From a virus (Duplodnaviria > Caudoviricetes), in the IMG/VR virus record IMGVR_UViG_3300021963_000133, positions 1 through 62,404 of that record: a stretch of 62,404 nt of DNA. One strand, written 5' to 3'. The translations under genes were made by a program, and so were the position numbers. This document shows positions 1 through 62,404 of this stretch, one piece after another. Under the pieces are notes generated by a model, which was not told the origin of the DNA, searched no databases, and saw nothing but the letters and a program-made list of their open reading frames with translations. How positions within the stretch are numbered: position 1 is the first letter of the stretch; each line of letters starts with the position of its first letter.

Positions 1-636
1 TCTCATTGATTTTCTAAGACCAGTTACTTTATCATAATTAGTATAAACAAAATCAGCTAAGTCATAACAAGAAGGCTTATCACCAATCATTTTAGTTAAT
101 TTGTCTAGAGGTAAAGCTTTTGCTTCAGTAACAACTGATTCTATAACAGTAGTATCTTTTAATTCATCTTCAGTAAATTCTATTGCTACTGAAACATGTC
201 CTTTTTTCGCAATGTCATTAGATGGTGCTAAAAATATTTTATCATATTTAACACCAGGTTTCGCTACTTTCCAAATCTCTCCATTTGTGAATTTAACCTC
301 ATCACCTATTTTGTATGAAGATAATTTTTTGCCTTCAGTAACAACTGATTCATCAATCTTCTTAGCGGCTAATTTAGAATCTTTCTTAGAAACATTATCT
401 AAGTAAGAACCATCTCCCCACCATGCAACTACTGCGTCAGTGTCTGCTGTTGAATGGAAACCTGCACCATCTTTATAAATTGCAATTTCTTTACATTTAC
501 CTGATGCAATCTTCTCTTTAGTAAATGACATAGCATCCTTCTCAGATTTAAACTTCTTAGCTGCTCTTACTCCATCAGAGTAATGTACTTCAAAACCTTC
601 TGAAATAAATGATTCAAATAGTTGAACTTTTTTCAT
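1..636 (-). CDS. Hypothetical protein, truncated by window edge; MKKVQLFESF N-terminus (putative internal virion protein)
   Basis: ATG at 636; read manually as MKKVQLFESFISEGFEVHYSDG...; not in ORF track because it runs off the window. Confidence 0.75.
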   Translation of the reverse strand, partial: MKKVQLFESFISEGFEVHYSDGVRAAKKFKSEKDAMSFTKEKIASGKCKEIAIYKDGAGFHSTADTDAVVAWWGDGSYLDNVSKKDSKLAAKKIDESVVTEGKKLSSYKIGDEVKFTNGEIWKVAKPGVKYDKIFLAPSNDIAKKGHVSVAIEFTEDELKDTTVIESVVTEAKALPLDKLTKMIGDKPSCYDLADFVYTNYDKVTGLRKSMR

Positions 637-667
637 TATATTATTATAGTTTAATTTATTCTATTTA

Positions 668-967
668 TCAAAAATTCTGATCAAAATCTTCAAGATCACC
701 ACGGCTTAATTGCTCTAATTGCTGTTTAATCTCGTGTACTCTCCATTCATAATCAAAAACCTCATCAGCATTACATTTGCCGCCTTTGTGTGCCTTTTTA
801 ATCATGGCTAACTCTTTTTTGGCACGTTGTAATTCTTTTTCTAAAGCTTCCTGAATCCTATGATTCTGACTGACCTGCGGAAGTTGAACTGTTTTAGTCG
901 GTTTAAATTTAGTAACTTGAATTCCAAAATCACTAAAAAGGTACTGCGCCATTTCAAATTGTGTCAT
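668..967 (-). CDS. Hypothetical protein
   Basis: ORF track; co-oriented with neighbours. Confidence 0.7.
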   Translation of the reverse strand: MTQFEMAQYLFSDFGIQVTKFKPTKTVQLPQVSQNHRIQEALEKELQRAKKELAMIKKAHKGGKCNADEVFDYEWRVHEIKQQLEQLSRGDLEDFDQNF

Positions 968-1015
968 GATTGTAAAATTTTATTTGACTCTCGTCAACTA
1001 GATGTTATATTTATT

Positions 1016-3097
1016 CTAATACTCTATGTCTTTTAAACAGTTTATAATATCTTGAGTAGTAATCTTTTCTCCTTTCACTAAATTACAACCCTGGTTAAAC
1101 AGGTTACTTGGTGTCTGCTGTTCATGTATTACTACAACTGGCTTACTTAATGTCCATCCTAACCACGCAACTTCATTCGGTACACTAATCAGGTAATTAC
1201 ACCACTGTAAATTATTGTATACACCCTTCAGTCCACCTCGAATCGGTTCAACGCCAGTCAATCCTAACTCTACACCTCCAACTAGATAAACTTTATAACC
1301 CTCTTTAACATGATGGTCGACGATCTCCTGCCAACCTAGATCCCAAGCACCTTGATACTTCCATTCCTTCCCTCCATCAGGTGCAATGATAACATATTTG
1401 TCTGGATGTGGTCTTGCCATTGGACGTATAGTTAGGAAAGGTCTCTTCTCCTTCACAATCAATCCTAGTTGGTTTCCTACCACCTGACCTAAGTACTCTC
1501 CCTCCAAGCCTTGGTGATCTTCTAGTATAATAGTCATATCAATATCTGGGTACCATCCGGTCTCATCAGGGATTGGATGTAGATTCATTTTTCTCTTGTA
1601 GTATTGCCAGTTAATTTGATCAGCAAATGGAGTTTTTATCCAACACCTTCTAATCCCGTGTGCTTCAATCCACTGACAAACTCCTTCCAGTCCGCTTAAG
1701 ACCACTTCTAGACTAGAAGCATTCCAGATAATTGCAGCGTCCTTACCCTCCGTTTCAGCCTTCCAACTGTCGGAAGATCCATCCGGGAATGAAGCATAGA
1801 CTCGAACGTCATCTGACCAGCCCATTGTATGATTCATTTGGTCCATTGGAGCTAGCGAATAGGAGTGTTGTTCTACGTCGCTGATCACCACCGTAACCTG
1901 AATCTCGGATGTACCGAGATTAGTAATACGAGGACCATTCAGCCATTCGACGGTCCATTGATTGGGGGACTGCTCTACTGCGATTCTATTGGTATCTAAA
2001 CGTAATATTTCGGTATACAGGTTATCTACTTGTTGCTGGAATCTTACGCCATCCTGACCTTTTAGAATACCAGGTCTCCTACATGCACATGTTAAACGTT
2101 CAAGGAGGGTTTCAAAATCTTGATCTAAGTTTCCAGTTAATTCTGTGAATGTTCCATCATACGCACCTCGGTAAGCTCGAAGAGGAAATCCGACTATTCG
2201 TGTGCCATTTGCAAGGGCAAGTTTAAACGCTATAGGGTCAATGTCTTGGATTGACGTGTGCAGCATCACTTCAGCAACTCGAAGCCACTTCCAAACATCT
2301 ACTTGCTCTCCCCAGATGGTGACGTTCTCCGGGAGATGGGCAACCAGCGGTGTCCAATACTCCTCAAATTCCGGATCCAGGGGTCCCACAAGGTGAAACT
2401 TGTAATTGGTATGTCCCCTTTTAAGGAATTCTTGGGCCAACTTGACTAGGTATTGCTGGTTTCCAGAAGGGCAGATGGGCCCTAGGTTGACGATATGTTT
2501 AATTTCTTCACCTGACATTTTAAAATCTCCTAAAATCTCCTGACGACTCATAGAATCTGAAATCTCTAATGCATCAATAGGAAATTGAATTAATTCCTTC
2601 GGCGCTTTCATCTGAGAAAATTGATTGTCGAATTGATCGAAGCCAATTAGAGAGTAGGCATCTGGTTCCCACTGTTTTGCGCAAGTCGGTTCAAACGTCG
2701 AATCATGTGAAGATTCCACTATCCTCCAAGGTCTTTGATTACTATAAATCCAGTCTTGAATATCAGATGGGAATTCATCAAAATTCTCAGGTGACTCTTC
2801 GAAATGGATAATATCTGGTCCAATTTCTTGAAGTACTGAACGTACATTCCAGCGGTTTTCAATATAGTTATCTGGCAGTTCATTCCTGTCACCAAGACTG
2901 GTAAACTTATTGATACCACATTCTGTAATTACTTGATTCCTAAGTGATTGGAATTCATCAGACCAATAAGACCATTCAATTACATGAATATCATATTTGT
3001 CTATTTTCTTTAATTCTTGAATTCGTCTTAATAGGAATTCTGGTCCATCACCTAATCCTAGGTGCTCAATAATAAAAGCTAGTTTAATCTTTCCCAT
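1016..3097 (-). CDS. Multidomain glycosyltransferase-like protein (GT-B N-terminus, heptosyltransferase/GT9-like C-terminus)
   Basis: PDIIHFEE, NLGPICPSGNQ, IWGEQ GT4-like segments; C-terminal KEWKYQGAW..GWQEIVDH and AWLGWTLSKPVVVI resemble GT9. Confidence 0.6.
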   Translation of the reverse strand: MGKIKLAFIIEHLGLGDGPEFLLRRIQELKKIDKYDIHVIEWSYWSDEFQSLRNQVITECGINKFTSLGDRNELPDNYIENRWNVRSVLQEIGPDIIHFEESPENFDEFPSDIQDWIYSNQRPWRIVESSHDSTFEPTCAKQWEPDAYSLIGFDQFDNQFSQMKAPKELIQFPIDALEISDSMSRQEILGDFKMSGEEIKHIVNLGPICPSGNQQYLVKLAQEFLKRGHTNYKFHLVGPLDPEFEEYWTPLVAHLPENVTIWGEQVDVWKWLRVAEVMLHTSIQDIDPIAFKLALANGTRIVGFPLRAYRGAYDGTFTELTGNLDQDFETLLERLTCACRRPGILKGQDGVRFQQQVDNLYTEILRLDTNRIAVEQSPNQWTVEWLNGPRITNLGTSEIQVTVVISDVEQHSYSLAPMDQMNHTMGWSDDVRVYASFPDGSSDSWKAETEGKDAAIIWNASSLEVVLSGLEGVCQWIEAHGIRRCWIKTPFADQINWQYYKRKMNLHPIPDETGWYPDIDMTIILEDHQGLEGEYLGQVVGNQLGLIVKEKRPFLTIRPMARPHPDKYVIIAPDGGKEWKYQGAWDLGWQEIVDHHVKEGYKVYLVGGVELGLTGVEPIRGGLKGVYNNLQWCNYLISVPNEVAWLGWTLSKPVVVIHEQQTPSNLFNQGCNLVKGEKITTQDIINCLKDIEY

Positions 3098-3518
3098 TTG
3101 CGTCTAATATTTTCTTAATTTCGTCTTTAGTTTCCTGAATTAACCGGTAAACTGATGTTTCTCTGGTTGTATTAAAACGAAATTTATGTATATGATTATT
3201 ATATTGTCCTTTTACAGAAAGTTCACAAAATACTGTGTAACTTGGTCTCTTTTTTAAGAGCATAGAAAAATGTTTAACATTCCATGCCTGTTCTTTTGCA
3301 TCACCAATAAAAGCATATTCAACTTTGACGTATGCTGTTAAACTTAAATGGTCATCATTTAATTCTAAAAAATCATATCTTCTTTTAACACCATTTGTAA
3401 CAAGATACATCTCATAAGCAACAAAAGCACTGTTGTCTAGACAGTGCTTAAGTGTATTTAGTTCTAGTTTTGTTGAAATGTAGGGTGTTGGAAGATTGAG
3501 TGGTATCTCAATTAACAT
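3084..3518 (-). CDS. Hypothetical protein
   Basis: ORF track. Confidence 0.7.
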   Translation of the reverse strand: MLIEIPLNLPTPYISTKLELNTLKHCLDNSAFVAYEMYLVTNGVKRRYDFLELNDDHLSLTAYVKVEYAFIGDAKEQAWNVKHFSMLLKKRPSYTVFCELSVKGQYNNHIHKFRFNTTRETSVYRLIQETKDEIKKILDANGKD

Positions 3519-3529
3519 AAGTAAAGTTT

Positions 3530-4276
3530 TTAGTCTCTAATTCTATATCCCCAATTATCAAATTTAGGTTTTTCTGGCTTTGGAGTTTCCTTGGTACTTT
3601 CAATAATATCTAATAAATCTGGATTCTCATCTGATTTTTTTATACTTATAGCAACTTCTTGAAATTCTTCAACTGAAGGCTCTTCTACTACTTCAGGTTC
3701 TTCATCAATAAAATCTTCCAGCGAAGCCTTTTCCCACATATCAATTTCCTCTTTTAGGTCATCATAAGATTCAACAACATTTCTCATTGATTCAACTCTT
3801 TCCTCTAAAGATTCTTCAGTTGCTGATATTGGTTCTTCAACCTTTTTACTTGGTTTAATATAATCTACCAATGATTTAATAAATCCTAATGCAACAAGAG
3901 GTAGAATCGCACCTGAAACAAATGCTAAGATTCTTTTCTGGTAAATTGGATCCTCTTCTATTAGATTAAATAATTGGGACCAAGTTGAATAATCCGTAAT
4001 ATTTTTAAATGCATAGTACATATTACCCTGCATTTGCATTAGAGTAATAGTAATGAATAGAGCCCATACTAAGGTTTTATTCATTTTATCCATTATAATA
4101 AGAGATGCTAAAGAAGCAGCAGCTCCTAATTCAAATGCAATTGCCAATGTAACAGCCAACCAATATGGATTTGACAATTCAAAAAAGTCAATTACGTGAA
4201 TGGTAGATATAATACTTACCATTAGGTATAATGATACAAATGTACCAATTATAAATTTATGTGTTAGGTTCTTCAT
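3530..4276 (-). CDS. Membrane protein (about 4 TM) with acidic tail
   Basis: Hydrophobic segments; start moved to MKNLTHK to reduce overlap. Confidence 0.7.
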   Translation of the reverse strand: MKNLTHKFIIGTFVSLYLMVSIISTIHVIDFFELSNPYWLAVTLAIAFELGAAASLASLIIMDKMNKTLVWALFITITLMQMQGNMYYAFKNITDYSTWSQLFNLIEEDPIYQKRILAFVSGAILPLVALGFIKSLVDYIKPSKKVEEPISATEESLEERVESMRNVVESYDDLKEEIDMWEKASLEDFIDEEPEVVEEPSVEEFQEVAISIKKSDENPDLLDIIESTKETPKPEKPKFDNWGYRIRD

Positions 4277-4460
4277 CTTCTTTGTTTTCCTTGTTTTTGT
4301 AAGGTACCCATTCATTTATTATTTCAGCACGTTCTTCACAACCACAGTCTTCATATCCTGCTAGTTTTGCAATTGCGTCTGCTATTTTAGCGACTCCAAT
4401 CTTTTTATTAAAGTTTAAGAGAGTATCTCCTAATCCTCTTTCGTGCTTTTCAATTGGCAT
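4257..4460 (-). CDS. Hypothetical protein (GLGD...DCGCEER motif)
   Basis: ORF track; motif typical of small phage proteins. Confidence 0.7.
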   Translation of the reverse strand: MPIEKHERGLGDTLLNFNKKIGVAKIADAIAKLAGYEDCGCEERAEIINEWVPYKNKENKEDEEPNT

Positions 4461-4461
4461 G

Positions 4462-4734
4462 TTATTTAGTCAATGTTTCAATTTGTTTATCAATCTCAGA
4501 CTGACGTTGTACATCCATCATTTTACGATCAGTTGCCTGAATCATTCTCTTTTCAGATTTTAGACCTTCAATTTCTAAGTCTTTCTTAGTTGCTAAAGAA
4601 TCTAATACTGCGATTTGTTTCTTAACTTTCGTTACTTCAGAATTCACACTACATGATTTCATATAGGTTAAGAATACCAAAACGATAATGATTTTAATAC
4701 CGTGCTTCTCTAAAAATAAATTAAATTTGTTCAT
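4462..4734 (-). CDS. Hypothetical membrane-anchored coiled-coil protein
   Basis: N-terminal TM, then coiled coil. Confidence 0.7.
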   Translation of the reverse strand: MNKFNLFLEKHGIKIIIVLVFLTYMKSCSVNSEVTKVKKQIAVLDSLATKKDLEIEGLKSEKRMIQATDRKMMDVQRQSEIDKQIETLTK

Positions 4735-4764
4735 AATTTTCTGTTTTATTAGGTTTTATATATT

Positions 4765-5505
4765 TTAGTTTAATTGTTTGAATTCAGCAAGTCTCTTTTG
4801 AAAGATTCCGAAATAATGTTTTAAGTCCTTTTCAGTCAATGTAAATCTCTGTGGACATGCATCTATTTCATTAGCAATCCAAATTTCTGCGCCAATTGGT
4901 CGAATTCCTGTTCTTTCCCAGAATGCAACAAAATAAGCTGCAGCTTGAACATAATAATCTTGGATCCAATCATCTTTCTTAGGTTTTCGACTATTCTTAT
5001 AATCTATAATGATAACTCGTTCGTCAATCAATCGTGAAACATTATCAACTGTTCCAGCATATCCACCACCTTTTTCAGACCATAGAAACTTTTCAGCTGC
5101 TAGGACTTCTTTAATCTTATCAAAGAATTGGTCGTGATTGTTCCAGAATTTCATAAAGAATTTAAATCCTTCTTCAATAAATTCAGTATCAAATTGTTTG
5201 ATTTCTCGGTCTTTGTGTAGTGATTTCTTTAATTCACCGAGACGTTCTTCCTTAGTACCAGGAATCTGTTTGTATAATTCAATAAGTCTATGCATTACTG
5301 TTCCACGATTCATGGACAGTGTTGAGATTCTATTAGCTTCCTCTTCTCCAACTCTAGATTTCCAAGCGTCTAAGCCAGACTTATCACTAGTTCCGCCAAG
5401 AACTGTTGTAACTGAGGGAAAGATTCCTAGGATCTCTTTCCCTCGACTTACTTGATAGTGTCTATTACCATTTATTTCTACTCTTTTAATTCTTTCAGTA
5501 GCCAT
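4765..5505 (-). CDS. PD-(D/E)xK exonuclease (phage exonuclease, Cas4-like fold)
   Basis: PSVTTVL, RGTVMH, AGTVD, IIDYKNS, QAAAY motifs. Confidence 0.85.
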   Translation of the reverse strand: MATERIKRVEINGNRHYQVSRGKEILGIFPSVTTVLGGTSDKSGLDAWKSRVGEEEANRISTLSMNRGTVMHRLIELYKQIPGTKEERLGELKKSLHKDREIKQFDTEFIEEGFKFFMKFWNNHDQFFDKIKEVLAAEKFLWSEKGGGYAGTVDNVSRLIDERVIIIDYKNSRKPKKDDWIQDYYVQAAAYFVAFWERTGIRPIGAEIWIANEIDACPQRFTLTEKDLKHYFGIFQKRLAEFKQLN

Positions 5506-5948
5506 TAAAATGGTAATTTATGCCATGGTATAAATTTAATTGATGCCCATATTGCAGTTGCATATGCACCAGTTGCTAAGATAGCGGTAATTATAGCGCC
5601 TGGATCGACATAGTCAGTTTCAGGATAAAGGATAACTAAATATGAATCAGTTCCTTCAATTCTTCTAATATCTGGGAACATATCATCTGATAATCCATAT
5701 TTCAACAAGATTTGACTAATAGGACTTAATGATTGGATAACAATCGATTGTTGTAATAACTCAGGTTGATTAAGTTCATCACCTTCAAGATTAATTACAG
5801 CATAAATTCTACCAATCCAGTCAATTCTTAGTCCTTGCTCATACAATTCCTTTTCAATAGATTTTACAGCTCTATAGCATTTAATAAGTAACCATGCTTC
5901 TTTAATAAAATAGAACCAGTACTTTATAACATTAATTGGATTCAACAT
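5505..5948 (-). CDS. Hypothetical protein with C-terminal TM
   Basis: ORF track. Confidence 0.7.
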   Translation of the reverse strand: MLNPINVIKYWFYFIKEAWLLIKCYRAVKSIEKELYEQGLRIDWIGRIYAVINLEGDELNQPELLQQSIVIQSLSPISQILLKYGLSDDMFPDIRRIEGTDSYLVILYPETDYVDPGAIITAILATGAYATAIWASIKFIPWHKLPF

Positions 5949-6237
5949 ATTCTTCTAGTTTGTTTGTTAGATTTTGAACCGTTTGGACACCATTGATTCG
6001 ACCTACAACCTCACCATTTTTAACAATAACAATTGTTGGAATATTTCTAATTCCATATTTAGAGGCATCTTCAAAATCAGTATCAACGTCCAAACGATGA
6101 ACTTTGACTCTAGTTATATTAGCTTCTTCAAATTTGTTTAATGCTGGTTCTAGGGCCTTACAAGGTCCGCACCAGTCTGCTCCAAATTTGATAAAATGTA
6201 TTCCTTCCATTAATTGGTCTGTCATTGATTCTGTCAT
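5932..6237 (-). CDS. trxA: Thioredoxin
   Basis: WCGPC active site; IRNIPT cis-Pro motif. Confidence 0.92.
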   Translation of the reverse strand: MTESMTDQLMEGIHFIKFGADWCGPCKALEPALNKFEEANITRVKVHRLDVDTDFEDASKYGIRNIPTIVIVKNGEVVGRINGVQTVQNLTNKLEEYVESN

Positions 6238-6563
6238 GCTATTTCTACTTTTATTTGTTTTTCCGTTTCAAACCAACCATTCTCTTGTTGCTCTTCTACT
6301 ATTTTTCCAGATTCAAATGTACCATTGTACGAATGATCAGCTGAATCATAATAAACTTTCATTGGTCCTTGAACCACTAAATGAACTGGATGCTCGTAAT
6401 AAGCATCGCTGTTTTTAATCTTTGCGGCGTTTTGCGCCAAATATTCTAAAAAATCTTGTTCTGATTTTCCGGTAAATTCTGGGAAATCGGCAGTGTCTAA
6501 TTCTACAGGTAATGTAGTTGCCTTAATAACTCGTTCTTGAGTTCTTCTAACTATAATTTTCAT
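6234..6563 (-). CDS. Hypothetical protein
   Basis: ORF track. Confidence 0.7.
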   Translation of the reverse strand: MKIIVRRTQERVIKATTLPVELDTADFPEFTGKSEQDFLEYLAQNAAKIKNSDAYYEHPVHLVVQGPMKVYYDSADHSYNGTFESGKIVEEQQENGWFETEKQIKVEIA

Positions 6564-6820
6564 AATTTATCAACGATTGAGACTAAAGTAATAATACATG
6601 ATACTAAAATAAATCCTATTAGAGTCCATGTAATTGTTTTTTCGGCAAGTTCAACTTGATCCCTTGTTCTACCCTGTCGATATTTCATCGATTCAAATCT
6701 TTCAAAATCTGATCGAGCTTTGTCTTTACATGTTTGAGAATTACATGTATAAATCTCTCCAAAATCGGGCTCTATTGACAATTTAGTCGTAGCCGTCTCA
6801 TTGCAGTTAAAACATTCCAT
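6560..6820 (-). CDS. Hypothetical protein (CxxC...CxxxxC, C-terminal TM)
   Basis: ORF track. Confidence 0.65.
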   Translation of the reverse strand: MECFNCNETATTKLSIEPDFGEIYTCNSQTCKDKARSDFERFESMKYRQGRTRDQVELAEKTITWTLIGFILVSCIITLVSIVDKL

Positions 6821-6877
6821 AGGTTAAAAATTTAGAGAATCTTATAATTTTATATATAAGATTCTCCAAATGTTTAA

Positions 6878-7069
6878 TTATTTAACACCATTAGAAGAAA
6901 GCTTCTGTTTAGTAACGTGAGCTTTTAACTTTTCAGTCCATTCTTCAAACTTTTCAGTTGCGTTGTTTGGATTTGCTTGAATGCATTTAAAAGTTTGTCC
7001 GTCTTTACGAAGTAAGATTAAATCTCCAGATAATTCGATCTGATACCCTAAGTCAAAATTGTTTACCAT
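6878..7069 (-). CDS. Hypothetical protein
   Basis: ORF track; follows class-I promoter. Confidence 0.7.
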   Translation of the reverse strand: MVNNFDLGYQIELSGDLILLRKDGQTFKCIQANPNNATEKFEEWTEKLKAHVTKQKLSSNGVK

Positions 7070-7097
7070 GATATTTGTTTTTGTTTGTTTGTTAATG

Positions 7098-7114
7098 ATA
7101 TGTAAATATAAACA
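7098..7114 (-). promoter_or_regulatory. Class-I promoter repeat TGTTTATATTTACATAT
   Basis: One of 14 copies upstream of minus-strand genes; resembles Bacteroidota -7 TAnnTTTG. Confidence 0.75.
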
Positions 7115-7137
7115 AAAGTTTTCAAATAAAAAAACTT

Positions 7138-7746
7138 TTACTCACTTTTTTCCAAATTATTTTTTAACCAATTAGCCGGCCAATTTGAAGATAGCTTTGT
7201 CTTTTTAGTTTCATTTCTTTCAGGATGCCATTGTACTAAAAGTATCTTATGTCCATTATTAGCCGAAACTGCAGCTTCTATTGTTTTATCAGGAGCCCAA
7301 AAGATTGCTTTAAGTTCTTCTGATAAAATTGAACAACATTGATGATGCCTAGAATTAACTAACATTTCTAAATCATATTCATTTTTAACAGTATGAAATA
7401 CACTTGGTTTAACGTGATTTCCATGTTCAATTGTAAAATCATCAGAACAATGATTCTCTTCAATCTTAACATTTTTTATTGTACCAAAAAAATATGAATT
7501 GACTAGTTGCATTCCGCGACAAATTCCTAGGATTGGTATATTATTATCTAGAGCTTGACTGATCCATTGTAATTCTATAGCATCTCTTTTTTTATCTTTA
7601 CCAATATCTCCGCCTCCGGAAAGAACAAGAGTCCCATCAACCTGATCTCCAGGTGATAGGACTCTAAATTCAATTGAATGTTTAGTTAACCACTTAATAT
7701 ATCTTTCTAGCTCTTGCTTACCCTTCGGTGGTGCTAAATTTACCAT
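7138..7746 (-). CDS. Class I glutamine amidotransferase / peptidase C26 (PuuD-like)
   Basis: LSGGGDI, GICRGMQL nucleophile elbow, VNSRHHQ, VQWHPE. Confidence 0.88.
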   Translation of the reverse strand: MVNLAPPKGKQELERYIKWLTKHSIEFRVLSPGDQVDGTLVLSGGGDIGKDKKRDAIELQWISQALDNNIPILGICRGMQLVNSYFFGTIKNVKIEENHCSDDFTIEHGNHVKPSVFHTVKNEYDLEMLVNSRHHQCCSILSEELKAIFWAPDKTIEAAVSANNGHKILLVQWHPERNETKKTKLSSNWPANWLKNNLEKSE

Positions 7747-7748
7747 AT

Positions 7749-7976
7749 TTACTTCTTTTCCCAGAATAATTTATCATCAACAAAGACTTTAACAATGTTA
7801 TCACGTTGACCGATTAATTTCTGACAATATTGTTTAGGATATTTAATCTTGTCATAGACGACCTCATGTGCCATATAAACAACTCGAACGACTGACCCTC
7901 CAGGTGTTAGTGATAGTTCATTTGTTCTCATCTCGTCGGTTGGGACGTAGATATTTTTACTAGACAGTTCTTCCAT
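7749..7976 (-). CDS. Hypothetical protein
   Basis: ORF track; start adjusted to MEELSS. Confidence 0.65.
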   Translation of the reverse strand: MEELSSKNIYVPTDEMRTNELSLTPGGSVVRVVYMAHEVVYDKIKYPKQYCQKLIGQRDNIVKVFVDDKLFWEKK

Positions 7977-9264
7977 TTTCATATACATGTTTGATAACAG
8001 GGAATCTCAAAGAGAAACCGCCGTCTTGATTAATTGATTCTTCAAAATACTGAACGGTAATTGTTTTACCTAAAATATCTCCAGGACTCTTGAAGTAATG
8101 TCTTTTTTGTTCTTGGTTAAATCCACTACCAACTGCAACTCTACAACCTTTATGTTCTATCACTACATTTCGTAACATAACCTCTTCAACTTCAACTCCA
8201 TCAACAATAACTCGGTTAGGTCCCATTTGAACATCAACAACGACATATTCATTATCAAAGAATTGTTTAACTTTCATAATGTCATTGCTTCTTTTACCTT
8301 GGTATGGCGCATCTTTTCTCAACATCAAACCTTCCCATTTACTTGATGTTGCATGAGCTAAATGTTCTTGGAATTCGTCTTCAGTATCAACTTTAACCTG
8401 TTCTAATGGTGTAACAAAATCAAGTTCGCCAGCATAGTTTTCGAACCAAGCATTCATTGTTTCTTGTCTTTCACTAAATGTTCGAACTGAAGTTTGAGAA
8501 CCAAATTCTCCAACGGTTAACATGTCGAATACAACAAATTTTGGTCGACGAATAGTATGATTTTTACGTTTGATTTCCTTCATGATACCTTGGAAATCTT
8601 CATTACCATTTTCATCCATCATACAAATTTCTCCATCAAGTACCAAGTTCTGTGGAATTCGGCTTAATTCAGCTGTAATAGCTCCAAGAGTTTCAAATTC
8701 ATTTCCAGCTCTTGAGTAGAAATTAACATCTCCATTTGCATTCATTACGCAAATACAACGGCAACCATCTAATTTACGACTAACAAACCAACGATCTGAC
8801 CACTTAACTTTTTTCTTTGTATCATCATTATAAGTTGCAGCTAAAGCAACCTCGAATGTAGGAATACATCCAGGAATTACTTTATTAATCATTGATGTTG
8901 TAGAACGTGTTTTCAGATTACGGTCTAGAATCATCCAAATTATTTCCTCGAATTCAGAGTTTTCGCTAACAAACGAATTGACAGCTTGAATAGCGGAGTG
9001 ACCAGTGATATTACGATCGTTAAGGTCATCCAAAAGGCTAAAAATATTAGTATAGCGGTTTGATGTAGCAACCAAGTCATTTTTTGCTTGGCAATTTTTA
9101 GAAGTAACATAGTATTTCTTGAAAGGAGAGTAGGTATACTCAAATGCTTTTACTATCTCAGGATAACTAGCGAATTGCTTGATAACGTTGATTTTGTCAG
9201 TGTTAGAATTCGTTTCGTTTGATTTGTTAATAAAATCATTTAGTAAGCTAAGCGTCTTTTCCAT
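7960..9264 (-). CDS. ATP-dependent DNA ligase
   Basis: KLDG motif I, LDGE, EGLMLR, KVK, SLRFP motifs. Confidence 0.93.
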   Translation of the reverse strand: MEKTLSLLNDFINKSNETNSNTDKINVIKQFASYPEIVKAFEYTYSPFKKYYVTSKNCQAKNDLVATSNRYTNIFSLLDDLNDRNITGHSAIQAVNSFVSENSEFEEIIWMILDRNLKTRSTTSMINKVIPGCIPTFEVALAATYNDDTKKKVKWSDRWFVSRKLDGCRCICVMNANGDVNFYSRAGNEFETLGAITAELSRIPQNLVLDGEICMMDENGNEDFQGIMKEIKRKNHTIRRPKFVVFDMLTVGEFGSQTSVRTFSERQETMNAWFENYAGELDFVTPLEQVKVDTEDEFQEHLAHATSSKWEGLMLRKDAPYQGKRSNDIMKVKQFFDNEYVVVDVQMGPNRVIVDGVEVEEVMLRNVVIEHKGCRVAVGSGFNQEQKRHYFKSPGDILGKTITVQYFEESINQDGGFSLRFPVIKHVYENGRTV

Positions 9265-9301
9265 ATTTATTTTATTTAAAAGTTTCTAATTGTTTAATGT
9301 T

Positions 9302-9318
9302 ATATGTAAATATAAACA
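9302..9318 (-). promoter_or_regulatory. Class-I promoter repeat
   Basis: atatgtaaatataaaca on + strand. Confidence 0.75.
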
Positions 9319-9331
9319 TAATTTTCGACAT

Positions 9332-9367
9332 AAAAAAATCCGAATGAAAGTATTTTCACTCGGATTC
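9332..9367 (-). terminator. Intrinsic terminator
   Basis: AATCCGA(G/A)TGAAA inverted repeat followed by U-tract on minus strand. Confidence 0.65.
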
Positions 9368-9386
9368 TTAAAAAGTTATTAACATT

Positions 9387-9932
9387 TTACTTGTTAATCG
9401 GCATCGTTATCTTATCTCCTTCTGGAGTACTGTAGATAATTCTGGTCGGTTCCAGGTCGAATGCTGAATCTTCTAGCATTTTAGTGTATTTCTCTCCTAG
9501 ACCTTTCTTAATATAAGCAATTGTCATGTGAGGGTGATAATCTGGAAAAGTATTGGTATGAGGTAATTCGGCTAGAGCTTCGTTACATTCATGCAGATTA
9601 CTGCCTTTAATATCAAACTTTAGGACATCATATTGGTTCTCAAAAAGAGAAGCATTATGTGCTTCACAAGCTTCAAATTTAAAATCTTTTACAATTTCCT
9701 TAATCATCTCTGGAGTAACTTCTTTATGTAAACCATAAAGTAGAGTACAGTGTGGCTCGTCTTCAATACCATAAGTTCTGTCTCCTTCTTCAGTGTATAA
9801 ATCCTCTTCTGCTATTTTAGCATGAATGTCTTTGATTTGTGGAAAATCAAAATATAGCATTGCACAGCCATAATCGTATGAATCTCCTGTTTTTTCAAGG
9901 ATAAATTCCTCAAATAATTTTACTGCTTTCAT
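9387..9932 (-). CDS. 2H phosphoesterase, Acb1/T4 gp57B-like (putative anti-CBASS)
   Basis: Two HxT motifs (PHCTLLYG, PHMTIAY); KLFEEF N-terminus. Confidence 0.75.
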   Translation of the reverse strand: MKAVKLFEEFILEKTGDSYDYGCAMLYFDFPQIKDIHAKIAEEDLYTEEGDRTYGIEDEPHCTLLYGLHKEVTPEMIKEIVKDFKFEACEAHNASLFENQYDVLKFDIKGSNLHECNEALAELPHTNTFPDYHPHMTIAYIKKGLGEKYTKMLEDSAFDLEPTRIIYSTPEGDKITMPINK

Positions 9933-9933
9933 A

Positions 9934-10179
9934 TTATTCTACTTTTCCATCATTACCGTCCATTGCGTCATGAACAGAGTTTAAATTTTCTAAGGAAACT
10001 GTCAATTGAGAATACATCCAAGATTCTAATTGTTCTCCTTTTTGCATTCTATCCTTAATCATAGTTGCATAATCTGCAATTCGCTCAAGTTGACCTAATG
10101 CCATTTCATTTAATTCAGCTAGGGTATCTCTACCTTCTGCTTCATTTATGAATTCTTCAAATAGTTTAGTGTTTTTCAT
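9934..10179 (-). CDS. Hypothetical protein, KLFEEF N-terminus
   Basis: MKNTKLFEEFINE. Confidence 0.75.
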   Translation of the reverse strand: MKNTKLFEEFINEAEGRDTLAELNEMALGQLERIADYATMIKDRMQKGEQLESWMYSQLTVSLENLNSVHDAMDGNDGKVE

Positions 10180-10733
10180 TATATTTTACCGTATATTCTT
10201 TTTGTAATTCTTTTGCCAGCTTTCGAAAGGAATCTGGTGTAATATCCATCTCCTGTAAATTCCGGTTGTTTATCTGCTCCAACAACATCTCTAATAATCT
10301 CTTCATCTTGTATAACTGGAGCACCTGATTTTGCCAGAATTTCTTCCATTTTAAGGCTTGCTTCAATAAACCATCCTCTTGTGTTAACTAATTGTAGTAA
10401 TTTTTTAACAATATCAGATTTGGCTTCTTTCTTACCATTAGTACCTAATAAAGCAATCTTATTTCCCCATTTTGTAGGTTTGTAAATAATGAATGCATCT
10501 GCTGTATGATCTGAATCGACATCTTTTAAGGCAGTTGCTTTATATTTTGATTGCATTTCCTGCCAGTCATCAGCTGAAAGATCCATTCCAGCATCAAGAT
10601 ATGTTTTAGTGTACATATCCCAAATCTCTTGCATTCCATCTTTGTCGATCTTCTTTAGATCCATATCGATCCACTTATTAGAAGGTATTTCAAATTCGTT
10701 TACAAAATCTTCGTATAGTTTAATATGCTTCAT
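10179..10733 (-). CDS. Hypothetical protein, KLYEDF N-terminus
   Basis: MKHIKLYEDFVNE. Confidence 0.75.
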   Translation of the reverse strand: MKHIKLYEDFVNEFEIPSNKWIDMDLKKIDKDGMQEIWDMYTKTYLDAGMDLSADDWQEMQSKYKATALKDVDSDHTADAFIIYKPTKWGNKIALLGTNGKKEAKSDIVKKLLQLVNTRGWFIEASLKMEEILAKSGAPVIQDEEIIRDVVGADKQPEFTGDGYYTRFLSKAGKRITKRIYGKI

Positions 10734-11008
10734 TATCTTTCCATTTGTTGTTTTAAAGTTAAAATCCTATCATTAACTTGTAAAGATTGATGCTTTAATG
10801 ATTCTTTCTCTATCTCAAGTTGTAAAATCATTAATTTATGAGGATCTACTTCTGCTTGTTTCATATCAGAAATCTTACTTTTGATTTCTCTAATCTTAGC
10901 TTGAACATCTCTCATTTTATCAAAATTCTCGCTACGTTTAGTAGCTAGCTCACTACCTTCAAAAATAGTGTCTTCTTTAAAATCTTCAAATAATTTAATA
11001 TGCTTCAT
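10733..11008 (-). CDS. Hypothetical coiled-coil protein, KLFEDF N-terminus
   Basis: MKHIKLFEDFKE. Confidence 0.75.
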   Translation of the reverse strand: MKHIKLFEDFKEDTIFEGSELATKRSENFDKMRDVQAKIREIKSKISDMKQAEVDPHKLMILQLEIEKESLKHQSLQVNDRILTLKQQMER

Positions 11009-11011
11009 GAT

Positions 11012-11671
11012 TTATAATGGAATGTATTTTCCAGAATCGGTCCCTGAGACTTTACCATTTAGGAGTGTAAAATACTCACTATCTATTCTAGCAGTCCAAG
11101 ATCCAGGTAATCTATGCCCTTGTTTCTTTATGTATTCTAAATATAATCGACCTCTCTTAGATTGTGCAATTGGAACTCCTTCCTCGCTATCTTCAATTTT
11201 TGGTACAATTCTAATTTCTTGTAATTTAATCCAAGACCATTCTGAAATTTCTTTAGCAAAACTTGCAACAATGTCTGTTACAGTAGATATAACTCTAAAT
11301 TGTTCTCCAAAATTTGTGATTAATGTATCGTCTCTACCCTCTAAATCAAATGAAACTACCACAATTAGATTAAAATCTGCTGGTTTAGGTGCTCCAGGTT
11401 TTCTACCAAAATTAATATTTAATGCTCTTGACCAACCACCATGTATTCTAACGTAGTACGACGCATTATCGCTTTTAAAACCATACATGATAGAATTACT
11501 TTTAAAATCATGCCAATTACCGGTGATATTTTGAGTTTTATCATAATCACTAAGTTCAGAAGCCCAAGTTTCTACCTTAGTAAATCCTGTTTTCTTCCAA
11601 GGATATGGTTTTGAACCCTCACCAATTTCATTGATGAGCATATATTCCTCAAATAATTGTATATGTTTCAT
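11012..11671 (-). CDS. Hypothetical protein, QLFEEY N-terminus
   Basis: MKHIQLFEEYMLINE. Confidence 0.75.
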   Translation of the reverse strand: MKHIQLFEEYMLINEIGEGSKPYPWKKTGFTKVETWASELSDYDKTQNITGNWHDFKSNSIMYGFKSDNASYYVRIHGGWSRALNINFGRKPGAPKPADFNLIVVVSFDLEGRDDTLITNFGEQFRVISTVTDIVASFAKEISEWSWIKLQEIRIVPKIEDSEEGVPIAQSKRGRLYLEYIKKQGHRLPGSWTARIDSEYFTLLNGKVSGTDSGKYIPL

Positions 11672-11853
11672 TTGTGATCTTCGTCTTTTTGTTTTTTTCT
11701 AAATTCTACCTCTTCTCGTAATTCATTGATTCTTTCTTTAAGTACTTTAATTCTAAAATCATCAAATTGTCGAATGATAAAAATTTTAGATCGGTTTTGC
11801 TCTAATTTAGTTAGAGTTGCTTCAAAATGCTTGATTAATTTAAAGAGTGCCAC
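11668..11853 (-). CDS. Hypothetical protein
   Basis: ORF track, GTG start. Confidence 0.5.
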   Translation of the reverse strand: MALFKLIKHFEATLTKLEQNRSKIFIIRQFDDFRIKVLKERINELREEVEFRKKQKDEDHK

Positions 11854-11884
11854 TTTAATTTTATTATTTTATAGTTCTATATAT

Positions 11885-13603
11885 TTATTGAATCATTTTA
11901 ATCCGTTCTTTCACAGACGGTGGAATTTTACCAATCAAACTTTTAAAACATGCATCTAGAACATAGGTTACTGCCCAATCATCTTTACTTCGGACAGATC
12001 GACCAACTCCTTGTAGAAATTGTACCGTTGTTTTCCAATCGTACCATTCTGGTGTATAATTCATTTTAGCTTTAATATGCGGAGAAGCTAATGATGGATA
12101 TGGTACTTTAAAAAAGATTTGGAATCGACTAATATCATCTTTTAAATCTAGTCCTTCTAATAAGGATGGACCAACTAGGACAGCATCCTCTTTTTTCTTA
12201 AATAGTTCTAATGTATCTGCTTTCTCTTTTGAATTCTCGTAATTCATTAATCTAAATGTATGTTTACTTTTAGACATAATATAATTCATGAACTCATAGG
12301 ATCCACAGTGAATAACTCCTCTTTGGCCTTTATGTTTGCTAATAATTTTGTCTAAGATTTCTACAACTTTTGGTAAACTTGCATCCTTCTCTCTCATCGA
12401 CATTTTATGCTTATTAACAAAAACTATTGGAGATTTATCATAATTAAAATCATTTGAAAGCCTGATAAATCGGGCATTTTCAATACCCATAATTTTCATA
12501 TAACTTGCAGGGTCTCCAATTGTGGCACTCATGAAAACCTTAAAGTTAGCTCTTTTGTGTAAATGTTTTTTAATTAGGAATTGTTCTTCTAGGCAAGTAA
12601 ATTGTGCCTCTTCTGCTTTCTGATCTGGTACTAATTTGTCAATACCAACTTGTTCGATAATTTCAATAAAGTCCTCGAACTTACAATGAATATCTTTAAT
12701 TCTGTCGATTGTTGAAAAGGCAGTTTGCCAGTCCTTTGGTACATCTCGATCTCCGAATCTTTTCTTTGATGCGGCTTTAATATCATCTCCACTCTCTAAA
12801 TACATTGATAGAAACTTTTTCAGTTCCTTCATGGTCATTAAGAGTTCTGGTTTATCAGTTGTTTTAAGAAGAGTGTTAAAGATTGATTCCAATTTGTTTT
12901 TCGTCACTCTGGGTTGATTGAATGCCCATTTCTGTAAGAAACCATTTAAAACTAAAACCTTTGTTATTAGTGTCCGGTCAATACGCGGACTAAAATGATT
13001 CTGGACAATTTCATCGACTTTATGAGCCTCATCAAAGAATACAAAATCTCTTTGAGCAAAAGGTGAACCACCTTCTTCAGCTTTTTTATCTTCAACATAA
13101 TTACGTTGAATTAACCAGAAACTATAATTAAGTAAAGCAATTCTAGAGTTGATTGCCTTTTCACGTGAATTTAAATATCCACAATTTGAGTAGCATGGTA
13201 GATCCTTTGCTTTTTCATAACTCATTCCTTTCAGTCGACAATCTCCAAGACTGAATGGTAAACCGTTAACAGAGCAATCATAATTGTCAACTCCTTTAAT
13301 AGATCCCCAAGGTAACTTTAATCTATATAAATCTGACTCGTATTGGTCTTGTAAACTCAGATCACTTGTGATTAAGTAACCTTTCTTACCTAATTCAATT
13401 AAGACCAGACTAGATGCCATTGCAATAATGGACTTACCAGTTCCAGTTGGTGCATCAATTACGATTGTACTTTCTGGATCTTCAAAATAAGTTCTACAAA
13501 TTGCTTCTACTGTTTCTCTTTGGCCGGAGCGGAATTCAAAACCAGGACCTAAAAGTCCTGTTTCTACTATTTTATCGAGTTGTTGTTTGATTTGTTGCTC
13601 CAC
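11885..13603 (-). CDS. DinG/XPD-family SF2 helicase
   Basis: Q motif FRSGQ, APTGTGKS, DEAH, SAT, EGLDL, QGVGRSVRS; Cys cluster. Confidence 0.9.
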   Translation of the reverse strand: MEQQIKQQLDKIVETGLLGPGFEFRSGQRETVEAICRTYFEDPESTIVIDAPTGTGKSIIAMASSLVLIELGKKGYLITSDLSLQDQYESDLYRLKLPWGSIKGVDNYDCSVNGLPFSLGDCRLKGMSYEKAKDLPCYSNCGYLNSREKAINSRIALLNYSFWLIQRNYVEDKKAEEGGSPFAQRDFVFFDEAHKVDEIVQNHFSPRIDRTLITKVLVLNGFLQKWAFNQPRVTKNKLESIFNTLLKTTDKPELLMTMKELKKFLSMYLESGDDIKAASKKRFGDRDVPKDWQTAFSTIDRIKDIHCKFEDFIEIIEQVGIDKLVPDQKAEEAQFTCLEEQFLIKKHLHKRANFKVFMSATIGDPASYMKIMGIENARFIRLSNDFNYDKSPIVFVNKHKMSMREKDASLPKVVEILDKIISKHKGQRGVIHCGSYEFMNYIMSKSKHTFRLMNYENSKEKADTLELFKKKEDAVLVGPSLLEGLDLKDDISRFQIFFKVPYPSLASPHIKAKMNYTPEWYDWKTTVQFLQGVGRSVRSKDDWAVTYVLDACFKSLIGKIPPSVKERIKMIQ

Positions 13604-14465
13604 GTACTTCTTTTATATGTTGAATCCAATCTTCTAATTTATATTCCGGTTTCCATTCTAGTTTCATTTCCGTATCGGATTCGAATTCATGACTAGTAAA
13701 CCTTTCGCCTCTTCTTTGTGGAACCATTTGAATCTCATGACCAAACATATCTGCAACTTCTAAGATTGTTACATTTTTACCAGATCTAAGATGCCATTCT
13801 CCATTTAGACTCTTTTCAACTGATTTGATAATACCATTAGTCACATCATTAATATGTGTAAAATCACGACTTTGAGTTCCTGGTTCTACCACAGTTAATG
13901 GAAGTCCTTGCATGTATTGTTTTTCAAAGATACCAATTACAGTTGCATAGTCGCCTTCAGTGATTTGACCAGGACCATAAACATTAAAGAAATAACATAT
14001 CTCATAATCTAATCCGAACCAGTCTCCGTAGTTTTTAATTAATTCAACCATTTTAGACTTACACCAAGAGTATGGCGAAAGATTCTCATCTTTACCACCA
14101 TTACCAAATTTTGATGATGATGCAGAATAAATTAGTTTTGCATTCCATCTTCGACAAAGGTCTAAAATAATTGGAGTTGCTGATAGGATTGAACGTTGAA
14201 CATAATCAATATCATCAAATGATTTAACAATTCTTGAATATTCTCCAAAATGGAAAACAGTATCAAACATTTTATTGCGGAAGATATGGTCAATTTCCCA
14301 TGTATGACCACGATAATATTCTACGCCTGGTACATGATTTTCATATTTTCCAGTAAAGTAATTATCTAAAGAAGAGATACTAATATCAGGATATTGGATC
14401 TTAAGGGCTTTAATTAGGTTACTACCAATAAAACCAGCACCACCCGTAACTAAAACATTTTTCAT
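13572..14465 (-). CDS. NAD-dependent epimerase/dehydratase
   Basis: TGGAGFIG, YxxxK (YSWCK), FNVYGPG, RDFTH. Confidence 0.92.
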   Translation of the reverse strand: MKNVLVTGGAGFIGSNLIKALKIQYPDISISSLDNYFTGKYENHVPGVEYYRGHTWEIDHIFRNKMFDTVFHFGEYSRIVKSFDDIDYVQRSILSATPIILDLCRRWNAKLIYSASSSKFGNGGKDENLSPYSWCKSKMVELIKNYGDWFGLDYEICYFFNVYGPGQITEGDYATVIGIFEKQYMQGLPLTVVEPGTQSRDFTHINDVTNGIIKSVEKSLNGEWHLRSGKNVTILEVADMFGHEIQMVPQRRGERFTSHEFESDTEMKLEWKPEYKLEDWIQHIKEVRGATNQTTTR

Positions 14466-14481
14466 ATTGGCGAAGTTTTTG

Positions 14482-14554
14482 TGATCCGAGAAGGACTCGA
14501 ACCTTCAACCTACACATTAGAAGTGTGTTGCTCTATCCATTGAGCTATCGAACC
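14482..14554 (-). tRNA. tRNA-Arg(TCT)
   Basis: Cloverleaf; anticodon loop CUUCUAA. Confidence 0.9.
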
Positions 14555-14561
14555 AAGGTTG

Positions 14562-14634
14562 AGCCTCCTGTCGGAATCGAACCAACGACCTACTGATTAC
14601 AAATCAGTTGCTCTACCAGCTGAGCTAAGGAGGC
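14562..14634 (-). tRNA. tRNA-Thr(TGT)
   Basis: Cloverleaf; loop UUUGUAA. Confidence 0.92.
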
Positions 14635-14639
14635 AATTA

Positions 14640-14700
14640 ACGGGATGTACTATCTGGGTTTGAGTAAAAGTCAAAAGATAATGTTTGCTGCAGACATCCC
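14640..14700 (-). ncRNA. Y-RNA-like family copy 1 (with Lys-UUU anticodon-like hairpin)
   Basis: GGGAUGU-CUGCAGCAAA...UUUGA-CUUUUAC-UCAAA...ACAUCCC-GU. Confidence 0.7.
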
Positions 14701-14708
14701 AATAAGGT

Positions 14709-14848
14709 ACAGGTTTCTGTTTTTGCGGACCAGCGTGTTTACCAATTTCACCACTCTCCAATGTTTCATAGTTAATTTTGTTGGAGAGGTAGGACTCGAA
14801 CCTACAGTATACCGGTTTTCTGTGCTTAAAATTTGCTGTAAGAAACCT
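14709..14848 (-). ncRNA. Y-RNA-like family copy 2 with circularly permuted tRNA domain (YrlA-like)
   Basis: AGGUUUC-UUACAGCAAA...T arm, looped acceptor stem CUCUCCA/UGGAGAG, D arm...GAAACCU-GU. Confidence 0.78.
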
Positions 14849-14856
14849 AATGTGTT

Positions 14857-15033
14857 TTAAGCTTTGTTAGCCTCAGAAACTGATGTTCTTACTGCTTGTG
14901 CAATTGCTTTAATTTCTTGCATTTGTTTTCTAACTCTTGTACCAGCAGACTTGTTACCTTTTTCAGTAAATTTAGTCGCTTCTTCACGAGCGATGTTCAA
15001 TGCTTCTTGGATTTGTTCTAATTGTTCTAACAT
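14857..15033 (-). CDS. Histone H1-like (Hc1-family) small basic protein, 58 aa
   Basis: Manual translation MLEQLEQIQEALNIAREEATKFTEKGNKSAGTRVRKQMQEIK...; GNKxAGTRxRK motif. Confidence 0.8.
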   Translation of the reverse strand: MLEQLEQIQEALNIAREEATKFTEKGNKSAGTRVRKQMQEIKAIAQAVRTSVSEANKA

Positions 15034-15057
15034 TTTGTTAATTTTATATTGTTACTA

Positions 15058-15086
15058 TTTATATCGGCGTTAACCGTTTTGTTTCA
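15058..15086 (-). promoter_or_regulatory. Class-II promoter TGAAAC-N17-TATA
   Basis: tgaaac + 17 nt + tataaa upstream of Hc1/Y-like RNA/tRNA unit. Confidence 0.6.
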
Positions 15087-15089
15087 TAA

Positions 15090-15325
15090 AAAGCTACACT
15101 TTCGTAGTAGCCACGTGAATTTTGTTAACACTAGTTAAGAAAATTCAACCGCGATTACGCGGCTAGTGCAAAGTTGTCGTTTGCTTGTACTAATCATCTC
15201 TCCCTACCACATTCTATACTGTCAAAAGCCTGGTCATCCCCATGATTTTATTTTAATTTGGTGGAGATGGCGGGAATCGAACCCGCGTCCAATACAGTGT
15301 CAATAAGTGTCATCAACAACTAGTT
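15090..15325 (-). ncRNA. ssrA: Two-piece (circularly permuted) tmRNA; tag ANDNFALAA
   Basis: Acceptor piece GACGCGGGUUCGAUUCCCGCCAUCUCCACCA ends at 15259 and precedes the 5' piece GGGGAUGAC..GAC starting at 15241; tag frame 15184-15155. Confidence 0.88.
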
Positions 15326-15326
15326 G

Positions 15327-15400
15327 TAGACAATGATGGACTCGAACCATCGACCTCCTCGGTATCAGCGAGGCGCTCTAACCAACTGAGCTAAATGTCT
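15327..15400 (-). tRNA. tRNA-Ile(GAT)
   Basis: Cloverleaf; loop CUGAUAC. Confidence 0.88.
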
Positions 15401-15423
15401 ATATAATATGTTATTATATATCC

Positions 15424-15876
15424 TTAGTAATGTAAATCGATGAACAATAAATCTGTTTCATCGTCGTAGAAAACTGGGCAGAATGCCGGATGATACTGTT
15501 CAAGTAAATCAGTATCTGATAAATCAACTAATAGTTTAGCTGGATCCTCTATTTTTGGATAATTGGGTTCTTTACCTAAAACTCGACGATCAATTTCTTC
15601 ATTAAGATTAATATTGATTTGTTCTGCTTCGTAGTATGCATATCCTTTCTTTAAGAAAACACCCCAACCTTTAGATTTAGTTCCAGAAGGATATACATTT
15701 CCTTCAGAATCTGTCATACCAGAAATATCAACACCTTCAAAATACTTATCTTCAACTCTTTGAATCATGACTTTTGCAGTCATCGGTATATCTCGTTCTT
15801 TAATAAAGTCTAACAGGTCTTGAACCGTCATCCCCACTTCAGAGTCTATAAAATCAGATTTTTTAAGGATTTCCAT
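15424..15876 (-). CDS. Hypothetical protein
   Basis: ORF track. Confidence 0.7.
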   Translation of the reverse strand: MEILKKSDFIDSEVGMTVQDLLDFIKERDIPMTAKVMIQRVEDKYFEGVDISGMTDSEGNVYPSGTKSKGWGVFLKKGYAYYEAEQININLNEEIDRRVLGKEPNYPKIEDPAKLLVDLSDTDLLEQYHPAFCPVFYDDETDLLFIDLHY

Positions 15877-15894
15877 CTTATAATATTATTATTG

Positions 15895-15975
15895 TACCTC
15901 AGGAGAGACTCGAACTCTCACTGCTTTCGCGCTAGATCCTAAGTCTAGTGTGTCTACCAATTCCACCACCAAGGC
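15895..15975 (-). tRNA. tRNA-Leu(TAG)
   Basis: Class II cloverleaf; loop CUUAGGA. Confidence 0.88.
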
Positions 15976-15981
15976 AAGTTA

Positions 15982-16039
15982 ACGGGATGCTGTTTTGCTT
16001 TTTCCAATAAAAGTTTTGTATATTTGCTGGAAGCATCCC
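15982..16039 (-). ncRNA. Y-RNA-like family copy 3
   Basis: GGGAUGC-UUCCAGCAAA...GCAUCCC-GU. Confidence 0.7.
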
Positions 16040-16060
16040 AAAGTTTTAACTTAACTCCAA

Positions 16061-16249
16061 TTAGTTAATTGGAGTATGGTAAGGTAGTGAACTATCTGCT
16101 TTTGCAGAGTCAACTACTGTAGAGTCAGTTGTTACCAATGTAGAATCTACTGCTGTAGAGTCAGTTGTTGTTGATGTCGTTGCACCGTTTCCACAAGATG
16201 CTACGAAGATTGCGATTGTAGCCAATGCTAAAATTGTTGCTTTTTTCAT
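16061..16249 (-). CDS. Small Thr/Asp/Ser-rich lipoprotein
   Basis: Signal peptide with VASC lipobox; DST repeats. Confidence 0.75.
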   Translation of the reverse strand: MKKATILALATIAIFVASCGNGATTSTTTDSTAVDSTLVTTDSTVVDSAKADSSLPYHTPIN

Positions 16250-16283
16250 AATTGTTTGTTGTTTTTTATTGTAATAGTGGTTA

Positions 16284-16312
16284 TTTATATCTCACTTTTT
16301 AATTTTGTTTCA
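16284..16312 (-). promoter_or_regulatory. Class-II promoter TGAAAC-N17-TATA
   Basis: Exact 17-nt spacer. Confidence 0.6.
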
Positions 16313-16666
16313 AATCTTTTTAAATTCCATGAATTCAGTTGCTTTAATAGCATCTTTATAAATCTTCAATGCTGATTTAAAAGTCATCTTACGTCCACTT
16401 GGAGTTCTTAACTCTGTAAAACCACTAAACTCATATTGGTCGTTTGGACCCCATAAAAGGTAATAAGTTTCATTAATTTTACCGGTTTGACTGTATTTTG
16501 TTCTAAATACAGTTTTATCAGTTCTCCAATCAGTATGTGCTGTATTTAAACTTGTTGCTAATGCTACATGTTTTGGTAAGTCTGTACCCCAATTAGGCTC
16601 AGTTCTTTGAAATTCTATTAGAATATTCATTTGGCCAATTGTGTTATGTTCAATTTTTCTGCTCAT
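16310..16666 (-). CDS. Hypothetical protein
   Basis: ORF track. Confidence 0.7.
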   Translation of the reverse strand: MSRKIEHNTIGQMNILIEFQRTEPNWGTDLPKHVALATSLNTAHTDWRTDKTVFRTKYSQTGKINETYYLLWGPNDQYEFSGFTELRTPSGRKMTFKSALKIYKDAIKATEFMEFKKI

Positions 16667-16677
16667 ATATTTTTATT

Positions 16678-16893
16678 TTACCATGAATCAACATCTGTTA
16701 AATCAAGTTCAGTTTTTGTTTTGTGACTATAAACTTCAATTCCATTTCCAATTCCAGTTGGAGTTATCTTCCATGTGAAAGTTCCATACTCTCCATAAAG
16801 AGCTTTAATATGTCCTTTCCATTCATCATACATTGCCTGCTGTTTATCATTAAGCACTTCATGAATCTCGTAATTTTTCTTTTTATCTGCCAT
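16678..16893 (-). CDS. Hypothetical protein
   Basis: ORF track; start adjusted to MADKKK. Confidence 0.7.
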   Translation of the reverse strand: MADKKKNYEIHEVLNDKQQAMYDEWKGHIKALYGEYGTFTWKITPTGIGNGIEVYSHKTKTELDLTDVDSW

Positions 16894-17576
16894 TATTCCC
16901 AAATTTGATAAAACTTTCTAAATAATGCTACAACGTCCATTGCATCTTCAATTGCATTGTGTGTAACAATACCTTCAATTCCAGCACGTTCTTTACAAAG
17001 AGCTAAACCTGGTGCAGCATCATCATTTTTCCAATCAATGTATAAAACTGAAGGGTCCAATGTTCTACCACGAGCTTTAAGACATTGCTTCCATCTTGGT
17101 AAACGCTCTAAGAACTTATTATCAAAGTTTGCAAAGTTCTTACCTGCGGCATTGAAATAATAAGGTTTCATTTTTGAAGTTAGGGCTGGGTAAGATTTAC
17201 CATTTACAATTTCCATGTGTCCAGTTAAATCAAACTTACCATCTAAGGCTCCATTCTCCCATAAGAATTGAAAGATTCGTTTAGCAACATCTTCTTCATA
17301 CATGTATTCTCGACCAGTTCTAATCTCAATTTCCTTTCGTTCCTCATCGGTACGAGCCATCTTGTATTCTAAGATGTCGGCAATCAATTGTCGATTCATG
17401 TTAATTGCAAAGATTTCGCCTTCAATTCTCTCTCTAACAATTGCAATTTCAAGTTGTGGTAATTCCTTTAAAGGTTTTACATCTACCGTATCTTCAACCA
17501 CTAATCCAATTGATAGAGTTTGAGTGTTTTCATTGTCAATTCCAGTAGTTTCAATATCAATACTTACGTATTTCAT
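16893..17576 (-). CDS. DEDDh 3'-5' exonuclease
   Basis: SIDIETTG, NFANFD, HNAIEDA. Confidence 0.85.
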   Translation of the reverse strand: MKYVSIDIETTGIDNENTQTLSIGLVVEDTVDVKPLKELPQLEIAIVRERIEGEIFAINMNRQLIADILEYKMARTDEERKEIEIRTGREYMYEEDVAKRIFQFLWENGALDGKFDLTGHMEIVNGKSYPALTSKMKPYYFNAAGKNFANFDNKFLERLPRWKQCLKARGRTLDPSVLYIDWKNDDAAPGLALCKERAGIEGIVTHNAIEDAMDVVALFRKFYQIWE

Positions 17577-17581
17577 AGTTT

Positions 17582-18172
17582 CTATTTTAAAAATTCTAAT
17601 ACTTTCTCTTTAATTCCCGATTGTTTGATACCTTCCATTGCTCTTGGAGTCAAGACAAAGTTTTCTAATCCCCATTTACGTTCAATGTTATCATAGTTCT
17701 TAGCCATGTTCAGGTCATCAATTGCAACCCAATGAGTAACTTCTGGATGTTGCTGTAACCAATACAATATTTCAACATGTCTCTCTTGTTCTAACAACCA
17801 AGTTCGACTCCAATCGATATCCTCATCTTTAAGATGTGCTGCTCCACCTTCATTATATAAATCTTTACAAAATGATGTTGCATCAATTGGACGCTTAATG
17901 ATTCCTTGTGACTCATAGTAATCACCCAGTTCCTCAACAGTTGCCCATCTTTTCCAGTCTGAAGATACTACTATCTCCGCACCAGTTTCCTCAATGATTG
18001 AATTAAGTACTGCGACCGCCTTCTTATTAAAGTTATCAAAGCGATATTCGACATCTAATGCCATAACAGATTGGCTCATCTTACGACCAGCTTTTTGTTG
18101 TTTCTTGAATCGACCTCCCCATTCCGTAGAAAGGCAAATTACTCCATCATTATCTAAAAATATTACTTTCAT
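17582..18172 (-). CDS. HAD-family phosphatase (RNA-repair-associated type)
   Basis: FLDNDGV, VVSSDWK, VAIDD. Confidence 0.82.
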   Translation of the reverse strand: MKVIFLDNDGVICLSTEWGGRFKKQQKAGRKMSQSVMALDVEYRFDNFNKKAVAVLNSIIEETGAEIVVSSDWKRWATVEELGDYYESQGIIKRPIDATSFCKDLYNEGGAAHLKDEDIDWSRTWLLEQERHVEILYWLQQHPEVTHWVAIDDLNMAKNYDNIERKWGLENFVLTPRAMEGIKQSGIKEKVLEFLK

Positions 18173-18204
18173 ACAGTTTATACGCTATTTGTTATTTTTG
18201 TTTC

Positions 18205-18221
18205 CTATGTAAATATAAACA
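18205..18221 (-). promoter_or_regulatory. Class-I promoter repeat
   Basis: ctatgtaaatataaaca on + strand. Confidence 0.7.
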
Positions 18222-18234
18222 ATTCTTTTCACAT

Positions 18235-18270
18235 AAAAAAATCCTGATCAATTTATTTTCGATCAGGATT
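18235..18270 (-). terminator. Intrinsic terminator
   Basis: AATCCTGATC inverted repeat plus U-tract. Confidence 0.65.
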
Positions 18271-18292
18271 CAAATATTTCTAAAAAGAACTT

Positions 18293-19327
18293 TTAGTGTT
18301 CTTCTTTTCCGTGTTCTTCTTCTGATCCAGCTGGTTTAATTAGGGCTTCTACAATAGCAATAATTGCCAGATATTTAGCAGTTGCTGTAATAAAATGAAC
18401 TACAGTACCGATTCCTGGGATTAGGTGTAGAATTTGGTGTTCAGCTGCATGTTTTACATTATACTCAACAACAACTCCAATGATTGTAGCTAAGGCTGCA
18501 AATTCAAATGGTCCTGGTGCTCCAGCCAATTCTGTTGCATAGTATGAAAACTTATTTAAAGCTCCACCTGCAATTTTTTCAGCGCCTTGTTTTACTTTAT
18601 CTAACAGACTGAATGGAGGAATATGATGCATTTTATGTGCAATTGCAGAAACAAATGGAATACCAGATCCACTCTCTTCTATCATATCAGTAAAATCAAT
18701 GTCTCCATTTATTACGGCTTCATTAATCATTAATGTGATTGCTAATTCAAAAGATTCATTAGTATCTTCTTTGGCTGCTATTTCTCCAGCTTTGGCTGCT
18801 TGAGAAACAAATCCTGAAAGAGCCCAACCTTTCATAGCAGATGCGCATGATTTTAATTGTTTAACCTCTTCAATTAATGAATTCTTAGTCTTTTCTCCAG
18901 ATTTGTCTAATTTCTCTTTAATAACTTTAGACGCTTTTGCAGCTTCAGCATTATAGTAACCCATTGCACCTTTCCATGCTGATTCTAAAGCTTCTTTAAT
19001 TTTAGAAGCAATTAGTTTAACAATACTAATGATATTACCGCCTAATTTAACAATTTTTTCTTGTGTGTCTGTTAATGCTTTCTTACCTTTGGTTTTAGCA
19101 ATCTCAATAGCATTATCAAATTTAGCTTTCATTTTATTAACTAAACTTTCTTCATTGATTGCTTCGGTAAATGAACTATCAAAAATACCAGATTCGATGA
19201 TAACCTTAGTTTCATCTAGGTACGATTTCATGTCTTCAAATTGAGCTACTATATTAAATATAAGTTCTCTTCTTGATTCAACTAAATTTTTATTAGTGTG
19301 AAATTGGCTATAAGATAATAGATTCAC
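18293..19327 (-). CDS. Hypothetical protein (possible internal virion protein; hydrophobic C-terminus)
   Basis: MNLLSYSQF start; several INE/LVE motifs. Confidence 0.7.
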   Translation of the reverse strand: MNLLSYSQFHTNKNLVESRRELIFNIVAQFEDMKSYLDETKVIIESGIFDSSFTEAINEESLVNKMKAKFDNAIEIAKTKGKKALTDTQEKIVKLGGNIISIVKLIASKIKEALESAWKGAMGYYNAEAAKASKVIKEKLDKSGEKTKNSLIEEVKQLKSCASAMKGWALSGFVSQAAKAGEIAAKEDTNESFELAITLMINEAVINGDIDFTDMIEESGSGIPFVSAIAHKMHHIPPFSLLDKVKQGAEKIAGGALNKFSYYATELAGAPGPFEFAALATIIGVVVEYNVKHAAEHQILHLIPGIGTVVHFITATAKYLAIIAIVEALIKPAGSEEEHGKEEH

Positions 19328-19363
19328 GAGTATTTACTTTTATTTCTTTGTCTATATATTCAA

Positions 19364-19442
19364 TAAAAAAGGGTAGGATCAGACGCGTTCTGCCTACCGA
19401 GACCTCGTCGTTAACTTTCGCCAGAGCGTACCGAGACACTTT
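19364..19442 (-). other. Structured element ending in an intrinsic terminator
   Basis: GGUAGG..CCUACC-UUUUU hairpin; duplicated GUCUCGGUA. Confidence 0.5.
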
Positions 19443-19444
19443 GT

Positions 19445-19522
19445 TGCGATTAGAGGAATCGAACCTCCCAGGGGTATATCTACCAAATCAACTCATGAGA
19501 TTGACCTTACACCGATATCGCA
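19445..19522 (-). ncRNA. Atypical tRNA-like RNA (CAU loop, aberrant D arm)
   Basis: GCGAU/AUCGC acceptor, GAGGUUCGAUUCCUC T arm, UCAAU-CUCAUGA-GUUGA arm. Confidence 0.55.
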
Positions 19523-19527
19523 ATATA

Positions 19528-19649
19528 ACAGGATGGGTTTTTGTACGTGCTCTACCAACTGAGCTATTGATTCCGAAGAATCAAGCCGGATTCGAACCGA
19601 CGACCACGAGGTTAACAGCCTAGATTTTACTTTTTGCAGTAACCATCCT
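19528..19649 (-). ncRNA. Y-RNA-like family copy 4 with permuted tRNA domain and Asn-GUU anticodon hairpin
   Basis: AGGAUGG-UUACUGCAAA..AGG-CUGUUAA-CCU..T arm, UUGAUUC-UUCG-GAAUCAA, D arm..CCAUCCU-GU. Confidence 0.8.
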
Positions 19650-19660
19650 AAAGTTTTTAG

Positions 19661-20596
19661 TTATTTCAATTGATAACAATCATTAAATAACTTTTGATAT
19701 TTTTGTTCAATTCCAGGAAATTGTTGTAAATCTACAATAATTTCATTAATTGCATGTCTTCTAAAGAAATCTTCGTTGTATTTATATTTTCTACCCCAAA
19801 TATGAGTAATCAAATTTTCTATTCTAAGACTTTCATCAGATGAATTTAAAAATGGTTTCCATTTTTGATTCCATACTATATTCTGCTTAAATGTATAAAC
19901 TAAAAATGCATTTGGTTTAATTGAACTATAAGAAATTCCTAGTTTGTTTGCAACGGTAGGTAATAACCTCTGTTCGACAAAAACTGTACTTTTTTTATTT
20001 TTTACATTTTCAGGATCTTTGTCTAAAACAATAACTTTAGTAACTTCATTGTACCAAGTATCTATTAACTCTTTAGTTCTATTTTTAAAATACATGATAG
20101 CACAATTCATAGGCCAACAACTCCAATCAAATTTTTCAACGTCATCTTCATGCATCCAATTTATCGGATCATGATAATTAGTATATCCTAAATTTTCATC
20201 AAAATGTTCTTCATGAAACAAACTAAAATCAGAATCAGTTTTAATAAGACCGGATTCTTTAATCCATAAATCAACATCAATAATACAAAATTCAGTATTA
20301 CTTTTTGCTAATTCTTTAGCAACATAGATTTTAGAAAAACTCCAATATCTATTAATTTTATCCTTATAAGGTATTGAATCTAATAAATCAGTGTCTATAG
20401 AATCATATTCTTTTTCAATACCATATTTTTTAAGAATATTTAAGTGCTCTGTATTTGCATACAATTTAATTGGACCATAATTCTTTTTCCAGAATAGAAT
20501 AGAAGCTAATTGAGCTAAAACTTCAATTGCTTCATATTTGTTATTATTTTTAAAAAAATCATGTTCAAATCTGTAATAAGTATGATAACCATTCAT
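19661..20596 (-). CDS. Hypothetical protein, possible GT-A-type glycosyltransferase
   Basis: WSFSKIY, IIDVDLW (DxD), NCAI, EQRLL, THIWG; very AT-rich. Confidence 0.5.
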   Translation of the reverse strand: MNGYHTYYRFEHDFFKNNNKYEAIEVLAQLASILFWKKNYGPIKLYANTEHLNILKKYGIEKEYDSIDTDLLDSIPYKDKINRYWSFSKIYVAKELAKSNTEFCIIDVDLWIKESGLIKTDSDFSLFHEEHFDENLGYTNYHDPINWMHEDDVEKFDWSCWPMNCAIMYFKNRTKELIDTWYNEVTKVIVLDKDPENVKNKKSTVFVEQRLLPTVANKLGISYSSIKPNAFLVYTFKQNIVWNQKWKPFLNSSDESLRIENLITHIWGRKYKYNEDFFRRHAINEIIVDLQQFPGIEQKYQKLFNDCYQLK

Positions 20597-20619
20597 AATT
20601 TACTTATTATGTTTATTTG

Positions 20620-20691
20620 CGGTCCCACGGGGAATCGAACCCCGAACTCAGCCGTGACAGGGCTGCATTATAGCCGTTTAACTATGAGACC
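20620..20691 (-). tRNA. tRNA-Asp(GTC)
   Basis: Loop CUGUCAC. Confidence 0.9.
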
Positions 20692-20697
20692 AAAGTA

Positions 20698-20833
20698 AAG
20701 ATAATGATGGAGTACCCGTCTCGCTCCAATCTTAATTGCTTCCTGAGTTTTAATGAGGCCTCAGCAAAGGGTGGTGAACTCTTGACCCAACCACGATTGT
20801 CGACATCGCTTTGGTTGGAGAGACCATTATCTT
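20698..20833 (-). ncRNA. Unknown structured RNA
   Basis: Terminal stem AAGAUAAUG/CAUUAUCUU; nested GUCUC-UCCAA/UUGGA-GAGAC. Confidence 0.55.
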
Positions 20834-20835
20834 AG

Positions 20836-20907
20836 TAGCCCGTACGAGAATCGAACTCGTATTTCACCCGTGAAAGGGGCGTGTCCTAACCGTTAGACGA
20901 ACGGGCC
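20836..20907 (-). tRNA. tRNA-Glu(TTC)
   Basis: Loop CUUUCAC. Confidence 0.9.
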
Positions 20908-21275
20908 AAAAATGGAAGGTCACCAACTGCACCTTCCGTGGTAGCTTTAGGAATCTTTAACAACTCCAAGGTTTCGAATTCTTTACATGTTGGTCTTGTT
21001 CTGAAAGACGTCAACTACTGTTTCATAGTCACCGCACGTCGCTACTTGTTACCTTAACGCGAATTGGTTTTAAGCATATTGATAAATTGACCAAATTTCT
21101 TACCAGAGCAGGATAAATGAAGCTATCACGTTGTCTTCTAAATACCGATTGAGATTGCGGCCTCTAAGGTTCCTGATGCGCCATTGTCTTTCGTTAACTT
21201 TCATTGAACTATGGGTTATTGGGTTTTGGCAGTGTCCCATTCAACATACTCATTAAGTACTTTTTCATTATCAAT
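20908..21275 (-). ncRNA. Unknown large (~370 nt) putative structured RNA
   Basis: No ORF in track, GC-richer, GNRA-type hairpins, 3' GGAAGGU/ACCUUCC hairpin plus U-tract. Confidence 0.5.
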
Positions 21276-21277
21276 AG

Positions 21278-21351
21278 TGGAGCCTAAGGGAGTCGAACCC
21301 TTGACCTCTTGCGTGCAAGGCAAGCGCTCTAGCCAACTGAGCTAAGGCCCC
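21278..21351 (-). tRNA. tRNA-Ala(TGC)
   Basis: Loop CUUGCAC; G3:U70. Confidence 0.92.
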
Positions 21352-21359
21352 AATAATAT

Positions 21360-21434
21360 TGGTTGCGGGGGCAGGATTCGAACCTGCGACCTCGAGCTTA
21401 TGAGGCTCGCGAGCTACCACTGCTCTACCCCGCT
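21360..21434 (-). tRNA. tRNA-Met(CAT), initiator-like
   Basis: Loop CUCAUAA; 1:72 mismatch; A11:U24; encoded CCA. Confidence 0.85.
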
Positions 21435-21439
21435 ATTTG

Positions 21440-21510
21440 TTGTCCCTGAAGGATTCGAACCTCCACCGTGTGGACCAAAACCACATGTCCTGCCATTAGA
21501 CCAAAGGACA
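21440..21510 (-). tRNA. tRNA-Gln(TTG)
   Basis: Loop UUUUGGU. Confidence 0.9.
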
Positions 21511-21522
21511 ATAATATCACTA

Positions 21523-21536
21523 ATATGTCAAAGAAC
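21523..21536 (-). promoter_or_regulatory. boxA-like antitermination element GTTCTTTGACATAT
   Basis: Exact repeat also at 24132 and 24557. Confidence 0.6.
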
Positions 21537-21552
21537 CTTTTGTCAGAGTGAC

Positions 21553-21822
21553 TTACTTAACTTCAGTCACTCTGTACGGTTTGAATATGGTTAACTTAGA
21601 CCCATCTGAATTGTAGTACCAGATTGAATCTTCAGTCTGACCGGCAATAGTATCAGTGTAGGCTATTGCCGGTCTTAGTTCTTGTGTAACGTTAAGCTCA
21701 TTCCAATCAACTTGTCTTTCGACCATAACTGGAACTTGACCTTCGATTTTGTACTTATAATCTTTACCTTTACAAGAAAGGAATAGAATTGATAGTACTG
21801 AAACGTAAAATACCTTTTTCAT
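21553..21822 (-). CDS. Lipoprotein
   Basis: True start MKKVFY (the ORF-track extension overlaps tRNA-Leu); LSC lipobox. Confidence 0.75.
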   Translation of the reverse strand: MKKVFYVSVLSILFLSCKGKDYKYKIEGQVPVMVERQVDWNELNVTQELRPAIAYTDTIAGQTEDSIWYYNSDGSKLTIFKPYRVTEVK

Positions 21823-21833
21823 ATCTTCTTTTT

Positions 21834-21921
21834 TGGTACTCGGAGCGGGAATTGAACCCGCACGGACACAAGGTCCACAAGATTTTAAGTCTGGCGTGTC
21901 TACCGATTCCACCACCCGAGC
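21834..21921 (-). tRNA. tRNA-Leu(TAA)
   Basis: Class II; loop CUUAAAA; CCA. Confidence 0.9.
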
Positions 21922-21961
21922 GTTTTTAATTACTTACAATATCTTTAAGAACGTTACTATC

Positions 21962-21990
21962 ATTATATCCGATTAAACTGGATTGTTTCA
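21962..21990 (-). promoter_or_regulatory. Class-II promoter TGAAAC-N17-TATAAT, followed by degenerate boxA (21939-21952)
   Basis: Exact 17-nt spacer. Confidence 0.55.
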
Positions 21991-22017
21991 TAACATTTTT
22001 AAAATATTTCAACCACT

Positions 22018-22127
22018 GCTGATAGAATTGGATTCGAACCAATACGAAGGGATTAGGCTTTCGCTTTATTTCTTGTCTTCAACCCCGAGACAGGAGGTCG
22101 TGTCTGCCAATTTCACCATCTACCAGC
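22018..22127 (-). ncRNA. Atypical tRNA: class-II body, GUC anticodon loop, oversized variable arm
   Basis: UGGUAGA/UCUAUCA acceptor, Leu-type D loop, ACCUC-CUGUCUC-GGGGU, ~38-nt variable region. Confidence 0.65.
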
Positions 22128-22140
22128 AACAATTTTAATG

Positions 22141-22225
22141 CGGAAGCTACAGGATTCGAACCTGTGGGACCGTGAAGTCCACCACTTTAGCAAAGTGGCA
22201 CGATAGACCGCTCTGACAAACTTCC
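22141..22225 (-). tRNA. tRNA-Ser(GCT)
   Basis: Class II; loop UUGCUAA. Confidence 0.9.
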
Positions 22226-22226
22226 T

Positions 22227-22303
22227 TGGGGTAATTAATGGGATTCGAACCCATACTAGCAGAACCACAATCTGACGTGCTAACCATTAACACTATAACT
22301 ACC
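22227..22303 (-). tRNA. tRNA-His(GTG)
   Basis: Loop UUGUGGU; G-1/C73; CCA. Confidence 0.9.
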
Positions 22304-22307
22304 ATAA

Positions 22308-22396
22308 AGCCGATCCCGTAGATCGGCAGCTCGACTTTCGGCATCGAGTTTGCAAGAATAAATCTCTGGCCAGTTCCTCCACACTTTGTGTGGCGA
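22308..22396 (-). ncRNA. Unknown three-hairpin element
   Basis: CCACAC/GUGUGG, CUCGA/UCGAG, GCCGAUC/GAUCGGC. Confidence 0.45.
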
Positions 22397-22397
22397 G

Positions 22398-22472
22398 TGC
22401 ACCTTGAAGGATTCGAACCTCCGACCCTCTCGGTGTAAACGAGATGCTCTAAACCAACTGAGCTAAAGGTGC
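22398..22472 (-). tRNA. tRNA-Val(TAC)
   Basis: Loop UUUACAC. Confidence 0.9.
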
Positions 22473-22538
22473 ATATAATAAACCTCTTTTTGTTACAATA
22501 AACCTTATTAGTTTATTGATACAATTTTTAGTTTATTG

Positions 22539-22612
22539 TGACCCCGGATGGACTCGAACCATCGACCCTCGCATTAAAAGTGCGATGCTCTAACCAACTG
22601 AGCTACGAAGTC
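22539..22612 (-). tRNA. tRNA-Lys(TTT)
   Basis: Loop CUUUUAA. Confidence 0.9.
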
Positions 22613-22677
22613 TTGCCTTTTTTAGGGTTTTTAATAGAACATTAGAACCCAAGGACAGTACGACCTATAAACTAATT

Positions 22678-22803
22678 GGTGACTGTGAGGGGAATCGAAC
22701 CTCGATGACTACTTGATCGATACTTCATCATCTTTAAATTAACCTAGCCTAAAAGGCACCCAATTTACCGGTGGGCAGTGCTTCCATACACTTACACAAT
22801 CAT
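22678..22803 (-). ncRNA. Oversized tRNA-like RNA
   Basis: UGAUUGU/ACAGUCA-CCA acceptor and GGUUCGAUUCC T loop; several extra hairpins inside. Confidence 0.55.
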
Positions 22804-22806
22804 TTG

Positions 22807-22880
22807 TTGCGAAAACAGGATTTGAACCTGTGTCTATGCCTTATGAGAGCACCGTAAGAAACCAACTCTACCATTTCGCA
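22807..22880 (-). tRNA. tRNA-Met(CAT), elongator-like
   Basis: Loop CUCAUAA; paired 1:72. Confidence 0.8.
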
Positions 22881-22885
22881 ATTTG

Positions 22886-22957
22886 TAGTCAATAAAGGAC
22901 TCGAACCCTTATTTCCCGATCCGTAGTCGGGTGTTCTATCCGTTGAACTAATCGACT
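22886..22957 (-). tRNA. tRNA-Arg(ACG)
   Basis: Loop CUACGGA. Confidence 0.88.
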
Positions 22958-22962
22958 AGAAG

Positions 22963-23036
22963 TGGACCATTCAGGGCTCGAACCTGAGACCTTCTCGTTA
23001 TGAGCGAGCTGCTCTAACCGACTGAGCTAAAGGTCC
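22963..23036 (-). tRNA. tRNA-Ile2(CAT), lysidine type (probable)
   Basis: Loop CUCAUAA on GGACCUU-UAGCUCAGUCGGUUAGAGC Ile-type body. Confidence 0.78.
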
Positions 23037-23041
23037 AGTTG

Positions 23042-23112
23042 CACGATTGGAGAGATTCGAACTCCCATCAACGGTTTTGGAGACCGGCATGCTACCATTG
23101 CACCACAAACGT
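23042..23112 (-). tRNA. tRNA-Trp(CCA)
   Basis: Loop CUCCAAA. Confidence 0.88.
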
Positions 23113-23122
23113 GTATAAAAAG

Positions 23123-23262
23123 AAAGAAAACAGAAGATGGTTCAGTGGACATCTGTTTTTACGATTAGCATTACTTAGGGTGAATACCTGCAAACTCCGG
23201 TTGTATCAGTCAGTATTCACTCTCGAACTAAAGATACAACCATTCCCTAATCAACTTTCCTT
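23123..23262 (-). ncRNA. Unknown pseudoknotted RNA
   Basis: GGUUGUAUC/GAUACAACC crossing GUGAAUAC/GUAUUCAC; outer GAUUAG/CUAAUC. Confidence 0.55.
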
Positions 23263-23263
23263 G

Positions 23264-23344
23264 TGGGAGCGGAGGGATTCGAACCCCCAATGTCGTAAGA
23301 CCACGGATTTACAGTCCGCTAAGCAACCGTTGCTCAACACTCCC
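23264..23344 (-). tRNA. tRNA-Tyr(GTA)
   Basis: Class II; loop CUGUAAA. Confidence 0.9.
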
Positions 23345-23413
23345 ATTTCCAATTTTGATGGGCTCATCTGAAAGTTTTTAAACTAACCAGCACTTGAGAT
23401 TGGTAACTCCTTG

Positions 23414-23485
23414 CTGGGTATCTAGGATTCGAACCTAGGACCGCTCGATTAACAGTCGAGAGCTCTACCGCTGAGCTAATACCCA
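23414..23485 (-). tRNA. tRNA-Asn(GTT)
   Basis: Loop CUGUUAA. Confidence 0.9.
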
Positions 23486-23487
23486 AT

Positions 23488-23688
23488 GTCTCCCTTCGTT
23501 GGTACTTGTCGTTTCTCGAGTCGACACTTTCCCCGTGACTGTTTTATTATAGTGTGCTTCCCTACTGGGATTTGAAGCCAACACTTGTTGGAGTTTCACT
23601 TTACCACAACCGATAGCCATATAGGACTTATCACTTTACTCCATGACAGCTTTTAACTGAGAGATCACGGTATTGTGAGTGAAACATT
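23488..23688 (-). ncRNA. Unknown putative structured RNA (~200 nt)
   Basis: Non-coding, GC-richer; UCUCUC/GGGAGA end pairing; repeated GUCAYGGRG(U)AAAGUG. Confidence 0.4.
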
Positions 23689-23813
23689 TGTGATTCTTAT
23701 AGGAGTCGAACCTACCATTCCATTCCGCCGCTAAACAGAATCGCAAACCATTATGCGGGAGTTTAAGTGTTTACATTATTTAGCGCTAATGTAATCCTTT
23801 ATCTCAAGAACCA
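23689..23813 (-). ncRNA. Oversized tRNA-like RNA
   Basis: GGUUCUU/AAGAAUC acceptor, GUAGG-UUCGACU-CCUAU T arm, expanded interior. Confidence 0.55.
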
Positions 23814-23816
23814 TTT

Positions 23817-23915
23817 GTAACCATGATTGGATTCGAACCAATTTCAACTTTGCCATAAAGAGTCTATTTCAACTCAACCTTGGGGAGGTGTCGCCAACCA
23901 ATGGCCTCATGATTA
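23817..23915 (-). ncRNA. Oversized tRNA-like RNA
   Basis: UAAUCAU/AUGGUUA acceptor, AUUGG-UUCGAAU-CCAAU T arm, several small interior hairpins. Confidence 0.55.
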
Positions 23916-23918
23916 TTT

Positions 23919-23977
23919 GTGGAGAGCAGAGATTCGAACTCTGTGCGTTGGATTCCTGCTTTAACCAGACCTCTCCT
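23919..23977 (-). ncRNA. Truncated tRNA-like RNA (acceptor and T arm)
   Basis: GGAGAG/CUCUCC-A with CAGAG-UUCGAAU-CUCUG; only ~27 nt between them. Confidence 0.5.
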
Positions 23978-24046
23978 GGACCTGCAGATCCATTATAATG
24001 AGAGCATCACACCTCAAAGGCTGTTCATAAACTAGCTTAATTAGAG

Positions 24047-24118
24047 AGCAGATAGCCGGAATCGAACCGGCGTCTCCAGATTGGAAGTCTGGAGTAATAA
24101 CCCCTATACGATATCTGC
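24047..24118 (-). tRNA. tRNA-Gly(TCC)
   Basis: Loop CUUCCAA; U73. Confidence 0.9.
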
Positions 24119-24131
24119 ATTACTATTTCCA

Positions 24132-24145
24132 ATATGTCAAAGAAC
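24132..24145 (-). promoter_or_regulatory. boxA-like element
   Basis: GTTCTTTGACATAT between class-I promoter and tRNA-Gly. Confidence 0.62.
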
Positions 24146-24160
24146 AATTGTTTTAATTTG

Positions 24161-24177
24161 ATATGTAAATATAAACA
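24161..24177 (-). promoter_or_regulatory. Class-I promoter repeat (internal to tRNA array)
   Basis: atatgtaaatataaaca. Confidence 0.75.
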
Positions 24178-24238
24178 ATGTTTTTCAATCGGTAAAACTT
24201 TTTATCAATTATTTTCAAAAAAGTTATTAACATTTTTG

Positions 24239-24313
24239 TCGGGATACCAGGACTCGAACCTGGATGATGTCCTGCTCCCAAAGCAGGCGACTTAGCCATT
24301 AGTCCACATCCCG
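24239..24313 (-). tRNA. tRNA-Pro(TGG)
   Basis: Loop UUUGGGA. Confidence 0.9.
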
Positions 24314-24320
24314 TAAGTTG

Positions 24321-24393
24321 TGGATCGGGACGGATTCGAACCGCCGACACCCGCATCTTCAGTGCGGTGCTCTACCAACTGAGCTACCGATCC
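24321..24393 (-). tRNA. tRNA-Phe(GAA)
   Basis: Loop CUGAAGA. Confidence 0.9.
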
Positions 24394-24395
24394 AT

Positions 24396-24474
24396 TTGAA
24401 CTTATTCTCTTACCCCTTTATTTCGTTCCATCCTGCTTATCTTTAAATACGAGTTTCTCAAGGGTACAGGATGT
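24396..24474 (-). ncRNA. Pseudoknot element between tRNA-Cys and tRNA-Phe
   Basis: CAUCCUG/CAGGAUG crossing UACCCUU/AGGGGUA. Confidence 0.5.
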
Positions 24475-24476
24475 TG

Positions 24477-24546
24477 AGTATAAGGTCGGAATCGAACCAA
24501 CTCCGTGAGATTTGCAGTCCCACTGGCCTCCAAGACCAACTTATAC
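24477..24546 (-). tRNA. tRNA-Cys(GCA)
   Basis: Loop CUGCAAA; U73; short D arm. Confidence 0.8.
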
Positions 24547-24556
24547 ATTTTCGCCA

Positions 24557-24570
24557 ATATGTCAAAGAAC
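24557..24570 (-). promoter_or_regulatory. boxA-like element
   Basis: GTTCTTTGACATAT immediately after the attenuator terminator. Confidence 0.62.
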
Positions 24571-24584
24571 TTTCCATTATAACT

Positions 24585-24615
24585 AAAAAAGCCCGACTGT
24601 TTAAGGTCGGGCTCT
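24585..24615 (-). terminator. Attenuator terminator
   Basis: AGAGCCCGAC-CUUAAACA-GUCGGGC-UUUUUU; 5' arm complementary to 24663-24671. Confidence 0.8.
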
Positions 24616-24643
24616 TGTTTATATATGGAGTTAATATGTTTAC

Positions 24644-24748
24644 TTAACTTATAATTAACTTTAGAGCCCGAGATCGATCACATGCGCCATACGGTTTAAC
24701 ACTAAACCATAAATTCATATTTTCGATATGTTGCCCTATTCGTTGCAT
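24644..24748 (-). CDS. Putative leader peptide MQRIGQHIENMNLWFSVKPYGACDRSRALKLIIS (pan-amino-acid attenuator)
   Basis: 34 aa, A-rich start context, 19 different amino acids in the first 24 codons; contains antiterminator UCGGGCUCU. Confidence 0.75.
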   Translation of the reverse strand: MQRIGQHIENMNLWFSVKPYGACDRSRALKLIIS

Positions 24749-24776
24749 TGTTTTGTTATTTTGTAATATTATAATC

Positions 24777-24805
24777 TATATATCTTTAATTTTGAGAAAG
24801 TTTCA
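24777..24805 (-). promoter_or_regulatory. Class-II promoter upstream of the leader peptide
   Basis: TGAAAC-N17-TATATA. Confidence 0.6.
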
Positions 24806-24810
24806 CATTT

Positions 24811-25029
24811 TTATGAATTTTTATCAAATTTTTCATATTCAATGTTTCCTACTTCCTGGTATGCTTGGTATAATAGTGTTACCGCTTCATCGACTTTAGT
24901 ACAAATATCCTTCTCTAGTTTACAAACTGGATGCTGTAATATATGGTCATCAATTGTACTCATAACAACATGTAATCTATCTAGCATTTCATGATAATGA
25001 AACTTGTCTAATTTGTCTTTTGCACTCAT
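24811..25029 (-). CDS. Hypothetical protein
   Basis: ORF track. Confidence 0.7.
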   Translation of the reverse strand: MSAKDKLDKFHYHEMLDRLHVVMSTIDDHILQHPVCKLEKDICTKVDEAVTLLYQAYQEVGNIEYEKFDKNS

Positions 25030-25724
25030 ATGAATGAATCTAAGGTTACGATTTTATTGTCTATTAATTTCTTACAAATCTCTCTTGAAATATCCTGATC
25101 TGATTGGTAATGAATTCCGCCTTGAACTCTTGTATGCGCTACTTTATCGCAGTATGCTGCAATTTCTTCAGCTTGTTCTGGATATTTTTGACCAAGTATT
25201 GCAGCAATCATATATGAATCTAAAGCATGTCCACTTGGATATGATGCAGTTCCAGCACTTGTTGCAACTGGCTGGTACATTGGAATATTTAATGGTCTAG
25301 CAAGTTGGAAAGGTCTTGCACGATTATAATGATTCTTAAGTTTATAAAGAAGTGGATCAGTTAGTTCTGCAATATCTTTTATTAGATCTTCTTCACCATT
25401 TATACCTAATTCTTTAAGGAAATCATTAATCACTACATAAATGTCTTTTTCGACATCTTCAATAAATTTAATGTCCTCTTCAGTTAGACCTTTCTGTTCT
25501 TCTAACATACTCTCTAATTCAGCTGATGTTTCAGGACTTGAATTCTTTGGAAAAGGTTTATTAAAAAGCTCTTCTAAGATTCCAGCCTCACGAGTCATTT
25601 TCATGATGATAGGTTCTTCATCAACATCATAACTTTTACGATGTTCTAAAGCCTCATTCCCATAACCAATCATATCGATCTGGTTAAAATCAGCAAATTC
25701 ATTGTATGTTTTAATTTTTGCCAT
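25026..25724 (-). CDS. PAP2-superfamily acid phosphatase; KTYNEF N-terminus
   Basis: KNHYNRARP, SYPSGH, RVQGGIHYQSD. Confidence 0.85.
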   Translation of the reverse strand: MAKIKTYNEFADFNQIDMIGYGNEALEHRKSYDVDEEPIIMKMTREAGILEELFNKPFPKNSSPETSAELESMLEEQKGLTEEDIKFIEDVEKDIYVVINDFLKELGINGEEDLIKDIAELTDPLLYKLKNHYNRARPFQLARPLNIPMYQPVATSAGTASYPSGHALDSYMIAAILGQKYPEQAEEIAAYCDKVAHTRVQGGIHYQSDQDISREICKKLIDNKIVTLDSFI

Positions 25725-26223
25725 TTTTAATATTCTTAGTTATTTTCTTAAGTCCTTCATTCATGATTCTGTTTCTTTCAGCAGCAGATTCATCAATTTG
25801 AATAATTGTTCGGGGTTCTTGCATTTCCATTCTAAGAACCCTTTCATCACCTTCAAGACCCTCATCTTTTATATACTGTTTTTCAAGATTTGTTTTTTTC
25901 GGAACAGTACAATTTGCTGCTCGATTTTGTAAATCTTGAATCATTTGTAAAATTTCTTGTTCTCTCTTAAATACTCGATCAGTACAACCCATTTCAGTTT
26001 CCTGCACTCTAAGATTTAATTTTGTTAGCTCTTGTCTAAGTTGACTAATCTCAGTAGTTTTTTCAGTAATTTGATGTTTGAGTTCAGTATCATCGTATGT
26101 TAATGAAGCAATAATTTTTGGTCCAACTGTAATAAAGGTGATTGATACTAAAAGAATACACAAAGCCAGAATTCTCTGACCCTGTGTGAACTTTGATAAT
26201 ATTTGAGATATGTACTTAAACAT
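25711..26223 (-). CDS. Membrane-anchored coiled-coil protein (possible spanin-like)
   Basis: N-terminal TM plus coiled coil next to a putative cell-wall enzyme. Confidence 0.55.
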   Translation of the reverse strand: MFKYISQILSKFTQGQRILALCILLVSITFITVGPKIIASLTYDDTELKHQITEKTTEISQLRQELTKLNLRVQETEMGCTDRVFKREQEILQMIQDLQNRAANCTVPKKTNLEKQYIKDEGLEGDERVLRMEMQEPRTIIQIDESAAERNRIMNEGLKKITKNIKNGKN

Positions 26224-26813
26224 TAAAAAATATCGTTTGTTTCAATCAACGTGTATGTGAATGATTTACCGTGTATTTTAGCTGCTTTGTTTACTATTAC
26301 CATAAATGCATCAAAATCAGCAATACGTTTAAATACTTGACATCCTTCTGACCAGTTTTCTACGTAAGTAGAATCGACACCAGCATGGTGAATATTAATA
26401 CCAAATACTCCTTCTTGGATTTTAGACTCATCATAAACCATATCTTTATTAAAGTCACGGTAAACTTTAACCGGCTTTGCTTGTTTAAGAGCTTTGTATT
26501 TACCTTGGTGTAAACCAATAGTATGTGAACCTCTATATTGACCTTCAACTAGTCTAGCTACTCCGGCGACATTATGGAATTCTTTAACTCCTTTTGTACC
26601 TGGATCGGTAGTTGCATCCCATTGGTGGAATTTCCATACTCCATTTTCTTTATAAGAAACGGTAATTAAATCATCGAATAGGTTGGTTACTTTATTTCCA
26701 GTATCTGAATTTCTAACTCCAACAATATTCAAGTCAAAATCCTTTGCACCTTCAAACCAAACATATCCTTTTGCTTTTACCGCTTTTTCGATAGGTTCTC
26801 TTTTTGTTTGCAT
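26223..26813 (-). CDS. Putative peptidoglycan-active enzyme (L,D-transpeptidase-like catalytic motif)
   Basis: GINIH...WSEGCQV His/Cys motif. Confidence 0.55.
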   Translation of the reverse strand: MQTKREPIEKAVKAKGYVWFEGAKDFDLNIVGVRNSDTGNKVTNLFDDLITVSYKENGVWKFHQWDATTDPGTKGVKEFHNVAGVARLVEGQYRGSHTIGLHQGKYKALKQAKPVKVYRDFNKDMVYDESKIQEGVFGINIHHAGVDSTYVENWSEGCQVFKRIADFDAFMVIVNKAAKIHGKSFTYTLIETNDIF

Positions 26814-26851
26814 AGTTTTATTTTATTTTTATTAAGTTATTTATTCAATTT

Positions 26852-27259
26852 TTAGATTGTTGAATAATTAAGCATATTGTTAGATCCAGAATCTACAATT
26901 TTAAGTCCATCATTTCGATCAATGAACAGCCATTCACAGTCTGTTAATTCAAATTGATTTAAATGCTCAATAACTTCTGATACTTCAAAACATGAACATG
27001 AGTAAATATCAAATTGGAACATTGCGGGTTCTTGTTTATCCCAGACGTGGATTGCCGCATGTGAAGTTGCTAATGTTACGGTTCCGGTAATACCTTCATT
27101 TCCAGGTTCATCAACATAAACTGATGTTGGACCGGCAACTACTACCATTCTTACTTTATTAACTAATTCTTTAAACCATTGGTTTAAAACTTCTTCTGAC
27201 TTTGGTGGGTTTTTTACGTGACCTTTTACTAAAAGGTGTAAATGATTTGGAGTAAACAT
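26852..27259 (-). CDS. speD: S-adenosylmethionine decarboxylase proenzyme-like
   Basis: LATSHAAIHVW, FDIYSC. Confidence 0.75.
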   Translation of the reverse strand: MFTPNHLHLLVKGHVKNPPKSEEVLNQWFKELVNKVRMVVVAGPTSVYVDEPGNEGITGTVTLATSHAAIHVWDKQEPAMFQFDIYSCSCFEVSEVIEHLNQFELTDCEWLFIDRNDGLKIVDSGSNNMLNYSTI

Positions 27260-27325
27260 AAATGCTTTACTAAGTTTTCTTTTATATATTTGAGAACTTA
27301 GTATTATATTACATGTTATGTACTA

Positions 27326-27808
27326 CTAACTAGGCTTATTATCAGATGCGATCATTTTTTGAATATACTGATCAACTAATCTACTAACGGCTTCAGGCTT
27401 TTCGTCTGATTTAAATTTGACTTTGATTTTTGCCATTCCAGAATTATTAGTTCTTGTAGCTCCTGAATCTACTTCAATTCCTCCAAGATTATGTTTATAA
27501 CCTTTCTTTTTAAATAGACCTAAGATTGATCTTTTAACTTGAGAAACCTGATCTTCTGAATTTCCAAAAACTAACCGTGCTTCAAATTCTATGTCTAATT
27601 CACTAAGTCCAATTGAAGAATGATCTGCTAAAATATAGAGAGGAACTGTAATAGTTTTATCTCCCATTTTAAAATCTACCGTCTTTGGAACTCCATCATC
27701 AAAATAATTAGACAATGAATTTATATGTTGCTTTTCACTGATTCCTTGGGCAACCATTGCGGCTTCCAAAAGACCACCTAAAAGTTCTTCAATATTTAAT
27801 TTTGCCAT
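27326..27808 (-). CDS. DUF2589-like protein
   Basis: VPLYILA, LDIEFEA; paralog of adjacent gene. Confidence 0.6.
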   Translation of the reverse strand: MAKLNIEELLGGLLEAAMVAQGISEKQHINSLSNYFDDGVPKTVDFKMGDKTITVPLYILADHSSIGLSELDIEFEARLVFGNSEDQVSQVKRSILGLFKKKGYKHNLGGIEVDSGATRTNNSGMAKIKVKFKSDEKPEAVSRLVDQYIQKMIASDNKPS

Positions 27809-27827
27809 TTGACTTAATTATTTTAGG

Positions 27828-27856
27828 GTTATACACAAAAAAACCCGCTTGTTTCC
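27828..27856 (-). promoter_or_regulatory. Class-II promoter (GGAAAC-N17-TATA) overlapping terminator AAACCCG/CGGGTTT
   Basis: 17-nt spacer. Confidence 0.5.
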
Positions 27857-27888
27857 AAACGGGTTTAAAATGTTAATTTAAATAATTA

Positions 27889-28494
27889 TTATGCTGGACC
27901 GTTAGCATTTGTTGAAGGCGGTATTAATGATGGCTCTAACATTTGAGTTAGATAATCAGAAAGTTTTAACATACCTTCAGTTGCTGGTAATTGCTCAGCA
28001 TGTACTTTTACTTCATACTTAGCTGAATTATCAGTGCTTCTTGTGTTCTCTTTATGAGTTGCAACGCTTCCTGACATAGTAGCTGAATATTTCATACCCC
28101 AAAATCCACCAGATGCGGTTGCACTAAAGCTGCCAGATGTATCTGAAGAATCTTTGTTAACTTCTGATGTTTTAACTTCCATAGTAAAAGCAATATCAGC
28201 AGATGTGATTGCCAATGCTGGAAGTGGAACTAAAGGTAACATAGGAACTTTAGAATAAAGAGTTTTAACTGACTGAGATCCATCAGTAGGATCTGTCATA
28301 ACTCTTTGCATTTGTACGTCTAAAGAACGAGCAACGTTTTTACCATTTTCGTCTTTGGTGAATGCTACTTCATTGATGTATTTCCATGTTACATCATTTA
28401 ATTTTGCTTGACCTTTTGCCATACCGACAATCGGAGAAACAATAAGGTCTTCAATAGGTAGACCAGTAAATTGAGCTGAAATATCTGCTGCCAT
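27889..28494 (-). CDS. DUF2589-like protein
   Basis: GLPIEDLI.SP, VPMLPLVPLPAL, FTMEVK, TDNSAKYEV.VHA, GMLKL. Confidence 0.7.
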   Translation of the reverse strand: MAADISAQFTGLPIEDLIVSPIVGMAKGQAKLNDVTWKYINEVAFTKDENGKNVARSLDVQMQRVMTDPTDGSQSVKTLYSKVPMLPLVPLPALAITSADIAFTMEVKTSEVNKDSSDTSGSFSATASGGFWGMKYSATMSGSVATHKENTRSTDNSAKYEVKVHAEQLPATEGMLKLSDYLTQMLEPSLIPPSTNANGPA

Positions 28495-28548
28495 AATTTA
28501 ATGTTTATTTTGTTTTTGTATTATTGTATTATATATCTATCAACGCTT

Positions 28549-28752
28549 TTAACCAAATTTAACCATACCACTGTACTGCCTTTTAATATCTTCAATCTCG
28601 TTTAGAGCTTCTTTAAAGGTTTCTATAATTTCTTCACTTACTGCAAAATTAAATACAGTTTGACAATTTGGACAAACTGACATAGGATTCTTAACAATAA
28701 AATCTAATGTTATTCCTAATGGAGTTTGACAATTTGGGCATGGTAAAGCCAT
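28549..28752 (-). CDS. Zinc-ribbon protein
   Basis: CPNC x2. Confidence 0.7.
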   Translation of the reverse strand: MALPCPNCQTPLGITLDFIVKNPMSVCPNCQTVFNFAVSEEIIETFKEALNEIEDIKRQYSGMVKFG

Positions 28753-28753
28753 A

Positions 28754-29044
28754 TTATTTTGATTTTGATTTTAATTCATCTAACGCATCTTGCATATATT
28801 TGTCTTGCTGATCTTGCAGATATTTAATACGTTCTTGCATATTTTGTCTATCTTCTTTGTCAGTTTGCTGAATATACGTTTTTTGTTCTTCATATAGTTT
28901 TTGCCAATATGCTACACGCTCTTCCATCATTACTCCTTGATACCAAATTACGCCTAGCATAATTACAATGGTAAATGATTGCTCTTTTAATTTGCTAACA
29001 AATACTTCTACAAATCCTTGTGCTGGTGTTTGATTCTCTGACAT
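28754..29044 (-). CDS. Putative holin/lysis accessory protein
   Basis: Single TM plus coiled coil, next to lysozyme. Confidence 0.5.
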   Translation of the reverse strand: MSENQTPAQGFVEVFVSKLKEQSFTIVIMLGVIWYQGVMMEERVAYWQKLYEEQKTYIQQTDKEDRQNMQERIKYLQDQQDKYMQDALDELKSKSK

Positions 29045-29502
29045 TATGAAAAATATAAATTTGCTTCTGCTGTTCTTCTTTTAGTTAAACCAGCAAGTAC
29101 TTTACCTCCTGCTTTATTCCATTTTAAAAACTCAGCTCTAATAGTCGGATCGTTTGGATTAGCATTAACTTTTTTAAGTAGTGTGCTAGATTTTAAATTA
29201 GCAGGTCCTAAATTATAACAAAAACTTACAAGTGCATCAAATTGATTTTGTGTAATTGTATCTATGCAATATGCATCAACATACTGTTCAAAACTAGAAA
29301 GCGACCATAATAATAATTCTATTGCACGAGCTTCTGTAATAACAGGATCTTTTAAAGTTACTTTTGCTTTATTTTCATAAAACGTGTTACCATATCCAAT
29401 TGTTGGTACATTTGCTGGGCACAAGTAAGGCTTTAAGTAAAGTCCCTCAAATGATTTAATTAAGTCTAGACCTTTTTGGCCTATTTTAGTTATCTTTGCC
29501 AT
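29044..29502 (-). CDS. Endolysin, GH24 lysozyme
   Basis: IKSFEG, PTIGYG, QFDALVSFCYNLG, GLTKRRTAE. Confidence 0.92.
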   Translation of the reverse strand: MAKITKIGQKGLDLIKSFEGLYLKPYLCPANVPTIGYGNTFYENKAKVTLKDPVITEARAIELLLWSLSSFEQYVDAYCIDTITQNQFDALVSFCYNLGPANLKSSTLLKKVNANPNDPTIRAEFLKWNKAGGKVLAGLTKRRTAEANLYFS

Positions 29503-29504
29503 AA

Positions 29505-29804
29505 TTAATTCTGTGTATTTTCTTCTGATGTTTTATTAGAAGTTCCTTCCTTAACTTGTTTTTTAAGTGCTGTGAATTTATCGACAGAGGAAAGTCCAAG
29601 ACAACCAAATGCAAGTAATGCAACTGCATTTATAATTGTATCATTTAAAACTATATCATTTTTATGTAAGCTACTGTAAATTAGAACAAATATTAGCGAT
29701 AAACTTGCTAAAATTCCAATTACTCTTTTTGAAGATGGGGAACCATTTTCGTCTGAAGCTAGTTTATGTACCCATTCTAATATTTTTGGGAAAGGATTTG
29801 ACAT
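29505..29804 (-). CDS. Putative holin (2 TM)
   Basis: SSKR motif plus two TM helices upstream of lysozyme. Confidence 0.55.
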   Translation of the reverse strand: MSNPFPKILEWVHKLASDENGSPSSKRVIGILASLSLIFVLIYSSLHKNDIVLNDTIINAVALLAFGCLGLSSVDKFTALKKQVKEGTSNKTSEENTQN

Positions 29805-29864
29805 GACATAATAAAATATATTTAATGATTAGATTTATATATCTTATTCTAAGATTGTCGGTAT

Positions 29865-30455
29865 TTATCGACAATTACATGTAAAAAAGTCAATGTCGCG
29901 AGTGACTGGCTGTACATTTAAGAAATAGTAACATTTTTTGATATTACCATATTTGATTTCTTTATAGAAGCCTGACGGTATTGCAGCACCACCAGGTACT
30001 CTTAGAATTGGTGAATTGAAGTCAATTAATATTTTAATTGAAACTTTATTAGTTAGTGCTAATTTACGTTCTTGGATTTCTAACATTTTCCAAGGTCCAC
30101 GATTTAAACCTTGATGTTGTAATGCTGAATTTGCGTAGGAGAATGTTGTGAATAACATTTCTTTGGTACAATTAAAGGATGCTGCAGGTGCCATGTGACC
30201 TTTGTCCCATTGATTGTCAATATAATCGTTATTGTCAGAAGTTTTAACTCCTTTTATGGTATAAAATTCCATTCCGGTTCGGGGTGCAGATCCATCCGGA
30301 CAGAGTACAATGTACTCTACTTTTTTTGGTTGTTCTAGAACTTCAGAATAAACTATTTTAAAATATTTATTGTTGATTTGAACACTATCACGAAGGGTTT
30401 GAGACCTTCCTGATAGTGTTGTTAAGGTCAATAATAAAATTATTAGTTTTTTCAT
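29865..30455 (-). CDS. DNA/RNA non-specific endonuclease with signal peptide
   Basis: DKGHMAPA, QHQGLNRGPWKMLE, IPSGFYK. Confidence 0.88.
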   Translation of the reverse strand: MKKLIILLLTLTTLSGRSQTLRDSVQINNKYFKIVYSEVLEQPKKVEYIVLCPDGSAPRTGMEFYTIKGVKTSDNNDYIDNQWDKGHMAPAASFNCTKEMLFTTFSYANSALQHQGLNRGPWKMLEIQERKLALTNKVSIKILIDFNSPILRVPGGAAIPSGFYKEIKYGNIKKCYYFLNVQPVTRDIDFFTCNCR

Positions 30456-31573
30456 TAATTTGAAAGAGGAGCCTTTATTTCGGGTTGTGACTTATAATTT
30501 ATCAACTTAATAGAATTACGATCAATTTTATCAAATTCAGTAATATATCCGTCAAAGTATGTATACTCAAAATCTAATTCAACTTGGGGTAGTTCGAATC
30601 CTTCACGACTAATTTGTTCTTTAGCTTGTTCAAGATGATTAGAATAGAGATGAGTATCTCCAAGATTTCCAATCAATTCATCAGGAACCATGTTAACTCT
30701 CTTTGCCAACATTAATAACAATAGACCATAAGAAGCAATGTTGAATGGAAGACCTAAAAACGTATCGACCGAACGTTGATTCCACATTAAGGAAATTGCT
30801 CGAGTTGGAATTCCTTTCTCATTCATAAAATGAATAGCTTGGTTAGGTAAACCTCCTGGAGGATATTCATTTCCTGCTAATTTAAATCTTTCTTCTAAAG
30901 TTAACTCTCTTGTATAAACTTGAAAACCATAATGACAAGGGGGTAGAGTCATCTGATCGATTTCAGCAACATTCCAAGCATTAACCATTAATCTTCTAGA
31001 ATCTGGATTCCGTTCAAGGTCTGCAATAAGTCTGAGAATTTGATCGAACCAAAGAGATCCAAATCCAGTTTTTCCATCATCATTTTTATATTGCATCCAA
31101 CCTTGCCATTTTCTCCATTGCTTACCATAAACTGGACCTAAGTCTCCGAGTTGGTAACCTGTTAGGTCTGGAATAAAATGAGTAGCTGGAGTTTTAATCT
31201 TCTCACTCCAATCTCGATCATCTTTGTAGTTCTTAATTCCCTGGATAAATTGTTCCATTGTCATTGGATCTACACCATGTGCAATGCATTCCTTTTCATA
31301 TCCTTTATAAGCATCTCCGTTCCAAATATTACAACCATTATCAACAAGATATTTGATGTTGGTGTCGCCCTGTAAAAACCAGAGTAACTCTGTAACCATT
31401 GATTTGAATGCCATTTTCTTGGTTGTCAAGAGTGGAAAGCCTTCCGACATTTTATGGCGAATTTGCCTACCAAAAATGGAAATCGTACCAGTTCCAGTAC
31501 GATCGCTTTTAACTATTCCATTTTTTAGAATGTCTTTTAATAGGTCTTGATATTGTTTGTCTATGTTGTTCAT
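30455..31573 (-). CDS. thyA: Thymidylate synthase
   Basis: DRTGTGT, LPPCH, QRSVDTFLGLPFNIASY, DTHLY. Confidence 0.96.
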   Translation of the reverse strand: MNNIDKQYQDLLKDILKNGIVKSDRTGTGTISIFGRQIRHKMSEGFPLLTTKKMAFKSMVTELLWFLQGDTNIKYLVDNGCNIWNGDAYKGYEKECIAHGVDPMTMEQFIQGIKNYKDDRDWSEKIKTPATHFIPDLTGYQLGDLGPVYGKQWRKWQGWMQYKNDDGKTGFGSLWFDQILRLIADLERNPDSRRLMVNAWNVAEIDQMTLPPCHYGFQVYTRELTLEERFKLAGNEYPPGGLPNQAIHFMNEKGIPTRAISLMWNQRSVDTFLGLPFNIASYGLLLLMLAKRVNMVPDELIGNLGDTHLYSNHLEQAKEQISREGFELPQVELDFEYTYFDGYITEFDKIDRNSIKLINYKSQPEIKAPLSN

Positions 31574-32136
31574 TTCTTTAAATCGATTTTAACATCTTTT
31601 TCTACTCTTTTTAAATAGGATTCTCTTTTTTCTTGAGAAACAAATGGTACGCTCCAGAATTGTCGTGTTTTAGTTTTAAACCAACCAAAGACAAATGAGT
31701 AAACTCCCATAACTAATCTTAGTTTAACAGAGTTAAAATATAAGGTTTGAACTGGCAGAGCTGGGGCACCATGTGTTAAATAAGTCCTAACTTTTTTGTC
31801 GCTTAATAACGGTTTTGGATAGCCATATAATTTAGTTAATGGTACAAAGTTATATGCAAATCCTGGTGTAAACACTTCATCAAAAAATGTTTCTATTCTT
31901 GGTGTTAATCTAAACCACCATACTGGAGATACTATATAGATTCTGTCTGACCACGTGACTTTTTCTTTATATGATTTTATTAAATCAGTTCTAGGTCTTG
32001 TGTAATCGTCATTGTATAGATCTAATACTTCGACAGTTTCATTGTTTTCTAATAGAGTTTTTTCAATGGTTTTATAAATACCATTGTAACAGAAAGACTC
32101 TTTGTTTGGGTGCGCTATTATGATTAAATTATTCAT
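31570..32136 (-). CDS. NAD(P)H dehydrogenase (quinone), flavodoxin-like fold
   Basis: AHPNKESF, SPVWW, DEVFTPGFAY. Confidence 0.85.
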   Translation of the reverse strand: MNNLIIIAHPNKESFCYNGIYKTIEKTLLENNETVEVLDLYNDDYTRPRTDLIKSYKEKVTWSDRIYIVSPVWWFRLTPRIETFFDEVFTPGFAYNFVPLTKLYGYPKPLLSDKKVRTYLTHGAPALPVQTLYFNSVKLRLVMGVYSFVFGWFKTKTRQFWSVPFVSQEKRESYLKRVEKDVKIDLKK

Positions 32137-32411
32137 CAGCGTTTTGATATTTTATTATTAGTGATTTGTTTTTGTGAAGTTGACTTAAATCGATCAATCT
32201 CATCGTTTCTTTTAGCAACGTGTTTGGTTTTACATTTTTCAACACGTTCTCTCCATAGTTTGTAACTACTAAATTTAAGCTCTTTCTTCATTAACGCTTT
32301 AACTCCATCTTCACCTAAATCAAACTGTTCTTTAATAGCATCAAAAGGCGTTCTATCCTCCCATGCCATTTCTATAATTCGATCTATTTGCTCTAAAGTT
32401 AGTTCTTTCAT
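32136..32411 (-). CDS. TIGR03643-family protein
   Basis: IDRIIEMAWEDRTPFDAI..QF, LWRERV. Confidence 0.8.
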   Translation of the reverse strand: MKELTLEQIDRIIEMAWEDRTPFDAIKEQFDLGEDGVKALMKKELKFSSYKLWRERVEKCKTKHVAKRNDEIDRFKSTSQKQITNNKISKR

Positions 32412-32501
32412 TTTTATTCGCGAGCGTCTTTTTTGCCAATATAATATCCTAATGAAAAGATACCTAAGATAATAACCATAATAAAGAAAAATTGTACCAT
32501 T

Positions 32502-32819
32502 TTATAAAGTATTTAAATATGTGATAATTGATAAAGACAATTTATATCCGGTAAAAGCGCCAATTGCCGAAGGAATTGGAAAGACAATTAATTTACCAAG
32601 ATCTGTTACATATTTCGGTCGATTAACAATCCTTCCCATATATGCATAATACACTAAATATCCAATTAAAACAGCAATGTCAGTACGAGTTGAAATAAAA
32701 ACAACAAGAATGGCGCCCAAAAAACCAAAAATAAAGTTATCACGAACACCTTCCCAAATTTCTTTAGGACCTGCTTCATTCCATTCTCTTACTATCTTAC
32801 GATATTTTGTCTTTGACAT
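32502..32819 (-). CDS. Membrane protein
   Basis: 3 TM; start adjusted to MSKTKY. Confidence 0.65.
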   Translation of the reverse strand: MSKTKYRKIVREWNEAGPKEIWEGVRDNFIFGFLGAILVVFISTRTDIAVLIGYLVYYAYMGRIVNRPKYVTDLGKLIVFPIPSAIGAFTGYKLSLSIITYLNTL

Positions 32820-33003
32820 AACTGTTGAATAAATTTCGTGCTCTTTCCTTTCGAGAATCATTACCCTCTTCAAGCATTGCTAGAATTATAAATGTTGATT
32901 CCCAATGTGTACAATCTTGTTCAATTATTTTAATGTAAACTTCAACATCAACTCCTAATTCATCAGCGACCATACAATCCATTAGATCGAATAAGCCAGC
33001 CAT
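32797..33003 (-). CDS. Hypothetical protein
   Basis: ORF track. Confidence 0.65.
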   Translation of the reverse strand: MAGLFDLMDCMVADELGVDVEVYIKIIEQDCTHWESTFIILAMLEEGNDSRKERARNLFNSYVKDKIS

Positions 33004-33221
33004 TAGTTAGATGATTTTACTGAGTTCGTACTTTTAAATAACAATTGAAATAAGATATTAATTCCTAGTGCTTGCCAGAAACCAATTTCATGAGTTCCAT
33101 CGACTGCAGGAACTAAACATCCATTCCATAATAATTGTGTTGGCCATGCCATTACGATTGCAGCAATAACAACCGTTACTAATGCCATTCCAATGGCTTT
33201 AAATACTTTACTTTGATCCAT
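33003..33221 (-). CDS. Small membrane protein
   Basis: LLWN...IGFWQALG motif. Confidence 0.7.
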   Translation of the reverse strand: MDQSKVFKAIGMALVTVVIAAIVMAWPTQLLWNGCLVPAVDGTHEIGFWQALGINILFQLLFKSTNSVKSSN

Positions 33222-33232
33222 TTTATATTTGT

Positions 33233-33730
33233 TTATGTAAATAATACTAAGCCATCTTTAGAGGCTAATTTAAATGCTTTTGTGAAATCATCATAGATTT
33301 CCATGACATTATCATATGCTATATCATCATTGATAAAATTATCAAGACAATATTTAATCATATTTGGTCGATTTGTTTCAAAATCACTATGTAACTTTTC
33401 ACTAACTTCTGGTCCAAAAACGCCTTCACAATCTGAAAAATCTATTAGTTCATAGAATGGACGTCCTTCGAATGCATCCTTGTTCATCCAGACAACTTCG
33501 GAAGTTTGACCATATATCATTAAAGATAAATTTCTACGGAACCAGTTATAGTGACTATAGGAACCTGCTCTGAATTCATGTTCTTCAGATTTTGAAGTTG
33601 GCTGATAAATTCCAACTTCTAAGCCGGCAATTCGGTCAAATCCATCTTGCCAAACATTAATACCATCGTCAGTACTTTCGGGTGTTGTAACCCTCTCGAC
33701 TCTGCTTACTGCATAAATATCTAATCCCAT
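33233..33730 (-). CDS. Hypothetical protein (MGLD family)
   Basis: MGLDI..., FRAGSYS, FSDCEG. Confidence 0.7.
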   Translation of the reverse strand: MGLDIYAVSRVERVTTPESTDDGINVWQDGFDRIAGLEVGIYQPTSKSEEHEFRAGSYSHYNWFRRNLSLMIYGQTSEVVWMNKDAFEGRPFYELIDFSDCEGVFGPEVSEKLHSDFETNRPNMIKYCLDNFINDDIAYDNVMEIYDDFTKAFKLASKDGLVLFT

Positions 33731-33763
33731 TTTCTTTAGTTTAAAATTATTATATCAAAAATA

Positions 33764-34063
33764 CTAGATTTGTTTCCATTCCTTTTTGTAGACCGCTTCC
33801 CAATGATTTCTATACTCTCGAACATTAATCATCTTAATAGTATATTGCCAGTATTCTGTCTCATACCAAATGGTAAGATTTAATGTCAATGCGGATGGAG
33901 GAACGTGACAATCTTTAGCCCATTTAAAAAGTTGTTTGATATTTCCCTTCTGTCTAATTTTTTTAGCAAAAGTAGGAAAATCACAATCCCAAATTTCAGG
34001 ATATTGGGTCAGTATTCCTGACCCAACTCCTTTATATCCTATATTATAGGCAACTTGCTTCAT
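33764..34063 (-). CDS. Hypothetical protein
   Basis: ORF track. Confidence 0.65.
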   Translation of the reverse strand: MKQVAYNIGYKGVGSGILTQYPEIWDCDFPTFAKKIRQKGNIKQLFKWAKDCHVPPSALTLNLTIWYETEYWQYTIKMINVREYRNHWEAVYKKEWKQI

Positions 34064-35193
34064 TAATGAGAATCTCCAACGTTATGCTTCTCTCCATAGA
34101 TTAAGTAATCTGGATTGATGACTTTAGCTACTTTGTTTCTTTCACCAGTATGGTACTTAATTACAATTCCCTCTTCTGGTACTTTAGTTCCTGGAATAAA
34201 GTTGTTAAATACAAATTTGTCCTGTACTTCTTGAGACCAGTTTCCAAAATGTAAGATTTCAACATATTTCAATTCTAAAATATTTGCAATTAACAATTTA
34301 GCATTGATTGGACTTAAGTATTCTCCATTCTCTTTAACATCGAATCCTGCAAACTGAATATCTTTTAAACCATACTCATAATTCTTTTGAATTCCAGCTC
34401 CGTAGATTTCTCCATAGATTGTAATTCCATCTCCAATTTCTGGTTCCATTGAATTGCTCTTAACATATTCCCATAACCTCTTCTTGATTTCATATTTGTC
34501 TGCAATTTCATACCATACATTAGTATCATAGAAACCTTGAGAGTCTGAACCTTTCTCGACATTATGAGAACCAACTACGAATTCATAACCAATCCATTTG
34601 TCAGCCAAACCAACAAATTTCTTAACCTTGTCCCAAAATGTTAATTTAGTTTTCTTAACGATTCCATAACGTGCATTTGTACCGTGGATCTTACGAGTAA
34701 TTTCTACCGTATCCTCTTCAGTAAACATTCCAGCAACATTTTTCAAGTTTGGAAACTTGTAGTAAACATGGAAGTTTGGATTGTCTTGATAACGAATCTT
34801 TTTACCATTAGACAATTGAACTTGTTTAACTGGCGGTTCGTACTTAGTAATGTCCATTGCATTCATCATGTCCTTTCCATCGTAATAGTTTTCCATGAAT
34901 GGAATATGCTTTAATGGAATCAATAAACATTCAGAGTAAACTCCACGTAACTTTACAGTACGTACTCTTTGTCCTTTACGAAGATAACCAGTTACCTCCA
35001 TATCGTCTGATAATATTTGAGGAATCACAGCATCGGTAGTTGCAATAACGATTAAATCGCCTGCTTTATACTCTCCTTTTTTAGTGATTGCATTCCATCC
35101 TCCAACAATTGCCAATTCAATGTTGTCTGCACCTTCAATAGGTTTAATTTCGTTAATTGTTGCTACGTAGCAAACTGAATTTTGATTTTCCAT
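34063..35193 (-). CDS. RNA ligase (DRB0094-like family)
   Basis: N-terminal PIEGADNIE/KLRGVYS domain; KIHGTN, YGEIYG, FDV, EGIVIK, KVIN. Confidence 0.9.
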   Translation of the reverse strand: MENQNSVCYVATINEIKPIEGADNIELAIVGGWNAITKKGEYKAGDLIVIATTDAVIPQILSDDMEVTGYLRKGQRVRTVKLRGVYSECLLIPLKHIPFMENYYDGKDMMNAMDITKYEPPVKQVQLSNGKKIRYQDNPNFHVYYKFPNLKNVAGMFTEEDTVEITRKIHGTNARYGIVKKTKLTFWDKVKKFVGLADKWIGYEFVVGSHNVEKGSDSQGFYDTNVWYEIADKYEIKKRLWEYVKSNSMEPEIGDGITIYGEIYGAGIQKNYEYGLKDIQFAGFDVKENGEYLSPINAKLLIANILELKYVEILHFGNWSQEVQDKFVFNNFIPGTKVPEEGIVIKYHTGERNKVAKVINPDYLIYGEKHNVGDSH

Positions 35194-35209
35194 TTCTATT
35201 TCTTTAATG

Positions 35210-35226
35210 ATATGTAAATATAAACA
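35210..35226 (-). promoter_or_regulatory. Class-I promoter repeat
   Basis: atatgtaaatataaaca. Confidence 0.75.
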
Positions 35227-35276
35227 AAATAATCGACATAAAAAAATATTTGTTCAATTATTTTCAAATTATTTTA

Positions 35277-35394
35277 GTAGTCAGGGCCGGACTCGAACCG
35301 GATAAGCGACCTTACTTCTAATGGAATCCCCAAGTGTCGGGAACCATTAGCTCTGGGGGTTTGGGCACCATCCCGCATTACACCCACCTGACTA
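35277..35394 (-). ncRNA. Oversized tRNA-like RNA upstream of RNA ligase
   Basis: AGUCAGG/CCUGACU acceptor, CCGG-UUCGAGU-CCGG T arm, long CUAAUGG..CCAUUAG hairpin in anticodon position. Confidence 0.62.
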
Positions 35395-35399
35395 TAAAT

Positions 35400-35490
35400 A
35401 AAATTAACTTTCTGGAGCTTCACCAGCCTTCTAGTATACATGTACCTCTCAGTTAAGAGTCAGTACGAGCTTTTTACTTTAGTTAATTTT
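35400..35490 (-). ncRNA. Putative structured RNA
   Basis: Terminal AAAAUUAACU/AGUUAAUUUU stem with inner hairpins. Confidence 0.4.
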
Positions 35491-35497
35491 ACAGTCT

Positions 35498-36079
35498 TTA
35501 TATGATTATGTCTTCATATTGTTTCTTAAATTCTAACCAAGGTTGTTCTGTGACCTTTAAGAGATTTAGATATTTCCAATGCATAAACAATTTACGCTCA
35601 TTCCAATCTTTGTAATTCTCAATCAGAGTGTCTTGTTTATCCATTTCAGCCTTGTATTGATCTGCTTTTTCTGAAAGTTTAGTAAAACTATCATCAAGTT
35701 TAGCAAGTCTTTTTACTGCTTTTTCAGTTGGTAAACTTTGAACTGACAATGAAACAATAAGTTCTTTTAGATTAACTATTTTGTTAATCATTGAATTTAA
35801 GGTTGGAACGCATGTGTTATAAGATGTCTTTGCAGATTCTCTACTTCTTTTAAAACGATCATAATTTTCTTGCAATTCTTTGTCTTCTAAATCTTCTTTT
35901 AATAAAGATTCAGCATCAATACCATAATACTTATCAAAATCATCTCCTCCAGGAAGTGGAGCTTGAGATGCAATTGATGCAATTTCTTTGTCCTTTGTTG
36001 CTGAAAGAACTGCAACATAACAATTACCTCTTTGAACTTGTAATAGTTCTTTAACTTGGTCTGACGTATATAGTTTCAT
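35498..36079 (-). CDS. Hypothetical coiled-coil protein
   Basis: ORF track. Confidence 0.7.
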   Translation of the reverse strand: MKLYTSDQVKELLQVQRGNCYVAVLSATKDKEIASIASQAPLPGGDDFDKYYGIDAESLLKEDLEDKELQENYDRFKRSRESAKTSYNTCVPTLNSMINKIVNLKELIVSLSVQSLPTEKAVKRLAKLDDSFTKLSEKADQYKAEMDKQDTLIENYKDWNERKLFMHWKYLNLLKVTEQPWLEFKKQYEDIII

Positions 36080-36492
36080 TATAATTTGATTTCAAAACGA
36101 TCTCTCATTTTAGTTAATACTTCATCTGGTACTCCATGTTGGTTAACTCCGCCATGTCTGTTTTCTACAATTACTGTAAAGACCATATAACCATATTGTT
36201 TGGCTAAGTCTAAGTATGCTTGCATTTCCCATTCTTGTGTGAATGTATTTGAAACTGCAATTTCACGGTAGAATTGGTCATTAACAAGAGAATCTTTCAT
36301 ATAAGTTTCGACCAAGTTTCGGCAATACTCATGTGCTTGTTTCAATTTAGTTGCATCGAATTTGTATTCTCCATCAACCATGAAATACTTATCAGCTTCA
36401 CAAACTAGGAAGTCTGATCCAACTAAGGCTTCGGCAAATGTAGATTTTCCAGATCCTGGAAGTCCACGTACTATGTATAATTTTTTAGTCAT
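36079..36492 (-). CDS. P-loop kinase (polynucleotide-kinase-like)
   Basis: RGLPGSGKST, EADKYF, VSNTF, HGVP; start MTKK. Confidence 0.82.
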   Translation of the reverse strand: MTKKLYIVRGLPGSGKSTFAEALVGSDFLVCEADKYFMVDGEYKFDATKLKQAHEYCRNLVETYMKDSLVNDQFYREIAVSNTFTQEWEMQAYLDLAKQYGYMVFTVIVENRHGGVNQHGVPDEVLTKMRDRFEIKL

Positions 36493-36865
36493 TTTTAAAA
36501 TGTTTTTTATAAATCTTTGGGTTTGCAATTGTGTAAACTAGGAACAAATCATCTCGATCTTTTTTATTTAAATCTAATAGTCGAGAGCCAACACTCTTTA
36601 AATTAATATCTGGCTCCCGTCTATTTAGATGTAATGTTGCAACAGTGTAACATGTTTCTGGACTTTGAAAGAATGTCTTTTGAATTGAATGTCCTTCTTT
36701 TTGTAAAAAGTCTCCACCAAAACTATCAACATATCCATTATCTCTGTATTCTTGTTCCTTACTGAAGTATGGATTTTCCGACCATTTGATAATTTCATAA
36801 AATACCTCATCAACTTTAGTTGCTGTGTATTTTCTACATTCAATATTATTAATTCTGATCTTCAT
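36485..36865 (-). CDS. Hypothetical protein
   Basis: ORF track. Confidence 0.7.
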   Translation of the reverse strand: MKIRINNIECRKYTATKVDEVFYEIIKWSENPYFSKEQEYRDNGYVDSFGGDFLQKEGHSIQKTFFQSPETCYTVATLHLNRREPDINLKSVGSRLLDLNKKDRDDLFLVYTIANPKIYKKHFKND

Positions 36866-37502
36866 GATGGTCTTTGAAATTAAACATTGATTTGATTGGT
36901 TGTTTTTTCATGATTGAAAGTACTTCGCTTAATGCGATTGGCTCTAAACCGTTTCCATCAACTCCAACATCTATCATTTTACCAGGTCCAACTCTTTTAC
37001 CTTTTGGCAAATGGACGTGACCATGCAAGTGCATTACTCCTTGGCCCATATCTTGCCAACTTGCAATTGGAAAGTGACTTAAAATAAATCTGTGTTTTTG
37101 GGCTGGAAGACCTTTAGAAATTGCTTGCTCAACAATTGTTAGATAACAATATTGATGAACACTTGAGAAAAGATCCTGAACATCATCTTTGTTATTAGCA
37201 ATATGATGGTCATGGTTTCCTAAAACCAAGTGAACATTTTTACAAACGATTTGGTTTCTAAATTCTGCAATAGATTCAATACCACCAAAACTCCAATCAC
37301 CCAAGTGAATCAGAATGTCATTCTCTCCGACAATACTGTTAATACCATTAACCAAATCAGCATTCATCTGGTATAAGGTATCAAAGTCCCTTGTACCTCG
37401 ATTACCATCCCATTCAGAAACTCCACGACAAATATTCTTATGGTTGTAATGGGTATCACTAGTGAAGTAAACTCTTTGTCCTTTTTCTACTACTATTTTC
37501 AT
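36849..37502 (-). CDS. Calcineurin-like metallophosphoesterase
   Basis: SDTH, LGD, GNHD, HGHVH. Confidence 0.9.
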   Translation of the reverse strand: MKIVVEKGQRVYFTSDTHYNHKNICRGVSEWDGNRGTRDFDTLYQMNADLVNGINSIVGENDILIHLGDWSFGGIESIAEFRNQIVCKNVHLVLGNHDHHIANNKDDVQDLFSSVHQYCYLTIVEQAISKGLPAQKHRFILSHFPIASWQDMGQGVMHLHGHVHLPKGKRVGPGKMIDVGVDGNGLEPIALSEVLSIMKKQPIKSMFNFKDHHEDQN

Positions 37503-37515
37503 TTGTTTTAATTTG

Positions 37516-37532
37516 ATATGTAAATATAAACA
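37516..37532 (-). promoter_or_regulatory. Class-I promoter repeat
   Basis: atatgtaaatataaaca. Confidence 0.75.
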
Positions 37533-37580
37533 TAATTTTTCAAACCGGAAACGATTTTGTAAAATATTTTCAAAAAGTTA

Positions 37581-38234
37581 TTAACAATTTTCTAAACTAT
37601 CCGGATAGTATAAGAGAGTTGGATTCTTCTTTTGAATATCTAATTCTGGGTACCGTTCTTTGAACTTCATTACGTCGAATTTCTTAGTGATTAAATGATG
37701 TCCATTCCTAGTTGGGATAATTGCCTCAATTTTTGGTCCAACTTCATATCCATTTGGTACTCCAGCCTTGTCAAATTTAACTTTGGTAATTGGTGCACAT
37801 TCATATTCAATATAAGCCATCATTGTTGGACTTGCTTCTAACATATCATCAACATCGATAATCCATCTCTTCTCTTGAGTTTTGATTTGACCAACTACTG
37901 AATCGAATAGACCTTTTTGGTTAGTATTACCATCTTGAATTCTCTGAGCCAAGGCAACCATCATATTCAATGAAACATCAAAATGATTCTGCTTCTGTAC
38001 ATGAATATAAGCTCTGGCTTTAAACATTTCACAAAGCTGGATAATCTCGTCCCAACGACGTTCTAAATGGTCGATACTCTCAATACAATAAGTCTTAATA
38101 GTCCTTACTGATTGGTGATTATCTCGTTCTCCTTCTGGTTGGTCTTTTTTACGTTTAAAAACATACAACATATAAAAGTCACCCTTCTTCTCGAAGTTTA
38201 GGAGTGGTCTGATTATTTCTAAATTGTTTATCAT
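37581..38234 (-). CDS. Hypothetical protein (WIIDVD..PTRNGHH; possible primase-like motifs)
   Basis: DxD and TxxGxH motifs. Confidence 0.6.
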   Translation of the reverse strand: MINNLEIIRPLLNFEKKGDFYMLYVFKRKKDQPEGERDNHQSVRTIKTYCIESIDHLERRWDEIIQLCEMFKARAYIHVQKQNHFDVSLNMMVALAQRIQDGNTNQKGLFDSVVGQIKTQEKRWIIDVDDMLEASPTMMAYIEYECAPITKVKFDKAGVPNGYEVGPKIEAIIPTRNGHHLITKKFDVMKFKERYPELDIQKKNPTLLYYPDSLENC

Positions 38235-39145
38235 TATGCTAATTGTTTATAAGTTTCGATTAATTCGCTAATTTTAACATTAAGTGAACGTTGAGAACTG
38301 TAGTCTTTTTGTTTAACATCAAGGCCAGAAACTCGACCTTTAAGAACTAACAATTCTTTTAACAATTCTCCAACTGTACCTTTGTCTAATACCTTTTGAG
38401 ATCGTTTAGCCAAATGCATACTAACCATATCTTCTAATTTTTGACGGTTAGAATTCATTCTTGCTAAACATTCATCATAAGTACCGATTGTAGTTGCACC
38501 TGAAGATTTTTCAGCTTCTTCAGCTCCAGTTAAATAAGTATCATCAATTTTAGCATATCTTAAACCTGAATGTGTAGGTATATCAATTCGACTTTTGTCA
38601 ATACCAAAAGATGTACAAACTTCAAAAAACATTTCAATATTATTAGGTACAAACTTACATTTTGTTTCAAAAACATTAGCAGCGTCTAAAGAATAAAGTG
38701 GAATAATATTTTTGTAAGCACTTACAGGATATTCAATAAACTCGATTTCTAAGTTATGAACTTCATCAACACTTTCGTAAATAGGTTTGTAAGTTCTAGC
38801 AAATCTTAAAGCAAAAACCTCATCTTCTAAATTAGAGTATGTAAATTCTTCAGAATCTTCATCCCATTCTCTAGTTAAATTAATTTTAGCTTCAACCTCT
38901 TTATATTTCTCTATGGAAATAGTAGTTAAATCTTCAATATTGTCATAACCAATTAATTTACGACCTGAAGTTTTATATGTGATTGACTCTGGCTTTTCAG
39001 CTATAACAATAAGTTCGCCACTTCTAAAACCACGTAAAGGATCGGCAATAGATTTACCATTTACTTCCATTGAAGCGTTAAATCCAGTTTTAAATGTGTA
39101 AAAACCTGTTTGAGAATCGTGACCTACTTTAATTGACTTTTCCAT
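38234..39145 (-). CDS. Hypothetical protein
   Basis: ORF track. Confidence 0.75.
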   Translation of the reverse strand: MEKSIKVGHDSQTGFYTFKTGFNASMEVNGKSIADPLRGFRSGELIVIAEKPESITYKTSGRKLIGYDNIEDLTTISIEKYKEVEAKINLTREWDEDSEEFTYSNLEDEVFALRFARTYKPIYESVDEVHNLEIEFIEYPVSAYKNIIPLYSLDAANVFETKCKFVPNNIEMFFEVCTSFGIDKSRIDIPTHSGLRYAKIDDTYLTGAEEAEKSSGATTIGTYDECLARMNSNRQKLEDMVSMHLAKRSQKVLDKGTVGELLKELLVLKGRVSGLDVKQKDYSSQRSLNVKISELIETYKQLA

Positions 39146-39167
39146 AATGTTCTATTTCTAATTTGTT

Positions 39168-39184
39168 ATATGTAAATATAAACA
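39168..39184 (-). promoter_or_regulatory. Class-I promoter repeat
   Basis: atatgtaaatataaaca. Confidence 0.75.
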
Positions 39185-39197
39185 TAATTTTTGACAT

Positions 39198-39232
39198 AAA
39201 AAAATCCGAGTGAAAGTTTTTTCACTCGGATT
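39198..39232 (-). terminator. Intrinsic terminator (near-copy of 9332-9367)
   Basis: AATCCGAGTGAAA inverted repeat. Confidence 0.65.
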
Positions 39233-39260
39233 CAAAATATTTTAAAAAAGTTATTAACAA

Positions 39261-39914
39261 TTAGTTATAAGACCCTAAACAATCTTCTGCCAATTCTAAA
39301 ATTTGATCGAAATCTTCATCTCCAGAGTAATCTTCCTCTTCAACTTCACCTTTTACTTTTAATTCATAGCACCATCCTTCGCCTTCATTATAAACATAAA
39401 GTTCTGATTTTTTCTTAGAAATAAAATTTACACCAAAATCATTAGTATAATTTATCTTCCATGCCTTATAGTCTCCAACTAAAGCTTCTACTTGTTTAAG
39501 TTCTTCTGGTGTTGCAGATTTTCCTTCATTAACGAAGCTTTCGAATAATTTTACATGTTTCATTTTTGGTTTACTTGTTTTTGATTCTTTAATATCTTTC
39601 ATTTTGTCTATAGCCCAATCGACTCCTTCGTCTCCTCCCCAAATTAACCAAGCAACATAACCATTGTCTTTCCATGGTTCAGCTTTGTGTTCTGGAGATA
39701 TTTTAGAATTTTTACGATGTCTATTAAATGCCGACATTCGAGCAACTGTATCAGCTGATAAATTTTCTTTGTTTGCCAATTGATGTGCTCTAGCCCAACC
39801 AACTGCAGTTCCAGCAGTTACCTCGTCTCTACCGTACTTTTCTTTCCAGTCTATTGCCTTCTTTGCATTTGCTGAAGCGGCTGCTGGGTAATCGTTATAA
39901 GTTTCTTCTGCCAT
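39261..39914 (-). CDS. Hypothetical phage protein with internal MKHVKLFESF motif
   Basis: GTAVGWARAHQL..., YVAWLIWGGD domain. Confidence 0.7.
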   Translation of the reverse strand: MAEETYNDYPAAASANAKKAIDWKEKYGRDEVTAGTAVGWARAHQLANKENLSADTVARMSAFNRHRKNSKISPEHKAEPWKDNGYVAWLIWGGDEGVDWAIDKMKDIKESKTSKPKMKHVKLFESFVNEGKSATPEELKQVEALVGDYKAWKINYTNDFGVNFISKKKSELYVYNEGEGWCYELKVKGEVEEEDYSGDEDFDQILELAEDCLGSYN

Positions 39915-39932
39915 AATAAAGTATATATTTAC

Positions 39933-39958
39933 AAAAAAAGCTGTCCGAAGACAGCTTT
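39933..39958 (-). terminator. Intrinsic terminator closing the TROVE/Y-like RNA unit
   Basis: AAAGCTGTC-TTCG-GACAGCTTT plus U-tract. Confidence 0.75.
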
Positions 39959-39970
39959 CTTAAAACTAAT

Positions 39971-40214
39971 ACGGGATCGTTATTCGTGATTTTCTTCCCG
40001 GCGGAATAACCCTGTTATCGTCTTCGGCTTTGACTTTCGCGAGCGTCTACTAATCTTCGACCCATCCTACTTATCACCTATTGGGGTGGTTATGACGTTT
40101 GTCCATTTTTTATCCTGGTTAGACTTCCATTTGCTCTTCGATTGTACTTTGATATAATCTCTGTTGAATCTAAGCGATCATAGTTGTATGTGTACTTTTT
40201 GCTGTACCGATCCA
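39971..40214 (-). ncRNA. Y-RNA-like family copy 5 (long, ~245 nt)
   Basis: UGGAUCG-GUACAGCAAA...CGAUCCC-GU. Confidence 0.68.
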
Positions 40215-40215
40215 C

Positions 40216-40277
40216 CTGGTTCCTTGTCTTCCGTTGTTATCTAAATTGAGGGGTATATGTGTTGCTGTAAGGAACCC
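40216..40277 (-). ncRNA. Y-RNA-like family copy 6
   Basis: GGGUUCC-UUACAGCAAC...AAGGAACCA-GG; about 15 nt downstream of TROVE-like stop. Confidence 0.7.
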
Positions 40278-40292
40278 AATTTCTTTATATAT

Positions 40293-41732
40293 CTAAACAA
40301 CTGGAGCGTATCTTTCACTCAAAATTGTTTTGTCCATGATTTGTTGTGGAGACTGAATATCTCCTCCAAGTAAACTTGTCATAATTGCTGGAGAGAATCC
40401 AGAAACTAAAGCAGTTCCTTGAGTATCAAATGCAACTGGTACTCCACCATTTCTGGATTGGATATTCCAATATACAATTTGAGGCATTTTGTAACCTGCA
40501 TCTGCATACATTTTCTCAATCATTTGCTGAGCAGTTGGATTCCATTCGGTTTTTTCTTCTCGACTGTACCAACCTCCTCGTGAATTAGTTGCCGCATTAA
40601 ATTCCATATCCGATAGGATTAAGATTTTATTTGGCATCTCATCTTGAGATAATTTATGTTTAGTGGCCTGATCTAAGATCAGTTTAAAAGTCGCCTCGAG
40701 ATTCGTTGACATACCCCAATCAGCATGTGCCATCTGTGCGTAGCGATCTTTTAATGAACCACTTAATACTTGTAATTGTGGGTTACTTGAGAATGTGATG
40801 AATGCATCTTTGAAAGGACCTTCATTTCTTTCAGAAATATAAAGACCTAATGAGATTGCAACATCCATACAAGTTACGTTTTTGCTACCTCCGGCTGGAG
40901 TTGACATAGAACCTGAAACGTCCACAACTGGTAAAATCATATCGTTTGCGCCTTCCATGTAATTTGGAAGAGCTTTCCATTGTTCGTTTGCAACAGTTGA
41001 GTTACCATGGTTCAATGACTTAGTCACATCGTATGGGTACACTGCACCTGCATTAATTTTAGCTTCTCCTTTCACTAATGATTGGATATAAGCTGAATAA
41101 CTTTCGTATGCATTTTTACCAAAGGCTTTTTGGTATCTTGCTGAAGCTACTGATGGTAATTTACCGAATTCAATTGAATCCCATTCTTTAGCACACATTT
41201 TAGTTTCAACAACATTAGTTAAACCTACAAGAGATTTACGGTATTGTTTTGGCGACATACCTGTAAATTTACGTAACTTCTCAGCTACTGCACCTTTACG
41301 TGGCATCCATTTTGCACATAAACCATTTTCTGCGATGATTGCATCTGAGATTAAAGTAAATGCTTCTTTCTCTAAAAGAGTTCCAGTAAGAACTAATAAG
41401 TCATCCCAACGACCATATTCTGGAATTAAGTGTAGATTTGGTTTTAGAGCCAAATCGTGGTTTTCGGCCAAGTAAGCGATAATGTCTTTAAAAACTTGTC
41501 TCTCTCCAGCTCCACCTCGAACGTCTCTAGCCCAAAACAAAAGTTTCATAGCACGTTTTGGATCTTCATTAAATGCTAAAGAAAAGGTACGAAGCAAACG
41601 TTCTTTGTCTTGTCCTCTCATTGCACCAATGTTAAAGAATAAATCAACACATGCATTCAACGAAGTTGAATTGGTTGCCATTCCATTTTCTGTTAAAATG
41701 TCTTCTTGTCTTAAAGCGTCTACAAATTTCAT
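40293..41732 (-). CDS. TROVE/Ro60-like protein with vWA domain (DUF2828-like)
   Basis: LTENG, RDVRGGAGER, YGRWDDL, AKWMPR; MIDAS DVSGSM, ILSDMEF, VSGFSP. Confidence 0.85.
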   Translation of the reverse strand: MKFVDALRQEDILTENGMATNSTSLNACVDLFFNIGAMRGQDKERLLRTFSLAFNEDPKRAMKLLFWARDVRGGAGERQVFKDIIAYLAENHDLALKPNLHLIPEYGRWDDLLVLTGTLLEKEAFTLISDAIIAENGLCAKWMPRKGAVAEKLRKFTGMSPKQYRKSLVGLTNVVETKMCAKEWDSIEFGKLPSVASARYQKAFGKNAYESYSAYIQSLVKGEAKINAGAVYPYDVTKSLNHGNSTVANEQWKALPNYMEGANDMILPVVDVSGSMSTPAGGSKNVTCMDVAISLGLYISERNEGPFKDAFITFSSNPQLQVLSGSLKDRYAQMAHADWGMSTNLEATFKLILDQATKHKLSQDEMPNKILILSDMEFNAATNSRGGWYSREEKTEWNPTAQQMIEKMYADAGYKMPQIVYWNIQSRNGGVPVAFDTQGTALVSGFSPAIMTSLLGGDIQSPQQIMDKTILSERYAPVV

Positions 41733-41756
41733 AATTACTTTTGTTAAATTATACTT

Positions 41757-41785
41757 ATTATACTGTAGTGTTTAAAAAAGTTTCA
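41757..41785 (-). promoter_or_regulatory. Class-II promoter upstream of TROVE-like gene
   Basis: TGAAAC-N17-TATAAT. Confidence 0.6.
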
Positions 41786-41803
41786 AACTTTTTTAAAAAA
41801 GTT

Positions 41804-42160
41804 TTATGATGTAGGATTTAGATTAGTCCAATCCGGACCCGCAAGTATTGTTAAAATTTCTGAGTGATTATATGGTCCCTCTTTTGTTGTAAGAGCCTTA
41901 ACACTTTCAGGAATATAAATCTCTATGTTTGCTTCAGGTGCCGTAGATTCTAATTCTGATATTTGTCCATTTTCATCTAATGCCGGTCGAAATAATGATG
42001 AATCACTAGAATCTGAAATCATCCTACCATCCCATTTCACAAATGACTTAGTATTATCATTAGATTTTCTAAGTGTTTCAGCTGAAGTTTGTAGTACTTC
42101 ATTAAAATCAATTAAGTCAACTTCACTAAGGCTAAAAATCATGTATTGTCTATTTTCCAT
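41804..42160 (-). CDS. Hypothetical protein (tail-associated type)
   Basis: IDFNEVLQTSAETLRKS..FVKW; follows LamG gene. Confidence 0.65.
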   Translation of the reverse strand: MENRQYMIFSLSEVDLIDFNEVLQTSAETLRKSNDNTKSFVKWDGRMISDSSDSSLFRPALDENGQISELESTAPEANIEIYIPESVKALTTKEGPYNHSEILTILAGPDWTNLNPTS

Positions 42161-42174
42161 ATTGTACTATATTT

Positions 42175-44040
42175 TTATAAATATTGCATAAAATTTTGAT
42201 ATGTACTGTAATTTTGTAAAATTTCTGATGCTGAAAGTGCTTTATTATATACTCTAGCAACCGCAACTTCTCCTTTAAAATTATGTACACCATCTGTTAA
42301 TCCACTTCCGTATGTACCAACAACGTATGTTGCTGTTGGAATTGTACCTGTTTGCGCTGAACGCCAAACTTCAACACCATTTATATATGCTATACTTGTT
42401 GCACCGTCATATGTACCAACGATATGTGACCATGTGTTATTAGGAATTGAACCATGCGTACTAGAAGGTCTACTACTATTTGTTACATTTGCCCAGTGTA
42501 GTGAATGTGTTGTACCACCATCTTTAGAATCAAATATACCTAAATACATTGTATTATTTGCTGAAATTACTCCACCTCTAACAGTACCGGTACTTACAGG
42601 TTCTGTTGGATTGATCCAAGCCTCACAAGTTATTTGTGAAGATGGTTGATTAGCAAATGTTGGAATATTAATGTAATCATCAGTACCGTCAAAAATAATA
42701 GATCCAGATCTAAAAGTAGGTCCGTTTATTAATGTACCATTGTTACTATTACCTGATAAATCATACATTGCTGTATTTTGTGATCTTGAACCTGCTACAA
42801 ATGGAGTTAGTGTAGAATTAGAACTTTGTTCAATTTGAATATTAGCAATATCTATTTTCATATCTCCAGTATTTGGAAAGAAATATGAAATAAGAGAGTT
42901 GTGTGTTGGTGTGAAAGTAAAACTACGTCTTACCCATTCGCCTTGTGCGCCAGTATATGCTGCAAAACCAAAACCGGATGCTCCAGCAGGACCAGTGTAA
43001 TTGTAATGTTGAAATGAAATATATTGTCCAACTGCAGATGGAGATGCTGCTCTTATATAAAATGAAGTTGTAACTGGTACTCCAATAGTAACAGGAGCAT
43101 CTACGCCATACGCCATACCATCTGTTACTTCTGCTCTAAAAAAGTGTAAACGAATACAATTAGTTACTGGAAATCCAGGAACATTAAAACCGTTTGTTAT
43201 AATCTCTTTAACTAAAGCCGAATTAGGTTGGTGAGGATTTCCAAACCATTTTGTAGGAAAGGAAGATGAGTTAACAGCAACTCTCTGATCTAACCAGAAT
43301 GAGTCATGTACTTTAAATCTTCCGGTTGCAGGATTTAAATATCCTTGGGATCCGTCTTGTGAATCATTATATGCATGTAAACTAAATTGAGTATCTGAGA
43401 TTTTTTTAGCTAGATATTGCGTACCCGCAGTTAATCCTCCTCCTGATGTTTGAGGATTAATAACGTCAAATGATCTAATTACATGTGCGCTTACGGTTGT
43501 TACTATATTACTAGATACAGATGCAATTGCAGGAATATCCCAGTATGTTGCACATCCATTATTTCCACAATATTGATTGGTATTGTACGTACCCCATCCG
43601 TTTCCGGTAGTAGGTAATGAATTAACAGTTGGGTTAGGAATTAAATTAGATGTTGGTTCGCTATTAACAAAACTAGAAACATGAGAACCATCAGCATGGA
43701 AAACTAGACCATTTGTTACAATTTTTTCAAAAGATTGGTTTAACACAACATAGCCGGTTTGAGCTGCAAACCAAGTTAACGCTGCACTAGCACTAGCAAC
43801 ATTAGCTCCTAAACGATTAGCATAACCAACTACTTCATTATCATTTCTTGCAGCAAAAACAACACCAGTAGGACCATATATTGTATATCCTCCAGATGGT
43901 ATCTCAGCACCGTTATAGAAACCTGTTGCTGAACTTGGTCCATCTCCTATATTATTTGGAGTAGTACCAACGGCCCAGTTACCTTTAAAAACAGAATTAG
44001 GCTCTGTTCCTGTTTTATTAATTTTGAATTTATTTGGCAT
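42175..44040 (-). CDS. Virion structural protein with C-terminal LamG/ConA-like domain
   Basis: DLSGNSNNGTL.NG, FDGTDDY, WSHIVGTYDG, YINGV, VYNKALSASEI.QNY. Confidence 0.8.
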   Translation of the reverse strand: MPNKFKINKTGTEPNSVFKGNWAVGTTPNNIGDGPSSATGFYNGAEIPSGGYTIYGPTGVVFAARNDNEVVGYANRLGANVASASAALTWFAAQTGYVVLNQSFEKIVTNGLVFHADGSHVSSFVNSEPTSNLIPNPTVNSLPTTGNGWGTYNTNQYCGNNGCATYWDIPAIASVSSNIVTTVSAHVIRSFDVINPQTSGGGLTAGTQYLAKKISDTQFSLHAYNDSQDGSQGYLNPATGRFKVHDSFWLDQRVAVNSSSFPTKWFGNPHQPNSALVKEIITNGFNVPGFPVTNCIRLHFFRAEVTDGMAYGVDAPVTIGVPVTTSFYIRAASPSAVGQYISFQHYNYTGPAGASGFGFAAYTGAQGEWVRRSFTFTPTHNSLISYFFPNTGDMKIDIANIQIEQSSNSTLTPFVAGSRSQNTAMYDLSGNSNNGTLINGPTFRSGSIIFDGTDDYINIPTFANQPSSQITCEAWINPTEPVSTGTVRGGVISANNTMYLGIFDSKDGGTTHSLHWANVTNSSRPSSTHGSIPNNTWSHIVGTYDGATSIAYINGVEVWRSAQTGTIPTATYVVGTYGSGLTDGVHNFKGEVAVARVYNKALSASEILQNYSTYQNFMQYL

Positions 44041-44115
44041 TATGCTTCAACATTCTATTTTTAAATTTAATTTATATATTTTTAAAACCAGAGTGTTTCT
44101 ACGCTTTAATGTATT

Positions 44116-44358
44116 TTAGTCGACTGTGTCGTATTTTTTAAGCTTGTATTTTTTTAAATATGTTGCTATACAACTTTCGCCAACACAAACTTCATCAAAC
44201 ACATATTCATAAGGCAAGAGTGGTTTCCTTTTTTCTGTTGTAATAATATCATCAACCAAATGGTTTTTGAATACTACCATCTTATATGTCTTTGCTCTCT
44301 CCGATACTCGGTAAACGACTATCACTGGAGGTTTGCTGTTCTTTTCTGATATGCTCAT
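44116..44358 (-). CDS. Hypothetical protein
   Basis: ORF track. Confidence 0.65.
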   Translation of the reverse strand: MSISEKNSKPPVIVVYRVSERAKTYKMVVFKNHLVDDIITTEKRKPLLPYEYVFDEVCVGESCIATYLKKYKLKKYDTVD

Positions 44359-44411
44359 GATTTTGTTTTGTAATCCATTTTGGTTCGTCCCAATAACAAA
44401 AGTGCCAGCCG

Positions 44412-45032
44412 TTATTTTCCAGCTGGGGTTCCAAATGATTCGGCAATAAGGGATTTTCCACGACGGATACGATTTTTAATGGTTTGCAACGGCAAATTGT
44501 ACTTATCAGCTAAGTCTTCATACTTAACCTTGTTGATTAAACGATCAACTATGATTTCACGATAAATTGGTTTCAATTTCTCCATTGCTTTTAAGCAATT
44601 ATCATAACGTGCTTGTAATGCATTGTCTTCGTCAATCATGTCCATTTCAGTACGGAAATCTAATTCTTCGACTAGAGAACCAATAGTTTCTACCACGACA
44701 GTACCACCGTCATTTACTTCTAAACCATACTCTTGTAAGCGAGTTAAAGAAGTCTTTTTGTTACGTTCATTGATATAACCTAAGCACTCATTGAATGCAA
44801 TACGATATAACCAAGTAGTGATTTGATACTGTGGATCGTATTGATCGATTTTGGTCCAAAGTTTAGTCAAAGTATTAACAACAATATCTTCAGTTGCTTC
44901 AGAATCTTTAACGATCTTATTGATATAAGAACGCAATCCTGGTTTAACTTTACGATAAAGGGCTGTGAAATCTTTTTCAGATTTAGTTGCTAAATAGTTT
45001 TCTGTTAATTCTCTGTAAGTTAATTTTGTCAT
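44412..45032 (-). CDS. ECF-type sigma-70 factor
   Basis: Region 2 (TEDIV..W.KIDQYD..TTWLYRIAFN) and region 4 HTH (YEDLA...TIKNRIRRG). Confidence 0.88.
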   Translation of the reverse strand: MTKLTYRELTENYLATKSEKDFTALYRKVKPGLRSYINKIVKDSEATEDIVVNTLTKLWTKIDQYDPQYQITTWLYRIAFNECLGYINERNKKTSLTRLQEYGLEVNDGGTVVVETIGSLVEELDFRTEMDMIDEDNALQARYDNCLKAMEKLKPIYREIIVDRLINKVKYEDLADKYNLPLQTIKNRIRRGKSLIAESFGTPAGK

Positions 45033-45056
45033 GATGAGTTATTGTTTTAATTAATG

Positions 45057-45073
45057 ATATGTAAATATAAACA
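45057..45073 (-). promoter_or_regulatory. Class-I promoter repeat
   Basis: atatgtaaatataaaca. Confidence 0.75.
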
Positions 45074-45140
45074 TAATTTTTCAAACGGTAAAACTTTTTT
45101 GCGATTATTTTGAAAAAAAGTTATTAACATTCACAACTAG

Positions 45141-45665
45141 TTAACTCTCAATATCATTAAAAAGATCCATTATAGAATCTAAAGACTTAGGCTTGTAGCT
45201 CCAGAAGTCACAGGAAACATTGACCATTCTCTTCTTGTGGTCAGTTTTGTATTTCTTATTAGGATAACCAAAGAAGTGGTAATATCCTTTGCTCTTTCCA
45301 GGCCATTCATGAAGAGGCCAGTATGAAAGAGATATTTTATCAGCAGATGAACTAAAAAGAGGTTCAATTAACGCTGCATGATGTGGCATAACTTTACGTT
45401 TTGATAAATCAACAATGGCCGAATCATGTTCACCTTGAACAAAGATGATTGTACCATTTAGTTTTTTAATAACGTCTTCAGCTGTAGTAGGATCCCATGC
45501 AAAATTACCTAACACATAGACAATATCATCGATTTTAACTGTTGAATTCCATGAAGCAATCAAAAAATGATTCATTTCCTCAACCGTCTCGAATGGTCGT
45601 GCAAAATCACGAATAGCGCTTGGTCTCCCAAACTGCTGGTTAGATGTAAAATATATTGTTGGCAT
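45141..45665 (-). CDS. Degenerate calcineurin-like phosphoesterase
   Basis: FTSNQQFG, LGNF, GEHD, HFFGY replace SDxH, GD, GNHD, HGH. Confidence 0.7.
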   Translation of the reverse strand: MPTIYFTSNQQFGRPSAIRDFARPFETVEEMNHFLIASWNSTVKIDDIVYVLGNFAWDPTTAEDVIKKLNGTIIFVQGEHDSAIVDLSKRKVMPHHAALIEPLFSSSADKISLSYWPLHEWPGKSKGYYHFFGYPNKKYKTDHKKRMVNVSCDFWSYKPKSLDSIMDLFNDIES

Positions 45666-46204
45666 TAAACTACTATAAATTTGATGTTGAAATTATCCCA
45701 TAAATTTTCTAAGAATTTCTCTTCAGAAATTCCAGTTTTGGCATTCTTAATTCTGCCATCTTCTGAACAATCAATGAACATGTAAATGATAAAATCGTAA
45801 ACAGTTGAATAAACTAAACTTTGACCAAATCCAGCACGTAAATCGGCTCCTCTGTCTCCACGTTTAATTTCAATTGCAATTTTAACTCCACTGTACTCAA
45901 TACTCATATCTGGTCGATTTGAAGTACCCATGAAAATCATGTTGTGTACAGTTGTATTGACATTACCTTCCCATTTCAACAATGATTTAGCTTTTTCTCT
46001 AGCTAAAGAACTGTCCATGTCTTTTTTCTCGGCAATGAAATTACCTAGACTTTCGACTAGATGTGGGTAGATAAATTGCTTAATTTTATCTTCTGACTGT
46101 TTTTTATAATTGATAGTTCCGAAGACATCTTTGGTAGAAATGCCTTCGGAAATAATATCAACTAATTCGATTCTATTCTTTGATTTACTTGCTAGTTTCA
46201 TCAA
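45665..46204 (-). CDS. PD-(D/E)xK nuclease-like protein
   Basis: RPD...IAIEIK...GQSLVY. Confidence 0.6.
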   Translation of the reverse strand: MMKLASKSKNRIELVDIISEGISTKDVFGTINYKKQSEDKIKQFIYPHLVESLGNFIAEKKDMDSSLAREKAKSLLKWEGNVNTTVHNMIFMGTSNRPDMSIEYSGVKIAIEIKRGDRGADLRAGFGQSLVYSTVYDFIIYMFIDCSEDGRIKNAKTGISEEKFLENLWDNFNIKFIVV

Positions 46205-46763
46205 TTAATTCTTGTACTGCTTCTGCGGTTACTGCTTCTGCAACAGGAACTCCAAATTCAGCGATTCTTTTATCAAGTTCTCCTAATTCAGTATGAAGAG
46301 CTTGTACTTTTTTGTTCTCTTCAGCCATTTCTTTCATAGCTTCTGAAATCTGACCACCAATGTTTGTTAACAATTTGATGTAGTTACGTGCTGATTCAAT
46401 GCCAGTACTTTGTACACTTAACAAAGATTGATACAATGTATTTAAGTCAATTGGCTTTAAATAGATTGTAGAAGCTTCACCTGCTTCTAAAGCACGTTTT
46501 TCTTGTTTTGCTGCTTGTTCTTCAAGAGTAATTCTTTGCTTTTCAGCTTTTAAGTTGTCGTGCAAATTTACCAATAATGCTGAGTTTTTAGAACTCCAAG
46601 CGACATCTTTATTTAAGTGGTTAATAACTTTAGTGATGTTTTGAGTTGATTCAAAATCGATTGCGAATTCTTTCTGAGCTAATTCAGTTTGGAAATCTGC
46701 AACATTCACTTCTAATTCATTACGAAGAGCTTTTAATTCTTCTAAAGTTGTTTCTTTTGCCAT
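46185..46763 (-). CDS. Hypothetical coiled-coil protein
   Basis: ORF track. Confidence 0.7.
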   Translation of the reverse strand: MAKETTLEELKALRNELEVNVADFQTELAQKEFAIDFESTQNITKVINHLNKDVAWSSKNSALLVNLHDNLKAEKQRITLEEQAAKQEKRALEAGEASTIYLKPIDLNTLYQSLLSVQSTGIESARNYIKLLTNIGGQISEAMKEMAEENKKVQALHTELGELDKRIAEFGVPVAEAVTAEAVQELIDETSK

Positions 46764-46787
46764 GTGTAATTATTTATGTTTTATATA

Positions 46788-47267
46788 TTAAAATTTTGGG
46801 TTGTTTATCCGGCAGTCGTAGTTTGTAAAACCTTCGTACTGTTTCTCATCTGCTGCAATTCTGCGTTCCCATGGATCGTGAGTATCTCCACGTCCTGCTA
46901 AACGCTCAGCTCTTACTTCAAATGGTATATCTAAGTAAATAACAAAACATCTTTTACGATATTCTTCTGGTAACATTGCAAGTCCTTCGACGTTAAGAAT
47001 CATTGAATCACAACGTTCAAATTCGTCTTTATGAATTCCATAATAGAATCCAACAAACTCTTGCCATTCAACGAACTGATCACTATCGATCATCTTCTTG
47101 AACTCTTCAACTGTGGTGAAATGATAATCAACACCATCTACTTCTCCAATCCTGGGTGGTCGAGTGGTGTGGGAGACACCATATTTAAATCCTCTATCAA
47201 TTAATATTTTTCTAAAATGATCCTTACCTGATGCAGCCTTACCTACTAATACGATTTTACTATCCAT
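46788..47267 (-). CDS. gmk: Guanylate kinase
   Basis: GKAASGKD, HTTRPPR.GEVDGVDYHF, YYG. Confidence 0.9.
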   Translation of the reverse strand: MDSKIVLVGKAASGKDHFRKILIDRGFKYGVSHTTRPPRIGEVDGVDYHFTTVEEFKKMIDSDQFVEWQEFVGFYYGIHKDEFERCDSMILNVEGLAMLPEEYRKRCFVIYLDIPFEVRAERLAGRGDTHDPWERRIAADEKQYEGFTNYDCRINNPKF

Positions 47268-47281
47268 ATTTCTTATATTGT

Positions 47282-48151
47282 TTAATTTTCTTTTGTTTCA
47301 TATGCCTTTGGACTAGGCATTCCGCTATAATGACACCATGTTTCTTCATTAAGCTGTTCCCATTTTGGGTCATACCAAAATCTACGACCCTTTCCATTAT
47401 TATCAATCATGGTTGCCATTGTAGGATTTCCATAACATAACATGAATTCTTTCCAACCTCGTTTAACATCTTCAACTGTCTCAAATATAAATGGGTTCTT
47501 CCAATCTTTAAGTTCTCCACCACCAAGCAAGTATGCTGTTTCTGGAATAGTTCGACAAAGACTAAAAATGCTAGTGTGTTTGGTTAAAGCCTCTCTTGCC
47601 GACATAAAAGGATTAATATCCATTCGATACAAGATTTCAGCTCTAAGATAATTACCAATTCCATTGAACCATTTTTGATTCATTAACACTTCACAAATAG
47701 GTTTATCAAAATCTTTTTTATGTAGATTTGCTTTGATATTTCTGACAAAATCTTGAAATTGTTGGGTTGGATCTGGACCTCTATTATCTGACCAATCTTC
47801 AACTAGTTTCCATTTGCCAAATCTTCGAACATCAACAAAATCAAGGGATCCATTTTCAGATTGAAATCTTAAATGCGAGTGTTTTGAAATGACTCCAGTT
47901 TCGACCCAATTAAAATGGCCTGACATTCCCATTGTCATTAACAATTTTACCTGATGCGGAGAATTGTACTGTGTTAAGGTTAACATTAACTCTTTACCAC
48001 GGCTTTCGGCAGAAATAGTAAAACCATTGAATGGAATTTCAACCTCTTTGCCTTTATGGACCGGATTCTTTTTAACGCTGGTAAAAACTCGATTTTGAGC
48101 TTCTTGATTAATATAATCAGCGGTTAGTCTAAGTTCTGCTAATTCTGGCAT
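47282..48151 (-). CDS. Fpg/Nei DNA glycosylase (zincless-finger type)
   Basis: MPELAE, RGKEL, GMSG, DVRRFG, H2TH NGIGNYLRAEIL; no C4 zinc finger. Confidence 0.9.
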   Translation of the reverse strand: MPELAELRLTADYINQEAQNRVFTSVKKNPVHKGKEVEIPFNGFTISAESRGKELMLTLTQYNSPHQVKLLMTMGMSGHFNWVETGVISKHSHLRFQSENGSLDFVDVRRFGKWKLVEDWSDNRGPDPTQQFQDFVRNIKANLHKKDFDKPICEVLMNQKWFNGIGNYLRAEILYRMDINPFMSAREALTKHTSIFSLCRTIPETAYLLGGGELKDWKNPFIFETVEDVKRGWKEFMLCYGNPTMATMIDNNGKGRRFWYDPKWEQLNEETWCHYSGMPSPKAYETKEN

Positions 48152-48152
48152 A

Positions 48153-48344
48153 CTAGTTTTTTGGATTAATTATTCCTACAATAGCATATAGTACAGCAAT
48201 TGGCCAAATAAGACAAATGATTGTTCTTTCATAATTTGTTAATCGGTACTCTTCAGCTCTAATAATAGACACAAGTACATCAATAATTATATTGACGGCG
48301 ATTCCAATTGCAAAATACATTAAAATGTTATTATAAATATTCAT
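48153..48344 (-). CDS. Small membrane protein
   Basis: 2 TM, WP motif. Confidence 0.65.
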   Translation of the reverse strand: MNIYNNILMYFAIGIAVNIIIDVLVSIIRAEEYRLTNYERTIICLIWPIAVLYAIVGIINPKN

Positions 48345-48765
48345 GTGGAGTTTCTTTTGGTTTCCACCAGTCTTCTAAACTGGCAGTCATAATATTTTTA
48401 TCTTCAAATGCAGTTTCAGCACAAGGTTTACAAAGTGTTGTAATCCATCCTCTGGTTCGGCCAATCTGCTCTTTAGTTCCGCAAGTTTCACAAGTATCGT
48501 AAGAATCTGCTTCGGCTTTTTGAATTATCTTCCAGATTTTCTCATTACCTGAACCAATATAGAATCTCAATCCACCAAATTTTTCTTTAGACTGGTGAAG
48601 TTCTCCATCCCATCCCGCAGCTAAACAATCTTTAATTAACTGTGCAGTTAAATCATACCAACCTTCTCCAAATGAAAAGAAACCAAATGAATCTATTCTC
48701 CTTCCATTCCAACCTGTTAGAGTAACTTCGTTCTGTAAGAAGTTATCAAATTCTTCTCTGGTCAT
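48331..48765 (-). CDS. Hypothetical phage protein (KEKFGGLRFY, zinc ribbon)
   Basis: Q.KEKFGGLRFY, CETCG, TLC. Confidence 0.75.
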   Translation of the reverse strand: MTREEFDNFLQNEVTLTGWNGRRIDSFGFFSFGEGWYDLTAQLIKDCLAAGWDGELHQSKEKFGGLRFYIGSGNEKIWKIIQKAEADSYDTCETCGTKEQIGRTRGWITTLCKPCAETAFEDKNIMTASLEDWWKPKETPHEYL

Positions 48766-49196
48766 ATTGAATTATTTAATATAGTCTTATATTCTTCAGA
48801 CGTTATTTGTTTACTACCAAGTGTGATCCGCTTCATTGTAACTGCGCGTTCATATATTCTATCAATCACTAATTGGTTAGCCTCATTGGTTCCATGCCAA
48901 TCCTGGTATAACTCCAGTCGACCATTTAGTCGTTCATCATTCCATTCGATATTTGCGGCAAATTCTCGGTTTAATAACTCTTGCCGAAGCTGATCAAATC
49001 TGGAATGAATATATTTCAGCTTATTATAAAAGAACTTAACATGTCCAGTTCCTAATGTAAATTGCTGAGGTAACTTTGACAGGTCGACTGGATTCTTTGT
49101 AGCCAACGCTGTAGTTCTTAATATCTCTCGATATTCGGCTACTAGGTGTTGGTCACAAAGAGCAGCAGGTGGGATTGTTGCGTTAATTCTAGTCAT
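48762..49196 (-). CDS. denV: Pyrimidine-dimer DNA glycosylase / endonuclease V
   Basis: MTRIN, L.DQHL.AEYRE, FTLGTGHVKFFYNKL. Confidence 0.92.
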   Translation of the reverse strand: MTRINATIPPAALCDQHLVAEYREILRTTALATKNPVDLSKLPQQFTLGTGHVKFFYNKLKYIHSRFDQLRQELLNREFAANIEWNDERLNGRLELYQDWHGTNEANQLVIDRIYERAVTMKRITLGSKQITSEEYKTILNNSI

Positions 49197-49699
49197 TAGC
49201 AATTAAAACCTTTAATATAAATTTGTAATACATTTAATAACTCTGGTGTTCTAATAGAACTTTTATTATGAGTGTCTAATATTTTTTGCTCAGTTTTAAG
49301 AATCCATGCAATTTTATAATTCTCAATAAGTAACTTATAAACTGTTTCAGAATTTAAATCTTCTAATAGTAAAAGCCTTTGAATTGTTTGTGATATTGGA
49401 ATAATATGTTCGTGGTGAAAAATACCGGTTCCATGGCCAATATCTTTAAGACCTCTTTTTGTTGTTTGGTCTAAATACCCGGTCCACATTAATTTTTCAG
49501 CATCTAATCCAATATTCTCAGCAGCTTCTAATGCAGCTAAAGAATACATGTATGGAATTCCAATATCTCCAGGATATTCAGTAAATTTCCTAATAATTTT
49601 ACTAAGACAATGCTTAAAACAACTATCATTTGGATATTTTCTGAGTCCTATAATTAAAGGAACCATCGACTCGCAGATTAATTTTTGCTTATCAGTCAT
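49196..49699 (-). CDS. Hypothetical protein (HEHIIP motif)
   Basis: ORF track. Confidence 0.65.
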   Translation of the reverse strand: MTDKQKLICESMVPLIIGLRKYPNDSCFKHCLSKIIRKFTEYPGDIGIPYMYSLAALEAAENIGLDAEKLMWTGYLDQTTKRGLKDIGHGTGIFHHEHIIPISQTIQRLLLLEDLNSETVYKLLIENYKIAWILKTEQKILDTHNKSSIRTPELLNVLQIYIKGFNC

Positions 49700-50043
49700 T
49701 AGATTTTACCTAAAGTTCTACGATAATTTGTAGTTGCTCTGTAGATAATTTCTAAACGATCTTCATGTGTTGGAACTAGAATACGTTCAGTTTTTTCTGA
49801 AGTACGAGGATTTCCATACCAATCAATGTATGATATTGGAACTTGTCTAGTTTTATTCAACTGATAAACTGTGTTAACCACATTACCACGCCAATCTCGA
49901 CCTGAATATTTACGACGAACATAACCACTTTCATAACTCATATAATCGCAATTTGTAATTGGGTCATGGAAACATACAGTTCCGTTGTCAGCTTGTCTTT
50001 GGCTTGTTACTTCAATTAATCTAAGAGATTGTGCTTTGTTCAT
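49699..50043 (-). CDS. Hypothetical protein
   Basis: ORF track. Confidence 0.7.
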   Translation of the reverse strand: MNKAQSLRLIEVTSQRQADNGTVCFHDPITNCDYMSYESGYVRRKYSGRDWRGNVVNTVYQLNKTRQVPISYIDWYGNPRTSEKTERILVPTHEDRLEIIYRATTNYRRTLGKI

Positions 50044-50049
50044 GATATT

Positions 50050-50310
50050 TTATTTTTCGTTAATAATTACTTGACCTTCCATTACTCCGTAACCTGATTT
50101 TTCAGTGAAATAATAAGTAGTTGCTTTAGTGGTATCTTTCTTAGTTAAAATCCAAAGACTTGCATCTTTACCTTTCCAAGTAACGTTTACTAAACGGCTA
50201 CCAGGCTCTAAGTTAATAACTTCAGTTCCTCCAAATGATCTTGCCATTTGATTGTCAGTACATGATGCTAATGAGATAGCTGCTACTGCAATAATAAATA
50301 ATTTTTTCAT
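50050..50310 (-). CDS. Lipoprotein
   Basis: LASC lipobox; ARSFGGT, NVTWK. Confidence 0.75.
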   Translation of the reverse strand: MKKLFIIAVAAISLASCTDNQMARSFGGTEVINLEPGSRLVNVTWKGKDASLWILTKKDTTKATTYYFTEKSGYGVMEGQVIINEK

Positions 50311-50330
50311 TTTGTTAATGTTTTAATGTT

Positions 50331-50347
50331 ATATGTAAATATAAACA
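50331..50347 (-). promoter_or_regulatory. Class-I promoter repeat
   Basis: atatgtaaatataaaca. Confidence 0.75.
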
Positions 50348-50389
50348 AAAAACTCGACATAAAAAAATGCCGAGTGATTTATTTTAAAT

Positions 50390-50866
50390 TTATTTTACAT
50401 CTTTCAATTCAGTTCTTAATCGACCAATTGCAGCATCTAGAGTATTATAAACTGGAATGTTGTATCGGCTACAAACAATATCTACGTTGCCTTTACGCCA
50501 AAATTCATCAGGACAACAAACAATCATTTTACCAGAATCAGCATATAAACCAAGTTCTAATAGACTAATTGGACTCTTTGTCTCTGGTGAAAAGTACATG
50601 AAGATAATATCACATACATCTAGCATATTCATTTCCCAATTTACCTGTTTGCTAAACTGTGGATTAGATTCCTTTTGTTCCCAACTAGAATCCCAATCAT
50701 CTCGACGAGGATTCAAAAATGTCAACGCATCTCGATCTTTAAATAATTCAGGTATTACTGATTGCCAATCTTCAGCAGCTCCCATTTCAATAGAACCTGC
50801 TAAGAAAACTGTTACGTCATTGTCGAGATTCCACGTTGGCATTAACGGTGCTTTAATTACTTCCAT
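50390..50866 (-). CDS. Nucleoside 2-deoxyribosyltransferase-like protein
   Basis: FLAGSI, NPRR, QVNWE, SPISLLELG, RKGNV; start MEVIKAP. Confidence 0.85.
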   Translation of the reverse strand: MEVIKAPLMPTWNLDNDVTVFLAGSIEMGAAEDWQSVIPELFKDRDALTFLNPRRDDWDSSWEQKESNPQFSKQVNWEMNMLDVCDIIFMYFSPETKSPISLLELGLYADSGKMIVCCPDEFWRKGNVDIVCSRYNIPVYNTLDAAIGRLRTELKDVK

Positions 50867-51131
50867 CTTGTGTGTTTTTATGTATCGGGTTTTTACAATT
50901 GCCTTTGTGAGATCCCCATTGCATTTTACCAACGCCAACAACAATATATTCACAGCCTTCAAGAGTATAGACACTGTAATTCTGATCCCAGTAGCGTGAA
51001 GCATTATCAAGCTCCATTCGATGAGGATCTGGTTTATTTGAAACTTGTACAGTACCTTCACAACTTGTAACCAAAAAGGTTACAATCGCTGCGAAGATTA
51101 ATATTAATAATGTTATATTCTTTCTATTCAT
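50853..51131 (-). CDS. Lipoprotein
   Basis: Start MNRKNIT; VTSC lipobox; HKGNCKNPIH. Confidence 0.72.
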   Translation of the reverse strand: MNRKNITLLILIFAAIVTFLVTSCEGTVQVSNKPDPHRMELDNASRYWDQNYSVYTLEGCEYIVVGVGKMQWGSHKGNCKNPIHKNTQDGSN

Positions 51132-51376
51132 TTTTCTAATTTTTTTGAGATAAACATAAGACCATTCCAAACCAGTTTTAAAATCATCATAAACCAAAAT
51201 AAAGGCCACGCAAAACTCATAGTTGTATAAGCCTCTGAATTTGACTCATAATCATCAGGCCATAAATCTTTTGGATCTGTGTTATCATAATGGTCAAGGT
51301 CTAATTGCTTTTTATAGGTATGCATCGCCCAAAGCGATGCAAAATACCCTATAATATAAATTGCTATGAAAATCAT
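51128..51376 (-). CDS. Membrane protein
   Basis: Hydrophobic, WP motif. Confidence 0.65.
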   Translation of the reverse strand: MIFIAIYIIGYFASLWAMHTYKKQLDLDHYDNTDPKDLWPDDYESNSEAYTTMSFAWPLFWFMMILKLVWNGLMFISKKLEK

Positions 51377-51378
51377 GG

Positions 51379-52863
51379 TTATTTTAATTTTGTGCGAATT
51401 GCAGTTAAAGTAGTTTGATTTCCAAAAGTACCATTTTCATAGATACATCTCATATCAGTTGCTTTCTCTCCGGACCAAGTTTGTTGATCGACTAATTTAT
51501 AACCATCTTCTCCAGTTGTAATTCTTAGCAAACCTTTTGCAGATTTTTTAACACCATCATCTGTGATTGGATCTTTGAAGATTTCACGACCTTCTCCATT
51601 TACTTCAACATAAGTTGCTTTCATTGCAAAACCAAATGTATCTCTAGTGTTATATTGGTAAGTAAAACTTCCAACTCCTAATACGATATTTGTACTTGCA
51701 AATCCTTTAGCTTCTAATCTTGTAAAGATTTGTTCTGCACGATCTAATGTGATACTGTCTCCGTAGATTGCTCCAATATGTGGATCTAGGACTTTGTAAC
51801 CTTGTTCGTTGATAGTTCCACCGAACACATCCCAAAGTAATTCAATAACTCCTTTTACTTTAGGTTCATTGTGAACATCTTTCGATTTCAATAATTCTGA
51901 ATCTATCATAATTGGAGGTTTTGAGTTCAATCCACAAATAATATCAACTGGATCTCCAGAGTCAGGACGAATAACTACTTTACCATCTCTTGCAAGGATC
52001 TCTTCTTTAAGAGTAACTAAATGTTCAGTACAAACTTTCCATAAATCCCAAGTATCTGAAACAATAGAAAGAATTCCAGTTGGATATGTTTCCATTAAGT
52101 TTCGGAAAGTTCCAATCTCATCTTCTTTAGATCCAGCACACATAACTGAATGTTCAGTTGCATTTACTGATCCAGCTACAAATCCATCTTCATTGTAGAA
52201 TTTACGGGCTCCAAAGATTGCAGGTAAACTATCAGAACCAGAAAAACTTGTTAAGTGACCAAGACCTGAAGAGATAGTTGCATCAATTGAATCTAGACCT
52301 CTCATTGAGAAATCATGTGCTTGCCAATCTACGAACCAACCTTTTTCAGCGTCAGTTTTCTCTTGCCATGCTGTAAATAATTTACGGTAAGCATGTGCGA
52401 TAGTTGCAGAAGTCATTGGTTTCCACAACAAGTTAGAAATAACTGTCTCTAGATAATTTGTTACCCAATAGAAATCTGGATGTGTATTGTAAATTGTTAA
52501 GACTGGAACCTTCATTGGAACTAAAGCTCCTTCTTCGATTGCTTTAACATTAATAGGCAAGTAACCTAAATCATGAAGAGCTTCAAAATGACTAACATCA
52601 TAATCAGTGTTTAAGTACATTGATAATTCTCGTTTCATTTCTCCACAAACTTCGTCTTTTGGACGACTAAAGAAATCTTTTTCAAATGCCTCGTGGATTT
52701 GTTTAATTACCATTTGTTGTCCAAATGATACTAATTCGTCACAACCTTTAGGAGCATACTTATTACTTCTAGGAGTAAAGTTTGAATAAACCAACGTAGT
52801 TCCTTTTGGATATTGTTGGTGATGTCCTGTTTTGTAACCGTCTGTTAAAAATAATGGATTCAT
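51379..52863 (-). CDS. nadV: Nicotinamide phosphoribosyltransferase-like (Nampt/Namat)
   Basis: TDGYK.GH..QYP, HDFSMRG, ATEHSVM, VSDTWD, RPDSGDP, YGDSIT; start MNPLF. Confidence 0.9.
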   Translation of the reverse strand: MNPLFLTDGYKTGHHQQYPKGTTLVYSNFTPRSNKYAPKGCDELVSFGQQMVIKQIHEAFEKDFFSRPKDEVCGEMKRELSMYLNTDYDVSHFEALHDLGYLPINVKAIEEGALVPMKVPVLTIYNTHPDFYWVTNYLETVISNLLWKPMTSATIAHAYRKLFTAWQEKTDAEKGWFVDWQAHDFSMRGLDSIDATISSGLGHLTSFSGSDSLPAIFGARKFYNEDGFVAGSVNATEHSVMCAGSKEDEIGTFRNLMETYPTGILSIVSDTWDLWKVCTEHLVTLKEEILARDGKVVIRPDSGDPVDIICGLNSKPPIMIDSELLKSKDVHNEPKVKGVIELLWDVFGGTINEQGYKVLDPHIGAIYGDSITLDRAEQIFTRLEAKGFASTNIVLGVGSFTYQYNTRDTFGFAMKATYVEVNGEGREIFKDPITDDGVKKSAKGLLRITTGEDGYKLVDQQTWSGEKATDMRCIYENGTFGNQTTLTAIRTKLK

Positions 52864-52887
52864 ATATTGTATCTTTATTAATTTGTT

Positions 52888-52904
52888 ATATGTAAATATA
52901 AACA
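52888..52904 (-). promoter_or_regulatory. Class-I promoter repeat
   Basis: atatgtaaatataaaca. Confidence 0.75.
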
Positions 52905-52941
52905 ATGTTTTTCAATCGGAGAAACATTTAGTGAGTTATTT

Positions 52942-54189
52942 TCAAAAAGTTATTAACATTTTTTGTAAGGTGCTAATAGCCTTATCTGAATCGTCTGGAT
53001 TTGCCAAACAAACATTTTGAATATTACACATCGAGGTTTCAATATCAAAATCTAACTTAATATCTTTTAAGTAGAACATCGACAAGTACTCTTCAGCTTC
53101 AGCCGTCTTTGCAAATCCAAGTTCCTTAATAAGATCGATTCGACCTGGTCTTAATAGGGCTGGATCTAATTTCTCAATGTGATTTGTTGTAATAATTATC
53201 AAAACATTATTTAGACTAATTGCACCGTCAAGTGCATTTAATAAACCGCTAAAAGTAATTTTTGAGTCTTTATTAACCTTCTCTCTCATGTCAAAATAAG
53301 CATCCATATCTTCAAATAAGAGAATCGAATTTGGATTAACCTCAGCAAACATTGATAACATATCATCATCTCCATCAATATTATTTAGGTTAACATTATA
53401 AACGTCCATCTCGTATTCGATTGCGATTGCTCTGGCAAGAGTTGTTTTACCAGTTCCTGGAGGGCCGAAATAACAGTGTCCTCTTTTATGTGCGATTCCA
53501 CGTCGGTTATATTCTTCCTTTGAATCTCTCCAAGTTGTAATATCTTTAAGGATAGAATCTTTTAATGGTCCATTTAGAACAACCTGACTTAACGGTTTCC
53601 CTTTGATTGTTTGCATATAAGAGAAATAATGTCCTCTAGAAATATAGAACCTAGGTTCTCTCTTGATATTTCCATAATGTTCATTAATCTCTCTAATCAA
53701 TTTTCTAATTGAACGAGATGCAAAGATTCCTTTAAATGTGTAATGCTTTAAATAAACTGATTTTAGATTATTTGCATTCTCTAATTTATCACGACCAAAA
53801 GAAATACGAATCCATCGTCCATATTTTCTCATGTAAAAGAAATCTTCGATTGGTATCTCTTTAATTTCTTTTGCTTTTTTACCAACTCTAGTGTCTTCTT
53901 CTTCAAGCGGATAATTTCCATCATCAACTGATTTTGTCGAGTACTCTACATTCCTTGCCTTACTCTTATGGTTATCACTAATCCATGATGTGATATAATC
54001 GTACAACTCGTCTGTTTGATAAATTGTAACTTTGTAAGAAATCAACAATACTATTCGGTCATAAATCCATTTTGGAACTCCTTTTAAAGATGCAAAAAGA
54101 GCAGCGGCAACCGATGCAAATGCAGCAGCACCAAAAAATTGATTAGTTCTAATTTGTGTTGAAATCCATTCAAATAAATCGTGAAACAT
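52942..54189 (-). CDS. BCS1-like AAA+ ATPase
   Basis: N-terminal TM, GPPGTGKT, FEDMD, FSGLLNALDG, TTNH.EKLDPALLRPGRID. Confidence 0.88.
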   Translation of the reverse strand: MFHDLFEWISTQIRTNQFFGAAAFASVAAALFASLKGVPKWIYDRIVLLISYKVTIYQTDELYDYITSWISDNHKSKARNVEYSTKSVDDGNYPLEEEDTRVGKKAKEIKEIPIEDFFYMRKYGRWIRISFGRDKLENANNLKSVYLKHYTFKGIFASRSIRKLIREINEHYGNIKREPRFYISRGHYFSYMQTIKGKPLSQVVLNGPLKDSILKDITTWRDSKEEYNRRGIAHKRGHCYFGPPGTGKTTLARAIAIEYEMDVYNVNLNNIDGDDDMLSMFAEVNPNSILLFEDMDAYFDMREKVNKDSKITFSGLLNALDGAISLNNVLIIITTNHIEKLDPALLRPGRIDLIKELGFAKTAEAEEYLSMFYLKDIKLDFDIETSMCNIQNVCLANPDDSDKAISTLQKMLITF

Positions 54190-54195
54190 TTTATT

Positions 54196-54414
54196 TTATT
54201 TTAAAAACCAGTCAAATGCTGATTTGATTATTGTAAGATTTACTTCATGAAAAATAAACCACTTAATCCAGGCCAACGGCCAAAATATGAAATCCATTAT
54301 AGCCCAAAATCCACTTGAATGAATTTGATAACCTATCATTGCAGTTGGAAGCGAAAATATAATTGTTGGAAGTGTAATAGGTTTCCATGTAAATGTAACT
54401 TTCTTGTTTTCCAT
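54196..54414 (-). CDS. Membrane protein
   Basis: Hydrophobic ORF. Confidence 0.65.
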   Translation of the reverse strand: MENKKVTFTWKPITLPTIIFSLPTAMIGYQIHSSGFWAIMDFIFWPLAWIKWFIFHEVNLTIIKSAFDWFLK

Positions 54415-54815
54415 TATCCAACTATAAATTTAAATGTGTAAAATAATTGAGCATAATGTAAAACTTGGTCAAGTCCAATAATTGTAAATGCTCCTAAGTT
54501 TGGAATTGGACTACCATAATATCCATCTTTAAATCTTTTACTAACAATTCGGCTAGTAACATAATCCGTTGCAAAGTGTGCAATGAATGTTACGACTGAA
54601 AAGAATAAAGCGTTAAAGATATACCATTCAGTAGATTCTAGAGGCCTCTCGATTCCTAGTAAAATACAAGATGCAAATAACCAAAGTAGGGAATAAGTTC
54701 CAACATGATTAAATAATGCTAAGTTACTTTTACTTTTGTTTGTTGCCCATTCTTCAGCTTGAAAAATGAAATCGGCGATAAAGTGGATTACCACAATTGC
54801 TAATGCTATTCCCAT
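54414..54815 (-). CDS. DUF3307-like membrane protein
   Basis: HFIADFIFQ, H..TD, DQVLH. Confidence 0.8.
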   Translation of the reverse strand: MGIALAIVVIHFIADFIFQAEEWATNKSKSNLALFNHVGTYSLLWLFASCILLGIERPLESTEWYIFNALFFSVVTFIAHFATDYVTSRIVSKRFKDGYYGSPIPNLGAFTIIGLDQVLHYAQLFYTFKFIVG

Positions 54816-54827
54816 TAATTGTACTTT

Positions 54828-55322
54828 TTATTCTGGTTTATAAATTACTACCGTAACGTTGCAATCTTTTAATTCTCTTTGGATAATTGGTCTGATTAAT
54901 TCCCAATCTCCTCCGGCTAAATGTGATCCGATTTGAGGTAAACCAATTCGTTTTCCTGCAAAAACATGATTCATTTTTCTCATACACAGAGTGAATGCGT
55001 CATAGTCAAATGGTTTCAATTCAGTACCCCATTGATATTGTGTATATGCATTAACAACAGTCAAATCAAATTCAGTGATGTTCTCTTCATCAGTGCCATA
55101 CGCTAATGTTACTGCTTGATAATCAATTTGTCCTAACTTGTTAAAATCACCGGTGTAATTGAAATCTTCTAATGGAAATTTATCACAACCAAATGCCTGT
55201 GCTATTTGTGGAGCAATTCCACGTTTCATTCGACAGAAACAATTGCAACCATGTGCAATAACGTCGAATCTTCCTAAATTGGCTAACTTAATTAAGTCGC
55301 CTTCTACTTCTTGATAATTCAT
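54828..55322 (-). CDS. Macro domain protein
   Basis: GDL, HGCNCF..M..GIA, NAYTQ, PQIG..LAGGDW; start MNYQEV. Confidence 0.85.
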   Translation of the reverse strand: MNYQEVEGDLIKLANLGRFDVIAHGCNCFCRMKRGIAPQIAQAFGCDKFPLEDFNYTGDFNKLGQIDYQAVTLAYGTDEENITEFDLTVVNAYTQYQWGTELKPFDYDAFTLCMRKMNHVFAGKRIGLPQIGSHLAGGDWELIRPIIQRELKDCNVTVVIYKPE

Positions 55323-55356
55323 AATTGATTTTAAAAATGCGTTTAATTGTCCCATG

Positions 55357-55854
55357 TTATGCTAGTCTAAATCTTTTTAAAAATTCTCGTAAGAAGATAA
55401 TTTGTTCTGCTTCCTTTTCAGTTTCGGCAAACTTCATCTTCCATTCATAATAATCCATTTCAATTGGAGTAACTCCATTGATATAGTATGGTCCAGCATA
55501 ATCTGGCCAAGCAACTTTGTCAAAAACTCGGTCATCGACTAGGAAAACTACCGCCGTCATTTGATCTCCCAGATCTGGTTCATGGAATTCTCCAACTTTA
55601 ATACCACGGTCAGTTAATTCGTAGTAGTTCTGTTGAAGAGTTCCTAATCTCATGTTATTATCATTGGTTGTCCCACCATTTAAGATAATAAATGTCTTAT
55701 CTCTTCTGGCCCATTCTTGATATGCCGGAGTTTCAAAGAATTCAAGTCCATATTCAACAACAGCATGACCAAATTGGATGCCTTGTTGGATTGGACTTAA
55801 ATTATAAGGTACCAATCCATACATTCGATATTCTCTCGTGTAGATTGATTCCAT
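55357..55854 (-). CDS. Peptidyl-tRNA hydrolase type 2-like protein
   Basis: Q.GIQFGHA, TFIIL, F.EPDL..QMTAV. Confidence 0.55.
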   Translation of the reverse strand: MESIYTREYRMYGLVPYNLSPIQQGIQFGHAVVEYGLEFFETPAYQEWARRDKTFIILNGGTTNDNNMRLGTLQQNYYELTDRGIKVGEFHEPDLGDQMTAVVFLVDDRVFDKVAWPDYAGPYYINGVTPIEMDYYEWKMKFAETEKEAEQIIFLREFLKRFRLA

Positions 55855-55975
55855 TATTCTTCCTCTTCTTTTGTTGTTTCTTCTATTTCTAATTTAACTT
55901 CTTGTAGAACGTAACGAGATCCTAGAATTGGGTCGTGCTGTAATACGATAACTTGTGTTGTCTCTTCCTTAGCCA

Positions 55976-56188
55976 TTATATTAATTTTAAATATTTTAGT
56001 TCTTCGACAGCAGCATCAAATGCTTCTTGCCATGTGCGGTATAAAAACCATTCATGTACATTAATTAACTCATAGTTCCCAAAATGCTCATATTTGTATA
56101 TGTCAAATGCGTATTTAGGAGTACCTGTTCGGTCTAGAGATATTTCTACAACATACCCTAGAGTTGCTAATGAATCAATTGTGTACAT
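55976..56188 (-). CDS. Hypothetical protein
   Basis: ORF track. Confidence 0.65.
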   Translation of the reverse strand: MYTIDSLATLGYVVEISLDRTGTPKYAFDIYKYEHFGNYELINVHEWFLYRTWQEAFDAAVEELKYLKLI

Positions 56189-57054
56189 TAGTATACGTTA
56201 AAAGTTTTGGTCTTAGTTTTTACTTCGTATTCGTCATCTGTGATGTCTTTAACGCTATTAGTACAGAAAATACCATTAAAGTATTGTGTTAGTGTTTCAA
56301 AACCAGCACTGAAAATACCATGAGTTACGATCAAATAGATTTCGGCATTTGGTCTCTGTTCTTTAATAACTTTAGCCAATTCAACGAATGTTCGACCACC
56401 ATCGCAAATATCATCAACGATAACATATTTAAGGTCTTGATTTTGTGGTAAATTTGGAACTTCAGTTCTAAGAATGTTACCAGTTTTTAGGTCTCTAACC
56501 TTGTTTGCTGTAACAATATTTTCAATGTTGAATTCTTTGGCAACATCAAAGATTTTCTTATAAGCTCCAGCATCTGGGCTTACTAAACAAATTCGGTCTT
56601 GAGCACCGTCTCGGTTGTCAATTTCTTTCAATGCATATTTAACAACTGGAAAGTTTGGCGCTTTTTCATATCGATCAATACAAGCTTCTAGAACGTCGCT
56701 ATGTGGATCTAATGTAATTACAACATCAAATTTCTGTGAGTTGATAATTGGACAAATAACTTGCTTTAAGTAGTTAACACTTGCAAATTCAAATCGACGA
56801 TCTGAACGAGAACCTAAGAAGTAGGGTACATGTAAACCAACTGCTCCAGCTCCAACATTTCTTAATGCTTGGTTTGCGCAAATGATTAATTCAAGGTCTT
56901 TAAAAGAGTTGAATCGAGAATCAATAACAACTTGTTGTAAATCTTCAGGAGATGAAGGTGGTAAAAGTGTGATTGATTGTTGTCCATCAGGGAATCTGTG
57001 GATTTGATATTTAATATCTGATTTTTCTAGGTCTACTAAATTTAAATGCTTCAT
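56188..57054 (-). CDS. prs: Ribose-phosphate pyrophosphokinase-like (Prs/Adps)
   Basis: FPDGQ, PYF..SRSDR, LDPHS, SPDAGA, VDDICDGGRTF, THGIFS. Confidence 0.88.
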   Translation of the reverse strand: MKHLNLVDLEKSDIKYQIHRFPDGQQSITLLPPSSPEDLQQVVIDSRFNSFKDLELIICANQALRNVGAGAVGLHVPYFLGSRSDRRFEFASVNYLKQVICPIINSQKFDVVITLDPHSDVLEACIDRYEKAPNFPVVKYALKEIDNRDGAQDRICLVSPDAGAYKKIFDVAKEFNIENIVTANKVRDLKTGNILRTEVPNLPQNQDLKYVIVDDICDGGRTFVELAKVIKEQRPNAEIYLIVTHGIFSAGFETLTQYFNGIFCTNSVKDITDDEYEVKTKTKTFNVY

Positions 57055-57074
57055 GTATCGAATTGTTTAATGTT

Positions 57075-57091
57075 ATATGTAAATATAAACA
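57075..57091 (-). promoter_or_regulatory. Class-I promoter repeat
   Basis: atatgtaaatataaaca. Confidence 0.75.
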
Positions 57092-57122
57092 AAAGTTTTC
57101 AAACGGAGAAACTTTTGGTGAA

Positions 57123-57506
57123 TTAATTTGAAAACTTATTAACAAATAATCTTCCAGTGATTTGAGTTCCAGTAGGAGTATCTTGTGACATCCACTCGAT
57201 AAGATCACCTTTCATAATTTCTTCACAAATTTCTCGTTTGATTCCTACTTTAACAACATCTAAAGCAAAGTTAGTACCTCGTGAAACATCGGATCCATAC
57301 AACATTTCCATATTAGACATGTTCTTAGTGCTTCTAATTTGTATAGGATTTCCGTGTTTTATGTCATACACAAAATTCTTTGATGTCTCTTTTTGTTTTC
57401 TTTTAAAGAAAATTGAGAATGGAAATAAGGCATAAAAGAAATCTTGAAAACTGACATCTTTTAATTTTTCGTCCATTCGGCTGCACCATTCATTAAATCT
57501 TTTCAT
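57123..57506 (-). CDS. Hypothetical protein
   Basis: ORF track. Confidence 0.65.
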   Translation of the reverse strand: MKRFNEWCSRMDEKLKDVSFQDFFYALFPFSIFFKRKQKETSKNFVYDIKHGNPIQIRSTKNMSNMEMLYGSDVSRGTNFALDVVKVGIKREICEEIMKGDLIEWMSQDTPTGTQITGRLFVNKFSN

Positions 57507-57931
57507 TAGCTTCTGTATCTTAATTCTTTTTGACGATAAACACTTAACACTGAACCTTGACCATGTGTGATTGCAAATTGATAACCATAATAGTCATAAA
57601 CTGCTGACGGGAAGTTCTCAGTTAAGCCATCGATTGGTTCGATTTCAACTCCTTTAAGAGATGCAATTTCCCACATTAAATTCATGATATGTAAAGCACG
57701 GTCAGTGTAAGTGTCATAGTGACGTGCGTCATACTTCTCTTGTTTCTCTAAAATATCTAGCATTAAATAATCAAAAGTAGAATCGTCACAAACTCCATAT
57801 CTTTGTAATAACTTTTCTGCTCTGTTAATTTTGATCTGCTCACGTTCATATAATTTATGGAAATATTCCTTCATGGCCTTTTCACCTTCAGGACTATTCA
57901 TGTACTCTAACATTTTTTCTGCTGTGTTCAT
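57506..57931 (-). CDS. Hypothetical protein
   Basis: ORF track; HGQGS motif. Confidence 0.7.
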   Translation of the reverse strand: MNTAEKMLEYMNSPEGEKAMKEYFHKLYEREQIKINRAEKLLQRYGVCDDSTFDYLMLDILEKQEKYDARHYDTYTDRALHIMNLMWEIASLKGVEIEPIDGLTENFPSAVYDYYGYQFAITHGQGSVLSVYRQKELRYRS

Positions 57932-57933
57932 AA

Positions 57934-58179
57934 TTATGCGTGTTTAGCCATTAATTCGTTTTCAGTGCAAGTAAATCTCTTTCCAGTAGAAAGATTAACA
58001 TAAGTTTGAGGTTTGTCAAACTCTTCGCTTAATTTACTAACACTCTTGATTTTATCTAAACCAGCTTGGTGTGCTGATTCCTCAGTTGCGTTGTTACTGT
58101 ACTTCATATGAAACTCATAAGAAGTTTTGTAGAGTACCTTGTTAATTCCCGATAATGTGTTTAAAAATTCTACGTTCAT
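57934..58179 (-). CDS. Hypothetical protein
   Basis: ORF track. Confidence 0.7.
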   Translation of the reverse strand: MNVEFLNTLSGINKVLYKTSYEFHMKYSNNATEESAHQAGLDKIKSVSKLSEEFDKPQTYVNLSTGKRFTCTENELMAKHA

Positions 58180-58201
58180 GTTGTTATTGTTTTAATTAAT
58201 G

Positions 58202-58218
58202 ATATGTAAATATAAACA
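58202..58218 (-). promoter_or_regulatory. Class-I promoter repeat
   Basis: atatgtaaatataaaca. Confidence 0.75.
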
Positions 58219-58344
58219 TAATTTTTCAAACGGTAAAACTTTTTACAAATTATTTCCAAAAGTTATTAACAAATTATTACGGCAACTACAATTATTATTG
58301 CAAACCATGCAACTACTCCAATTGTTACTGCGATGTCCTGTTTT

Positions 58345-58494
58345 TTATTGTCCATTTTCTTCATTTTGTTCAATTACTAAATAGTTTAATCCACCACTTT
58401 GTTTTACTTGCCCCGATTTGATTAGTTCCTGTGCAAAAGCTTGGTCTTGTTTAGCAATCATGATGATTGTCTGCTCCATATAGATTATTTTCAT
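58345..58494 (-). CDS. Small hypothetical protein (49 aa)
   Basis: Manual translation MKIIYMEQTIIMIAKQD...; ATGA overlap with upstream gene. Confidence 0.5.
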   Translation of the reverse strand: MKIIYMEQTIIMIAKQDQAFAQELIKSGQVKQSGGLNYLVIEQNEENGQ

Positions 58495-59231
58495 AGTTCA
58501 AAAGTTGGTTTTAACCATAAACCACGTCCAAATACCAACTGTGTAAATCCTGGTACAATCTCATGGTCGACAGCGTTTAACATTTTAAGAGTTTTAACAG
58601 TGTCATGTTTCATCATTTTCAAAACCTCTTCTCTGATTCGTTCAGCACTAACAACCAACTCTAGTTTTTCAAGAATATCTGGCTGTTTCATTGCCATCAG
58701 AATATCATGAGTAATATCAAAATCCTTTGTGATAGAAAATCTCAATGCTCTTAAGATTCGCAATGGATCGTCCATCATAGTCTGTGCTGCTGGAAGTGGA
58801 GTAACCAAAATCCTTTCACGAATATGTTGAACACCATGGAATGGGTCAATAAGTACTCCATCCTCGTCTTCAGCGATTGCGTTGACTGTGAAATCTCGAC
58901 GAAGTAAGTCATCGTGTAGAGTTCCAAGTTCTAGAATCGGTTGGCGAGTTCCTTCAACATATCCAACCTCTTTTCTTGCCATTACAAAATCGGCAACAAG
59001 TCCAGTAAATTGATGGTCCTTTGGAAAACGTGCACGAATAGTAAAGCAAGAAGGTGTACTCAAAAAGATTTCAAATCCTCTTTCAGTCATCCAATCAGTC
59101 ATGATCTGGAATCCTTGCTCTACTGTCTGGTCTAGTTCATCTAGAACAAAAGTAAAATCTATGTCTTTTGAGTCAAGTCCAAGGAATTTATCCCTAACAC
59201 AACCTCCTACTTTAAATATCTGTGGCATCAT
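58491..59231 (-). CDS. cca: tRNA nucleotidyltransferase (CCA-adding/poly(A) polymerase class II)
   Basis: VGGCVRD, DIDF, RRDFTVNA, DDPLRILRA.RF, ERIREE. Confidence 0.85.
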   Translation of the reverse strand: MMPQIFKVGGCVRDKFLGLDSKDIDFTFVLDELDQTVEQGFQIMTDWMTERGFEIFLSTPSCFTIRARFPKDHQFTGLVADFVMARKEVGYVEGTRQPILELGTLHDDLLRRDFTVNAIAEDEDGVLIDPFHGVQHIRERILVTPLPAAQTMMDDPLRILRALRFSITKDFDITHDILMAMKQPDILEKLELVVSAERIREEVLKMMKHDTVKTLKMLNAVDHEIVPGFTQLVFGRGLWLKPTFEL

Positions 59232-59248
59232 GTTTTTGTTAATTTGTT

Positions 59249-59265
59249 ATATGTAAATATAAACA
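59249..59265 (-). promoter_or_regulatory. Class-I promoter repeat
   Basis: atatgtaaatataaaca. Confidence 0.75.
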
Positions 59266-59302
59266 TAATTTTTCAAAACCGAAACGTTTTTGTGAAAAAC
59301 TT

Positions 59303-59656
59303 TCAAAAAGTTATTAACAATTCACTTTTTAGTTTCTTTACATGTTTGCAATCTCCTCTGTGGAAAGATGCGGAAGGACATGAGCAACTCCAATTTCCAT
59401 TCTGGTTTTTAACCTCGTAGAAGTTACCCGGCTTTGAAGCTTCAACTCTGTAGACCTTAGATGCTAGTGTTTTCGTCACTTCTGGAGTCTTTGTTTCTCG
59501 TGGAATATAATCACTCATATCAAACTCTACTTGCTCGCGAAGAGTTCCAGCTGGAACAGGGTACCAACCCGGAATTATATAAGTACCAGTTAAGGTATTT
59601 ACAAATCCGAATACAGTACCATACTGTCCATGTGGTTTGATGCTGAATTTCTCCAT
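59303..59656 (-). CDS. SWIM zinc-finger protein
   Basis: CSCP...CKH. Confidence 0.78.
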   Translation of the reverse strand: MEKFSIKPHGQYGTVFGFVNTLTGTYIIPGWYPVPAGTLREQVEFDMSDYIPRETKTPEVTKTLASKVYRVEASKPGNFYEVKNQNGNWSCSCPSASFHRGDCKHVKKLKSELLITF

Positions 59657-59979
59657 TAGTTTAAGCTTGATTCAATTCGACATAACTCCATTGGTTTTCC
59701 AACATTGTATACCAATCTACTAAAGAATTGAAGTCCTTTGACTGTTGTATCATCAGCGGCACCAAGAGCTCCCATTAAATTGTTACTAACAAATGCTTGT
59801 ACAAATCCACCGCCTTCATAACCAACTTTCCATTTTGTACAAAGAATCGAGGTTCCGATTTTGATGATATGAGATTTCTCACTTTCACTAAGGTTTTCTA
59901 ACTTGCACCATGATGCATTTTTTTCGTAGAATTGTTTTACTTCTTTTTCTACTAAAGAGATTTGATCTTGTACGTTCAT
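59656..59979 (-). CDS. Hypothetical protein
   Basis: GGFVQA..NNL.GA..AAD. Confidence 0.7.
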   Translation of the reverse strand: MNVQDQISLVEKEVKQFYEKNASWCKLENLSESEKSHIIKIGTSILCTKWKVGYEGGGFVQAFVSNNLMGALGAADDTTVKGLQFFSRLVYNVGKPMELCRIESSLN

Positions 59980-59998
59980 AATCGTATTTTTAGATTTA

Positions 59999-60280
59999 TT
60001 AAATAGCTTCAGTTAAACTAAGAGGGGCAGAGATAAGACTAATTTTACCATCTTCTCTCAAATGTACTTTAGTACGGTTAATTTTAATAACTGTGAATGT
60101 TTTACCAGCAGCTTGAGGATGGTTAACTTTAACGGTCATACCAACTTCAAGTGATCTCTTAACCATACGAGCATCTTGTCTACGACGTAATTTGATAATA
60201 TCAATTAGGTCTTGGTTAAGCTGAGAAAGTTCAGCAGTTGAAAGGTTGTTAATTTCTGAAAGGATTTTTGAATAGTTCAT
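59999..60280 (-). CDS. Hypothetical protein (SH3/KOW-like)
   Basis: VGMTVKV, KINRTK. Confidence 0.7.
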   Translation of the reverse strand: MNYSKILSEINNLSTAELSQLNQDLIDIIKLRRRQDARMVKRSLEVGMTVKVNHPQAAGKTFTVIKINRTKVHLREDGKISLISAPLSLTEAI

Positions 60281-60302
60281 GTTGTTATTGTTTTAATTAA
60301 TG

Positions 60303-60319
60303 ATATGTAAATATAAACA
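60303..60319 (-). promoter_or_regulatory. Class-I promoter repeat
   Basis: atatgtaaatataaaca. Confidence 0.75.
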
Positions 60320-60385
60320 TAATTTCTCAAACGGAAAAACTTTTATGCAACTATTTTCACTTTTTTTCAAAAAGTTATTAACATT

Positions 60386-60721
60386 TTAGTAAATATCTTC
60401 AGAGTACAAGAATTTCTTTAGTTCTTGTGTTTGTCCTGCTGCAAATGCAATTTGACCAGCTTCCTCTCTATCTACAAATCTATTCTTGTTGGTTAAGAAT
60501 CCTTGAATTTCCTCTCCGGCTTCGGCTGGAATTGAACGAAGTCCAGTAATTGCAACCATTTGGTACAAGCAATTCCCATGTCTCCATCCGCTAATAACAA
60601 CTCCTTTATCAACATTGTAAGGACGAAATCCTCGATTTTCTAGAACTTGTGGTCGTTTCATTGGTAAATCTAAGTACCATACGGCTGCGCATAAAATATA
60701 TTCTTTGCTATTGTCTATCAT
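60386..60721 (-). CDS. Hypothetical phage protein
   Basis: CAA, RH, QGFLTN.NRFVDR.EA, LYSED motifs. Confidence 0.75.
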   Translation of the reverse strand: MIDNSKEYILCAAVWYLDLPMKRPQVLENRGFRPYNVDKGVVISGWRHGNCLYQMVAITGLRSIPAEAGEEIQGFLTNKNRFVDREEAGQIAFAAGQTQELKKFLYSEDIY

Positions 60722-60740
60722 AATTTAAAATTTTATTAAC

Positions 60741-60770
60741 AAAAAGGGTCCTAAATATTTAGGACCCTTT
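60741..60770. terminator. Intrinsic terminator (possibly bidirectional)
   Basis: AAAAGGGTCCTAAAT/ATTTAGGACCCTTTT palindrome. Confidence 0.7.
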
Positions 60771-60794
60771 ACTTTGATTTATTATAGGTGTGGT

Positions 60795-61625
60795 TTATTT
60801 AATACCAATCATTGCATTAGTTTTGTCTCCTAACATTGTTTCAGGCAACTTACCATTCCATTTGTTAATCCATTCTAATTGTAACAACATTGGAGTAATA
60901 GTTTTCTGTTTCAAACTATTTGCTTCGGCTTCAGCCTTTGCAGCAGTTAACATTGCTTGAGCATTACCATTTGCAGTTGCAATTTTAATTTTGGCTTGTG
61001 CTTCGGCAGTTTTAACTTCATTCTCTGCTCTAAGTGCTGATTGAACTGCATTATTCTTAGCTTCAATTGAACGTTTAAATGTTTCAGGATAAACTAGATT
61101 TGATGTGAATTGATTAATAACAAATCCTTCTTTAAGTAATTGTCCTTCCAATAATCTACGTACTTCTACTTCAAATACTGCTCTATTAGAAATTAACTCG
61201 TCTGCTGTGTATTTATTAGTTGCTAAACGGAAAGCATCATAAACTGCTGTCTTTAAGAAACCTTCTTCAATTTCTGGAAGGGATCTACGATATTTAGCAA
61301 AGATTGCAGGTACCTTTTCACGTTGAACTGAATAGTTCATGATTGGTGAAACTTGGAATTCACTACCGTCTTTAGAGTTAACTACAAATGAATTCTCATC
61401 TCGATACTCTTTGTGTTGGATAAAGGTTGGGAACTCATAAATTTTTGTAGAGATTGGATTGTAAAATACCATTCCCGTACATTCTGTTACATCATCTACT
61501 CCTTTACCACTTCCGTAAAGATTAACTTTAACTCCGACATGACCTGCGTCGATTCTTTCACAAGATTGAAACATCACGATTAGCGCAATAAATGCTGCAA
61601 TTCCAATTAGGATTCTTTTTACCAT
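60795..61625 (-). CDS. SPFH/band-7 (prohibitin-like) membrane protein
   Basis: IDAGHVGVKV, coiled coil AEA repeats, KWNGKLP; start adjusted to MVKRIL. Confidence 0.88.
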   Translation of the reverse strand: MVKRILIGIAAFIALIVMFQSCERIDAGHVGVKVNLYGSGKGVDDVTECTGMVFYNPISTKIYEFPTFIQHKEYRDENSFVVNSKDGSEFQVSPIMNYSVQREKVPAIFAKYRRSLPEIEEGFLKTAVYDAFRLATNKYTADELISNRAVFEVEVRRLLEGQLLKEGFVINQFTSNLVYPETFKRSIEAKNNAVQSALRAENEVKTAEAQAKIKIATANGNAQAMLTAAKAEAEANSLKQKTITPMLLQLEWINKWNGKLPETMLGDKTNAMIGIK

Positions 61626-61636
61626 TTTTTTGATTT

Positions 61637-61921
61637 TTAGTTGTTGTTTTTGTTTTTCTTGTTCACGTTCTTCTTGCTGGATTTCCCAGTAGCTTTTTTC
61701 TGACATTCTATTTTTGGTTTTACTTGATTATAAATTGAATTTGACAATAAGAATATTCCATATCCTAGTCCAGCTCCGCCAACGAACATTACGACTGGTC
61801 CTAAATAAGCTAGTGAATTTGGTTGATTCATAAGATGGGCAACTCCGTCAAATAATGGAATTGTTAATGTTGCTAATGCAATAATTCCAAGGGCTGCGCC
61901 AAATATTTTTCTGTGGTTCAT
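61637..61921 (-). CDS. Membrane protein
   Basis: 2 TM. Confidence 0.65.
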   Translation of the reverse strand: MNHRKIFGAALGIIALATLTIPLFDGVAHLMNQPNSLAYLGPVVMFVGGAGLGYGIFLLSNSIYNQVKPKIECQKKATGKSSKKNVNKKNKNNN

Positions 61922-61963
61922 ATAAATTAAATTTGTAGATTATACAATTGAAATGAGAATTGT

Positions 61964-62368
61964 TTATTCCCATGAAGCGATTAGACCTTGATCAGCTGCT
62001 TCGGTTTGACGCATCAGCATAATTTCAGCACCTAATTCAGTATAGACTGGATATTCCCAAAACATTTTGATTTGGTCATTCCAAGTTGTGTTACCGATAA
62101 AACTTCCGTTTTTATCATTGTAAAGAGAAACACATTGATCAGGATTTGCAATACGAATCGGTTCAGCAAAAGCCTGAGCTTGGGTGAACGTAACATTTTC
62201 CAACGTCCATTCCTCTCTATGTAACTTAACTAATCCATCAAAAAATTCTGGATTGTCATAATAATTGTCCGACCCTGTTTTAGCAAGATACTCTGCTCTA
62301 ATTTGAGCATATTGTTCTTGTGAAGGACTTAAAGAAATTCTAACTTGTTTTTGAATTGAATTCATCAT
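61964..62368 (-). CDS. Hypothetical protein
   Basis: ORF track. Confidence 0.7.
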   Translation of the reverse strand: MMNSIQKQVRISLSPSQEQYAQIRAEYLAKTGSDNYYDNPEFFDGLVKLHREEWTLENVTFTQAQAFAEPIRIANPDQCVSLYNDKNGSFIGNTTWNDQIKMFWEYPVYTELGAEIMLMRQTEAADQGLIASWE

Positions 62369-62404
62369 AATCGTGGATGTTTAAATTGTTATTGTTAATT
62401 TGTT

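What the first reader, a model, noticed from the sequence alone, without database searches (positions are those of the whole stretch)
14709..14848. Second permuted tRNA mimic built on a Leu-type D loop
Seen: ACCGG..GUAGG-UUCGAGU-CCUAC-CUCUCCA [~20-nt loop] UGGAGAG-UG-GUGAAAUUGGUAAACAC-G-CUGGU. The 3' half precedes the 5' half and the handle replaces the anticodon loop. Its sequence is unrelated to the 19528 copy, implying independent capture of different tRNAs into the same handle (inference). The open acceptor loop could be cut by RNase P/Z to give a two-piece RNA that accepts CCA.
Basis: partly seen in the sequence, partly recalled or inferred. Interest (0 to 1): 0.72.

Follow-up and report, generated by a model that had tools for sequence, protein, structure and literature searches.

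The report
Phage tRNA-mimic RNA on Ro-like handle
This is a real, conserved small phage RNA in which a leucine-tRNA look-alike with its anticodon loop missing sits on a constant stem, and that stem marks a large, apparently undescribed RNA family found beside a phage relative of the Ro60 RNA-binding protein.

Summary
On the minus strand, 14851-14708 has the order: handle 5' strand, UUACAGCAA, ACCGG, T arm, 7-bp acceptor stem closed by a 21-nt loop, Leu-type D arm, CUGGU, handle 3' strand.

It is not chance. A covariance model built only from 17 units of other phages hits it full length (65.9 bits, E 2.5e-12). Nine distinct homologues keep every helix.

The handle is a widespread constant module: an 8-bp helix whose inner 4 bp covary, plus an invariant CAGCAA. 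Of 80 5' motifs, 71 have the exact complement downstream, against 4 of 80 upstream. Its cargo varies: anticodon-arm-like hairpins, acceptor-less tRNAs, or permuted T/acceptor/D modules.

Units co-occur with a DUF2828+DUF7788 protein (window 40293-41732) and often lie next to its gene. The predicted fold of this protein matches Ro60 full length. The link also holds in cultured phages such as Felix O1, LeBron and Listeria, Staphylococcus and Bacillus phages: 25 units on the gene's strand against 1 opposite.

Best reading: a Y-RNA-like (YrlA-type) tRNA mimic of a divergent phage Ro-like ribonucleoprotein. Binding, processing and charging are untested. I rate it a new variant of a known kind.

The parts
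14708..14851 (-). The whole unit: handle plus permuted Leu-type tRNA-like body (the finding)
   Evidence: Model R1, built without window sequences, matches full length at 65.9 bits, E 2.5e-12. Sequence read.
14842..14848 (-). Handle 5' strand AGGUUUC
   Evidence: Pairs with 14717-14711 in 7 Watson-Crick pairs. Homologues have AGGUUCC/GGAACCU, a compensatory change. Family-wide covariation.
14833..14841 (-). Conserved single-stranded motif UUACAGCAA (CAGCAA invariant)
   Evidence: CAGCAA is invariant in 17 of 17 units of alignment A4, including Felix O1, LeBron, Porthos and PBC2. It is present in all 9 homologues.
14812..14816 (-). ACCGG, the strand that corresponds to the 3' side of a tRNA anticodon stem
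   Evidence: Pairs with CUGGU at 14733-14729. Homologues keep the pairing through C-G / U-G / U-A and G-U / G-C changes.
14789..14805 (-). T arm GUAGG-UUCGAGU-CCUAC
   Evidence: Rfam tRNA and YrlA local matches. R1 alignment.
14754..14788 (-). Acceptor-like stem: CUCUCCA / UGGAGAG (7 bp), then A at the discriminator place, closed by a variable loop of 21 nt (14781-14761)
   Evidence: The stem is kept in 9 of 9 homologues (one has C.A at the last pair). The loop is 17-21 nt and variable, and always starts ACAA.
14735..14751 (-). D arm GUG-AAAUUGGUAAA-CAC, class-II (Leu) type
   Evidence: Best matches among the window's 24 tRNAs are tRNA-Leu(UAG) and tRNA-Leu(UAA).
14729..14733 (-). CUGGU, partner of ACCGG
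14711..14717 (-). Handle 3' strand GAAACCU, followed by G-U-A
14639..14703 (-). Adjacent minimal unit: handle GGGAUGU/ACAUCCC, CAGCAA, and an insert with a hairpin UUUGA-CUUUUAC-UCAAA that resembles an anticodon arm (UUU)
   Evidence: R1 28.9 bits, E 5e-4. Python scans.
15981..16042 (-). Minimal unit (GGGAUGC/GCAUCCC, CAGCAA)
   Evidence: R1 34.3 bits, E 3.1e-5..
19527..19652 (-). Sibling unit ('19528 copy'): same handle, class-I tRNA-like body with a UUCG-closed 6-bp acceptor-like hairpin
   Evidence: R1 91.8 bits, E 3.9e-18. Rfam YrlA 39.4 bits, full length, below the gathering score of 69.
40214..40280 (-). Handle unit A, starting 13 nt after the stop of the Ro-like gene
   Evidence: R1 23.6 bits, E 0.0078. 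Sequence. Same arrangement in contig G003.
39974..40213 (-). Handle unit B (GGAUCG/CGAUCC, GUACAGCAA) with a ~210-nt insert, followed by a terminator-like hairpin
   Evidence: Homologue at L025 2873-3108. No Rfam family.
40293..41732 (-). Gene of the 479-aa DUF2828+DUF7788 protein, a structural homologue of Ro60 and the proposed binding partner of the handle
   Evidence: Pfam 7.6e-33 and 2e-55. AlphaFold model pLDDT 92, pTM 0.90. The top 12 Foldseek PDB hits are all Ro60/TROVE, full length.

Best explanation
The element is a non-coding RNA gene of a jumbo-phage fragment. It is transcribed with the neighbouring Hc1-like gene, a second small handle RNA and two tRNAs. It has two modules.

Module 1 is a constant 'handle'. 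The 5' and 3' ends pair in an 8-bp helix (UAGG-N4 / N4'-CCUG). Next to it lies an internal loop with the invariant CAGCAA on the 5' strand and an A-rich 3' strand.

Module 2 is a tRNA-Leu-like body (T arm, 7-bp acceptor stem closed by a loop, Leu-type D arm, anticodon stem). Its anticodon loop is replaced by the handle.

The most likely working: the handle is the binding site of the phage's own Ro60-like ring protein (DUF2828+DUF7788, 40293-41732), as the bulged terminal helix of a Y RNA binds Ro60. The tRNA-like body is the effector module. It presents a tRNA shape to tRNA-recognising factors: RNase P, the CCA-adding enzyme, modification enzymes, LeuRS, or host tRNA-targeting nucleases. The phage would thus field a set of Ro-like ribonucleoproteins carrying different tRNA parts, probably for tRNA/RNA surveillance and repair or as decoys during host attack on the translation apparatus.

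Shown here: the structure, its conservation, family membership, the protein's fold, and co-occurrence and adjacency of units and gene.

Inferred: protein binding, processing, and function.
For: (1) Structure and conservation. R1 was built from 17 foreign units and hits the element at 65.9 bits, E 2.5e-12. RNAalifold on those 17 gives 23 pairs, 20 of them with compensatory changes. The 9 distinct homologues (from 13 other viral loci plus the window) keep the handle, anticodon-type stem, variable arm and acceptor stem through compensatory changes.

(2) The handle is a family. The pattern search found 20 viral loci. Of 80 distinct 5' motifs, 71 have the exact complementary word plus CCYG within 340 nt downstream. 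Controls: 4 of 80 upstream, and a mean of 2.2 (max 7) with permuted words. There are 21 different N4 words.

(3) Ro-like partner.
- Pfam gives DUF2828+DUF7788.
- The fold model has pLDDT 92.
- The 12 best PDB matches are all Ro60/TROVE over 514-587 columns (E 8e-10 to 3e-6, TMq 0.37-0.61). The following matches are vWA domains only.
- The 4 best profile hits in PDB sequences are TROVE/Ro60, but weak (E 0.02-0.11).

(4) Linkage.
- DUF2828 is in 7 of 10 other unit-bearing contigs, including 2 of 2 that are at least 90% complete. It is in 0 of 14 control genomes.
- TROVE itself is in 0 of 5 contigs and 0 in the window.
- Units abut the gene in the window (13 nt downstream), in G004 and G001 (directly upstream), and in G003 (downstream, after one 106-aa ORF).

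(5) Same link in cultured phages. There are 710 phage records with the protein. In 9 loci examined, a strict scan gives 25 units on the gene's strand against 1 on the other. At least 2 units occur in 7 of 9: Felix O1, LeBron, Listeria LMTA-148, Campylobacter F358, Staphylococcus S-CoN_Ph2, Enterococcus Porthos, Bacillus PBC2.

(6) YrlA likeness. The sibling unit and the LeBron unit next to gp53 hit Rfam YrlA full length (39.4 and 39.8 bits). The element's core aligns to YrlA positions 30-81.

(7) RNA libraries. Contigs from metatranscriptomic runs of 3 studies cover the element (X1 14728-14806, X3 14573-15068, X5 14577-14743 and 14771-15092).

(8) Context. The window also has RNA-repair genes: RNA ligases, HAD_SAK_2.
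Against: - No binding experiment or RNA-protein model was possible.
- This particular unit lies about 25 kb from the Ro-like gene. Adjacency holds for other units, not for this one.
- The canonical Ro60-binding motif of YrlA (GNCGAAN0-1G; PMC4201824, passages) is absent. Rfam's YrlA gathering score is not reached (15 bits local here).
- Three of 10 other unit-bearing contigs show no DUF2828, though all three are fragments of 18-38% completeness.
- G002 has the gene, but no unit was found within the ~1.5 kb fetched on either side.
- Vibrio phage V09 has only weaker 6-bp units. The Yersinia jumbo phage has no convincing unit.
- Folding energy of the unit is not better than shuffles (z -0.60).
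- RNA-library contigs may derive from contaminating DNA and give no ends.
- In Bacillus phage PBC2 a handle encloses what ARAGORN calls a whole tRNA-Ile. That would also fit a leader-trailer processing role for the handle.
Confidence: 0.6

Rival explanations
1. The handle is a leader-trailer processing or stability helix used by host RNases (RNase III/E/P-type maturation of a tRNA operon). The tRNA-like RNAs then act, or are discarded, without any Ro-like protein. The neighbourhood with DUF2828 only reflects that both sit in tRNA regions.
For: - Units are packed 4-6 nt from tRNAs and from each other in tRNA operons.
- In PBC2 a handle flanks a tRNA-Ile that ARAGORN calls whole.
- The DUF2828 gene is itself usually next to tRNA clusters.
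Against: - An invariant single-stranded CAGCAA, conserved from actinobacterial to proteobacterial and firmicute phages whose hosts differ in RNases, suggests a phage-encoded reader.
- Units occur next to the gene even where no tRNA is nearby: LeBron (3 units directly after gp53) and Staphylococcus phage.
- Units were found only in contigs or phages of the DUF2828 set, apart from short fragments.
Confidence: 0.2
2. It is a true permuted tRNA-Leu gene. The transcript is cut in the handle, the ends are ligated by a phage RNA ligase to close an anticodon loop, and RNase P/Z open the acceptor loop to give a decoding tRNA, as in the permuted tRNA genes of the red alga Cyanidioschyzon (recalled).
For: - The 3' half lies before the 5' half.
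- All tRNA-Leu body elements are present, including the 7-bp acceptor stem and A at the discriminator place.
- RNA ligase genes are in the window.
Against: - No conserved 7-nt loop with a Leu anticodon can be assembled from the segments next to the anticodon-type stem. These segments differ among the 9 homologues.
- The same handle carries inserts that can never become tRNAs: hairpins only, or a 210-nt insert.
- The window already has two normal tRNA-Leu genes.
Confidence: 0.05
3. The handle RNAs bind the host's canonical Ro60 (TROVE) protein rather than the phage DUF2828 protein.
For: YrlA-like topology. Some bacteria have TROVE proteins (controls).
Against: - The GNCGAA motif is missing.
- Co-occurrence is with DUF2828, not TROVE (0 of 5 contigs and 0 in the window).
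- Hosts such as E. coli K-12, Listeria and Staphylococcus are not known to me to carry Ro60 (recalled, not tested).
Confidence: 0.05
4. It is a decaying by-product of tandem tRNA-Leu duplication or rearrangement, with no function.
For: A permuted order arises trivially from the junction of two tandem tRNA copies. Dimeric tRNAs also score with YrlA-type models (caveat stated in PMC4201824, passages).
Against: - Nine distinct homologues have compensatory changes and intact helices.
- The handle is precise and conserved.
- The full-length CM hit has E 2.5e-12.
- The element is present in RNA libraries.
Confidence: 0.03

Closest known systems
YrlA, bacterial and phage Y-RNA-like RNAs bound by Ro60/Rsr (Rfam RF02553; Chen et al. 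2014, PMC4201824)
   Same: - Terminal 5'/3' helix with an internal loop bearing a conserved 5'-strand motif.
- tRNA-like module in the order (V) - T arm - closed acceptor-like stem - D arm.
- Encoded on the same strand near the gene of a ring-shaped HEAT+vWA protein.
- Several different RNAs per locus.
- M. smegmatis YrlA, with a 7-bp acceptor stem, is cut by RNase P and receives CCA (passages).
   Different: - The handle motif is CAGCAA, not GNCGAAN0-1G.
- The partner candidate is DUF2828+DUF7788, which Pfam does not class as TROVE.
- Rfam scores are below the gathering score (15 bits local here; 39.4 for the sibling).
- Here the helix replaces the anticodon loop of a Leu-type body with a true anticodon-type stem.
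- The family also carries inserts unknown for YrlA (anticodon-arm-like hairpins alone, acceptor-less tRNAs) and forms arrays inside tRNA operons.
Thermus phage phiLo Ro60 with Yrl1/Yrl2 (PMC12135203; PDB 9KOP, 9L5Y)
   Same: A phage-encoded Ro60-type ring protein with Y-like RNA genes directly beside its gene. 9KOP is the best structural match of the window's protein (E 8.3e-10).
   Different: - phiLo Ro60 is a TROVE protein.
- Its Yrls carry the CGAA motif in a bulge (passages).
- No tRNA-like body was mentioned in the passages I saw.
Permuted tRNA genes of Cyanidioschyzon merolae (recalled, no call)
   Same: The 3' half is encoded before the 5' half, and the two are joined across the acceptor end by a short linker.
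   Different: Those mature into decoding tRNAs through a circular intermediate. Here there is no anticodon loop to restore, and the ends are held in a conserved protein-type handle.
Two-piece (permuted) tmRNA, as at 15064-15351 of this window
   Same: Permuted tRNA-like domain. The acceptor region is opened by processing to give a two-piece RNA. It lies in the same operon region.
   Different: The element has no tag reading frame and no pseudoknots. Rfam tmRNA models do not match it.

Membership tests
YrlA (Rfam RF02553 / Chen 2014) | tRNA-like module in the order T arm - closed acceptor-like stem - D arm, between the two strands of a terminal helix | tested here: met
   Sequence. YrlA local alignment to model positions 30-81. 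R1 alignment.
YrlA (Rfam RF02553 / Chen 2014) | Score at or above Rfam's gathering score (69 bits) | tested here: not met
   15.0 bits, E 1.7, local only. The sibling unit scores 39.4 bits.
YrlA (Rfam RF02553 / Chen 2014) | GNCGAAN0-1G motif near the 5' end (presumed Ro60 contact) | tested here: not met
   The 5' strand reads UUAGGUUUCUUACAGCAAAU. The motif is taken from PMC4201824 passages.
YrlA (Rfam RF02553 / Chen 2014) | Within ~4 kb of, and on the same strand as, a TROVE-domain Ro60 gene | tested here: not met
   No TROVE (PF05731) in the window or in 5 related contigs. A Ro60-fold DUF2828 gene lies on the same strand, but ~25 kb away from this unit.
YrlA (Rfam RF02553 / Chen 2014) | Bound by Ro60/Rsr; carries tRNA-type modifications | not testable with these tools
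   Needs immunoprecipitation and modification mapping.
CAGCAA-handle RNAs (defined here; model R1) | Terminal helix closing the unit, covarying among units | tested here: met
   7 Watson-Crick pairs here, with a compensatory variant in homologues. 71 of 80 against 4 of 80 in the control. 8 handle pairs with compensatory changes.
CAGCAA-handle RNAs (defined here; model R1) | Invariant CAGCAA 1-4 nt after the 5' strand of the helix | tested here: met
   Located at 14838-14833. Invariant in 17 of 17 units of A4.
CAGCAA-handle RNAs (defined here; model R1) | Significant full-length match to a model built without the window's sequences | tested here: met
   65.9 bits, E 2.5e-12, model positions 1-122 of 122. 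E-values are rough because calibration was shortened.
CAGCAA-handle RNAs (defined here; model R1) | Same genome and strand as a DUF2828+DUF7788 gene | tested here: met
   Gene at 40293-41732 on the minus strand. 7 of 10 other contigs have the gene. 25 units against 1 in cultured phages.
tRNA (RF00005) | Contiguous cloverleaf with an anticodon loop | tested here: not met
   ARAGORN makes no call here. Rfam tRNA matches only the T arm, at 13.1 bits.
Permuted tRNA gene (Cyanidioschyzon type) | Joining of the termini restores a 7-nt anticodon loop with an anticodon | tested here: not met
   The segments flanking the anticodon-type stem are 25-26 nt and 10-11 nt, differ among the 9 homologues, and hold no conserved Leu anticodon loop.
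Two-piece tmRNA | Tag reading frame and pseudoknots | tested here: not met
   ARAGORN and Rfam tmRNA models hit only 15064-15351.
Ro60/TROVE (for the partner protein) | HEAT-repeat ring plus C-terminal vWA domain | tested here: met
   Model pLDDT 92, pTM 0.90. The 12 best PDB matches are all Ro60/TROVE over the full length. Invariant D271-x-S273-x-S275, T343 and D375 fit a MIDAS site; the motif is recalled.
Ro60/TROVE (for the partner protein) | Match to Pfam TROVE (PF05731) | tested here: not met
   Only DUF2828, DUF7788 and a weak VWA_2 appear at E up to 10. The genome-wide TROVE search is negative.

The most novel reading that the evidence does not exclude
Phages from many lineages run a second, so far undescribed Ro/Y-type ribonucleoprotein system. 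A DUF2828 ring protein reads a CAGCAA handle, and the handle serves as a universal socket for interchangeable tRNA parts: an anticodon arm alone, a tRNA without an acceptor stem, or a tRNA without an anticodon.

The Leu-type member found here would be opened in its acceptor loop by RNase P and 3' trimming, receive CCA, and be leucylated. This is plausible because LeuRS does not read the anticodon (recalled). The result would be a charged but non-decoding two-piece tRNA held on the ring.

Together the set would act as decoys or sensors for host nucleases that cut tRNA anticodon loops or acceptor ends, coupled to the phage's RNA ligases.
Probability: 0.15. Interest if true: 0.88.

Novelty: new variant of a known kind. 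Interest (0 to 1): 0.72.

Why it matters
Ro60 with Y RNAs is a classic but functionally still puzzling ribonucleoprotein. Bacterial YrlA showed that its RNA partner can mimic tRNA.

The present element leads to a much larger and more modular relative.
- The protein family has 6679 clusters at 50% identity and occurs in 710 cultured phage records. There it is annotated at best as 'Ro-like RNA-binding protein'.
- No RNA partner for it turned up in the literature I could search.
- A simple RNA signature, a closing helix plus CAGCAA, lies beside its gene and throughout phage tRNA clusters.

If the link is real, three things follow. It assigns a ligand to a widespread domain of unknown function. 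It explains many 'gaps', and some odd 'tRNAs', in phage tRNA clusters. It also offers tractable laboratory models (Felix O1-like coliphages, LeBron in M. smegmatis, Listeria and Staphylococcus phages) for asking what tRNA mimicry by Ro-type particles is for, including a possible role against tRNA-targeting defences.

Tried and rejected
- The search for related loci with the neighbouring 311-aa ORF found nothing.
- blastn of the units against cultured phages gave no match. blastn of the wider region found only tRNA similarity.
- Thermodynamic stability is not distinctive for this unit (z -0.60). The sibling has z -1.80.
- TROVE searches were negative, which removed the simple 'ordinary YrlA next to Ro60' reading.
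- Rfam at permissive thresholds gave no other family for the unit or for the 240-nt unit B.
- Burroughs and Aravind 2016 (PMC5062991) is not held. Whether it already links DUF2828 to Ro and tRNA-like RNAs could not be checked.
- The supplementary tables of Chen 2014, which list 22 phages, are closed and may overlap with phages named here.
- RNA-run laying: contigs cover the unit, and two bridge the acceptor loop. Contigs show neither ends nor strand, and DNA may be present, so nothing can be said about processing. Gaps in cover are not evidence.
- The test for anticodon-arm-like hairpins used a loose unit definition that includes many chance matches. It found 18 of 120 against a shuffle mean of 2.2 (max 6), so it is only an enrichment.
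- The promoter/terminator scan found no site above chance between the Hc1 gene and the tRNAs.
- Complex prediction was not used because it does not take RNA.
Full report
**What the window is.** The window is a linear IMG/VR virus record of 62,404 bases that CheckV rates 29% complete, so it is a fragment of a phage of roughly 200 kb. Almost all genes lie on the minus strand. ARAGORN finds 24 tRNAs and a permuted tmRNA at 15064-15351. Rfam at gathering score finds the same and nothing else.

**The observation.** Read on the minus strand, positions 14851-14708 hold the following, in order:
- AGGUUUC (14848-14842)
- UUACAGCAA (14841-14833)
- a 16-nt A/U-rich stretch
- ACCGG (14816-14812) and a 6-nt variable region
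- a T arm, GUAGG-UUCGAGU-CCUAC (14805-14789)
- CUCUCCA (14788-14782), A, and 20 further loop bases
- UGGAGAG (14760-14754) and UG
- a D arm, GUG-AAAUUGGUAAA-CAC (14751-14735), then G
- CUGGU (14733-14729) and 11 A-rich bases
- GAAACCU (14717-14711)

The two outer heptamers pair perfectly. So do the acceptor strands (7 bp). ACCGG pairs with CUGGU (5 bp, one G-U).

Among the 24 tRNAs of the window, the 5' half is most like the two tRNA-Leu genes. In relatives the short variable region is a Leu-type long arm, GUCGAAAGAC or AUCGAAAGAU.

Folding energy by itself is unremarkable: z = -0.60, and 49 of 200 shuffles fold as well. The case therefore rests on comparison.

**Conservation of this element.** A pattern that requires the permuted order found 13 other viral loci. 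With the window these give 9 distinct sequences.
- The pattern fixed the T arm, acceptor strands and D arm, so those say nothing.
- The free parts are informative. The handle occurs as AGGUUUC/GAAACCU or AGGUUCC/GGAACCU.
- The anticodon-type stem is kept through C-G, U-G and U-A at one pair and G-U or G-C at another.
- The variable arm changes G-C to A-U.
- The acceptor loop is 17-21 nt and free to vary, except for a constant ACAA start.

**The handle is a family.**
- A search for the shared 5' motif plus a T loop found 20 viral loci.
- In them the unit reads UUUAGG-N4-(U/G)U(A/U)CAGCAA ... A-rich ... N4'-CCUGUU, often in tandem and 4-6 nt from tRNAs.
- In an unbiased count, 71 of 80 distinct 5' motifs have the exact complement of their own N4 word plus CCYG within 340 nt downstream. 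Controls give 4 of 80 upstream, and a mean of 2.2 (max 7) when N4 words are dealt from other units. There are 21 different N4 words.

The inserts differ:
- (i) 50-64-nt units with a small hairpin. In a subset this hairpin has 5 bp and a 7-nt loop of the type N-U-NNN-R-N. With a loose definition that admits many chance units, this is 18 of 120 against a shuffle mean of 2.2.
- (ii) D arm + anticodon arm + T arm, without an acceptor stem.
- (iii) T arm + closed acceptor-like hairpin + D arm, about 105-120 nt.
- (iv) Larger inserts.

I aligned 17 type-(iii) units, none from the window, including four from cultured phages.
- CAGCAA is invariant in all 17.
- RNAalifold predicts the handle, T arm, acceptor hairpin and D arm: 23 pairs, 20 with compensatory changes.
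- The covariance model R1 built from them hits the finding full length at 65.9 bits, E 2.5e-12.
- It hits the sibling at 19652-19527 at 91.8 bits.
- It hits three small units: 16042-15981 (34.3 bits), 14703-14639 (28.9 bits) and 40280-40214 (23.6 bits).
- Two hits on tandem tRNAs (14516-14617, 22914-23027) are the known false-positive type for such models.

**Relation to YrlA.**
- The sibling unit matches Rfam YrlA over the whole model, but below threshold: 39.4 bits against a gathering score of 69.
- The finding's core aligns locally to YrlA positions 30-81 at 15 bits, E 1.7.
- Passages of Chen et al. 2014 (PMC4201824) define YrlA by three things: a tRNA-like T/acceptor/D module, a GNCGAAN0-1G motif near the 5' end, and a position within 4 kb of a TROVE-domain Ro60 gene.
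- They report that M. smegmatis YrlA, the one with a 7-bp acceptor stem, is cut by RNase P and gains CCA in vivo.
- The topology is met here. The motif, the score and the TROVE neighbour are not. TROVE is absent from the window and from 5 related contigs, two of them 96-100% complete.

**The Ro-like protein.**
- ORF 40293-41732 (479 aa) is Pfam DUF2828 + DUF7788.
- An AlphaFold model from 86 sequences has pLDDT 92 and pTM 0.90.
- Foldseek against the PDB gives Ro60/TROVE structures as the best 12 matches: phiLo phage Ro60, Xenopus and human Ro60, and Deinococcus Rsr. They are aligned over 514-587 columns with E 8e-10 to 3e-6 and TMq 0.37-0.61. Everything after them matches the vWA domain only.
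- A profile search of PDB sequences also ranks four TROVE/Ro60 entries first, though weakly (E 0.02-0.11).
- The family is large: 6679 clusters at 50% identity.
- It is present in 710 cultured phage records, where mycobacteriophage annotators already call it 'Ro-like RNA binding protein'. The Ro-likeness of the protein is therefore not new.

**Linkage of handle and protein.**
- In the window, two handle units start 13 nt after the gene's stop (40280-40214 and 40213-39974) and are followed by a terminator-like hairpin.
- In contig G003 the same two units follow the gene after one 106-aa ORF.
- In G004 three units, and in G001 two, lie directly upstream of the gene.
- In G002 no unit was found in the ~1.5 kb fetched on each side.
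- DUF2828 is present in 4 of 5 unit-bearing contigs and 3 of 5. That is 7 of 10, including 2 of 2 that are at least 90% complete. The three without it are fragments of 18-38% completeness.
- It rings in 0 of 14 control genomes.

I fetched 9 cultured phages chosen across the hit list. A strict scan required a 7-bp perfect helix, at most 4 nt before CAGCAA, and a unit of at most 135 nt. It finds 25 units on the gene's strand and 1 on the opposite strand:
- Felix O1: 4, in the tRNA cluster that starts 166 nt after the gene.
- LeBron: 3, directly after gp53. The middle one is a sub-threshold YrlA hit of 39.8 bits.
- Listeria LMTA-148: 3, directly upstream.
- Campylobacter F358: 2, upstream.
- Staphylococcus S-CoN_Ph2: 3, directly downstream.
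- Enterococcus Porthos: 2.
- Bacillus PBC2: 7.
- Vibrio V09: none under the strict rule, only 6-bp versions.
- Yersinia jumbo phage: one match inside a coding region, which I take as chance.

The LeBron, Felix O1 and V09 proteins are DUF2828+DUF7788 without TROVE.

**Expression.**
- One index search found 24 runs.
- Contigs of four metatranscriptomic runs from four studies were laid.
- Three cover the element: X1 record 5 (14728-14806), X3 record 20 (14573-15068, one contig from tRNA-Thr through both units into the Hc1 gene), and X5 records 29 and 30.
- Two of these bridge the acceptor loop.
- This fits transcription but does not prove it. DNA can be present in such libraries, and contigs show no ends. 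It says nothing on processing.
- The unit starts 5 nt after the stop of the Hc1-like gene and is followed at 4-6-nt spacing by the small unit, tRNA-Thr and tRNA-Arg. No terminator-like site lies in between. Co-transcription and release by tRNA processing are the natural inference.

**Interpretation.** The best-supported reading is a Y-RNA-like RNA of a divergent Ro-type particle. The handle, in place of the Ro60-binding bulged helix, would bind the DUF2828 ring protein. The Leu-type tRNA body would be the effector module. I put 0.6 on this.

Rivals:
- 0.2: the handle is mainly a processing or stability helix independent of the protein. The PBC2 case favours this, since a handle encloses a tRNA-Ile that ARAGORN calls whole.
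- 0.05: a real permuted tRNA-Leu precursor. No anticodon loop can be restored.
- 0.05: the host's TROVE Ro60 is the binding partner.
- 0.03: rearrangement debris.

In its favour are the 7-bp stem, the A at the discriminator place, the long variable loop, and the M. smegmatis precedent. In addition, LeuRS does not use the anticodon (recalled), so an anticodon-less Leu body could in principle be charged.

**Novelty.** The principle is known: a Ro-type protein with a tRNA-mimicking Y-like RNA, also in phages. Three things appear new:
- the CAGCAA handle;
- its pairing with the DUF2828 family;
- the modular set of tRNA parts it carries, and its spread through phage tRNA clusters.

Searches gave nothing on such RNAs: 'DUF2828' (5 unrelated papers), Ro60/phage/Y RNA, Ro-like/phage/tRNA, and two further searches. 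The LeBron screen paper names gp53 Ro-like and mildly toxic, but the passages I saw mention no RNA.

Limits of these searches: subscription journals are not covered, Burroughs and Aravind 2016 is not held, and the supplements of Chen 2014 are closed.

Noticed in passing
window 15064-15351 (-): Permuted (two-piece) tmRNA gene with tag ANDNFALAA (ARAGORN; Rfam tmRNA_permuted 73.1 bits). It overlaps the start of tRNA-Ile. A phage-borne permuted tmRNA hints at a host that uses two-piece tmRNA (alphaproteobacterial type is recalled, not tested).
   Followed up: no
window 19444-19523 (-): A further tRNA-like object lies directly after the sibling unit. It has a T arm and a 5-bp acceptor-like stem, a hairpin with loop CUCAUGA (CAU at the anticodon place), and no clear D arm. 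ARAGORN does not call it. The Rfam tRNA-Sec model gives 21.6 bits (E 0.058). A terminator-like hairpin follows at ~19400-19365.
   Followed up: partly
window ~22017-22129 (-): An uncalled tRNA-like gene lies between tRNA-Ser and tRNA-Leu. It has an 8-bp acceptor stem, a class-II D arm (GGUGAAAUUGGCAGACAC), a T arm, and a ~35-nt extra segment. ARAGORN and Rfam missed it. R1 gives only 18.4 bits (E 0.11).
   Followed up: no
window 39974-40213 (-); L025 2873-3108: Handle unit B carries a ~210-nt insert that is conserved in contig G003 and has no Rfam match. Similarly long handle units occur in G001 (L024 643-858) and Vibrio phage V09 (L038 1588-1831). This may be a separate conserved RNA riding on the handle.
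   Followed up: partly
L038 4957-4996 (Vibrio phage V09): A handle-like hairpin (GACAUU / AAUGUC with UUACAGCAA) encloses the ribosome-binding site and start codon of the DUF2828 gene itself. This would allow the protein to repress its own translation.
   Followed up: no
L045 3269-3391 (Bacillus phage PBC2): A tRNA-Ile(GAU) called by ARAGORN (3310-3384) lies wholly inside a handle unit. Some annotated phage tRNAs may therefore be handle-embedded. The record also lists its tRNAs on the strand opposite to the one ARAGORN finds.
   Followed up: partly
window 14812-14848 (-): The 5' handle strand can alternatively pair with an internal near-copy of the 3' strand (GAAAACC just before ACCGG). In the L016-type homologues both change together (GGUUCC with GGAAAC). 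This may be a duplication trace or an alternative conformation.
   Followed up: no
window 14639-14703 (-) and homologues in L016, L026, L029: The small unit next to the finding carries the hairpin UUUGA-CUUUUAC-UCAAA, a look-alike of a tRNA-Lys(UUU) anticodon arm. Other units carry loops CUUGUAA, CUUCUAA and CUGGAAA.
   Followed up: partly
window 7960-9264, 9387-9932, 16893-18172, 34063-35193, 51379-52905 (-): RNA-repair and NAD-salvage gene set: ATP-dependent ligase, two RNA-ligase-like proteins, an RNase T-like exonuclease, a HAD_SAK_2 phosphatase and a NAPRTase-like enzyme.
   Followed up: no
window 15040-15075 (-): A TATAAATA word lies about 25 nt upstream of the Hc1-like gene's start. This is the T4 late-promoter consensus (recalled). 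It is a possible start of the transcript that includes the finding.
   Followed up: no

Follow-up and report, generated by a model that had tools for sequence, protein, structure and literature searches.

Among the tRNA genes of an uncultured large freshwater phage lies a short segment that contains the arms of a tRNA in permuted order, which raises the question of what kind of RNA it encodes and what use a phage would have for it. The window considered here, i.e., the whole stretch of DNA that was analysed, is a viral record of 62,404 bases judged to be about 29% complete. On its minus strand, the interval from 14.4 to 24.5 kb is occupied by 24 tRNA genes and a permuted tmRNA. Further products of the record are an RNA ligase, a DNA ligase and a protein with a HAD_SAK_2 domain. 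A preliminary description of the segment portrayed it as a circularly permuted tRNA mimic with a detached Asn anticodon hairpin, which cannot be charged and might be a decoy or guide for enzymes that recognise the tRNA elbow and the anticodon. The analysis presented here indicates that the object belongs to an established class of Y RNAs, YrlA, and that it likely has a Ro60-fold protein as its partner.

Anatomy of the RNA

Read from the sequence, the minus strand from 19650 to 19529 consists of an enclosing stem, hereafter the handle, around a circularly permuted tRNA body in which an anticodon-like hairpin is followed by a 5-nt variable loop, a T arm, a closed 7-bp acceptor stem and a D arm (Table 1). 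Direct reading of this strand bears out every element that the preliminary description had named, i.e., the hairpin, the T arm, the UUCG-capped acceptor stem, the D arm and the handle. Also as described there, the hairpin loop CUGUUAA matches the loop of the phage tRNA-Asn, being identical in all seven nucleotides to that of the window's own tRNA-Asn (23413-23485). The minimum-free-energy (MFE) fold (-36.1 kcal/mol, z -2.17, with 6 of 200 shuffles folding as well) draws the handle, T, acceptor and D helices and leaves the 3-bp hairpin undrawn. The handle is kept in the nine relatives that form the close sub-clade of the window RNA (see below), with a compensatory change in one of them (L242) and a wobble in another (L192). 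The 5' junction between handle and hairpin is about 6 nt long (UUACUU) in most family members versus 21 nt in the window. In published YrlA RNAs a conserved YUAY stands at the start of a stem-loop upstream of the T arm that has been labelled 'V', for variable arm (Chen et al., 2014; PMC4201824); this feature is present here as UUAC at 19642-19639, and the relatives show UUAC or AUAC.

Table 1. Features of the Y RNA locus and of the candidate partner gene in the window, with the evidence for each.
Feature	Position	Strand	Remarks and basis
Handle (enclosing stem)	19650-19643 with 19536-19529	-	8 bp including one G.U; MFE fold
Handle 5' strand, UAGGAUGG	19643..19650	-	MFE fold pairs it with 19536-19529
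5' junction strand, 21 nt	19622..19642	-	Begins with the UUAC conserved in YrlA; sequence and relatives
Anticodon-like hairpin, AGG / CUGUUAA / CCU (U33, GUU, A37, A38)	19609..19621	-	3-bp stem, 7-nt loop
CG, positions 42-43	19607..19608	-	Pairs with 27-28; covariation helix 2
Variable loop UGGUC (44-48), 5 nt	19602..19606	-	C48 free for a Levitt pair with G15
T arm, GUCGG-UUCGAAU-CCGGC	19585..19601	-	Rfam alignment, sequence, covariation
Closed acceptor-like stem, UUGAUUC / GAAUCAA	19567..19584	-	7 bp, UUCG cap; fold and covariation
U8 A9	19566-19565	-	Sequence
D arm, GCUC-AGUUGGUA-GAGC	19549..19564	-	G18 and G19 present; Rfam alignment and sequence
A26 and CG (27-28)	19546..19548	-	Multiloop closure with 19608-19607; sequence and covariation
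3' junction (UACAAAAAC, 9 nt) and handle 3' strand (CCAUCCUG)	19529..19545	-	MFE fold, sequence, relatives
Degenerate tRNA-like element, adjoining the Y RNA on its 3' side	19444..19523	-	Rfam tRNA-Sec, 21.6 bits, E 0.11
Conserved structured element after the Y RNA	19371..19440	-	In 7 of 10 sub-clade loci; ends in a hairpin and U6 (19365-19370)
Predicted Ro60-fold protein gene (DUF2828 and DUF7788/vWA, DxSxS motif)	40293-41732	-	Pfam, profile, AlphaFold2, Foldseek

One observation can be added to those of the preliminary description. The CG at 19608-19607 is complementary to the CG at 19547-19546, just past A26, and because these two dinucleotides pair, the hairpin is not free within a loop but abuts the end of a 2-bp helix. 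The numbering of tRNA then fits without gaps, with the pairs 27-28:42-43 and 29-31:39-41, a loop of positions 32-38 and a variable loop of positions 44-48; A26 lies opposite U44, and G15, G18, G19, C48, U54, U55 and C56 are all present. The hairpin and the two base pairs together are a 5-bp anticodon stem that is broken between 28 and 29, with zero linker nucleotides between the two helices. The sole departures of the RNA from a tRNA are this strand break, through which both strands exit to the handle, and the closed acceptor end. The word detached, applied to the hairpin initially, is thus misleading, since the two pairs, which covary (see below), and the hairpin make up a regular anticodon stem that is merely split at 28/29. 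The hairpin would stack coaxially on the 27-28:42-43 helix. An anticodon arm is a better reading than a variable arm because a 5-nt variable loop follows the hairpin and zero nucleotides separate the hairpin from the 2-bp helix. The 'V' stem-loop of the YrlA papers, here and in most of the collected relatives, therefore fits better as the completion of a split anticodon arm; novelty of this reading relative to print is not claimed.

Assignment to the YrlA class

The preliminary description had likened the RNA to the T-acceptor-D permuted domain of YrlA RNAs and had suggested a covariance search against that family. In a permissive scan of 701 bases against 4227 Rfam families, YrlA is the best match of all families (19519-19633, minus strand; E 3.9e-7), with a score of 39.4 bits that is below the curated Rfam gathering cut-off of 69 (RF02553). 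When the whole record is scanned, this match has an E value of 8.4e-9, and a tandem-tRNA junction comes second for YrlA with 24 bits. A low score is normal for this branch of the family, since seven YrlA matches in five homologous loci from TROVE-bearing records reach 35.4-43.7 bits, which is also below 69. The Rfam YrlA model has no position for the hairpin. The order of T arm, closed acceptor and D arm that is typical of YrlA, together with its elbow nucleotides, is apparent from direct reading, from the Rfam alignment and from the covariation of 88 homologues, and the likeness drawn initially is upheld by the Rfam match and the direct reading alike. At the locus, neither ARAGORN nor the Rfam scan at gathering thresholds makes a call, the Rfam tRNA model reaches 18 bits, again without a call, and a blastn search of the locus against GenBank phages returns no match. 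The published 5' Ro60-binding motif GNCGAAN0-1G is not found in the 5' strand of the handle. The 8-bp stem that pairs the two ends is present and conserved, and GGCGAAAG sits in the separate downstream element, where it is kept in three of seven relatives. By sequence comparison, the RNA thus belongs with the Y RNAs of bacteria and phages that have been published as YrlA.

Homologues and covariation

Relatives were collected from viral contigs by three pattern scans in which the T loop, GGUC and UACUUC were fixed, and the collection is consequently not an unbiased sample. One of these scans gave at least 116 distinct matches, at least 89 of which have the permuted layout of T arm, closed acceptor and D arm. 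Among the matches listed, 60 of the 89 viral loci have a strict hairpin (3 bp, 7 nt, 3 bp) together with 2 bp of pairing past N26, and 28 further loci of these 89 have the 2-bp closure and no strict hairpin, the stem running on into the handle, which is also the arrangement in Salmonella. Applied to bacterial genomes, this pattern yields 129 matches, of which 82 are permuted and 48 of these 82 strict, in Streptomyces, Rhodococcus, Nocardia, Hymenobacter, Flavobacterium, Bradyrhizobium and others. The close sub-clade of the window RNA comprises nine viral loci (L192, L242, L243, L253, L255, L261, L265, L273 and L283), which have the handle sequence and the long junction in common. Across relatives, the length of the acceptor-stem cap differs widely.

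A covariance model was built from 15 members with equal acceptor length and run on 100 sources, in which 88 RNAs score at least 60 bits. In the resulting 88-row alignment, which was fitted to its own model and so favours structure, and in which kinship of the sequences inflates the counts, 97.4% of the cells are paired versus 66.5% in shuffles, and the covariation score is 0.786 compared with 0.174 after shuffling (a value of 0.786 being reached in 0 of 500 shuffles) and with at most 0.151 when the partners are slid. All three pairs of the hairpin stem change on both sides (95.8% of cells paired in the 88 homologues). Both pairs of the 27-28:42-43 helix covary as well (99.4% paired), with counts of AU 39, CG 29, GC 15 and UA 5 for one and of GC 80, UA 4 and CG 3 for the other. 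Covariation extends to four of the five T-stem pairs (99.8% paired) and to all seven pairs of the acceptor stem, and the D-stem sequence is nearly invariant across the 88 homologues. The constancy of (N)GGUC provides no independent evidence, because it was fixed in the collecting pattern. At the level of sequence comparison, the fold is demonstrated by covariation.

Hits of the model below 60 bits are mostly ordinary tandem-tRNA junctions, e.g., the one at 21320-21407 of the window with 58.9 bits, which is consistent with the published origin model: according to bioRxiv 10.1101/312249, most YrlAs resemble circularly permuted tRNAs derived from dimeric tRNA transcripts. Such an origin, together with the fact that the family's own model scores junctions of this kind, could be taken to mean that the segment is a functionless remnant of two tRNA genes in tandem. 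This is extremely improbable, given that the two acceptor strands are complementary to each other with every pair covarying, while tandem tRNAs have no such pairing, that the RNA is conserved over the 88 homologues and into bacteria, and that RNA libraries cover it (see below).

Variation of the loop and its triplet

The loop is 7 nt long in 84 of the 88 viral homologues, and these 84 loops largely follow the rules of an anticodon loop, with U33 present in 79 of them and A38 in 81, while position 37 is a purine in 83 and position 32 a pyrimidine in 69. Positions 34-36 are much more variable: 28 different triplets occur in the viral loops, led by GUU (22), UGU (9) and GCU (9). In the strict bacterial set, U33 is found in 48 of 48 loops, a purine at 37 in 41 and A38 in 42, and CAU and GUU are the commonest triplets. 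U36 is accompanied by A37 in 58 of 58 viral loops and G36 by G37 in 17 of 18, whereas in bacteria only 4 of 10 loops with G36 have G37, and this last coupling may be an effect of one clade. Within the sub-clade, GUU is present in seven to eight of ten RNAs, the exceptions being AUU (L265), UAC (L242) and UCU (L192), and in L283 the hairpin stem changes by compensation from AGG/CCU to AGC/GCU. As the preliminary description had it, the hairpin has an Asn-type loop, but it is special neither to this phage nor to Asn: it is a family-wide feature with many triplets and was already drawn in 2014 as 'V'. Most collected members are in fact complete mimics, with a 5-bp anticodon stem, a 7-nt loop that obeys the rules and a variable triplet. 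This directs experiments to proteins that read the anticodon loop, e.g., defence nucleases, the enzymes of queuosine, t6A and m1G modification and repair ligases, whereas the prior focus has been on elbow binders. The 'V' stem-loop might serve as a tunable mimic of an anticodon arm in which positions 34-36 are set in each lineage to the tRNA that an anticodon-specific nuclease or modification enzyme attacks or reads, here Asn (GUU). Ro60-type particles, in bacteria as in phages, would then exhibit an entire tRNA look-alike with which they bait, block or sense the enzyme in question. We regard this as a speculative proposal and, as it stands, an unlikely one; if true, it would provide a concrete and testable role for the part of bacterial Y RNAs that resembles a tRNA.

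Genomic context and expression

The Y RNA shares its array with the normal tRNA-Asn(GUU) gene and is followed directly by the degenerate tRNA-like element (Table 1), which ARAGORN recovers only under relaxed settings and with a poor Ser(tga) fold. This element is missing from the nine relatives and is skipped by RNA contigs, and it may set the 3' end of the Y RNA through RNase P. The structured element farther downstream shows compensatory changes by eye in L243, L265 and L255; its helices were read by eye, and RNAalifold applied to 19440-19371 gives an unconvincing structure with zero compensatory pairs. In three relatives (L255, L273 and L253) a tRNA ends 2 nt upstream of the handle, and in L283 a tRNA begins straight after it. 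Neither of the flanking open reading frames (18293-19327 and 19661-20596) matches a Pfam or PHROG family; the Atlas search assigns DUF6734 to the second and gives nothing usable for the first, for which tblastn finds a single weak match in an unannotated 635-kb phage.

The RNA is present in RNA libraries. Three freshwater RNA libraries, each from a different study, contain contigs that span 19525-19657 and 19371-19442; these contigs carry no information on RNA ends, strand or level, and their depth may include other organisms. A further RNA run (X5) contributes no contig. Some of these contigs join across 19443-19524, as in the relatives that are devoid of the second element, and one runs into the upstream tRNA, as in L255. 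They give no cover over 19480-19524 or over the flanking open reading frames, where the relatives present in the samples may differ from the window.

This arrangement bears on two further explanations. The first is that the tRNA shape is kept only as a processing or punctuation element that guides RNase P, RNase Z or RNase E on the transcript of the tRNA array. The location within such an array, the abutting tRNAs of the four relatives just mentioned and the tRNA-like element directly 3' in the window would all suit this role. It would, on the other hand, make the closed acceptor, the conserved handle, the covarying hairpin and the linkage to Ro60 genes (see below) superfluous, and many family members lie outside tRNA arrays, beside TROVE genes, for which reasons we judge it quite improbable.

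The second is that the segment is a permuted or split tRNA gene, in which RNase P opens the acceptor loop and trimming and addition of CCA lead to a charged tRNA-Asn that is either in two pieces or re-ligated. In this respect, the initial statement that the RNA cannot be charged went too far, since YrlA of M. smegmatis, whose acceptor stem likewise has 7 bp, is reported to be cleaved by RNase P and CCA-tailed (PMC4201824; bioRxiv 10.1101/312249). Besides this shared acceptor stem, the complete set of tRNA tertiary-pair nucleotides and the RNA ligase encoded by the phage would accord with a split tRNA, and processing of this sort is raised as a possibility in bioRxiv 10.1101/312249. However, an ordinary tRNA-Asn(GUU) gene is already in the array, the handle would stay attached inside the anticodon stem, and one close relative has an AUU loop. 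Furthermore, the acceptor cap ranges in relatives from 2 nt to long inserts, unlike a processing site that is kept, and bacteria have no known enzyme to excise or rejoin such a stem, as stated in the same paper. A functional tRNA-Asn made in this way is thus very improbable.

A candidate Ro60-fold partner

Y RNAs of the YrlA class are encoded with Ro60-type genes, and a Pfam search for TROVE gives no match in the window record, which holds about 29% of a genome. The protein encoded at 40293-41732 is nevertheless predicted to have the Ro60 fold. A profile made from 44 homologues and compared with PDB sequences ranks Ro60 first (E 0.006), and the AlphaFold2 model of the protein (pLDDT 88.3, pTM 0.87) was matched with Foldseek: among the best 12 of 13 matches with E at or below 0.001, every one is Ro60/TROVE, with TM scores of 0.39-0.62 normalised by query length, and they include Ro60 of Thermus phage phiLo, of Xenopus and of humans, and Deinococcus Rsr. 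The residues of the DxSxS motif (D271, S273 and S275) are invariant in the 44 sequences, and the model, the Foldseek matches and the alignment together point to the composition of a Ro60-type protein, i.e., a ring of helical repeats and a vWA domain with a MIDAS motif.

Whether this protein is the partner of the RNA can be approached through the distribution of both. A TROVE gene is present in 40 of the 50 viral records with such an RNA that were examined, and in 17 of 17 where the record is at least 90% complete. The ten TROVE-less records are that of L168 and the nine of the window's sub-clade, all of them fragments (3-42% complete). DUF2828 is found in two of the nine sub-clade records, is missing from the other seven and occurs in 0 of 24 TROVE-bearing records. 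The Ro60-fold gene lies about 21 kb from the RNA in the window and about 26 kb from it in the record of L265, and in L242 a homologue with 47% identity lies on the strand of the RNA and starts 376 nt after the RNA core. A search for a Y RNA around the Ro60-fold gene (39800-42300) found none. The protein family to which the 40293-41732 product belongs is represented in 709 GenBank phage records, some of them labelled 'Ro-like RNA binding protein'. In Mycobacterium phage LeBron, a T-acceptor-D module without an anticodon-type hairpin lies 154 nt past the gene of this family, while KVP40, which has the same protein family, gives no match to the RNA model above 35 bits, so that protein and RNA are not always together. 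We consider the 40293-41732 protein the likely partner of the RNA, which it would bind.

Proposed function

The reading that we favour, and consider reasonably probable, is that of a phage Y RNA of the YrlA class that forms the RNA subunit of a Ro60-type ribonucleoprotein, with the 40293-41732 protein as its likely partner, and that presents a look-alike of tRNA-Asn with which the tRNA pool is protected or policed. In this model, the paired 5' and 3' ends would form a stem and the remainder a circularly permuted copy of a tRNA with a closed acceptor. The 3-bp hairpin with its Asn-type loop would stack on the 2 bp to which the strand coming out of the D arm contributes, the handle would exit the tRNA body through the break between 28 and 29, and the ring of the Ro60-type protein would be held on the handle side. 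The tRNA-shaped module would then be a stable and presumably uncharged look-alike of tRNA-Asn for proteins that recognise the elbow or the anticodon loop. Its most likely use would lie in protecting or policing the pool of tRNAs while infection proceeds, in a phage that has 24 tRNA genes, an RNA ligase and a phosphatase domain of the RNA-repair type, either by competing for nucleases directed at the anticodon loop or by recruiting a host enzyme of RNA decay or repair such as PNPase. Protein binding, stacking and every functional step of this model, including a function as decoy or scaffold, are what we infer from these data. The decoy idea, as put forward in the preliminary description, is plausible and partly anticipated in print, YrlA having been suggested as a competitive inhibitor in Salmonella (PMC7790460).

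That printed suggestion would also suit an RNA that works without a Ro60-type protein, as an abundant look-alike of tRNA-Asn, uncleavable or sacrificial, which soaks up a host anticodon nuclease or another enzyme that reads the anticodon. Such was the interpretation offered in the preliminary description. Consistent with such a free decoy, most sub-clade RNAs retain the Asn-type loop (seven to eight of ten) despite the compensatory stem change in L283, the Ro60-fold gene is not adjacent to the RNA in the window and is missing from seven of the nine sub-clade fragments, and RNA-library contigs map over the RNA. Yet family-wide the RNA travels with Ro60/TROVE genes, as in all 17 near-complete records, in L242 it adjoins a gene of the DUF2828 type, and a bare decoy would need neither the conserved handle nor the UUAC junction. 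Asn is moreover not fixed, one close relative having AUU and others UAC or UCU. A free decoy is thus rather doubtful, and a Ro60-bound Y RNA is the reading retained here.

For the window alone, the analysis provides an annotation, in which a gene for a Y RNA is joined by a candidate gene for its partner and by two more small structured elements in the tRNA array. Beyond it, the very widespread DUF2828 or Ro-like phage protein family, with its 709 GenBank phage records, is connected with the Ro60 fold and also, for two lineages at least, with RNAs of the YrlA type.

Comparison with known systems

The closest known RNAs are the YrlAs of Salmonella Typhimurium and M. smegmatis, which have in common with the window RNA the order of T arm, closed acceptor and D arm, the near-invariant D and T arms, the nucleotides of the tertiary pairs, the paired ends, the YUAY before the upstream stem-loop and the encoding with Ro60-type genes, sometimes beside tRNA genes. 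They differ in the region of the anticodon. According to bioRxiv 10.1101/312249, YrlA 'lacks the anticodon loop', and in Salmonella a continuous 'anticodon stem', kinked by a conserved UA, leads to the Ro60 site, whereas the window RNA has a hairpin with an anticodon-type loop that stands on 2 bp. The label 'V' (variable arm) used for YrlA misfits the window RNA, in which a separate, normal 5-nt variable loop follows the hairpin. A further difference is the 5' motif GNCGAAN0-1G of published YrlAs, which was not seen in the window RNA, whose score is below the Rfam cut-off. Members of the YrlA class are also characterised by association with Ro60 in cells and by the modified nucleotides pseudouridine 55 and dihydrouridine.

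Two other kinds of RNA resemble parts of this arrangement. Yrn1 of Deinococcus radiodurans is also a Y RNA with a T arm, and it has a potential 'anticodon arm' with a 5-bp stem (PMC4201824). The arm of Yrn1 has a 6-nt loop and is located between T and D, i.e., in the position of the anticodon, and the RNA has no full D arm, while the window RNA has a 7-nt loop in which U33, R37 and A38 are present, and its acceptor is what stands between T and D. Circularly permuted tRNA genes occur in red algae, green algae and one archaeon (cited in bioRxiv 10.1101/312249), and these likewise have the 3' half first, an initially closed acceptor and ends that pair near the anticodon stem. Those tRNAs are made functional by a splicing endonuclease and a ligase, whereas the window RNA is broken at 28/29 rather than in the loop and is accompanied by a normal tRNA-Asn.

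On the protein side, the nearest system is that of Thermus phage phiLo, which encodes a Ro60-fold protein and the Y-like RNAs Yrl1 and Yrl2; in the structural search with the window's protein, 9KOP and 9L5Y of the PDB, both from phiLo, rank highest, at 17% identity in the Foldseek alignment. The phiLo RNAs are described as stem-bulge-stem structures with a CGAA motif, and the terms 'tRNA-like' and 'YrlA' do not appear in that source, which also reports complexes of Ro60, Y RNA and PNPase, one of them with the phage Ro60 (PMC12135203). The DUF2828 or Ro-like proteins of KVP40, FelixO1, the myoviruses of Listeria and Staphylococcus and LeBron belong to the same family as the window's protein (32-57% identity), and in cultured phages the DUF2828 genes often stand beside tRNA arrays or a ligase of the RtcB type.

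Structured elements next to the Y RNA

A conserved structured element comes after the Y RNA, the YrlA-type permuted tRNA mimic, in the window and in the related viral loci L261, L265, L255, L273, L243 and L253 (see table). Read by eye, the window element and its relatives show compensatory changes in two helices; the element has no Rfam family match and is spanned by assembled contigs from the freshwater RNA libraries. This element could be a second Y-like RNA. In many phages two neighbouring YrlA-like RNAs are found per locus (e.g., L182, L150, L165, L042, L237, L207 and L140), and in L150 and L165, where both copies were compared, their hairpin loops are unlike. The second copy of L207 and L140 scores below 60 bits, the floor set for homologues found with the YrlA-like covariance model.

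Directly 3′ of the Y RNA lies a degenerate tRNA-like element with a perfect acceptor stem of 7 bp, a good T arm, a 7-nt loop carrying CAU and an extra arm, in which no clear D arm is found. Among the 10 loci of the sub-clade it occurs in the window only, and the RNA contigs skip it.

Coordinates of RNA elements and genes in the window and related loci
Feature	Locus	Position	Strand	Remark
Conserved structured element	window	19371-19440	(-)	3′ of Y RNA
Same	L261	2578-2660		3′ of Y RNA
Same	L265	4669-4745		3′ of Y RNA
Same	L255	11903-11976		3′ of Y RNA
Same	L273	2519-2592		3′ of Y RNA
Same	L243	591-659		3′ of Y RNA
Same	L253	3629-3702		3′ of Y RNA
Degenerate tRNA-like element	window	19444-19523	(-)	directly 3′ of Y RNA
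Permuted (two-piece) tmRNA	window	15155-15308	(-)	Rfam tmRNA_permuted, ARAGORN
RNase_T-like exonuclease	window	16893-17576	(-)	weak match
HAD_SAK_2 domain protein	window	17582-18172	(-)	
RNA ligase	window	34063-35193	(-)	PHA02142 OB fold, RNA_ligase
DUF2828/DUF7788 protein	window	40293-41732	(-)	
Freshwater-1 RNA motif	L261	4382-4443	(-)	RF02979, near-threshold

The tRNA array and the DUF2828/DUF7788 family

The tRNA array of the window encloses a permuted tmRNA (73.1 bits against a cut-off of 47), for which ARAGORN gives the tag peptide ANDNFALAA, and has RNA-repair-type genes nearby, namely those for the RNA ligase, the HAD_SAK_2 protein and the weakly matched exonuclease. Within the tRNA array of L261 sits a freshwater-1-like match of 69.4 bits, below the cut-off of 72.

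The window also encodes a member of the DUF2828/DUF7788 phage protein family, which has the Ro60 fold. Represented in 709 GenBank phage records, this family is common in large phages, including KVP40, FelixO1 and Listeria, Staphylococcus and Mycobacterium phages. Its gene adjoins the tRNA array in FelixO1 and KVP40, and in Listeria phage LMTA-94 it is located 1.3 kb from an RtcB-type ligase.

What the first reader, a model, noticed from the sequence alone, without database searches (positions are those of the whole stretch)
24557..24805. Pan-amino-acid leader-peptide attenuator at the head of the phage tRNA array
Seen on the minus strand, in order: promoter, a 34-codon ORF (MQRIGQHIENMNLWFSVKPYGACDRSRALKLIIS), terminator, boxA-like site, tRNA array. 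The first 24 codons encode 19 different amino acids. The only one missing, Thr, is also the only specificity missing from the array at 20620-24546 (tRNA-Thr lies elsewhere, at 14562). Codon choice matches the array's isoacceptors: CGA (Arg-ACG), ATA (Ile2-CAT), TTA (Leu-TAA), AGT (Ser-GCT). Just after this block, UCGGGCUCU (24671-24663) is a perfect 9-nt complement of the terminator's 5' arm AGAGCCCGA (24615-24607). Known: trp/his-type attenuation couples ribosome stalling to antitermination, but senses one or a few amino acids. Inference: stalling on any codon (starvation or host anticodon-nuclease cleavage) frees the antiterminator and switches on the tRNA array, making this a general tRNA-integrity sensor. 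Caveat: internal promoters at 24161 and 21962 also feed the array.
Basis: partly seen in the sequence, partly recalled or inferred. Interest (0 to 1): 0.95.

Follow-up and report, generated by a model that had tools for sequence, protein, structure and literature searches.

The report
Leader-peptide attenuator controlling phage tRNA genes
A 34-codon reading frame and a terminator ahead of this phage's tRNA genes look like a switch that turns the tRNA genes on when ribosomes run short of the tRNAs those genes supply, and many related uncultured phages carry similar switches.

Summary
This locus also belongs to a recurrent module in uncultured phages of Bacteroidota: short ORF, then an intrinsic terminator 10-50 nt later, then an rrn-type boxA, then tRNA genes.

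- **Recurrence:** an ORF preceded the terminator at 50 of 55 terminators upstream of the motif, against 12% at random anchors.
- **Translation:** all 5 of 5 indels inside the ORFs are 3 nt. In the one close relative, codons 1-25 carry only synonymous changes.
- **Antiterminator:** the ORF's 3' end pairs with the terminator's 5' arm. Only 1 of 2000 shuffles matched it here, and 23 of 44 distinct modules reach p<=0.05.
- **New result:** each leader peptide holds the amino acids whose tRNA genes lie downstream. Coverage is complete in 13 of 20 independent families, against 1.8 expected. No frame control exceeds 1 of 20. It replicated in 5 of 5 new families.

The window's 19-of-24 diversity without Thr is therefore the extreme case: its array holds every specificity except Thr, if one CAT tRNA is Ile2.

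Most likely mechanism: ribosome-mediated attenuation giving demand-driven feedback on tRNA supply. The trigger (low supply or tRNA cleavage) is inferred. There is no direct transcript or ribosome evidence beyond one RNA-library contig.

The parts
24768..24773 (-). -10-like TATAAT of the leader promoter (weak -35 in the window)
   Evidence: Read. Conserved in G001, where TTGAAA lies 18 nt upstream. L089 has TTGAAA-18-TATAAT. Not listed by the consensus scan. An RNA-library contig ends at 24749 (a hint only).
24644..24748 (-). Leader ORF, 34 codons plus stop: MQRIGQHIENMNLWFSVKPYGACDRSRALKLIIS
   Evidence: The A-rich, SD-less upstream sequence is typical of this phage's genes. Codons 1-25 are identical in protein to G001, with 3 synonymous and 0 nonsynonymous changes. 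The same pattern is seen in a variant in run X14.
24677..24748 (-). Sensor block: codons 1-24, holding 19 different amino acids (all but Thr)
   Evidence: It covers all 18 named specificities of the contiguous array.
24733..24738 (-). Region 1 (TAGGGC, codons 4-6), predicted to pair with GCTCTA at 24662-24667
   Evidence: Minimum-free-energy fold (z = -4.65 for the whole leader). The same pairing appears in the G001 fold. These bases are invariant, so there is no covariation.
24663..24671 (-). Region 2, the antiterminator 5' strand TCGGGCTCT (codons 26-29)
   Evidence: Perfect 9-nt complement of 24607-24615. Duplex energy -18.1 kcal/mol; 1 of 2000 shuffles as good. It forms in folds where a ribosome is placed at codons 10-20.
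24581..24616 (-). Intrinsic terminator (regions 3 and 4) with T run
   Evidence: A compensatory change keeps the stem in G001.
24553..24570 (-). rrn-type boxA motif GTTCTTTGACATATTGGC, 6 nt before tRNA-Cys
   Evidence: The exact 17-mer lies in the 16S-23S spacer of Bacteroidota rrn operons.
20619..24546 (-). tRNA array of 21 genes: Cys Phe Pro Gly Asn Tyr Trp Met(CAT) Arg Met(CAT) Lys Val His Ser Leu Gln Met(CAT) Ala Glu Asp
24128..24145 (-). Second boxA copy, before tRNA-Gly, preceded by a promoter-like stretch and no leader ORF
21519..21536 (-). Third boxA copy, before tRNA-Gln, preceded by an 88-aa ORF
14481..15975 (-). Distal RNA cluster: Leu(tag), Ile(gat), permuted tmRNA, Thr(tgt), Arg(tct). 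No leader module found

Best explanation
The element is a ribosome-mediated (leader-peptide) transcription attenuator that controls a phage tRNA operon.

Proposed sequence of events:
1. Transcription starts just upstream of the ATG.
2. A ribosome translates the 34-codon leader while RNA polymerase moves on to the terminator about 30 nt past the stop codon.
3. If decoding of codons 1-24 is fast, the ribosome reaches codons 26-34 and covers region 2 (24663-24671). The terminator hairpin then forms and transcription stops before the tRNA genes.
4. If the ribosome is delayed at any of the roughly 19 kinds of codon, region 2 stays free. The ribosome has also opened the region 1:2 hairpin. Region 2 pairs with the terminator's 5' arm and polymerase reads through.
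5. Polymerase then picks up an rrn-type antitermination complex at boxA and transcribes the tRNA array.

The leader holds one codon for each amino acid whose tRNA lies downstream. The circuit is therefore a negative feedback on tRNA supply: a shortage of any served tRNA turns the array on, and accumulated phage tRNA turns it off.

What is shown: the anatomy, conservation of the reading frame, the alternative pairing, and the leader-to-tRNA matching rule.

What is inferred: the direction of the switch, the kinetics, Nus-factor use at boxA, and the natural trigger. That trigger could be a host tRNA pool that fits phage codons poorly, or tRNA cleavage by host defence. Extra tRNA would not relieve amino-acid starvation.
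For: **Architecture recurs**
- Among 133 boxA-motif instances in the window plus viral loci, 55 have a terminator within 330 nt upstream. Of these, 50 have an ATG-ORF of 18-50 aa ending 10-50 nt before it (44 distinct peptides). At random anchors the figure was 270 of 2200.
- In 40 fresh loci scanned without using the motif, 23 of 24 terminators that precede a tRNA have such an ORF.
- None of 123 motif instances in bacterial genomes have an ORF plus terminator.

**The tRNAs depend on read-through**
- In 7 modules the T run abuts boxA, with 6-9 nt from stem end to motif.
- In L089, tRNA-Phe starts 14 nt after the T run.

**The ORFs are read as codons**
- All 5 of 5 gap events inside the ORFs are 3 nt long, against 6 of 29 multiples of 3 outside. 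Start and stop columns are fixed.
- Between the window and G001, codons 1-25 show pN 0 and pS 0.22. The neighbouring genes show pN 0.08-0.14 and pS 0.45-0.57.
- The run X14 variant again has only synonymous changes before codon 26.
- The upstream sequence matches this phage's SD-less start sites.

**Antiterminator**
- Window duplex -18.1 kcal/mol and G001 duplex -14.9 kcal/mol, each matched by 1 of 2000 shuffles.
- 23 of 44 distinct modules reach p<=0.05. In 22 of those 23 the pairing segment lies -32 to +11 nt from the stop codon, where a terminating ribosome would cover it.
- Folds with the ribosome masked at codons 16-20 give the antiterminator. Folds masked at codon 22 or later give the terminator.

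**Leader mirrors the tRNA block**
- Mean coverage is 0.938, against 0.829+-0.023 when leaders are permuted among modules. None of 20000 permutations reached it.
- Coverage is complete in 13 of 20 families, against 1.8+-1.1 for random peptides.
- The other five frames give complete coverage in only 0-1 of 20.
- Swapping leaders within a record lowers coverage: L075 falls from 1.00/1.00 to 0.46/0.57.
- The result is robust to how the block is defined and to dropping the window.
- Replication: 5 of 5 new unrelated leaders have complete coverage. The joint chance is about 3e-5, taken as the product of the per-leader values.

**boxA**
- boxA is identical to the Bacteroidota rrn spacer motif.

**RNA hint**
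- One RNA-library contig (442 nt, depth 36.5) lies on 24309-24749. It spans the leader, terminator, boxA, tRNA-Cys and tRNA-Phe, and ends 1 nt before the ATG. DNA contigs of two other runs continue upstream.
Against: - **No direct data.** There are no transcript-end or ribosome data. The RNA contig comes from one study, and a contig cannot prove a single transcript or a start site.
- **Few close relatives.** Only one close relative of this particular leader exists in the collections searched. Its conserved bases give no covariation for region 1:2.
- **A more distant homologue is weaker.** In L081/L089 the antiterminator is not significant (z -0.5) and coverage is only 0.83.
- **Many modules lack a clear antiterminator.** 21 of 44 show no significant duplex. 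This includes 9 of the 10 peptides of the largest family.
- **Geometry in the window.** Region 2 ends 17 nt before the stop codon. A ribosome parked at the stop would barely cover it, so masking must occur while codons 27-33 are read.
- **Each amino acid is represented by a single codon.** Classical attenuators use runs of the regulatory codon.
- **Possible bypass promoters.** Promoter-like sites could bypass the switch: TAAACA-16-TATAAT at 24603-24576 overlaps the terminator, and internal sites lie at 24196-24168 and 21991-21962. G001 has about 70 extra promoter-like bases between terminator and boxA.
- **Weak or non-significant tests.** The codon-class match is weak: Arg p 0.045, and Leu and Ser not significant in family representatives. 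Leader diversity does not scale significantly with block size (rho 0.33, p 0.13).
- **Families are not fully independent.** Some share block types, so the permutation p-values are optimistic.
- **No third-position excess** in families A and B.
Confidence: 0.72

Rival explanations
1. The same attenuator, but the natural signal is amino-acid starvation or general translation stress (uncharged tRNA, ribosome inhibitors) rather than tRNA supply or tRNA cleavage. The tRNA genes are simply part of a stress regulon.
For: Any cause of stalling would act on the same structure. Attenuators that respond to general stalling are in print for antibiotic resistance genes (listing; abstracts only).
Against: More tRNA does not relieve amino-acid starvation. 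The leaders differ between blocks of one phage and match each block's own tRNA set. A general stress sensor does not need this.
Confidence: 0.12
2. The short ORFs are small independent genes with their own promoter and terminator. The terminators are merely leaky or are bypassed by downstream promoters, and the match to the tRNA sets reflects shared codon usage and shared ancestry of modules.
For: Promoter-like sites lie at or after the terminator in the window and in G001. Families share block types, so the associations are not fully independent. 21 of 44 modules lack a significant antiterminator.
Against: Peptide sequence is poorly conserved within families while the frame, start and stop are kept. 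This fits a leader rather than a folded product. In 7 modules no room is left for a promoter before boxA and the tRNA. Matching is frame-specific and differs between two modules of the same genome. It also replicated in new families.
Confidence: 0.08
3. The region is an untranslated structured RNA (a small RNA or processing signal) ending at the terminator. The reading frame and its amino-acid diversity are by-products.
For: The leader RNA folds much better than shuffles (z -4.65 and -4.93). Several rare G+C-rich codons lie in paired segments. There is no third-position excess in families A and B.
Against: All 5 of 5 indels inside the ORFs are in frame. All substitutions in codons 1-25 are synonymous in two variants. 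Only the ORF frame mirrors the tRNA set. No Rfam family other than tRNA and tmRNA matches in 13000-27000.
Confidence: 0.05

Closest known systems
Leader-peptide attenuators of amino-acid operons (trp, his, leu, thr, and the multivalent ilvGMEDA leader of enterobacteria)
   Same: A short ORF lies in the 5' leader, followed by an intrinsic terminator. An alternative pairing competes for the terminator's 5' arm, and its availability depends on where the ribosome sits. The regulatory codons relate to the operon's product.
   Different: The output is tRNA genes, not biosynthetic enzymes. The leader has no runs of one codon; instead it holds about one codon for each of up to 19 amino acids. It is carried by phages of Bacteroidota, which lack Shine-Dalgarno sites, and is followed by an rrn-type boxA. 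Knowledge of these classical systems is established background. Only listings and abstract starts were seen here.
T-box riboswitches
   Same: They couple tRNA status to read-through of a terminator ahead of translation-related genes.
   Different: A T-box binds uncharged tRNA directly, has no ORF, and senses one tRNA. No T-box or other Rfam family was found at the gathering threshold in 13000-27000.
Stalling-sensing leader ORFs of antibiotic-resistance genes (erm, msr/vml type)
   Same: A ribosome stalled on a short leader remodels the downstream RNA and turns on genes that relieve the translation problem.
   Different: Those systems depend on drug-bound ribosomes and specific nascent peptides. 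Here the leaders vary freely in sequence, but their amino-acid set tracks the downstream tRNAs. Only abstracts in the listing were seen.
rrn boxA / Nus-factor processive antitermination
   Same: The 17-nt motif is identical to the one in the 16S-23S spacer of Bacteroidota rrn operons. A related copy lies about 130 nt before the 16S gene in L151. It sits ahead of untranslated structured RNA genes.
   Different: It lies 6-13 nt before a phage tRNA gene and after a regulated terminator. Binding of NusB/S10 is not tested. The resemblance to the boxA consensus is recalled.

Membership tests
Ribosome-mediated (leader-peptide) transcription attenuator | Short translated ORF in the 5' leader of the regulated genes | tested here: met
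   The ORF is at 24644-24748. Frame conservation: 5 of 5 in-frame indels. Only synonymous changes in codons 1-25. Translation itself has not been observed.
Ribosome-mediated (leader-peptide) transcription attenuator | Intrinsic terminator between the leader ORF and the structural genes, with no other route of transcription into them | tested here: inconclusive
   The terminator is present and recurs in 50 of 55 and 23 of 24 cases. Seven modules leave no room for a promoter. The window and G001, however, have promoter-like sites at or after the terminator.
Ribosome-mediated (leader-peptide) transcription attenuator | Antiterminator pairing that excludes the terminator and is placed where the ribosome can mask it | tested here: met
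   Window and G001: 1 of 2000 shuffles each. 23 of 44 modules reach p<=0.05, and 22 of those 23 lie within -32 to +11 nt of the stop. 21 of 44 are not significant.
Ribosome-mediated (leader-peptide) transcription attenuator | Regulatory codons cognate to what the operon supplies | tested here: met
   Leaders cover the downstream tRNA specificities: 13 of 20 complete against 1.8 expected. This is frame-specific and replicated in 5 of 5 new families. At the codon-class level the support is only weak.
Ribosome-mediated (leader-peptide) transcription attenuator | Read-through rises when the ribosome stalls on the leader | not testable with these tools
   Needs reporter, Term-seq or in vitro coupled assays. 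Only folds with masked ribosome positions were possible.
rrn-type boxA antitermination site | Sequence shared with the host's rrn leader or spacer boxA | tested here: met
   The exact 17-mer occurs in 120 or more genome stretches, nearly all Bacteroidota. It lies between tRNA-Ala and 23S in L125, L130 and L151. A related copy lies before 16S in L151.
rrn-type boxA antitermination site | Binds NusB/S10 and makes polymerase resistant to termination | not testable with these tools
   Inferred from position and sequence only.
T-box riboswitch | Stem I with specifier loop and the conserved T-box sequence | tested here: not met
   No Rfam match other than tRNA and tmRNA at the gathering threshold in 13000-27000.

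The most novel reading that the evidence does not exclude
Phages of Bacteroidota carry a class of 'test-strip' attenuators. Each tRNA block is preceded by a short leader that contains the codons served by that block. The phage thus measures in real time whether the cell can decode its codons, and makes tRNAs only on demand. This includes the case where host defence nucleases cut tRNAs. It would be the first known feedback control of tRNA genes by leader-peptide attenuation. The window's 19-amino-acid leader would be its pan-specific form.
Probability: 0.55. Interest if true: 0.92.

Novelty: new variant of a known kind. Interest (0 to 1): 0.9.

Why it matters
Why phages carry tRNA genes, and how those genes are regulated, is a long-standing question. 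Recent work links phage tRNAs to escape from tRNA-cleaving defence systems (PMC10264068, PMC11464382, PMC11555353; only the listing and abstract starts were seen).

A leader whose codons mirror the downstream tRNA genes would give a direct mechanism for demand-driven tRNA expression, and one that can be tested. It would extend classical attenuation from amino-acid supply to tRNA supply, and would show regulated use of the host's rrn antitermination site by phages.

It also offers a practical annotation rule. In these phages, a short ORF plus a terminator before a tRNA marks the start of a regulated tRNA operon, and the leader predicts the operon's content.

Five literature searches found no paper that joins phage tRNA genes with leader-peptide attenuation. 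Subscription journals are not covered, and the supplements were closed.

Tried and rejected
- **Cultured relatives.** blastn and tblastn against the phage collection gave nothing useful: no match, two remote PAP2 hits, one 53-nt tRNA-like hit. No cultured phage with the module was found.
- **More relatives of this leader.** Degenerate patterns in viral and metagenome contigs found only the one record, G001.
- **Chance explanation of the diversity.** P is about 1e-4 per ORF. That would allow chance hits in a very large scan. In 11340 small ORFs of the loci, one ORF with 19 of 24 lies in a locus without tRNAs (L080). I rejected chance as the explanation for this locus only because of conservation, position and the matching rule.
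- **'Pan-amino-acid' as a general property of the family.** Rejected. Leaders range from 11 to 19 different residues in the first 24. Diversity does not scale significantly with block size.
- **boxA motif as a promoter.** I considered a TTGACA -35 box or an extended -10 and rejected both. The motif lies in rrn spacers between tRNA-Ala and 23S, and its spacing to the tRNA does not fit.
- **A second leader module before the distal tRNA cluster.** None found.
- **Antiterminator of family A.** A consensus fold gave only a 3-bp GGG:CCC contact without covariation.
- **Run X6 (RNA).** It does not cover the leader, so nothing can be concluded from it.
- **Alphaproteobacterial host.** I first suspected this from the permuted tmRNA. 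I dropped it in favour of Bacteroidota because of the boxA identity and the lack of Shine-Dalgarno sites.
- No protein structure or complex job was run, because none bears on the question.
Full report
**What is at the locus**

The window is an A+T-rich (34% G+C) viral contig, estimated 29% complete, with nearly all genes on the minus strand.

- a TATAAT at 24773-24768;
- a 34-codon ORF at 24748-24644 encoding MQRIGQHIENMNLWFSVKPYGACDRSRALKLIIS;
- an 11-bp terminator at 24616-24587 with a T run;
- the motif GTTCTTTGACATATTGGC at 24570-24553;
- tRNA-Cys six bases later, as the first of 21 tRNA genes that run to 20619.

The 9-nt complement between 24671-24663 and 24615-24607 is exact.

The first 24 residues hold 19 different amino acids, and Thr is absent from the whole peptide. 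tRNA-Thr lies in a distal cluster at 14561-14634.

**Is the amino-acid diversity more than chance?**

- Of 653 ORFs of at least 24 codons in all six frames of the window, only this one reaches 19 different residues in its first 24.
- None of 11757 24-residue windows in long genes reaches 19; the maximum is 18.
- Simulation with the phage's protein composition gives P(>=19) = 1.5e-4. Random-DNA composition gives 1.0e-4.
- This is rare but not impossible in a very large scan. In 11340 small ORFs of the fetched loci, one such ORF (L080) sits where no tRNA is near.

The number alone does not settle the matter, so I looked at relatives.

**The one close relative**

Protein-guided and pattern searches found a single related record, G001. 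Its neighbouring PAP2-family gene is 76% identical in protein.

- G001 has the same ORF. Residues 1-25 are identical, and the three nucleotide differences are all synonymous.
- By Nei-Gojobori counting, codons 1-25 have pN 0 and pS 0.22. The two upstream genes have pN 0.08-0.14 and pS 0.45-0.57.
- After codon 25 the peptides diverge and the stop moves, but CGGGCTCT is kept.
- The terminator stem carries a compensatory change (CCC/GGG to CTC/GAG).
- The best duplex between the ORF and the terminator's 5' arm is -18.1 kcal/mol in the window and -14.9 in G001. Each was matched by 1 of 2000 dinucleotide shuffles.
- Folding predicts a long hairpin inside the ORF in which TAGGGC (codons 4-6) pairs with GCTCTA (codons 28-29). 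This would sequester region 2 when no ribosome is present.
- With a ribosome masked at codons 16-20, the fold switches to the antiterminator. With it masked at codon 22 or later, the fold gives the terminator.

**The motif is the host's rrn boxA**

- The motif occurs three times in the window, each 6-9 nt before a tRNA that follows non-tRNA DNA. Chance expectation is 0.08.
- The exact 17-mer is found in 120 or more genome stretches, nearly all Bacteroidota.
- In three loci checked it lies between tRNA-Ala and the 23S gene. In one of them a related copy lies about 130 nt before the 16S gene.
- This is the arrangement of rrn boxA sites. Binding of Nus factors is inferred.
- The phage's genes have no Shine-Dalgarno sequence and have A-rich starts, as does the leader. 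This fits a Bacteroidota host.

**A recurrent module**

Of 117 hits, 38 have a same-strand tRNA within 40 nt.

- Among 133 motif instances with enough upstream sequence, 55 have an intrinsic terminator within 330 nt upstream.
- Of those 55, 50 have an ATG-ORF of 18-50 codons ending 10-50 nt before the stem. These give 44 distinct peptides.
- Random anchors on the same strands give 270 of 2200, or 12%.
- In 123 motif instances in bacterial genomes, none has an ORF plus a terminator.
- In seven modules the T run abuts the motif. In L089, tRNA-Phe starts 14 nt after the T run. In these cases the tRNAs can only be reached through the terminator.

**Are the ORFs translated?**

- In the two largest leader families, all 5 gap events inside the ORF are 3 nt long. 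Only 6 of 29 gap events outside are multiples of three.
- Start and stop codons align in every member.
- Variable columns are spread evenly over the three codon positions.
- So the frame is kept while the peptide sequence drifts. This is what one expects of a leader that must be read, rather than of a folded product.

**Antiterminators across families**

- The ORF-to-arm duplex beats 95% of shuffles in 23 of 44 distinct modules.
- In 22 of those 23, the pairing segment lies between -32 and +11 nt of the stop codon. A ribosome finishing the leader would cover it there.
- 21 modules show no significant duplex. These include nine of the ten peptides of the largest family, where a consensus fold gave only a 3-bp contact.

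**The key result: leaders mirror their tRNA blocks**

Listing the tRNAs behind each terminator showed that leaders contain the amino acids of those tRNAs. Examples:
- One family lacks Asp, Glu and Gly. It precedes a block of Thr Gln Pro Lys Val Tyr Asn Ile His Arg.
- A second family in the same genomes is rich in Leu, Ile, Gly, Asp, Glu, Ala, Thr, Arg and Met. It precedes Leu Met Ile Gly Glu Asp Ala Arg Thr.

Tests used one representative from each of 20 leader families with at least four tRNAs in the contiguous block:
- The leader covers on average 0.938 of the block's specificities. Permuting leaders among modules gives 0.829+-0.023, and none of 20000 permutations reached the observed value.
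- Coverage is complete in 13 of 20. Random peptides of the pooled leader composition give 1.8+-1.1, with a maximum of 7 in 5000 trials.
- The other two forward frames give 1 and 0 complete. The three reverse frames give 0, 1 and 0.
- Swapping the two leaders within one record lowers coverage. L075 falls from 1.00/1.00 to 0.46/0.57, and L083 from 1.00/0.83 to 0.50/0.67.
- The result holds for five other block definitions. It also holds without the window and G001: 12 of 19 complete, p 1e-4.

I formed this rule on the same data, so I fetched 40 new loci with a variant motif and detected modules without using the motif.
- 23 of 24 terminators before a tRNA had the ORF.
- All 5 leader families unrelated to the first set had complete coverage. 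The joint chance is about 3e-5, taken as the product of the per-leader values.
- Three of the five are strongly enriched in block residues. One example is MKKLLDTLHILLAADLLWADEDKLYSVG before Asp Glu Leu Leu Leu Ala Ala Trp.

**What this means for the window**

- Its contiguous block holds 18 named specificities plus three CAT tRNAs.
- One CAT tRNA looks like an initiator (A1 opposite A72). One resembles Ile2. That resemblance rests on recalled features.
- The leader covers all of these specificities within codons 2-24, upstream of region 2. It lacks Thr, as does the block.
- The '19 of 24' is therefore the extreme case of a general rule, not a separate oddity.

**Weaker points**

- Match at the level of codon class is modest. 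In family representatives, Arg gives p 0.045, and Leu and Ser are not significant.
- Leader diversity does not scale significantly with block size (rho 0.33, p 0.13).
- Families are not fully independent, because several share block types.
- The more distant homologue L081/L089 has coverage 0.83 and no significant antiterminator.
- Promoter-like sites overlap or follow the terminator in the window and in G001. Internal promoter-like sites also feed the array.
- In the window, region 2 ends 17 nt before the stop codon. Masking would have to occur while codons 27-33 are read.

**RNA evidence**

Only assembled contigs of public runs could be laid.

- In one freshwater RNA-library run (X14), a 442-nt contig at depth 36.5 lies on 24309-24749. 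It spans the leader, terminator, boxA, tRNA-Cys and tRNA-Phe, and ends one base before the ATG.
- The same run has depth 0 at 24780-24847. DNA contigs of two other runs continue upstream.
- This fits a start between the TATAAT and the ATG, and fits read-through. But it comes from one study, and a contig cannot prove a single transcript.
- The X14 variant has synonymous changes at codons 10, 16 and 25. Its nonsynonymous changes occur only after codon 25.

**Comparison with what is known**

- The anatomy is that of classical leader-peptide attenuation.
- It differs in three ways: the product is tRNAs; the leader holds about one codon per served amino acid instead of runs; and a phage sets a host rrn antitermination site behind the regulated terminator.
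- It is not a T-box.
- Five literature searches listed no paper that joins phage tRNA genes with leader-peptide attenuation. I saw only listings and abstract starts, and read no paper in full.

**Verdict**

- The interpretation as a leader-peptide attenuator tuned to the array's tRNAs is supported by comparative evidence.
- The polarity of the switch and its natural trigger remain inferred.
- It is a new variant of a known kind of regulator, and of high interest.

Noticed in passing
window 15155-15308 (-); ARAGORN 15064-15351: A permuted (two-piece) tmRNA gene lies in the phage's distal tRNA cluster. Rfam RF04321 scores 73.1 bits. ARAGORN gives the tag ANDNFALAA. This is unexpected for a phage whose other features point to a Bacteroidota host.
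   Followed up: no
window 24150-24175 (-) and upstream of the ORF starting at 37502 (-): A nearly identical promoter-like stretch, ATATTTACATATCAAATTAAAACAA, precedes both tRNA-Gly (with its boxA copy) and a protein gene. Related TTTACATAT boxes lie 15-20 nt before several other start codons.
   Followed up: partly
window 21554-21819 (-): An 88-codon ORF with a lipoprotein-like start (MKKVFYVSVLSILFLSCKG...) sits inside the tRNA array, directly before the third boxA copy.
   Followed up: no
L050 1220-1600 (-), next to the leader at 912-1007 (-): Another phage contig has a standard tmRNA and tRNA-Gly directly upstream of a leader, MQLHGCTYWILSNVEKNFPQADSITHIPGRS, that contains all 20 amino acids in 31 residues. 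The locus ends after six downstream tRNAs, so its block is truncated.
   Followed up: partly
L008 and L071: tRNAs with anticodon CTA, which read TAG (ARAGORN labels them Pyl), occur inside the regulated blocks. This hints at stop-codon recoding in some of these phages.
   Followed up: no
window 40293-41732, 51379-52905, 25026-25724 (-): Auxiliary genes: a DUF2828/DUF7788 protein, a nicotinate/nicotinamide phosphoribosyltransferase-family protein, and a PAP2-family phosphatase just upstream of the leader.
   Followed up: no
L042, L054, L060 and other family A loci, between terminator and boxA: In the largest leader family, the first gene after the terminator is a tRNA-Thr(TGT), and boxA follows it rather than preceding it. 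In several members, hand inspection suggests the anticodon stem leaves a loop longer than 7 nt. This was not verified.
   Followed up: no
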